Shown: positions 1-22,675 of the stretch, one piece after another
Layout of the letters: every line of letters begins with the position of its first letter
Position numbering within the stretch: position 1 is the stretch's first letter
Source of the DNA: Bdellovibrionota bacterium
GTDB taxonomy: Bacteria; Bdellovibrionota_C; UBA2361
Reading direction: 5' to 3'
Assembly: GCA_044352465.1 (NCBI GenBank)
Contig: JBILDU010000044.1
Coordinates: 1-22,675, forward strand
Length of the DNA: 22,675 nt
Position numbers and translations under genes: made by a program
Notes under the pieces: model-generated
What the model was told of the DNA's origin: nothing
Databases searched by the model: none
Seen by the model: only the letters and a program-made list of their open reading frames with translations

Positions 1-1156
1 CACGCAGATCCTCCGGAACCTTAAAGCGAACTAACTCGCCACCCCGCGCGAAGAGACTGTCGACCGAGTCGCACGTCCCTCCGTGGAGTACCGCATCGAC
101 CAGCTTCCCCGTGAGGGGCTGCCCACCAAGCGGATCGGGGACTACCTCGATGTGGACCGGGGTCTTTCTATAGAGATGCCCCGCCAGATCGCTGTAGACG
201 CTCGACACCATAAACACCTCGAGGACCCCGTCGGTCCGCTGCCGCTTCACATTCGTAATCGAAGTGAGGGTCGGGAAATGTCCCAGAAGAAGCTGCCCCC
301 CCTCGATCTCGTACAGCGGCTTCGTCCCCGCCTGCACCCCCTCGAGGATTCCTTGCAGGCGTTGCACCGTGGTGGCGACACCGCCCATATATCCGTCGAT
401 AGTCTGACCAGCCTCTCCAAGCGAACGCGAATCAACGAGCCCACCGAGGATCTGCACCCGTTCGATCGAGCGTCCTACGGCGACGAACGAACGCGCGGCA
501 TGCCCCGCGGCCTCGATCAATCGCTCCCCCGACTCCGCCCCACGAAAACCATCGGCGACGGCGAACGAGAGTCCGAACGAGTTAAAACCGACCTCAGCGG
601 CGCGACGAAATATCGAATCCAAACGGCGGGGATTGACGAGCGGCTCATCGGGCGACTGCCGCACCAGGATCTGCAACGTCGGCTGCCACTCCGCGGTCGG
701 CACACACCCCGCTTTGATAAGGCTCTCCAACGCACTTAACGTGCCAACGGTCACCACCTTCGGTTGGATGTCGCGCGCAAGGCCGATGACATCGGGGAGC
801 GGAGCTCCCGAGGTAACCGAAATCGCAGCTCGAGGAACACCCAGCACCTGCAACCGCTCCAGGTGCGCCACACCCGAAGTTGAGAACTCGACTCCCGCCC
901 GCTGAAGACGTTCAACCACGAGCGGATCCGATTCCGAGGAGAGATCGTGCACGAGCGCCACACCCGGAAGAAGATTGCGGAACACCGCGATCCGCTCCTC
1001 CACCTCTTTCCACCGCACAAATCGCAGGGAGCCACACCCTTCGCCCCGGTCGCGCAGATACTGTATCTCTGGCTCGAAGTCCCGCGCCTCACGGGGAGGC
1101 AGCGCTGCGGAATCCGTAAGGTTGAGCGGGTCGCGTTTTTCCGGGTTAAGGCTCAT
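1..1156 (-). CDS. Fold-type III PLP (ornithine/DAP/arginine decarboxylase family) protein, apparently catalytically degenerate; partial, 3' end runs off the window
   Basis: Manual translation from ATG at 1156 (in-frame TAA just upstream) is open to the window edge (385 codons): MSLNPEKRDPL...RNLLPGVALVHDLSSESDPLVVERL...FSTSGVAHLERLQVLGVPRAAI...GLSFAVADG...VQILGGL...YEIEGGQLL...VFMVSSVYSDL...VLHGGTCDSVDSL. Motif order and spacing match ODC (LPRVTPFYAVKCN, FDCAS..E..LV..LGVP, GVSFHVGSG, LDIGGGF, EPGRY, DGVYGS, GPTCDGLD). Not in the supplied ORF track. Confidence 0.8.
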   Translation of the reverse strand, partial: MSLNPEKRDPLNLTDSAALPPREARDFEPEIQYLRDRGEGCGSLRFVRWKEVEERIAVFRNLLPGVALVHDLSSESDPLVVERLQRAGVEFSTSGVAHLERLQVLGVPRAAISVTSGAPLPDVIGLARDIQPKVVTVGTLSALESLIKAGCVPTAEWQPTLQILVRQSPDEPLVNPRRLDSIFRRAAEVGFNSFGLSFAVADGFRGAESGERLIEAAGHAARSFVAVGRSIERVQILGGLVDSRSLGEAGQTIDGYMGGVATTVQRLQGILEGVQAGTKPLYEIEGGQLLLGHFPTLTSITNVKRQRTDGVLEVFMVSSVYSDLAGHLYRKTPVHIEVVPDPLGGQPLTGKLVDAVLHGGTCDSVDSLFARGGELVRFKVPEDLR

Positions 1157-1391
1157 TCGAATTGCTCGTCCGAGGATAAACTTTTAATCCGTGGGGAAGT
1201 CAGCTTCTAATTGAAAAACATCCGGTGCTCTTGTATCCCGTTCGCTCCACTAAGGCGGAGAGGGTCCCGTATCTGCGGACTCATGGACCGACTGGATGGT
1301 ACCCCCTTTAGCGACTTCTACTCAAATAGCCAGGGAGGCCGATTTCCCCTGAATTGCGGGGATTATTCCTCATGAAAAACACCCAGTCTCC

Positions 1392-1418
1392 TCAATCGCC
1401 CACGCAACACCCCGAATA
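1392..1418 (+). promoter_or_regulatory. Possible sigma28-like promoter for the Ser/Thr kinase
   Basis: TCAA-N15-CCCGAATA versus consensus TAAA-N15-GCCGATAA; several mismatches. Confidence 0.25.
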
Positions 1419-1534
1419 TAAACCTTTTTCCCGACCCCCGGGAGGAGCCGCGCCGCCATCCCCCCTGCTGTTACATAGGATCAGCCGTTGTGGTAAAAAA
1501 CCAGGGGCTACTTTAGCGGCGCTTTAGAGCTATC

Positions 1535-4483
1535 GTGCCGGACGTCGTCTTCGTTACTATGCAACCACTCGGTCAATCTCCGAACGATCAATCCCCTCAT
1601 CGGGGCGACACTCCCGGCGGTGGGACAGGAAATCCACATCCGCAGGGTCCACCTCCGCCGTCACCACCACAAGATAACCCCCTCCTCTCCCTCGACGGAG
1701 TGAACTCGCTCGATCTCCGGGCTCACGACTTCGACCGCTCACTCAGCCCCGATTCGCAGAGTAGGAGTGGTCGCCAAGCTCGCCCCCCCCTCTCGCGAGA
1801 GGTCCCCGATATCATCGCCGACCTTGGAAACACCGAGAGGATTCGGAGCCAGTTTACTATCGAGTCCCTCCGCCCCCTCGGTAGTGGCGGCATGGGGGTC
1901 GTCGTGAGCGGCTTCGATCCGACCCTCAATCGTACCCAAGCGATTAAGGTACTCACCGCGAATCCCTCCCCGGAGGCGGTCGAGCGTTTTCGGGGCGAAG
2001 CTGCGCTCATCGCCGCGCTGAGCCACCCGAACCTCGTGAAGATCTACTCGTATGGAGTTTCGAACGAGGGCCGCCCGTTCTTCGTCATGGACCGCGTGGA
2101 ACAGGCGCGCACCCTCGATGCCGTGACCGAGAGCTACTTCGACGCGGCGGTCACCGATCCAACCACGGTCGAGTGGCGCAGCCGCGACCACCAGCTCGTA
2201 CGCTACTTCCTCGAGACGGTCCGGGCAGTCGAGCACCTCCACTCGCGCGGCATCATCCACCACGACTTAAAGCCCTCGAATATTCTGATATCGACCGAAA
2301 AGGCCCCCGCCGCTGACGGCTCCCCCGCAGAGCAACGCCGGGTCTTCGTCACCGACTTCGGATTAAGCACCTCGACCGATCTTACGAGCGCGCCCGCGGC
2401 TGGAAGCTCCCCCGCCGAAGCGCCCGGCTTTCGGGGAACCGTCGCCTACGCCGCGCCGGAGCAACTCCCCGGCCGTGGCCCGGTGACCCCCCGCACCGAT
2501 GTCTATCAGCTAGGTCTTATTTTGCGTCAGATCGTGCTGAACGAGGCTCCCTTTGAAACGGTCGGTGTCTCATCGGGGCGTGAGATCTTAAAGCGGCTTG
2601 GGGAGGCCCGCGATCCCGTTGCGCTCTACGGCGACCCACTCGCTACAAATCCCGCCCTCCCCCGCGAGCTTGTGGCGATCATTCACAAAGCTATCGCGGT
2701 CGATCCAGCGACCCGCTACGCAACCGCCGGCGAACTTCGCGCCGACCTCGAGGCGTTCCTCGACGGCCGATGGGTAGCAGGATTAGCCACCACCCTGCCG
2801 CTGAAAGACAAAGTTCCGTACGGACTCGACGTCACCCGCCGCACGATCGGTCGGTGGATCGGCGCAAACAAGGTGCTTGCGGCGGTGCTCGCCCTCACCG
2901 CAGCGGGAGGGGTCGGGGGCACAAAGTACCTCCTCGACCGGGAGAGCCAAGCTGCCACCGCGAAGCTTAACGAGGAGCGAGAGAAAGCGGAGCGCGCGCA
3001 GATTACCCTACTCACCGAACAAGCCCGCCAACGGGTGGCGGAGGCGCTTCCCCTGACCCGACAACTCGCCGACGCCGGGAACCTCCCCGCGGCGGTGGCG
3101 CTCGTACAGCCCGAGGTGGTGGCCGAGCTTCGAAGAAACGCCCACGGTGATAAAGAGATCCTCGACTCTCTCCAGGTCCTCGAGCGTGAAACCGCAGAGC
3201 GACGCTTGATCCTCGAACTACGAAAACTCGAGCTCAAAGCGTACGCCTCCGCCTTCGATGAGACCGGCCCCGCGATCCTGGGCAAATTCGACCTCGAAGC
3301 GCTCCGCGCCGCACGGGCGGTGTACCTCCCCGATGGACTCACCCCCGCCGGGATCGAAAAGTTCAAAAACTGGATGGAGGAGGTGCACTACACCCCGCGC
3401 CAACGCCGCGAGCTTATGGAGCGGCTTACCCAGCTCAGTATGATTATTATGTCGGTAGAAGGAGGTCGGGTCCCGTGGTCCGCCACTCTCACCCCCGAGG
3501 TTCGTGCGGCGAATAGAGCCACCTGCGACTCGATTCAGGCGGTCGCCGAGGGATGTCGGGTGCGTTCGGTGGAGTTGGAGGAGGGATTCGCGGCACCGAT
3601 GACTATCCACCGGGTCAAGTTCTTGATCGAGCGGGCGGAGAATCCAGATATTCCTAATCGTAGCCCGAATACCGCGATGCTCGGGTGCGACGAGTCGCTA
3701 TCGATGTTCTTCAACCTCTTCGGTCGAACGTACCCGCTCACCGAGGCTCAGATCGCCAAAGCTCTCCCCTATGCGGAGTCGGCACGGAACGCCAACAAAG
3801 ATTCCTTTCTCGATCACATCGTTTTTGCGCGACTAAGCCTCCTCGTAGAGGGGGAGCCTCCCAAGGAGCGCCTGAAGCGGCAAACCACCTCACTCGAATC
3901 GCTTCTCGTAGCTTTTGAGCAACTGAAGATCGCCGGGATAGACGATCATGCCGTTGTGCTTGAGATAATGAATCTCTCCACCGCCACGAACAAGTTATCG
4001 CTTAGCGTTCCCGCAACCGAGCGGCCCTTAGCGCGCGATACAGCTATCAAGGTGAGGGAGATTATAGGCTCCGATGGGAGGATTCGCGAAACTCCAGAGG
4101 GTCAACTCGCTCTTGGATTTCTGCTCGCGCGTGAGATGGTCGGTTCCGATTCGACCGAAGAGATGACCCGCGCGCTCCGCTCGATTCCTGCTTTCGCTGA
4201 GGACGCGATCTTCCTATCGGTGATGAATCGGATACGCCTCGATCACGTTCTCGACCGGGACGATGCGAAGCACCTCCTCGAGTCGGGGATTGAGGAACGT
4301 GCTCCCCTCCTCACCGTTCAATTGCTGTCCGAGCTAGGTCGTGTTGACGAGGCGATAGCTCTCCTCGAGAAGATAGACCAAGCTGACTCCGGGTGGGGAG
4401 AACACCTGAGAGCTCGCCCCTCAGCGCTACTCTCCCTTAGAAGAGCCTATCCCGACCGCTTCGAGCGGGTCATCGCTCCTTAA
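1535..4483 (+). CDS. Hanks-type (eukaryotic-like) Ser/Thr protein kinase with a predicted single TM helix and a long helical C-terminal region (start may be ATG 1559)
   Basis: Gly loop LGSGGMGVV, AIK lysine, alphaC Glu (RFRGEA), HPNLV, catalytic loop HHDLKPSN, DFG, GTVAYAAPEQ, DVYQLG, RY. Hydrophobic stretch VLAAVLALTAAGGVGG follows the kinase domain. Pro-rich disordered N-terminus. Confidence 0.93.
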   Translation: MPDVVFVTMQPLGQSPNDQSPHRGDTPGGGTGNPHPQGPPPPSPPQDNPLLSLDGVNSLDLRAHDFDRSLSPDSQSRSGRQARPPLSREVPDIIADLGNTERIRSQFTIESLRPLGSGGMGVVVSGFDPTLNRTQAIKVLTANPSPEAVERFRGEAALIAALSHPNLVKIYSYGVSNEGRPFFVMDRVEQARTLDAVTESYFDAAVTDPTTVEWRSRDHQLVRYFLETVRAVEHLHSRGIIHHDLKPSNILISTEKAPAADGSPAEQRRVFVTDFGLSTSTDLTSAPAAGSSPAEAPGFRGTVAYAAPEQLPGRGPVTPRTDVYQLGLILRQIVLNEAPFETVGVSSGREILKRLGEARDPVALYGDPLATNPALPRELVAIIHKAIAVDPATRYATAGELRADLEAFLDGRWVAGLATTLPLKDKVPYGLDVTRRTIGRWIGANKVLAAVLALTAAGGVGGTKYLLDRESQAATAKLNEEREKAERAQITLLTEQARQRVAEALPLTRQLADAGNLPAAVALVQPEVVAELRRNAHGDKEILDSLQVLERETAERRLILELRKLELKAYASAFDETGPAILGKFDLEALRAARAVYLPDGLTPAGIEKFKNWMEEVHYTPRQRRELMERLTQLSMIIMSVEGGRVPWSATLTPEVRAANRATCDSIQAVAEGCRVRSVELEEGFAAPMTIHRVKFLIERAENPDIPNRSPNTAMLGCDESLSMFFNLFGRTYPLTEAQIAKALPYAESARNANKDSFLDHIVFARLSLLVEGEPPKERLKRQTTSLESLLVAFEQLKIAGIDDHAVVLEIMNLSTATNKLSLSVPATERPLARDTAIKVREIIGSDGRIRETPEGQLALGFLLAREMVGSDSTEEMTRALRSIPAFAEDAIFLSVMNRIRLDHVLDRDDAKHLLESGIEERAPLLTVQLLSELGRVDEAIALLEKIDQADSGWGEHLRARPSALLSLRRAYPDRFERVIAP

Positions 4484-4509
4484 AAGTATCGCTCTACGAT
4501 TTTTTGTAG

Positions 4510-4764
4510 CTACCAGCCTTCATGTGGGTTGTAGTCGTCATCATCTCTAGCTGCTTGATTAACATTTACTTCCAGGGGTTCCTCCGCTGCCTGCTCATTC
4601 GTCGGTTTGCTAACAATCTGGACTGAATCCGTCGGGGGTTTGCCCCGACCACCAATCGTTTCTTCGATACTCCCCGCCTTCACCGCCGCAGCGAGAGCCG
4701 GAGCAGCGATGAAACACACCACCAACGCGCAGTACATGAACCGCGAACGAAACAACTTTTTCAC
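4510..4764 (-). CDS. Small putative secreted protein (84 aa)
   Basis: GTG start with strong SD (AGGAGG). Signal-peptide-like N-terminus (MKKLFRSRF-hydrophobic-ALA). Acidic C-terminus ending DDDDYNPHEGW. Near-consensus sigma28 promoter upstream. Confidence 0.75.
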   Translation of the reverse strand: MKKLFRSRFMYCALVVCFIAAPALAAAVKAGSIEETIGGRGKPPTDSVQIVSKPTNEQAAEEPLEVNVNQAARDDDDYNPHEGW

Positions 4765-4799
4765 GGCGACACCTCCTCTAGCAAAATCCTTAAGGTGTC

Positions 4800-4826
4800 A
4801 TATCGGCTTCTAGGGTGTTCCCTTTA
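4800..4826 (-). promoter_or_regulatory. sigma28 (FliA)-type promoter
   Basis: Minus strand TAAA-gggaacaccctagaa (15 nt)-GCCGATAT, one mismatch to TAAA-N15-GCCGATAA, about 35 nt upstream of the 4764 start. Confidence 0.75.
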
Positions 4827-4942
4827 CAATTGAGCGCTTTTTTTGCAAAAAACCATAAGATATTGAAATAAAGATAGATCTTCCGGGTTAAACCGGTGGC
4901 ACGGGACCCCTTCGATTCTTTTTTTAGGATTTAACCGGGCTA

Positions 4943-5956
4943 CTACATCTCGGGCATTTCACCGGGGGTCGTCTCCTCCCCGCGGTCGAGCCAGAAGGTA
5001 CGGCTCTTCGACTCCACCATAACCCGGACGTTACTTAAGAGCTGCTCGACCTCACCCCGACTGAGCCCGATCTGGTCCTCACCGAGTAGGGCCGGGGGCT
5101 TCGCCGAGCGATACACCGAGTCGATCCAGACCGCCGCCGCGCGAAGATGCGCCGCCCGCTGGTCCACCGCCCCCCGTAATCGACCGGGCGAGAGCCCCGT
5201 CACCAGCGCTATCGGCAGGGCACTTCCGTGGCCCATCCGTTGGAGAAACAGCGCCGCGACCTGGGCGTGCGAAAAACCCCAATTCGTAAGTTCGTATCCG
5301 ACATCGAACGAGAGTTGCCGGGCCCGGAGGTGTTCGTGGTACGGACGAAACCCCGCCGGATCACGAAACGCCAGATAACCGAGCGCCAGCGAGCGGAGAC
5401 TCCCCACGAGGAGCCCCGCGGCTCCACCCAATCCAGGCAGGCTAGTTCCGAGGTAATACCCGATATCCCCCCGGTGATGGGCGAGCTCCACGAACCCGCG
5501 CCACTGGGGGTTGTCTCCCGCGATACGGCTCACCCGTCGGTAAAAATAGAGGACCGAGAGGAACGCCGAGCACACCTCGAAATCCAAGATCTCGGTGAGC
5601 TCTCGGGGGGTCGGCGGCCGGCCGGTGGGAAGGCGTCCTGAATACAAGTTATTGGCTAGACGGGTCAGCCCGGAACGGAGGGAGGGGGTGCGAAGAAACT
5701 GGGCTACCACCCGATCCTTCACTCCTTTAAGCCGGAGGTCGTCTCCATGGGGGAGATTAAGTAACCTCACATAACCGCTCAGGGGGGAGAAACTTGGCCT
5801 CAGCTCATCGATAACTACAGCCGCGGAGCCCCAACCATCCGATTCCGTCGCGGAGGGGACTTCTACGGCTATGGCATTCGAATTACTCACACGCCGTTTG
5901 TATTCCGAGCAGCCTCCTTTGGCAAGTAAACCGATATTTGAGGCATGCCATACCAC
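4943..5956 (-). CDS. HDOD-like signal transduction protein (true start possibly downstream, e.g. GTG 5890)
   Basis: RLANN helix near the N-terminus, AAGLLVGSLRSLALGYL (position of GLLHDIG, HD residues absent), ELTNWGFSHAQVAALFLQRMG (E..xG.xH..vg..l...w pattern of HDOD domains). Confidence 0.6.
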   Translation of the reverse strand: MVWHASNIGLLAKGGCSEYKRRVSNSNAIAVEVPSATESDGWGSAAVVIDELRPSFSPLSGYVRLLNLPHGDDLRLKGVKDRVVAQFLRTPSLRSGLTRLANNLYSGRLPTGRPPTPRELTEILDFEVCSAFLSVLYFYRRVSRIAGDNPQWRGFVELAHHRGDIGYYLGTSLPGLGGAAGLLVGSLRSLALGYLAFRDPAGFRPYHEHLRARQLSFDVGYELTNWGFSHAQVAALFLQRMGHGSALPIALVTGLSPGRLRGAVDQRAAHLRAAAVWIDSVYRSAKPPALLGEDQIGLSRGEVEQLLSNVRVMVESKSRTFWLDRGEETTPGEMPEM

Positions 5957-6017
5957 TGTTCGAGCGAAAGGGGTGTGTAGCTATGTCGCCGTTATAGGGT
6001 GTTTTCGTTCGGTTTGT

Positions 6018-6048
6018 TTGACTAAGCCGCTGAAAGGAGGAGTATAGT
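6018..6048 (+). promoter_or_regulatory. Possible sigma70-type promoter for the transporter gene
   Basis: TTGACT-N19-TATAGT; spacer longer than optimal. Confidence 0.3.
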
Positions 6049-6091
6049 CGGGCAGGTTTTCGCTCGGACACCTAACAAAAGGAGCCTATCC

Positions 6092-6478
6092 ATGGATTTT
6101 CGAGCAATCATTTTTTCGGTAGCGGTCGCGCTGCTCTACGTCCTCGCCAACGTGCTCACCGAACGGAGCCTTGCTCCCGGTAAAGCACACCTGATGGCGT
6201 GGGTCAGCGCACTCGCCGTTGTGGCGTTCTTCGGGTTTCGGTTCGTCTGTCAGCACTACGGGCTGGCGGTGGCCTCGGCGGTAGTCGACTCGTTGTTGAC
6301 CCTGCTGACCGTGGCCTACGCTGTCTTCGTGCTCAAGGACCGGTTGTCGACGGTGCAGTACGTCGGCGTCTTCCTCCTTCTGGCTGGACTCTTCCTGGTG
6401 AAGGGACCGTGGTCAGGAGGCTCCTCTGAGGCCCAACCTGCTAAAAACGATGCAGGTCAGGTCTCGGAGCAGAAATAA
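6092..6478 (+). CDS. SMR/DMT-superfamily small 4-TM membrane transporter
   Basis: SD AAAGGAG. Four hydrophobic helices. GLAVASAVVDSL (cf. SMR PLGVAYAIWSG) and LKDRLSTVQYVGVFLLLAGLFLV (cf. FGE.LS..Q.LGI.LII.GV). Confidence 0.7.
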   Translation: MDFRAIIFSVAVALLYVLANVLTERSLAPGKAHLMAWVSALAVVAFFGFRFVCQHYGLAVASAVVDSLLTLLTVAYAVFVLKDRLSTVQYVGVFLLLAGLFLVKGPWSGGSSEAQPAKNDAGQVSEQK

Positions 6479-6573
6479 AGGGGGGCGAGAAGGTGCAACC
6501 CTCGGGCGGGTGAGACCTTTCTTTGAAAAGGCCTCCCCCCCGCTTTTTCCCTCGCTTTGATAAGGAGTGTGAG

Positions 6574-7413
6574 ATGTCCCCACAGCAGTTCGATAACGGT
6601 CGTCGCCCAAACGTTGATACGCAACAAACGCAATCGCAAGATTACAACGCACTCACGAATTTTACCCGTTTCTATCTCGATACCTACTATAAAGTCGCCC
6701 CAACGATCGATGAGGTCGCCATTAATCGATTCATCATTAAAGAGCTACGCGGGCTCGGTCGCCGCTTCGAAAACTGCGTTGAGATCAGCGGCGAAGGGGG
6801 GATTCACCATCTCATTCCGATCGCCCCATGGGTCGATCGGCTTCATTCGACCGATTTTCGTGAGGAGGCGCGGGAAGAGACCCGCAAGTGGGCACTCGGA
6901 ACCGCAGATGCCTTTTCATGGGATCATTATGTGGCGATGTCGCTTCGCCACGAGGGTCTCGATCCAAGCGAAGAAGCGGTTGAGGACCGAGTTGCGGAGA
7001 TACGGAATAAGATCGAGCGAATCGAAGGGTGTAACGTCCTTAACCGCCCGATAGTCGAGCTCGAGAAAATACCGCTTACCCCTGGCACATTAACCGTGAT
7101 GTTTTTCGTCTCCGGAGAGGTCGGTGAAACCGTTGAGGGGTGGCAAAAAGTCATGGAGAACTTTTGCGGTTCCATCGCCCCAGGTGGTCACGTGATCATC
7201 ACGGCGCTCCGTGGAATGAGGGAGTACGCGGTGCACCGCCCCGACGGGACTACCGATACCTACCCCTGCGCAGAGCTTTACGGCGACCATTTCCGTAAGC
7301 TCCTTCCAACCCTTGGATTTCCAAACCCGACGGTAGAGGAGTTCGAGATCGCGGAGCCCGACGTCGGGCTGAACGGAATCATCATGATTTCCGCAAACAA
7401 ATCGGAGGGTTAA
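6574..7413 (+). CDS. NNMT/PNMT/TEMT-family SAM-dependent methyltransferase
   Basis: SD TAAGGAG before ATG 6574 (preferred over TTG 6523). Colinear with NNMT motifs: YLDTYY (YLEKYY), STDFREEAREETRKW (VTDYSDQNLQELEKW), AFSWDHYV...HEG (AFDWSPVV...LEG), CNV (CDV), NFCGSIAPGGHVII (NLGSLLKPGGFLVI). Confidence 0.8.
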   Translation: MSPQQFDNGRRPNVDTQQTQSQDYNALTNFTRFYLDTYYKVAPTIDEVAINRFIIKELRGLGRRFENCVEISGEGGIHHLIPIAPWVDRLHSTDFREEAREETRKWALGTADAFSWDHYVAMSLRHEGLDPSEEAVEDRVAEIRNKIERIEGCNVLNRPIVELEKIPLTPGTLTVMFFVSGEVGETVEGWQKVMENFCGSIAPGGHVIITALRGMREYAVHRPDGTTDTYPCAELYGDHFRKLLPTLGFPNPTVEEFEIAEPDVGLNGIIMISANKSEG

Positions 7414-7494
7414 GACTGCCCGAGCCCGCTAAGATCGCGCTTTAGCGAAGCGCCCGTTCTGACGAATTCCCCGGGGGATTCACGGGAGAGGGCT

Positions 7495-10400
7495 ATGAAA
7501 GTCAGAACGAAGGTTGTTTCGGGTCTTTTCGTCTCGATTGCGGTGCTGTGCATCGGGCTCGTCGGGCTCGTCCAGACTGTCGTTGTCGACAGCTTTAAAA
7601 AGATCGAACTCGAGCGTTTTGAGCGAAACGTAAGTCGGGTTCAAAACGCCCTCGCCACCCAACTCGAGGTTCTCCTGAAACAAGTGGTCGATTGGGGCCA
7701 GTGGGATAACACCTACGAATTCGTCGCTGATAAAAATCCGGCTTATATCGACGAAAACCTCAACTTCATGACTCTATCGGCGCTCGGGCTGCGCGACGTC
7801 CTCTACTTCGGAAGCACCGACGAGCTTCTTCAAAGCGCTCACGTCGTTAACGCCGATCGAACGGTCGGACCAACACCGGCGGATGCGGTGGCGCTCCTCA
7901 AACAGATCATGCTCACCGAACGGGAGAAGGGAAACAAAGAAGGTTCAGGCCTCGTGCAGATCAACGGGGAGACGGCGCTCTACGCTTTTACCGAGATCCT
8001 TCCGAGTAAGCGCGATGCGGCGGGCCGCGGTACGATCCTCGCGACCTCGCTCGTCACCAACACTCTATTCAAAACATGGGCGTATCAGACAAATCTCCCG
8101 CTCCGGTTCTGGCGCTTCAGTCAGGAGACCCCCTCATCCCAAGCATCGCTCGCGCTCCATAGACTTGAGCGAGGCGAGCCGTTCGTCCATCTACCAACGG
8201 AGCGCGGGGGCTCGGCGATTTTCGGACTTATCCGTGACGTCGCCGGGAAGCCGGCGCTCCTCTTCGAGTTCGAAGACGACGCAGTCGTGACCCACCTTGC
8301 CGAACAGGTGCGTAACGGGGCGCTCCTCGGAGTCGCCGTCGCCGGGCTCCTGGCACTCGTGCTTCTCTGGTGGCTGATCGACCGACAGCTCTTGAGTCGA
8401 CTATCAACCCTCTCGGTGACCGTGCAAACGATCGCCGCTACCGGAGACTCAAACCTTCGGCTCACGGATTCAGCTTCGTATCAACGCTCACTTCAAACCC
8501 GGGTGCTCGCCACCGTGGCGAGCTGCTTCGTCTTGATGGGTGGAGCGCTATGGATATTTTTCGAGCACTCCCTCACCGACGCTTTTGAGGAGGTCGAGCA
8601 GAAGAATCTCGCCGATAACGTCACCCGAGCTGAACGAGCTCTGAACGCCCGAGCTCAAGAACTTCTTGGCAAAACAGCCGACTGGGGCCAGTGGGACGCC
8701 ACCTACGAGTTCGCCGAAAAGCGGAATAGCGACTACATCGAGGCGAACCTGAATTATGAAACGCTCAGCGCACTCGGTATGAGGGCCGTCGCGTTCTTTT
8801 CCCCCCAAGGCACACTGCTCTACGGGCGTGAGGTCTCCCCGCAATCTGCGACAACCTTTGATCTGACTCCTCAACTCGCGGATATCTTGTTCGACGGTGT
8901 AGGAGCCATTCGCCGCGGGGAGTCTACCACGCTCGAGGCTGGCTTACTACGCGGGCCCGACGGTGTTATCATGGTAACGCGCAGCCCGATCCTTGATAGC
9001 GCCCGCTCTAAGCCGTCACGGGGATCGTTCGTATTCGTACTACCGGTCGACCAACGGTTGATCGATGAGCTCAGTCGCCAAACAAAGCTTGCGATATCGG
9101 TCTACCCGAACGATCCGAATCATGCGCTCCCACCGCTCCTCGAGGTTGTTGACCGGGAGAACATCATCGGGCGTGCCCCCCTTACCGGCCTCGATGCCCA
9201 CCACGTTGGGATGATTCAGATTCTGTTACGTCGGCACGTCCACCTTGAAGGGCTCGCCGCGCGGCAGAACCTCCTTCTCGCCCTGGTGTTGTTAAGCATC
9301 TTCGGTACAGTCCTAGCCGCAGTCATCGTGCATCGCGTTATTATCGCTGCACTAGCCGCCTCGGTTGATCAGGTCGGCGACATTTCGCGTACTCGTGACA
9401 CCTCACGTCGTCTCTCCGTCTCGGGGAGCGACGAGCTCGGGGTGCTCGCCGAGCAGATAAACTCGATGCTCGATTCGCTCGCCCGCGCGCAGGAAGACCT
9501 CCAACTTGCCCGCGACGGTGCCGAGGCAGCGAACCGGGCCAAATCGACTTTTATCGCCAAGGTCTCCCATGAGTTGCGGACGCCGATCCACGGCATCGTG
9601 GGCATGTTGCGCATCTTGATGAAAGAGGAGACCTCGAAGACGAAGCGTTCATACATCGCGATGGCGAAGAACTCAGCGTTTGGACTTCTCGATACCATCA
9701 ACGAGATCCTCGATTTTTCAAAGATGGAGACCGGCAACCTCTCCCTTGAGCAGATAGAGTTTCGATTACGCGACGTCGTGCGGGACGCTCTCCGCACCGT
9801 GGCTCCCCGAGCTGAAGATAAGGGTTCGGTTGAGCTGGTGTATGACATCATGCCGGGAGTGCCCGACCTCTTCCGGGGAGATCCACTCCGGGTCAAGCAG
9901 TGCCTTATTAACCTTCTCGGAAACGCCATAAAATTCACCCAACAAGGGTTCGTGAAACTCACGGTAAGCTCGGCTGGACGCTCAGGAGAGGCGCATCAAC
10001 TCGTTCTTGCGGTCACCGACACCGGAGTCGGCATTCCAGCCGATCGTCTTCCCCGCATCTTCGATCCGTTTACTCAGGCCGATGACTCGGTCGCACGCGT
10101 CTTCTCCGGTACCGGTCTTGGACTCACGATCGTCAAGCAACTCGCCGAGCAGATGAACGGTAGCATCGAAGTGTCAAGTGAGATTGGTACAGGAACGGAG
10201 TTCACCTTACGGCTTCTCCTCTCCGAACTGCCTGATACCGAATGGCGTGAACCGGAGATCGACATCGCTCCCCGCAAGATGCTCATCGTCGATGGGGACT
10301 CCCACGCGGTGAAACTTATGGACTCAAGCGCCGGTCGGTACAACCTCCAAAGCACAGTTATCAACTCGCGGGATCCGCAGTCCCTGGCCGAAGTGCGAAC

Positions 10401-11649
10401 ACGTCTGACCGATTACGGCTTGTGTGTCGTCACCTCGGACGCGATCCGACGATCGCATGTTTTCAATTTGATGGTGGATCTCGCCCGTGAAAAGCGGATT
10501 CCGGTTGTTGTGGTCGTTCCTTCCCACGATATCTCCCTCCGGGAACGGCTTACCGCCTCGGGTATCTCGTATGTGCTCATGCGCCCGCTCTCATTTGAAG
10601 ATATCTTGCTAGGCATCTCTGGACGTCTGCCTTTAGATGAAAGTGCCTGGAACGGTGACGATGAGGCTTCGCTTCGGGTAGGCCGCCCTCTACGGGTCCT
10701 CATAGCGGATGACGCCGAAACGAATCGAATCATCCTTTCGAGTATGCTCGAGGAAGCCGGACACGAGGTCACCTGTGTTGAAAACGGGCTCGATCTCCTT
10801 GCGGCGATGAAGCGTCAGTTCGATGGCTCGGCACGGATACCGAATTTCGATATCGTGCTCACCGACGTGCAGATGCCGCTGATGGATGGACTCACCGCCA
10901 CACGGGAGATCCGCTCACTTGAAGAGGCAACCGGACAGGCTCACCGCATTCCAGTTATCGCCGTTACTGCCCACGCCATGAACGAAGAGATCGAGCGGAT
11001 GCGCGGATGCGGGGTCGATGACGTCGTCACGAAACCGATCCATCCGAGCGAGCTCGCACGGGTTCTGAGTACCCACGGGGGGAGCGTCGGCAACACATCG
11101 GATGAGCCCGTAGCGGAGGACCAGAGCGCCCCGGCACCGGGGGCAAAAATCCCCCGCGAGGTTCAAGAGCTTCACTCAACGGCGCTGCGGGTGTGGCACG
11201 AACTGTGCTCAGAGGAGACTCTCACCGCATTTGGTGGGGCGAGCGGCGGGCTCCCCTTCGCTCAAATACTCGACCTTGCGGACGTATTCCTCCGTTCTGG
11301 GGATTCGGTGCGACGGACGAAGCTGATTCTCCGCGCATTCGGCACTTCGTATGAGGATCCGCTGACGGCGCTCAACCGGGCGAAATCGGCGAGTGACATC
11401 GAAGGATTGAAATACGCCGGTCATGCGCTCAAGGGGCTCCTTCTCGACGTTGGAGCAGCCACCTCGGCTAAGATCGCCTCAACTATCGAGGCGAAGTGTA
11501 AAGAGGGGCGATTCGCAGAAGGAGCCGAGCTCGTAGCGCCCCTGACAGACCAGGTGCGCACGCTGGCGCGACTCCTCTCAGGGATCTGTGCGAGCGACAA
11601 CGCCACGATGCCGCAAAGTGCTCCGTCTGAAGCCGCCCCGCTCGCATGA
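7495..11649 (+). CDS. Hybrid sensor histidine kinase: 2x CHASE4-like sensor, HAMP, HisKA, HATPase_c, degenerate receiver, receiver, Hpt
   Basis: DWGQWD.TYEF...N..YI..NL motif twice. HAMP (SDELGVLAEQINSMLDSL). H box SHELRTP, N box NLLGNAIKFT, G1 DTGVGI, F IFDPFTQAD, G2 GTGLGL. REC (ADD, TDVQMPLMDG, VTA, KP). Hpt AGHALKG. Confidence 0.95.
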   Translation: MKVRTKVVSGLFVSIAVLCIGLVGLVQTVVVDSFKKIELERFERNVSRVQNALATQLEVLLKQVVDWGQWDNTYEFVADKNPAYIDENLNFMTLSALGLRDVLYFGSTDELLQSAHVVNADRTVGPTPADAVALLKQIMLTEREKGNKEGSGLVQINGETALYAFTEILPSKRDAAGRGTILATSLVTNTLFKTWAYQTNLPLRFWRFSQETPSSQASLALHRLERGEPFVHLPTERGGSAIFGLIRDVAGKPALLFEFEDDAVVTHLAEQVRNGALLGVAVAGLLALVLLWWLIDRQLLSRLSTLSVTVQTIAATGDSNLRLTDSASYQRSLQTRVLATVASCFVLMGGALWIFFEHSLTDAFEEVEQKNLADNVTRAERALNARAQELLGKTADWGQWDATYEFAEKRNSDYIEANLNYETLSALGMRAVAFFSPQGTLLYGREVSPQSATTFDLTPQLADILFDGVGAIRRGESTTLEAGLLRGPDGVIMVTRSPILDSARSKPSRGSFVFVLPVDQRLIDELSRQTKLAISVYPNDPNHALPPLLEVVDRENIIGRAPLTGLDAHHVGMIQILLRRHVHLEGLAARQNLLLALVLLSIFGTVLAAVIVHRVIIAALAASVDQVGDISRTRDTSRRLSVSGSDELGVLAEQINSMLDSLARAQEDLQLARDGAEAANRAKSTFIAKVSHELRTPIHGIVGMLRILMKEETSKTKRSYIAMAKNSAFGLLDTINEILDFSKMETGNLSLEQIEFRLRDVVRDALRTVAPRAEDKGSVELVYDIMPGVPDLFRGDPLRVKQCLINLLGNAIKFTQQGFVKLTVSSAGRSGEAHQLVLAVTDTGVGIPADRLPRIFDPFTQADDSVARVFSGTGLGLTIVKQLAEQMNGSIEVSSEIGTGTEFTLRLLLSELPDTEWREPEIDIAPRKMLIVDGDSHAVKLMDSSAGRYNLQSTVINSRDPQSLAEVRTRLTDYGLCVVTSDAIRRSHVFNLMVDLAREKRIPVVVVVPSHDISLRERLTASGISYVLMRPLSFEDILLGISGRLPLDESAWNGDDEASLRVGRPLRVLIADDAETNRIILSSMLEEAGHEVTCVENGLDLLAAMKRQFDGSARIPNFDIVLTDVQMPLMDGLTATREIRSLEEATGQAHRIPVIAVTAHAMNEEIERMRGCGVDDVVTKPIHPSELARVLSTHGGSVGNTSDEPVAEDQSAPAPGAKIPREVQELHSTALRVWHELCSEETLTAFGGASGGLPFAQILDLADVFLRSGDSVRRTKLILRAFGTSYEDPLTALNRAKSASDIEGLKYAGHALKGLLLDVGAATSAKIASTIEAKCKEGRFAEGAELVAPLTDQVRTLARLLSGICASDNATMPQSAPSEAAPLA

Positions 11650-11767
11650 TCGGCGAGCGGCTTTATAGGGAGGAACGAAGTTTATCTCCGCGCTCTTGCC
11701 GACGAGCTCGTCCGCCGTCTCAGAGGATCTCGCGGAAGGAGGAAAAGATTTTCGGATCGGTGTGCTC

Positions 11768-11809
11768 GTGACTTTTTCAGAAAGTTTTTTCACTTTCTGA
11801 AGGAGTCAC
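11768..11809. repeat. Strong inverted repeat/hairpin containing a copy of the GTGAAAAAACTT motif
   Basis: GTGACTTTTTCAGAAAGT-TTTTTC-ACTTTCTGAAGGAGTCAC: 18-bp stem with two G-T pairs. 11782-11793 is the reverse complement of GTGAAAAAACTT. No flanking U tract. Confidence 0.7.
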
Positions 11810-11955
11810 TAATCCGACCAGGGCGGGCCGGGCAGCCGCCGTAGGTCCGCTGTGGCGGCTGGAGCGACGCGCAGGAAAGGCTGGCTTTCGGCCTTTTCGA
11901 AGCTTGGAGCGTGCTTTCCGGAGGATGTCCGTGGGAACGCAGATAAAAAACCGGG

Positions 11956-12120
11956 GCGCCTTTCACGCTGCCTGGTGAAAAAACTTATTGGAAGGCGCAC
12001 TAGTGGTTCGACCATTAAATTCTTTCACCTGCAAGGTAATAGAATTTATGCTCACCACTAGTCCTGAGTTAGTTTTTCACTCCGCGGGAGTGAAAAAACT
12101 TATTGGTCGAAGGACTAGTG
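11956..12120. repeat. Array of three related imperfect palindromic units separated by ACTAGT
   Basis: ACTAGT at 11999, 12057 and 12114 (spacing 58 and 57). Exact 17-bp direct repeat GTGAAAAAACTTATTGG at 11975 and 12090. Each unit folds back on itself. Confidence 0.8.
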
Positions 12121-12576
12121 ACTACACAGCTTGCGGAATTCCTTCTTACTCTCAGAGAAGAGATACTCACGGCACACGTCGGAGAGCTCGTGGAGCGCGG
12201 AGACCTCATCGAGAAGCTCTCCAAGCTTGGTCTCAGCGATCGCCATCAACTCGCTCACCTCGGCACCAGGAGCGGACCCCGGTCGAAGGATGGAGGTGAA
12301 GACGCGATAGCCTTTAAGCCCAAACGCAGCTTCCAAAGCGCCAAAAAGCTCACACGCCTCCTCGGCGTCGAGCTCACGCCCGTCGTCCCATTTCGGCGGG
12401 GCTTCGATGTAGAAGAGGACCCCGCGTTCTCCTGCGGCCGTCCGGCCGAATTGGCACCAGAGAGTATAATGCAGCGACTCATCACAGAGGGTAACTTGAT
12501 AGCGGAATAGCCCAGCGGGTTGGACGCGAATCCGCCCGCCGATTTCAACTACCGCCTCTTCAACGATCCGCGACAT
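12115..12576 (-). CDS. Hypothetical protein (153 aa), weak resemblance to Imm74-type immunity proteins
   Basis: ATG 12576 with SD-like GAGGA and an upstream sigma28-type promoter, which argues against the GTG 12627 start. Segment FYIEAPPKWDDGRELDAEEACELFGALEAAFGLKGYRV recalls the Imm74 pattern by eye only. Confidence 0.6.
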   Translation of the reverse strand: MSRIVEEAVVEIGGRIRVQPAGLFRYQVTLCDESLHYTLWCQFGRTAAGERGVLFYIEAPPKWDDGRELDAEEACELFGALEAAFGLKGYRVFTSILRPGSAPGAEVSELMAIAETKLGELLDEVSALHELSDVCREYLFSESKKEFRKLCSH

Positions 12577-12617
12577 CTCATCCTCACTATAGCGGCTAAC
12601 GCCTGCTTTCCCGTGAG

Positions 12618-12644
12618 AGATCGGCACACGGGGGACAAACTTGA
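12618..12644 (-). promoter_or_regulatory. sigma28 (FliA)-type promoter
   Basis: Minus strand TCAAGTTT-N11-GCCGATCT, close to extended consensus TAAAGTTT-N11-GCCGATAA, about 40 nt upstream of ATG 12576. Confidence 0.65.
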
Positions 12645-12974
12645 GAGCGCCCGGGACTTAATTTAGGGACGAGCTCTTAGTTTTTCTCCGCCTCAGGAGA
12701 GACACATCGATCCCCGAGGCGTAACTTTTCACCGCATTCATCCAGGTTGACTGCAGAAGAGGAGAGTAATCTCGAGATGCTGCGCCCCACACGCGCTAAC
12801 CATCCGGCATAACTAGCTTTTGTCGATCGCGCCGCCTGACGTCGCGGCGTATCTGGAGCAGGTGCGAATATCCTTGAGCTCTACCGCTGGAGTGTCGATA
12901 TCGGGGACGAGGGTTGCGTCTCGCGGCAACGGTTACAGCACCCAAAGTTACCGTATATTTTTGGATACACCATC

Positions 12975-13376
12975 ATGGAAGATATCGCCCTTTCAGAGCT
13001 TCAACAGAGCGTTCTTATCATCGACGACGTGCCCTCAGCCCGGTTGATGCTCGCCGATATGCTCCATGAGCTTGGCTTCGCCGAGTGTCTTGAGGCTCGC
13101 AACGGACTCGAAGCGCTTGATGTTTTAAGTCAGCGCCCCGTTCGACTGATTTTTTGCGATCTTATGATGGAGGGGATGAACGGCATCGATTTCCTGCAGG
13201 CTCTGAAATCCCGAGACATTCCGAGCGTTCCCCCAATTATCTTCGTGAGCTCTCACGGCGACCTCGACAGCTTCGACGGTGCCCTCGGCCTTGGCGCGAG
13301 CGATTACATCGTCAAACCGGTCAATTTCAATAAACTACGCCGAAAAGTCGAGAGCGCCCTCAAGAAAGAGGTCTAA
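12975..13376 (+). CDS. Single-domain response regulator (CheY-like receiver)
   Basis: VLIIDD, phosphoacceptor in FCDLMMEGMNG, FVSS, DYIVKP; no output domain. Confidence 0.92.
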   Translation: MEDIALSELQQSVLIIDDVPSARLMLADMLHELGFAECLEARNGLEALDVLSQRPVRLIFCDLMMEGMNGIDFLQALKSRDIPSVPPIIFVSSHGDLDSFDGALGLGASDYIVKPVNFNKLRRKVESALKKEV

Positions 13377-13558
13377 AAACGCACGCCGCTCTGCGCTTGC
13401 ACCGCTCACAAACGGGACTTCGTCAAAAGCTCTGCCCGCGCGAATCGACCTGCCCTCGGTGTCGTTTCCATGAAATGGGTTTCCTACCACCGCGCGGTCC
13501 TGAGTCGTGTCCTTCCTCTGAGGGACGTCAAAAGAGTCTTCCCCCCTGCTCGAGCGCT

Positions 13559-13585
13559 TAAGAAATTAAAGGATCCAGCCGAGTA
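13559..13585 (+). promoter_or_regulatory. Possible sigma28-type promoter for the second receiver gene
   Basis: TAAG-N15-GCCGAGTA, about 120 nt upstream of ATG 13704. Confidence 0.4.
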
Positions 13586-13703
13586 AAGGATAGCACGGTG
13601 AAAAACCGCGCTTAGGTTTCGTGTGCGCGGATGTCGCACGATGAAACTGGAGGGGCCGGAACGGGAAGCAAACCGGCTTTAAACCAAGGGGAAGGGTGTC
13701 ATT

Positions 13704-14111
13704 ATGGTAATGAATGAAGAAGAGAAGGTTCTGGTTGTAGACGACCTCATGTCTACCCGACTTCTTATCGTCGACATGCTCCGGGAGATGGGGTTTACCT
13801 CCGTCGTTGAGGCAACCGATGGCGCGGAAGCACTTTCAAAGGTTCACCAAGGGAAGCCCTCCCTGATGGTGTGCGACTACGTCATGAAAGGGATGTCAGG
13901 GGTCGACCTTGTGCGCGAGCTCAGAAAAGATCCCGAATTCAAAGATGTCAAAGTGATCATGTTGAGCAACAATCGAGACGTCCCACTTATCGACGCAGCG
14001 ATCGAAGCCGGTGCAGACGACTACATCGTGAAACCGGTGAGTTTCAATATCCTTAAACGACGGATCCAAGACGTCCTTACCCGAGCAAAGGACTCTCCGG
14101 TTGAGGGATAG
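13704..14111 (+). CDS. Single-domain response regulator (CheY-like receiver)
   Basis: VLVVDD, VCDYVMKGMSG, MLSN, DYIVKP; no output domain. Confidence 0.92.
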   Translation: MVMNEEEKVLVVDDLMSTRLLIVDMLREMGFTSVVEATDGAEALSKVHQGKPSLMVCDYVMKGMSGVDLVRELRKDPEFKDVKVIMLSNNRDVPLIDAAIEAGADDYIVKPVSFNILKRRIQDVLTRAKDSPVEG

Positions 14112-14162
14112 GCAAGGGAGCAACGCCGCGAGGTCGTCACTGCCCCTGTAGCTTGTACCACT

Positions 14163-16220
14163 TTATCCGCGGATATGCGCCAACCGGGCGTCGGCCGCGG
14201 CATTGATGCGCCGCGCGGCGCTGCGGTAATCAACTTTGATCGTTTCGCAGTACCACCGAAAAGAATCAACCCGCGGGCGATTCTCCTCAAGCATAATCTC
14301 AATAGCCTGATCACGGGTAATCTGTCCCTCGCGCACCTGATTGCTGCGAAATGCATCTACCTCGGAAAGCCCGGCGAGGGACAGATAGGCGTAATTGTAG
14401 AAACTCGCGGTCCCATCACCGATTCGCCACGTCGATGTCGTATCTTGAGCAACCTCCCAATCGTAAAGCGACCGAATCGTCCGGTTCACCTCGTGCTCAT
14501 CCCAAGGGTAATAGTCAAAAAACTGTAGATAGCGGTGAGGGAAAACATAATAGGACGCGAAGCCGAATAACGTATCGAACCAAGAGCGATTGATCAGCCC
14601 GGGGTTACCCAGCATCTCTTTCCCATAAAAGCCCAATAACTTGAGCTTGCTACCCCATGAAAGCTCGAAGTGAGTTGCGGCTTTGTTATGGGCAAAAACA
14701 CCGGCAAATCCGGTCTTAAAATGGGTGGTTTCGAGCCGATTCATACCGAAGATAAGATGTTGCGCTCCGGTATCTCGGGCAGCTTGGTTCGCGTAAAAGA
14801 AAAACTGCTTGTCCCCAGCCATGAAAAGCGGAATCGTACCGGGATGTGGCCGATCCAACCACGCCTCAACATTTCGTCGAATGTTGTCACGTTTACGCCG
14901 AATATCAGCCGACACAAGGATGTGCTCCACTCCGAGCATTGAAACGAGTCGTGACATATTCCGACGAGCGAGGTCGGTAACCATTCCCCAATCATAGGTG
15001 AACGCAACGACATCGAGCCCGAGCACACGTTTCATGTGATGCAAGATAAAGCAGCTATCCCGTCCACCACTCAACGCGACGAGACACTTGCCTGGCTTGC
15101 CTGTGGGGGATTCGTGCGCCAGCGCGTCCAAAAATGCGCTGATACCATGCCGAACAAAGGGGCGATAACTTAGACAGACGCTACAGACGCCGGCGGAATC
15201 GAAGGTAATTCCGGGAAAGGAGGCGGGGAGGATACACCGTGAACATCGGCGCACCGCAAGTAATTTATCCGGGCTGAACCTCAGCGACTCATCCGCACAA
15301 CCTTCCACCGCGGGAAGGGGCTTGGAGCAACGGGGCTGCGGCTTCAACTTCCCGGGTTCTCGATCAACCACCACGGCGCCCGGAAACGGGCCGCCCGCCG
15401 AATCACGCTCACCGGGTGGAGCAGACCAGAGAGTGCTCCCAGCTCCCCGGCTCAACACGTCAACGGACTCGACCTCGACGCCGCGACTCTGCAATGCGAT
15501 CAAGGCTTCGCCCGGCTTCAACTGGCAAATCAACGCTCCATCAGGTCGGCACGGTGAATTGGGAGATTCAACCATCTTCACTACCATGCTCCGCTCAGAG
15601 GCGAATATGAGCACATCGGCATCGGCATCGTGGCAGTAGTATAAGGAACCGTTATTAGTGAAGAGGACCAGTCCCGGAAGAGCACCGTGGGCGAAAGCTA
15701 CGCACGCCTGCCCACGCAGTTTGGGATACACGCCTGATACGACCTGGCCAATCGTTTCCCCACCGGCGAGACCAGCGTCAAGAAGGCGCGCGATCACCTC
15801 GCTATCAAGATCGGATTCATGCGGAAAGACTTCGCGATGTTCCGCACGGAGCTCGGGTGCATTGACGATAATTCCATTGTGGATAAGCGCTGAGGATGGG
15901 GTAACTACCGGTTGATTGTTTTCGTGAAGCTCCTCGGTGCCATTGGTCGTCAGGCGGGAGTGGCCCATAAAAGCGAGGAGATGCGCTTGGTCGTTCTGCA
16001 CCTCCTGCATCAACTCGCGATACTCCCTCGTTCGAACGAAGGTGCGAACTCGCAAAGGACGCTTAAGCACATCGATTCGCTCGGAGCGAACCGTCGCGAC
16101 ACCTGAGGCGTCCTGACCACGTCGCTCGGCGAGCTGCAGCGCCGTTCGCACGAACGGCTCAAGACACCAGTCTGCATCTTCAAGTGGCCGGAGAAACACC
16201 CCCCCGAATATTCCACACAT
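14163..16220 (-). CDS. Class II (Ntn) glutamine amidotransferase fused to an N-acetyl-sugar amidotransferase (WbpG/WbuX/PseA-like PP-loop domain)
   Basis: Start reassigned to ATG 16220 (MCGIFG; SD GGGAG) so that Cys is the N-terminal nucleophile. GATase motifs RRGQDASG, GHSRLTTNG, NNQP, HNGIIVN, DSEV. C-terminal half has CSRCILP...CSVC, LSGGRDS and QVREGQITRDQA. Confidence 0.85.
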   Translation of the reverse strand: MCGIFGGVFLRPLEDADWCLEPFVRTALQLAERRGQDASGVATVRSERIDVLKRPLRVRTFVRTREYRELMQEVQNDQAHLLAFMGHSRLTTNGTEELHENNQPVVTPSSALIHNGIIVNAPELRAEHREVFPHESDLDSEVIARLLDAGLAGGETIGQVVSGVYPKLRGQACVAFAHGALPGLVLFTNNGSLYYCHDADADVLIFASERSMVVKMVESPNSPCRPDGALICQLKPGEALIALQSRGVEVESVDVLSRGAGSTLWSAPPGERDSAGGPFPGAVVVDREPGKLKPQPRCSKPLPAVEGCADESLRFSPDKLLAVRRCSRCILPASFPGITFDSAGVCSVCLSYRPFVRHGISAFLDALAHESPTGKPGKCLVALSGGRDSCFILHHMKRVLGLDVVAFTYDWGMVTDLARRNMSRLVSMLGVEHILVSADIRRKRDNIRRNVEAWLDRPHPGTIPLFMAGDKQFFFYANQAARDTGAQHLIFGMNRLETTHFKTGFAGVFAHNKAATHFELSWGSKLKLLGFYGKEMLGNPGLINRSWFDTLFGFASYYVFPHRYLQFFDYYPWDEHEVNRTIRSLYDWEVAQDTTSTWRIGDGTASFYNYAYLSLAGLSEVDAFRSNQVREGQITRDQAIEIMLEENRPRVDSFRWYCETIKVDYRSAARRINAAADARLAHIRG

Positions 16221-16402
16221 ACGAGTCTCCCTACGGCTCCGCCCAAAAATTCCCCTGCTACCTCCGGGTCGACGCACTTTTTCGGCGGAGTCGAAACTCT
16301 CCCGAAGAAAAACATGCGGAACCACTATCTGTGAGCCTTGCCTATCCTGACACAAGGCATCATGTCATTATAAAATGTGGTCCTCAAGAGGAGCGGTCGA
16401 TC

Positions 16403-18508
16403 CTACTCCCCACCTCGCTCGTCCAGAGGACACCATCGCAACCGGCTCAAAGCGCCTCCGATCGTTCCATACAGCCAAACAAGAAAAACAGGGACGAGTT
16501 GAAACACGATCCTGTTGGCGGAATCAGACCAGCCGACTCGATACGGTTGACGAAACAAGCCGATGATCATCGTCGCCGCCAACGCCATCAAAACGAAACT
16601 GAGTAAGACCGTTTGGCCCTGCCTTCGCGCCCCCTCCATGAGGCTATCGGGAGCACGCTTCGCCCCGGTACCGATCAAGAACGGAGCTACCGCAATCGCG
16701 AGGCCCCACCACCAAAACGAGCTCCAGCCCTCCGTCGGAGTGAAAAGATTTGAGAGCACATTGAGGGAGCTAATCCCGAGATGGCTCGGCTTCATAACGT
16801 GAGCAGCGTAGACAACCGTAGCGGTGCCGCACACCATAAGCCGTACACCATACTTGGAGATGAAACGGTATCCGCTCGACGCCGGAGACAACAAGGACAA
16901 CGCTCCAAGTGCAACCGCGAGAGCGCTCATGAACACGTACTGCGCCGAGGAGACAAAGGCTTGACCGTCGAGAACGACGGCGGTGAGAACGCCCCACAAG
17001 AGTACCACGACGGAAACCACCAGCAGGAGATGTCGGCCGGCGATCGGCCCCAATCGAAGCCCCGAAAAGAGGAGGCTCGCGAGTAACACAACGATCATGA
17101 GCGACCCTTCCATGCGGGACATACACACGAAGAGAGTCAAGAGGAAGACCAGCGCCGCGTACGCGAATTTATTCACCGGAGCAAAACGCGCCGCGCGAGA
17201 CTCAAGCAGCGCGACCAGCAGGAGGAGCAGGCAGGTCGCTTGAAAGACGTGACCGTTCACATAAAAGAGCTGCAAACGAGCCATCGGGGTCGCCGCGTAG
17301 AATAACACGAGGAGAAGGGCGGCAACACAAGTGGCCCATCCAGCTGTCGGATAAAACGATCTCAACCGCCAGAAAGCGACCGCCGTTACTATCACGAGCG
17401 AGAGGAACAGCAGCGGGAAAACGGTGCCTACAAATCCGTTACCGGTTACCGTCCCCAGCGCCCCAACCGCTGAGAGCAGAACTGGAAACCCCAACGCCAA
17501 CGAATCGGCTGGTGAATTCTCCGAGGATAATAAGCGAAACGAATCGACCGTTGGGATAAAGGAACCGCTCCGGATAAGACCCAGCGTTAAAGCAAAGAGG
17601 GCGACTATCGCCACAAGCAGCCACGGGGCATGGCGACGGATATCGGCTCGCACACCTTGAGAGAAGAGCAGGGGCACGAGAACGGTGACAACGCAGAGTC
17701 CAAAAAACACCTCGGTTGCTTCCAATACGACAGCTCGACTGAAGAGAACCCGCGCTCCCCAATAGAAAACGCTCCAAAGCCCGACCCCCACGGGGAGAGC
17801 CGCACCGAGGGCGAAGCCCCAACCGCGCGCCGGAAGAGTTGCCCAGCGCACCCAGCACCACCCCACGAGCCACAAAAGAGCAACCAGTACCGGCTCAATC
17901 AGCTTTCCAACCACACCAACGCGGCGGAGCGTTAGTCCATGCTGAAGCCACTCCGCCGGAACAAAGTATACGACACCATCGATCTCTGTTACGACGACCG
18001 GACCGTTACCCTCAGCAGCGTTTCGCGGCGGAAGAAGTCGGATAAGCATCGGCCACGCTTGCCGAGACGGAATCTCTCCCAAACGAACATGGTCGCTGTA
18101 TGAAAAGGGGTTGTAGACGAGCTGTCGAACGGCGAGATGGCGCCATTCCTCAGCCAGCGCAGGCGCAATCACAGGTCGCTCTGCATCTTGGAGCTTGACA
18201 CCGGTTCCCACGGCGCGGGGCGAGAAAAGCATCGAATCGTCAATGTGGAGGGCCCGTCCCCGGTAGAGCTGATCGACTAAAAGCGGTAGCTCAAGTGGCA
18301 CCGGCCCAAGCATATCGACGCTGGAGTAGCCGTGGGCTTGGATAAGCCCCCGTAACGAGTACTCCTCCGACCCATTCATGCCGATACGGTTCGACTCAAA
18401 GTTTTTGAGACCGGCACAAACGGCGATAAGCAGCAGGAGGGCTGGAAGGACAGCCTTGAGCGACACACCGTAAGAGCCCCACACACTTGTACCGCAGCTT
18501 TGATTCAT
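16403..18508 (-). CDS. Polytopic membrane protein with N-terminal extracytoplasmic domain, possibly GT-C-fold glycosyltransferase
   Basis: More than 12 hydrophobic segments. Acidic DS in an early loop (PTVDSF), SRMEG, and a terminal NRIVFQLVP (R....P). Sits in a glycosylation cluster. Confidence 0.6.
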   Translation of the reverse strand: MNQSCGTSVWGSYGVSLKAVLPALLLLIAVCAGLKNFESNRIGMNGSEEYSLRGLIQAHGYSSVDMLGPVPLELPLLVDQLYRGRALHIDDSMLFSPRAVGTGVKLQDAERPVIAPALAEEWRHLAVRQLVYNPFSYSDHVRLGEIPSRQAWPMLIRLLPPRNAAEGNGPVVVTEIDGVVYFVPAEWLQHGLTLRRVGVVGKLIEPVLVALLWLVGWCWVRWATLPARGWGFALGAALPVGVGLWSVFYWGARVLFSRAVVLEATEVFFGLCVVTVLVPLLFSQGVRADIRRHAPWLLVAIVALFALTLGLIRSGSFIPTVDSFRLLSSENSPADSLALGFPVLLSAVGALGTVTGNGFVGTVFPLLFLSLVIVTAVAFWRLRSFYPTAGWATCVAALLLVLFYAATPMARLQLFYVNGHVFQATCLLLLLVALLESRAARFAPVNKFAYAALVFLLTLFVCMSRMEGSLMIVVLLASLLFSGLRLGPIAGRHLLLVVSVVVLLWGVLTAVVLDGQAFVSSAQYVFMSALAVALGALSLLSPASSGYRFISKYGVRLMVCGTATVVYAAHVMKPSHLGISSLNVLSNLFTPTEGWSSFWWWGLAIAVAPFLIGTGAKRAPDSLMEGARRQGQTVLLSFVLMALAATMIIGLFRQPYRVGWSDSANRIVFQLVPVFLVWLYGTIGGALSRLRWCPLDERGGE

Positions 18509-18516
18509 ACCGGTCC

Positions 18517-20223
18517 TCAGAGTTTCTGTTCCACCACCGTCCCGTCACGGTTAAAGCGCAGGCGACTTGTAGGCGCACCAAAATTCCGGTCCGAGGGGGT
18601 TGTCTTGACGTTCCACGAATTACTCTCGATCTCGATACCGACAACCGGATCGACATTCGACTGCTCGAGCTCAAATACCTTCGCAAACAGCGCTTTCATG
18701 CGACGGAGTTGCGAAGCATCAGACGTGTAGGCGATGTGATCGAGCCAACGCGCGTGGTTCAAAACCGAAAAATACTCAGTGAGTTCCGTCCGTTCGCGAG
18801 CACCAGAGGCTCGGACCTTATACACGGTCGAATAGTGAACCGTCTCAAGGGGCTTACGAGCATGCACCGCGTACATGCCCCAGTAGGACAGTAAAGGAAA
18901 GCTATCACGACTATAGAGCCAGCCTGAGAGAATTAAGGTGCTGGTCGCGGTCACGATCGTGGTTGCTCCCACCCCGATCCAGCGCGGCACTTCGGGCCAT
19001 CGGATAGACACGCGCGGTGTTTTGAAACGCTGCCACATCAGCGGGATAAAAATAAGCGGCATCACCGCAAGTTCATAGAAGAGGAAGTCGTGACAAAACC
19101 AAATACCGAGGTGGAGGCCACCGATCATCCACGGGATGACGAGGCGGGCCCATCCACAGATGAGTATCAGTATCCCCGCCCACTCAATCACCATCGCGGC
19201 GATCCCCAGCGCCGGGAAAATATAGTCAGCGAGTCCCCAATGAACGAGCTTCGCCGACAGGTTGAAGTCGTACTCGATAATATGGAGACTGTCGGAGAGA
19301 CTCATCCCAAGAACGTTACCGTGCGATGCCCATAGCGGATTGACCCAAAACTTACTCAGTCCCGTCGCACAGTACGAAACACTATAGATCACCCAACAAA
19401 GATACACGCACCACCCGTAGCTCAGCGCCGCAGACGTCTCGGCTCGCGGGGGCTGCCCAGAGAAAAATCGGCGCGAGATGACACGATCAAGGGAAAGCGC
19501 CCGATGGGTCGGCATAAAACAAAGGGCGTACAGAATTTGGAGCGGAATCAGCCCGGAGTGAAAAAAGTGGGTGTAGGTGATCTGAACGTGATAGAAAATT
19601 GTGTAGGCGAACGCCGCCACGAACATCACCGGCCTACCACCAAGCCCCAGTACGGCAGCGAGGAGGCTTCCGATCGTCAACCACTGAATACCGGTCAGAG
19701 TCGCTGGATTCCGCAGTTCGGCCGGTGCCCAAATCAGATCAACCAGAGGCGAGACGAGGGTCTTAAACCGAATGAGCTCTTCAGGCAACAGCGCAATATC
19801 AGAGAACTGTACCCGAGTGGCAAGAAACAAGAGTCCCGTGCAGACAACGACTCGAATCCACGCCAAGGAGAGCGCCGTTTGCTCCCGCGGGATTACCGCG
19901 CGAGCGATCCACGGATGGCGGATGAGACACCACGCGCCGATCGCCGTCATCCCGAGGGAGAACCAGAGTTGAGTTCCAGCGGACCAACTCCAGGTCGCCT
20001 GACGAATGAATATGAGCGGCACGGAGAGTGCGATGGCAAAAAAGACCAGCATCAGCCGGGTGGCAGCTTGCGAGTCGAGAGAGCGGCCGAGCAGCGAGAG
20101 CATCCGCGGCTCAGGATCTACCGCCAGCACCGTCGGCGCGACGTCCCTCAAGCGGAGGAAGAGAAGCGAAAACGCGATAAAAGCCCCTATCCCGATTAAC
20201 CCAAGCGCCGAATAGTATTCCAC
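18517..20223 (-). CDS. HTTM-like (vitamin K-dependent gamma-carboxylase-related) membrane protein
   Basis: GTG start with SD GGAGGAGG. LAWIRVVV, HFFHS, P...LSLD, SYCATGLSKF...W..G, VIEW, LHLGIW motifs in HTTM order. Confidence 0.7.
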   Translation of the reverse strand: MEYYSALGLIGIGAFIAFSLLFLRLRDVAPTVLAVDPEPRMLSLLGRSLDSQAATRLMLVFFAIALSVPLIFIRQATWSWSAGTQLWFSLGMTAIGAWCLIRHPWIARAVIPREQTALSLAWIRVVVCTGLLFLATRVQFSDIALLPEELIRFKTLVSPLVDLIWAPAELRNPATLTGIQWLTIGSLLAAVLGLGGRPVMFVAAFAYTIFYHVQITYTHFFHSGLIPLQILYALCFMPTHRALSLDRVISRRFFSGQPPRAETSAALSYGWCVYLCWVIYSVSYCATGLSKFWVNPLWASHGNVLGMSLSDSLHIIEYDFNLSAKLVHWGLADYIFPALGIAAMVIEWAGILILICGWARLVIPWMIGGLHLGIWFCHDFLFYELAVMPLIFIPLMWQRFKTPRVSIRWPEVPRWIGVGATTIVTATSTLILSGWLYSRDSFPLLSYWGMYAVHARKPLETVHYSTVYKVRASGARERTELTEYFSVLNHARWLDHIAYTSDASQLRRMKALFAKVFELEQSNVDPVVGIEIESNSWNVKTTPSDRNFGAPTSRLRFNRDGTVVEQKL

Positions 20224-20277
20224 TCAGTTTCTCCTCCTCCGCGGGGCGACGATTGACGCTATCAAAATCATTCAGGA

Positions 20278-21240
20278 CTACGAACGATCATCGACAACGC
20301 GGAGCTTTGCCTCCCCTTCAATCCCCGCTCCAAGCCGCTCCCCATCCCGAACAGCGCTGGTCTCACTTTTTTCGATCGGAGTGATCTCGTGTTGTTGCCG
20401 GCGTAGCGCCGATACTTGATCGCAGAGGAGCCCACTCATGAAGATAATGAGGCCTGCTAAAGATAATAACACCGTCGTATCGGCGAGATTCCCGAATACG
20501 AAGAGATCGAGCAACGAGCTACCCAGCGCCGTTCCGAAGAGGAGCATCGCCACCGATACAAATACCTTCAGTGGCTCAAACAAGACCGAAATTCTGAGCA
20601 TGAGCATGAGGGTCTGGGGTCCGTGGCGAAGCTGGCGAACCGTGCTCTTACCAACGCGCTTCTTGACGGTAATCGGCAACCAGAGGATACGCCGATTACT
20701 CTTTAACATGGCAAAGGTGCTCGTCGTCGAGAATGAAAATCCCTCCGGCATCAGGTGTAAGTAACGGAGGAGCGTCTCGCGGTGGAACACCCGCAGGCCT
20801 GAGTTCAAATCGGGAATCTTCATCCCAGCGAGAAGATTCGCAAACCACCGTAAGATCGCTTTGCCCGGACGTCGTAACAACGGCTGGTGCGAATCGGCAT
20901 CGCGTGCGCCGACGACCATCTCATAATCAGGCGCAGCAGCGACCAAGCGAGCAACATCGGTCGGAGTGTGCTGTCCGTCGGCATCACAAAAGAGAACATA
21001 CGCACCACGAGCTGCGCGTGTTCCGGTCTTTAACGAAGCTCCATAGCCAAGATTGCGCGAGTGGGAGATCACCCGCACCCCGCGTGCTGCGGCAACCGCG
21101 GCAGTCGAGTCAGTTGAGCCGTCATTAATGACGATGATTTCGGCGTCCGGAAACTTCTCGAGGAGTCCCTCTAAAACTTCGCCGATACCGCCTTCCTCGT
21201 TGAAAGCTGGAATCACTATCGAAAGGGAGATCGTCGCCAT
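20278..21240 (-). CDS. Family 2 glycosyltransferase, DPM-synthase/GtrB-like with two C-terminal TM helices
   Basis: SIVIPAFNEE, INDGSTD, NLGYGASLKTG, DADGQH, VVGAR, DLNSGLR, RVGKS. Start ATG 21240 (SD GAGG), 4 nt after the upstream stop. Confidence 0.92.
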   Translation of the reverse strand: MATISLSIVIPAFNEEGGIGEVLEGLLEKFPDAEIIVINDGSTDSTAAVAAARGVRVISHSRNLGYGASLKTGTRAARGAYVLFCDADGQHTPTDVARLVAAAPDYEMVVGARDADSHQPLLRRPGKAILRWFANLLAGMKIPDLNSGLRVFHRETLLRYLHLMPEGFSFSTTSTFAMLKSNRRILWLPITVKKRVGKSTVRQLRHGPQTLMLMLRISVLFEPLKVFVSVAMLLFGTALGSSLLDLFVFGNLADTTVLLSLAGLIIFMSGLLCDQVSALRRQQHEITPIEKSETSAVRDGERLGAGIEGEAKLRVVDDRS

Positions 21241-21244
21241 GACA

Positions 21245-22180
21245 TCATACCTCTGTAGATAATTCATTTTTACGGACGACAACGGTCATGATGTCCCCGA
21301 GATTTACATAGAGCTGTAGCCCCGCCAGCCCAAGCTTTTGGACCGCCCAACGAAACGGCGAAACCACGGCGCCGAGCGTCTCCCCCGCTTTAAAGAGCGC
21401 AAAGTCCAGACTCGTATGCTTGCCGAACCACAAGGTATCGACCACCTTCAAATCGTATCGTCCCAGAGCTCGTTCAAGAGCTGGCGGTGAAAAGTAGAGC
21501 AGGTGCTGCGGTGGCGTGAGCAGATGCCACCGACGGCCAAGCATTCGCGCATAACGAGAGCTCACATCACCTGTGGTGACGAAGCAGACCCCCCCGGGGC
21601 GGAGGATTCGAGCCACCTCCGCCAGGTTCTCAAGTGGATCGGGGAGGTGTTCGATAACATCCCACATCGTCACCACGTCATAGGTCGAGCTGGGAAGAGC
21701 GGCTTCACGCAGACTTGAGCAGTGCACCGGCAACCCCAACTCTCGGCGGGTGTACTCTGCTCCAAACTGGGAGACTTCGACACCCTCCACCGTAAAACCG
21801 GCATCGGCGGCAACACGCATAAAACCGCCCATCGCCGAGCCCACATCGAGGAGCTTTTTACCGGTCGTGTGATTTTGAACCAACGTGAGTTTCCGCTGGT
21901 CGTTGAGTAATTGGGGATCAGTTGAGCGATCTCCAGCAGGGGGAGTATATTTCCGACCACGCGAAAAATAAGACTCGCTATATATGCGATTCAGCTCTTC
22001 CCTCGAAGGAACGGGGTGCACGAAGAGGAGTCCGGTGTCTCTATTCTCAAAGATTTTAAAACCGTCCTTCGCGTACTTAAATTCGACATCGGCGGACGAG
22101 CCCTCCAGGGGACATGCCGGCCTATCACGGCGGGGGGGTGCATCGACCGAGGAGGCTTCCGCGAGAGCATTTTTCGTCAT
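21245..22180 (-). CDS. Class I SAM-dependent methyltransferase typical of glycan clusters
   Basis: LLDVGSAMGGF, GVEVS, YDVVTMWDVIEHLPDP, LRPGG, PPQHLLYFS. Start ATG 22180 preferred; GTG 22255 possible. Confidence 0.88.
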   Translation of the reverse strand: MTKNALAEASSVDAPPRRDRPACPLEGSSADVEFKYAKDGFKIFENRDTGLLFVHPVPSREELNRIYSESYFSRGRKYTPPAGDRSTDPQLLNDQRKLTLVQNHTTGKKLLDVGSAMGGFMRVAADAGFTVEGVEVSQFGAEYTRRELGLPVHCSSLREAALPSSTYDVVTMWDVIEHLPDPLENLAEVARILRPGGVCFVTTGDVSSRYARMLGRRWHLLTPPQHLLYFSPPALERALGRYDLKVVDTLWFGKHTSLDFALFKAGETLGAVVSPFRWAVQKLGLAGLQLYVNLGDIMTVVVRKNELSTEV

Positions 22181-22296
22181 AACAGCTGAAAAAATAGGCA
22201 CCGATAGTTGATCCGCCCCTTCCTGGGAGAGGCGCGCATCGCAAAATCCCGGCACGAGCCTCGATTTAATTTTGTTACGCCGTGTAAGTCAATCAT

Positions 22297-22675
22297 TCAG
22301 ACCCGCACCGACATACGGAGGCGCGTCAAAACGACGAGAAGGAGGGCTTCCGCTGCGAATGAAGCTGCGGCAGCTAACGCGCAACCGACCAGACCCAACG
22401 CCGGGGCCAGGAGCAGCGCTAGCATACCATTCACGGCGAGAGCCGCCAAAGTCATAACGGTGTATGTACCGGGGAATCCTCCCTGAAGGAGGAGCCCTCC
22501 GAAGGGGCGAAACCACGCGGACACAGAGATCGCCCCGGCCAGGATACCGTAAACCCAGACGCTTTCCCCGTAGCTCGGATCGGCTACGAGAAGCGGGAGG
22601 ATCGCCGCATATACGAGCGTTGAGACCGCCCCCAGTCCTAGCATCAGCGGAAAGAAGAGCTTCCGGGTTCGCTGC
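22297..22675 (-). CDS. C-terminal fragment of a polysaccharide flippase-like (Wzx/MATE-type) membrane protein; partial
   Basis: Frame stays open to the window edge (..QRTRKLFFPLMLGLG..). Ends with NGMLALLLAPALGLVGCALAAAASF, matching the N..l...lip..G..GaA.a pattern of flippase C-termini. Confidence 0.7.
   Translation of the reverse strand, partial: QRTRKLFFPLMLGLGAVSTLVYAAILPLLVADPSYGESVWVYGILAGAISVSAWFRPFGGLLLQGGFPGTYTVMTLAALAVNGMLALLLAPALGLVGCALAAAASFAAEALLLVVLTRLRMSVRV

Follow-up and report, generated by a model that had tools for sequence, protein, structure and literature searches.

In ornithine decarboxylase (ODC), two subunits form a head-to-tail dimer in which each active site is made of the barrel of one subunit and a sheet-domain loop of the other, with Lys69 and Cys360 as shared-site residues (PMC3253432). 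The protein described here would likewise have its active site split between two units. Unlike in the homodimeric ODC-type enzymes, these units lie in one chain of ~950 aa, each appears competent for one half of a site, and one site is expected instead of two. Both of its modules are predicted to have the barrel and beta-sheet fold of the ornithine, lysine and arginine decarboxylases (T. brucei and human ODC; V. vulnificus L/ODC, PDB 2plj; S. ruminantium LDC, 5gjm; PBCV-1 ADC, 2nva), which they match with Z values of 25 to 27.

In the literature of the 1990s, engineered ODC heterodimers that paired a Lys69 mutant with a Cys360 mutant reportedly regained one active site. The tandem protein appears to follow the same division of labour; unlike the engineered heterodimers, it is natural, ancient and fixed by fusion, and many more residues have been sorted to each side. 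Antizyme inhibitor (3btn and 4zgz), an inactive ODC homologue found in animals, also combines an ODC fold with the lack of a decarboxylase activity of its own, and it is matched by a profile of the N-terminal modules (E = 2e-8) and by the structural model (Z = 23.8). It works on its own, as a regulator that binds antizyme, unlike the N-terminal module, which is fused to a putatively active partner and keeps the partner-side catalytic residues. Among trypanosomatids, dead paralogues known as prozymes activate AdoMetDC and deoxyhypusine synthase (PMC5201418 and PMC3663545), and there too a dead paralogue is needed for a working enzyme. Prozymes have another fold, are separate polypeptides and act by allosteric activation or by completing an oligomer, unlike the fused N-terminal module, which is expected to donate catalytic residues directly.

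Three uncharacterised metagenomic proteins, P0016, P0017 and P0059, share a decarboxylase clade with the tandem protein (SH-aLRT, 98) and combine an ODC module with a Ser/Thr kinase. In P0016 and P0017 the ODC module occurs once and is fully intact, retaining Lys as well as Cys-Asp, whereas the window has a duplicated decarboxylase and a separate, divergently transcribed kinase. Open-access papers and bioRxiv yielded no description of a natural tandem or fused decarboxylase of the alanine racemase fold; one may exist in subscription journals. The protein would be a natural and ancient version of the classic ODC experiment that revealed shared active sites, and a clear example of two tandem copies degenerating in complementary ways. 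It would also mean that, in bacteria, a pseudoenzyme module need not be a regulator and can serve as an essential half of the catalyst.

The window ORF is the front part of a tandem protein

The window, i.e., the whole 22,675-nucleotide stretch that we analysed (G000:C163:1-22675), begins at a contig end. Its first gene is a minus-strand ORF (2..1156) that starts with an ATG at position 1156 and runs for 385 aa, with no stop up to the window's first base. These residues are identical to residues 1 to 385, the front 41%, of the 948-aa protein P0001. Residues 388 to 948 of P0001 are encoded, at 100% identity, at the end of another contig of the same genome (G000:C162, 51122-49440, minus strand), and the two missing Gly codons fit at the junction of the contig ends, with ~3 nt unassembled. 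The full-length 948-aa protein is present on four other contigs. As the ORF is open at the contig end and the same frame continues on C162, it is not a stand-alone pseudoenzyme; it is an assembly-truncated view of a larger tandem ODC-fold protein, of which 2..1156 encodes the N-terminal pseudo-decarboxylase module (residues 1 to 385 of 948).

The initial annotation had taken the ORF for a stand-alone regulatory pseudoenzyme or amine sensor, a reading that falls with the finding that these 385 of 948 residues are fused to an intact module. It had also advised a search for an intact paralogue beyond the left edge, which proved to be the key step: a copy with the PLP lysine does lie there, but it is fused in cis and itself lacks Cys-Asp. 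The DNA is GC-rich, and shadow ORFs overlap the window ORF on the opposite strand.

Automatic names in JGI call the protein "diaminopimelate decarboxylase" or "ornithine decarboxylase," and they mislead. LysA (diaminopimelate decarboxylase) was rejected, P0001 scoring 54.5 bits against the TIGR01048 equivalog cut-off of 297.9; none of the NCBIfam equivalog cut-offs was reached by P0001. The window's genome has four other fold-III decarboxylase genes. A SpeA equivalog and two adjacent, unassigned fold-III paralogues are present in it. Pfam thresholds overlook the dead half: by itself, the window ORF reaches 16.7 bits with PF02784 (gathering cut-off, 23.4) and matches 0 NCBIfam families. The HMM similarity for which the initial annotation proposed a search is below threshold for the ORF alone, but it is clear for the whole of P0001, in which Orn_Arg_deC_N (PF02784) covers residues 552 to 789 at 104 bits against the cut-off of 23.4. 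Pfam places the same domain in the C-terminal half of every long relative.

Active-site residues of the N-module

ODC residues (K69, D88, H197, C360, etc.) are cited in the T. brucei/mouse ODC numbering. At the position of the PLP Schiff-base lysine (K69), the N-module has Ser73 (codon tcc, 938..940, minus strand). HMMER, run with the single sequence, pairs this serine with the Schiff-base lysine of V. vulnificus L/ODC (2plj), and a profile of four N-modules pairs it with that of PBCV-1 ADC (2nva). The same alignments place Ala199 (FAVAD; 560..562, minus strand) at the position of the PLP-stacking histidine (H197), Leu237-Gly-Gly (440..448, minus strand) at the phosphate-binding GGG loop, and Glu285-Gly-Gly-Gln (293..304, minus strand) at the EPGR motif, the arginine being replaced by glutamine. 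The D88 and E94 positions are occupied by Ser92 and His98. The partner-side residues Cys362-Asp363 (68..73, minus strand; Cys362 at nt 73-71 and Asp363 at nt 70-68) are kept and are invariant in 18/18 N-modules. They lie in an intact GGTCDSVD motif that aligns with GCTCDGVD of 2nva and GPTCDSVD of 2plj. The substitutions proposed in the initial annotation (Lys to Ser at nt 940-938, His to Ala, GGG to LGG and EPGR to EGGQ) are all confirmed by these alignments, as is its intact GGTCDSVD.

The window ORF finds its match in the PDB at an E value of 4.3e-6 as a single sequence and 1.4e-15 with the profile of four N-modules. The fold-III similarity suggested earlier is also borne out by structure prediction, with model residues 25 to 419 superposing on residues 18 to 412 of human ODC (VIA Z, 26; rmsd, 2.7 Å; 367 aligned residues). 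Judged by its residues, the N-module is a catalytically dead ODC-fold unit with no capacity to bind PLP.

Complementary loss between the N- and C-modules

A second ODC-fold module, encoded on contig C162, makes up the C-terminal half of P0001 (approximately residues 478 to 948). Its PLP side is complete, with Lys558, the Asp, Glu and Arg residues, His696, GGG, EPGR and Tyr891, and it lacks both Cys-Asp and Phe-Asn. In the C-module profile, GSSNRPND of this protein aligns with GGPSCDGID of S. ruminantium LDC, so that Asn856 replaces the cysteine and Arg857 the aspartate.

To count residues in active-site columns, we split 18 family members into N- and C-modules; the module alignment also includes six single-module relatives, two kinase-fused modules and three paralogues from the window's genome. 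On the PLP side, the K69 lysine is found in 0/17 N-modules (Ser in nine and Ala in five; one row is truncated) and in 18/18 C-modules. The same counts, 0/17 and 18/18, hold for D88 and for E94. R154 and Y389 are each present in 0/18 N-modules, H197 in 1/18, the first Gly of GGG in 2/18 and R277 in 4/18, and all five are present in 18/18 C-modules. On the partner side the distribution is reversed: C360 and D361 are each kept in 18/18 N-modules and 0/18 C-modules, and F397 and N398 are each kept in 18/18 N-modules and 3/18 C-modules. The half-site partner role that the initial annotation had read from the retained Cys-Asp agrees with these counts. All counted active-site residues are kept in the eight single-module or kinase-fused relatives (8/8). 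The complementary pattern occurs in all 18 members, at identities down to 21%, and in the 18-sequence whole-protein alignment the only invariant N-module columns are Y321, C362, D363, P381, F404 and N405.

We modelled the 948 residues with AlphaFold2 from the 18-sequence family alignment (mean pLDDT, 88.7; pTM, 0.88). Both modules of the model have the fold of the Orn/DAP/Arg decarboxylases (PF02784 plus PF00278), a TIM barrel plus a C-terminal beta-sheet domain, and residues 487 to 910 superpose on residues 1 to 372 of PBCV-1 ADC (Z, 27; rmsd, 2.1 Å). Helices 434-463 and 480-497 join the modules, giving a linker of ~45 to 65 residues. From the way pTM is defined, a score of 0.88 for a 948-residue chain should require a confident relative placement of the two modules, and it points to fixed packing.

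A proposed composite active site

In our preferred reading, which we consider probable, the protein is a fold-type III PLP decarboxylase that forms a pseudo-heterodimer within a single chain and has one composite active site. An ODC-like gene would have been duplicated in tandem and the copies then fused. PLP would be carried on Lys558 of the C-module, where all residues of the PLP subunit are found, and the beta-sheet domain of the N-module would donate Cys362, Asp363, Phe404 and Asn405 to the C-module site. Each chain would then have one working site, formed by the C-barrel and the N-loop, and the other site, formed by the N-barrel and the C-loop, would be dead on both sides. We infer both the catalytic activity and the head-to-tail packing of the modules within one chain.

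Given the invariant Asp363, the amino acid used as substrate probably has a cationic side chain. An acid at the D332 position, which in ODC contributes to binding of the distal amine, is mostly absent (D or E in 5/18 C-modules; Ala in this protein), which suggests a substrate pocket unlike that of ODC, and activity on ornithine, lysine or arginine cannot be assumed.

The same residues could also meet between chains. In a domain-swapped homodimer, the N-module of chain 1 would complete the C-module of chain 2, giving two composite sites per dimer. The complementary residue pattern fits this arrangement too, the helical linker of ~45 to 65 residues could reach either arrangement, and ODC-family enzymes are obligate dimers (PMC3253432). 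Against the swap, the pTM of the monomer model is of a kind that would need confident placement of the modules within a single chain. We therefore regard the swapped dimer as unlikely, and prefer the single-chain site.

Probable link to a Ser/Thr kinase

Upstream of the decarboxylase, a divergent intergenic region of 378 bp (1157..1534) separates it from a gene for a Ser/Thr protein kinase of 982 aa (1535..4483, plus strand), which consists of a kinase domain, a predicted transmembrane segment and a long helical C-terminal part. Rfam and promoter scans of the intergenic region gave no Rfam match and no sigma-70-like site. All five genomes in which the region upstream of the gene can be seen (that of the window, G104, G106, G085 and G103) have a divergent Ser/Thr kinase of ~930 to 980 aa, and the kinase persists at N-module identities as low as 26%. 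The initial annotation was thus right to point to the kinase as a relevant neighbour.

Further into the window are a conserved 337-aa neighbour (4943..5956, minus strand), for which ESM Atlas features and structure give a lead toward an HDOD-like protein, and a CHASE4 hybrid histidine kinase (7495..11649, plus strand). The block of the 337-aa protein, a small EamA-like protein and the CHASE4 hybrid histidine kinase is shared by the window's genome, G104 and G106, and an NNMT/PNMT-type methyltransferase is found in the window's genome and G104. Pfam at E values of ≤1 gave no match for the 337-aa protein or for the two ORFs downstream of the decarboxylase on C162. The genes downstream of the decarboxylase are not conserved between genomes.

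The pairing of decarboxylase and kinase recurs as gene fusions. In P0016 (1,449 aa), one intact ODC module is joined to a homologue of the window's kinase (32% identity; E = 2e-50), and the similarity covers 566 columns, reaching beyond the kinase domain. Two other proteins, P0017 and P0059, also fuse an ODC module to a kinase, P0059 by its domain listing alone. Together, gene order and the fusions argue that this decarboxylase clade and the kinase are functionally linked, in one direction or the other. By the same gene order and fusion proteins, the enzyme is probably wired to the divergent kinase, as its target or as its input. A complex prediction for N-module residues 25 to 432 and kinase residues 95 to 440 (the kinase domain) scored 0.00, a result that is uninformative either way on binding. 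The kinase pairing and the fusions suggest that Bdellovibrionota-like bacteria tie the production of amines to Ser/Thr phosphorylation, by a link as yet unstudied.

The closest subfamily conserves the residues of the dead site, namely DLSSE (in which a Ser has taken the place of the Lys), LGG, E-G-G-Q and the opposing GSSNR. On this basis, the doubly dead second site (N-barrel and C-sheet loop) could be a regulatory pocket or a phospho-acceptor surface that couples the decarboxylase to the kinase, a suggestion that we offer tentatively and think rather unlikely. It would make the protein a kinase-gated or kinase-gating amine-producing enzyme in an island of Ser/Thr kinase, HDOD-like and CHASE4 two-component signalling, and would give bacteria an equivalent of the intricate post-translational control to which eukaryotic ODC is subject. 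The conservation of these residues hints at an extra role, which the composite-site reading does not need.

The signalling context also raises the question of whether the protein is catalytic at all, as it could be a PLP- or amino acid-binding sensor that controls the Ser/Thr kinase. The kinase is divergent in 5/5 genomes, the island includes the HDOD-like protein, the CHASE4 hybrid kinase and response regulators, ODC-module/kinase fusions exist, and the acid at the D332 position has been lost, all of which would suit a sensor. However, each catalytic residue of one complete composite site is invariant in 18 members down to 21% identity, and binding alone would not be expected to need all of these, least of all the proton-donor cysteine. 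We find a noncatalytic sensor very improbable.

Origin, distribution and selection

We inferred a maximum-likelihood tree of the modules (47 rows, 433 columns; quick search, LG+G4). The N-modules form one clade and the C-modules another (SH-aLRT, 99 for each), with matching subgroups inside each. With each type of module in a single clade, the duplication and fusion happened once, long ago. P0011 and P0014, which have a single module, form the sister group of the C-modules (SH-aLRT, 95), and the kinase-fused P0016 and P0017 group with P0020 in the same larger clade (SH-aLRT, 98; 41 rows). P0007, P0009, P0012 and P0013 have long branches, which make the order of the deep tree unsure.

An exhaustive HMMER search of 1.84 billion representatives returned 20 matches at E values of ≤1e-3, P0001 being the best, with most of them 900 to 1,083 aa long and ∼13 of them tandem forms; as the family is small, its alignments are shallow. 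A word-indexed homologue search with the 385-aa ORF returned none at the same threshold, its length window having left out the 900-aa relatives. With the N-module as the query, the gene was found in 5/124 genomes of the window's GTDB phylum, i.e., its own genome and four in one other family, and it was not found in four genomes of the window's own family that are 78 to 93% complete. A related-locus search gave one locus for P0001 and none for P0005 and P0007. A metagenome scan with the C-module alignment yielded 11 loci at 24 to 40% identity, with no new tandem member identified among them; by identity and matched range, these look like single-module L/ODC-type genes.

These searches also bear on whether a dead module could act by itself, as a regulatory pseudo-decarboxylase or amine sensor resembling antizyme inhibitor. 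The absence of the PLP lysine and the retention of Cys-Asp in the ORF are what one would expect of such a protein, and the four other fold-III decarboxylase genes in the genome would be possible partners. Against it stand the lack of a stop in the window, the continuation of the frame on C162, the intact 948-aa protein on other contigs, and the fact that 18/18 aligned relatives are fused or are fragments of fused forms. In the exhaustive search there was no stand-alone protein of ~400 aa without the lysine, and the five single-module matches scanned (∼400 to 435 aa) keep it. A stand-alone regulator is, in our assessment, extremely unlikely.

The initial annotation had asked whether loss of the lysine is conserved under purifying selection, and the data agree that it is: the lysine is found in none of the 17 N-modules that cover its position, and the N-modules of G103 and G104 differ by a dN of 0.27 and a dS of ~2.3 (saturated), a ratio of ~0.12 that is rough and comes from one pair. 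By these comparisons, the N-module is under purifying selection. A pseudogene in decay, or an ORF arising by chance from the GC-rich sequence, to which the subthreshold Pfam score and the opposite-strand shadow ORFs might point, can be set aside as next to impossible given that there are no stops in 18 N-modules, the low dN relative to dS, the fold match (Z, 26) and the invariant trans-acting residues. Between G103 and G104, protein identity is 65% for the N-module and 61% for the C-module. On the tree, end branches are longer in the N-module, at 0.41 versus 0.21 for this protein.

Split orthologue and related fold-III decarboxylases

In G103, another genome of the phylum, the orthologous tandem ODC-fold gene is likewise cut across two contig ends (end of L048 and start of L047; G103:C149 and G103:C136). 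The split point lies near residue 250, elsewhere than in the window's gene, with four residues common to both pieces.

The window's own genome also carries two adjacent fold-III decarboxylase paralogues of ∼500 amino acids each (contig C26, loci L008 and L009), neither of which reaches an NCBIfam equivalog cutoff. Both keep the PLP Schiff-base Lys and the Cys, with Ile or Val at the position of D361. This genome has a SpeA equivalog on contig C168, and there is no LysA equivalog among its PF02784 matches.

Rare metagenomic proteins of 1,400 to 1,450 amino acids (P0016, P0017, and P0059) have an ODC-fold module fused to a Ser/Thr kinase; P0017 additionally contains TPR repeats. Neither the Lys nor the Cys-Asp pair has been lost from the module of P0016 or P0017. 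If the module dimerizes as usual, it could serve to dimerize the kinase in fusions of this type.

Genomic surroundings

Adjoining the window's Ser/Thr kinase gene (positions 1535 to 4483, plus strand) is a conserved signaling island (4943 to 14111). It encodes a 337-amino-acid protein (HDOD-like, a lead from Atlas only), a 128-amino-acid EamA-like protein, an NNMT/PNMT/TEMT-type methyltransferase (6523 to 7413), a CHASE4 hybrid histidine kinase (7495 to 11649), and two single-domain response regulators. This block is shared by G104 and G106, two further genomes of the phylum, except that the methyltransferase is missing from it in G106. The methyltransferase belongs to an amine N-methyltransferase family, and its location near a decarboxylase may be a hint that the amine produced is methylated.

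Several open reading frames of 65 to 218 codons, on both strands, overlap the decarboxylase (2 to 1156, minus strand), one of them at 83 to 739 on the plus strand; most probably, they are shadow frames that arise in GC-rich coding DNA. The minus-strand genes at 14163 to 22675 encode a GATase-domain protein, two large proteins without Pfam matches, a family 2 glycosyltransferase, and a methyltransferase. This block resembles a polysaccharide or modification cluster and seems to have no bearing on the decarboxylase finding.
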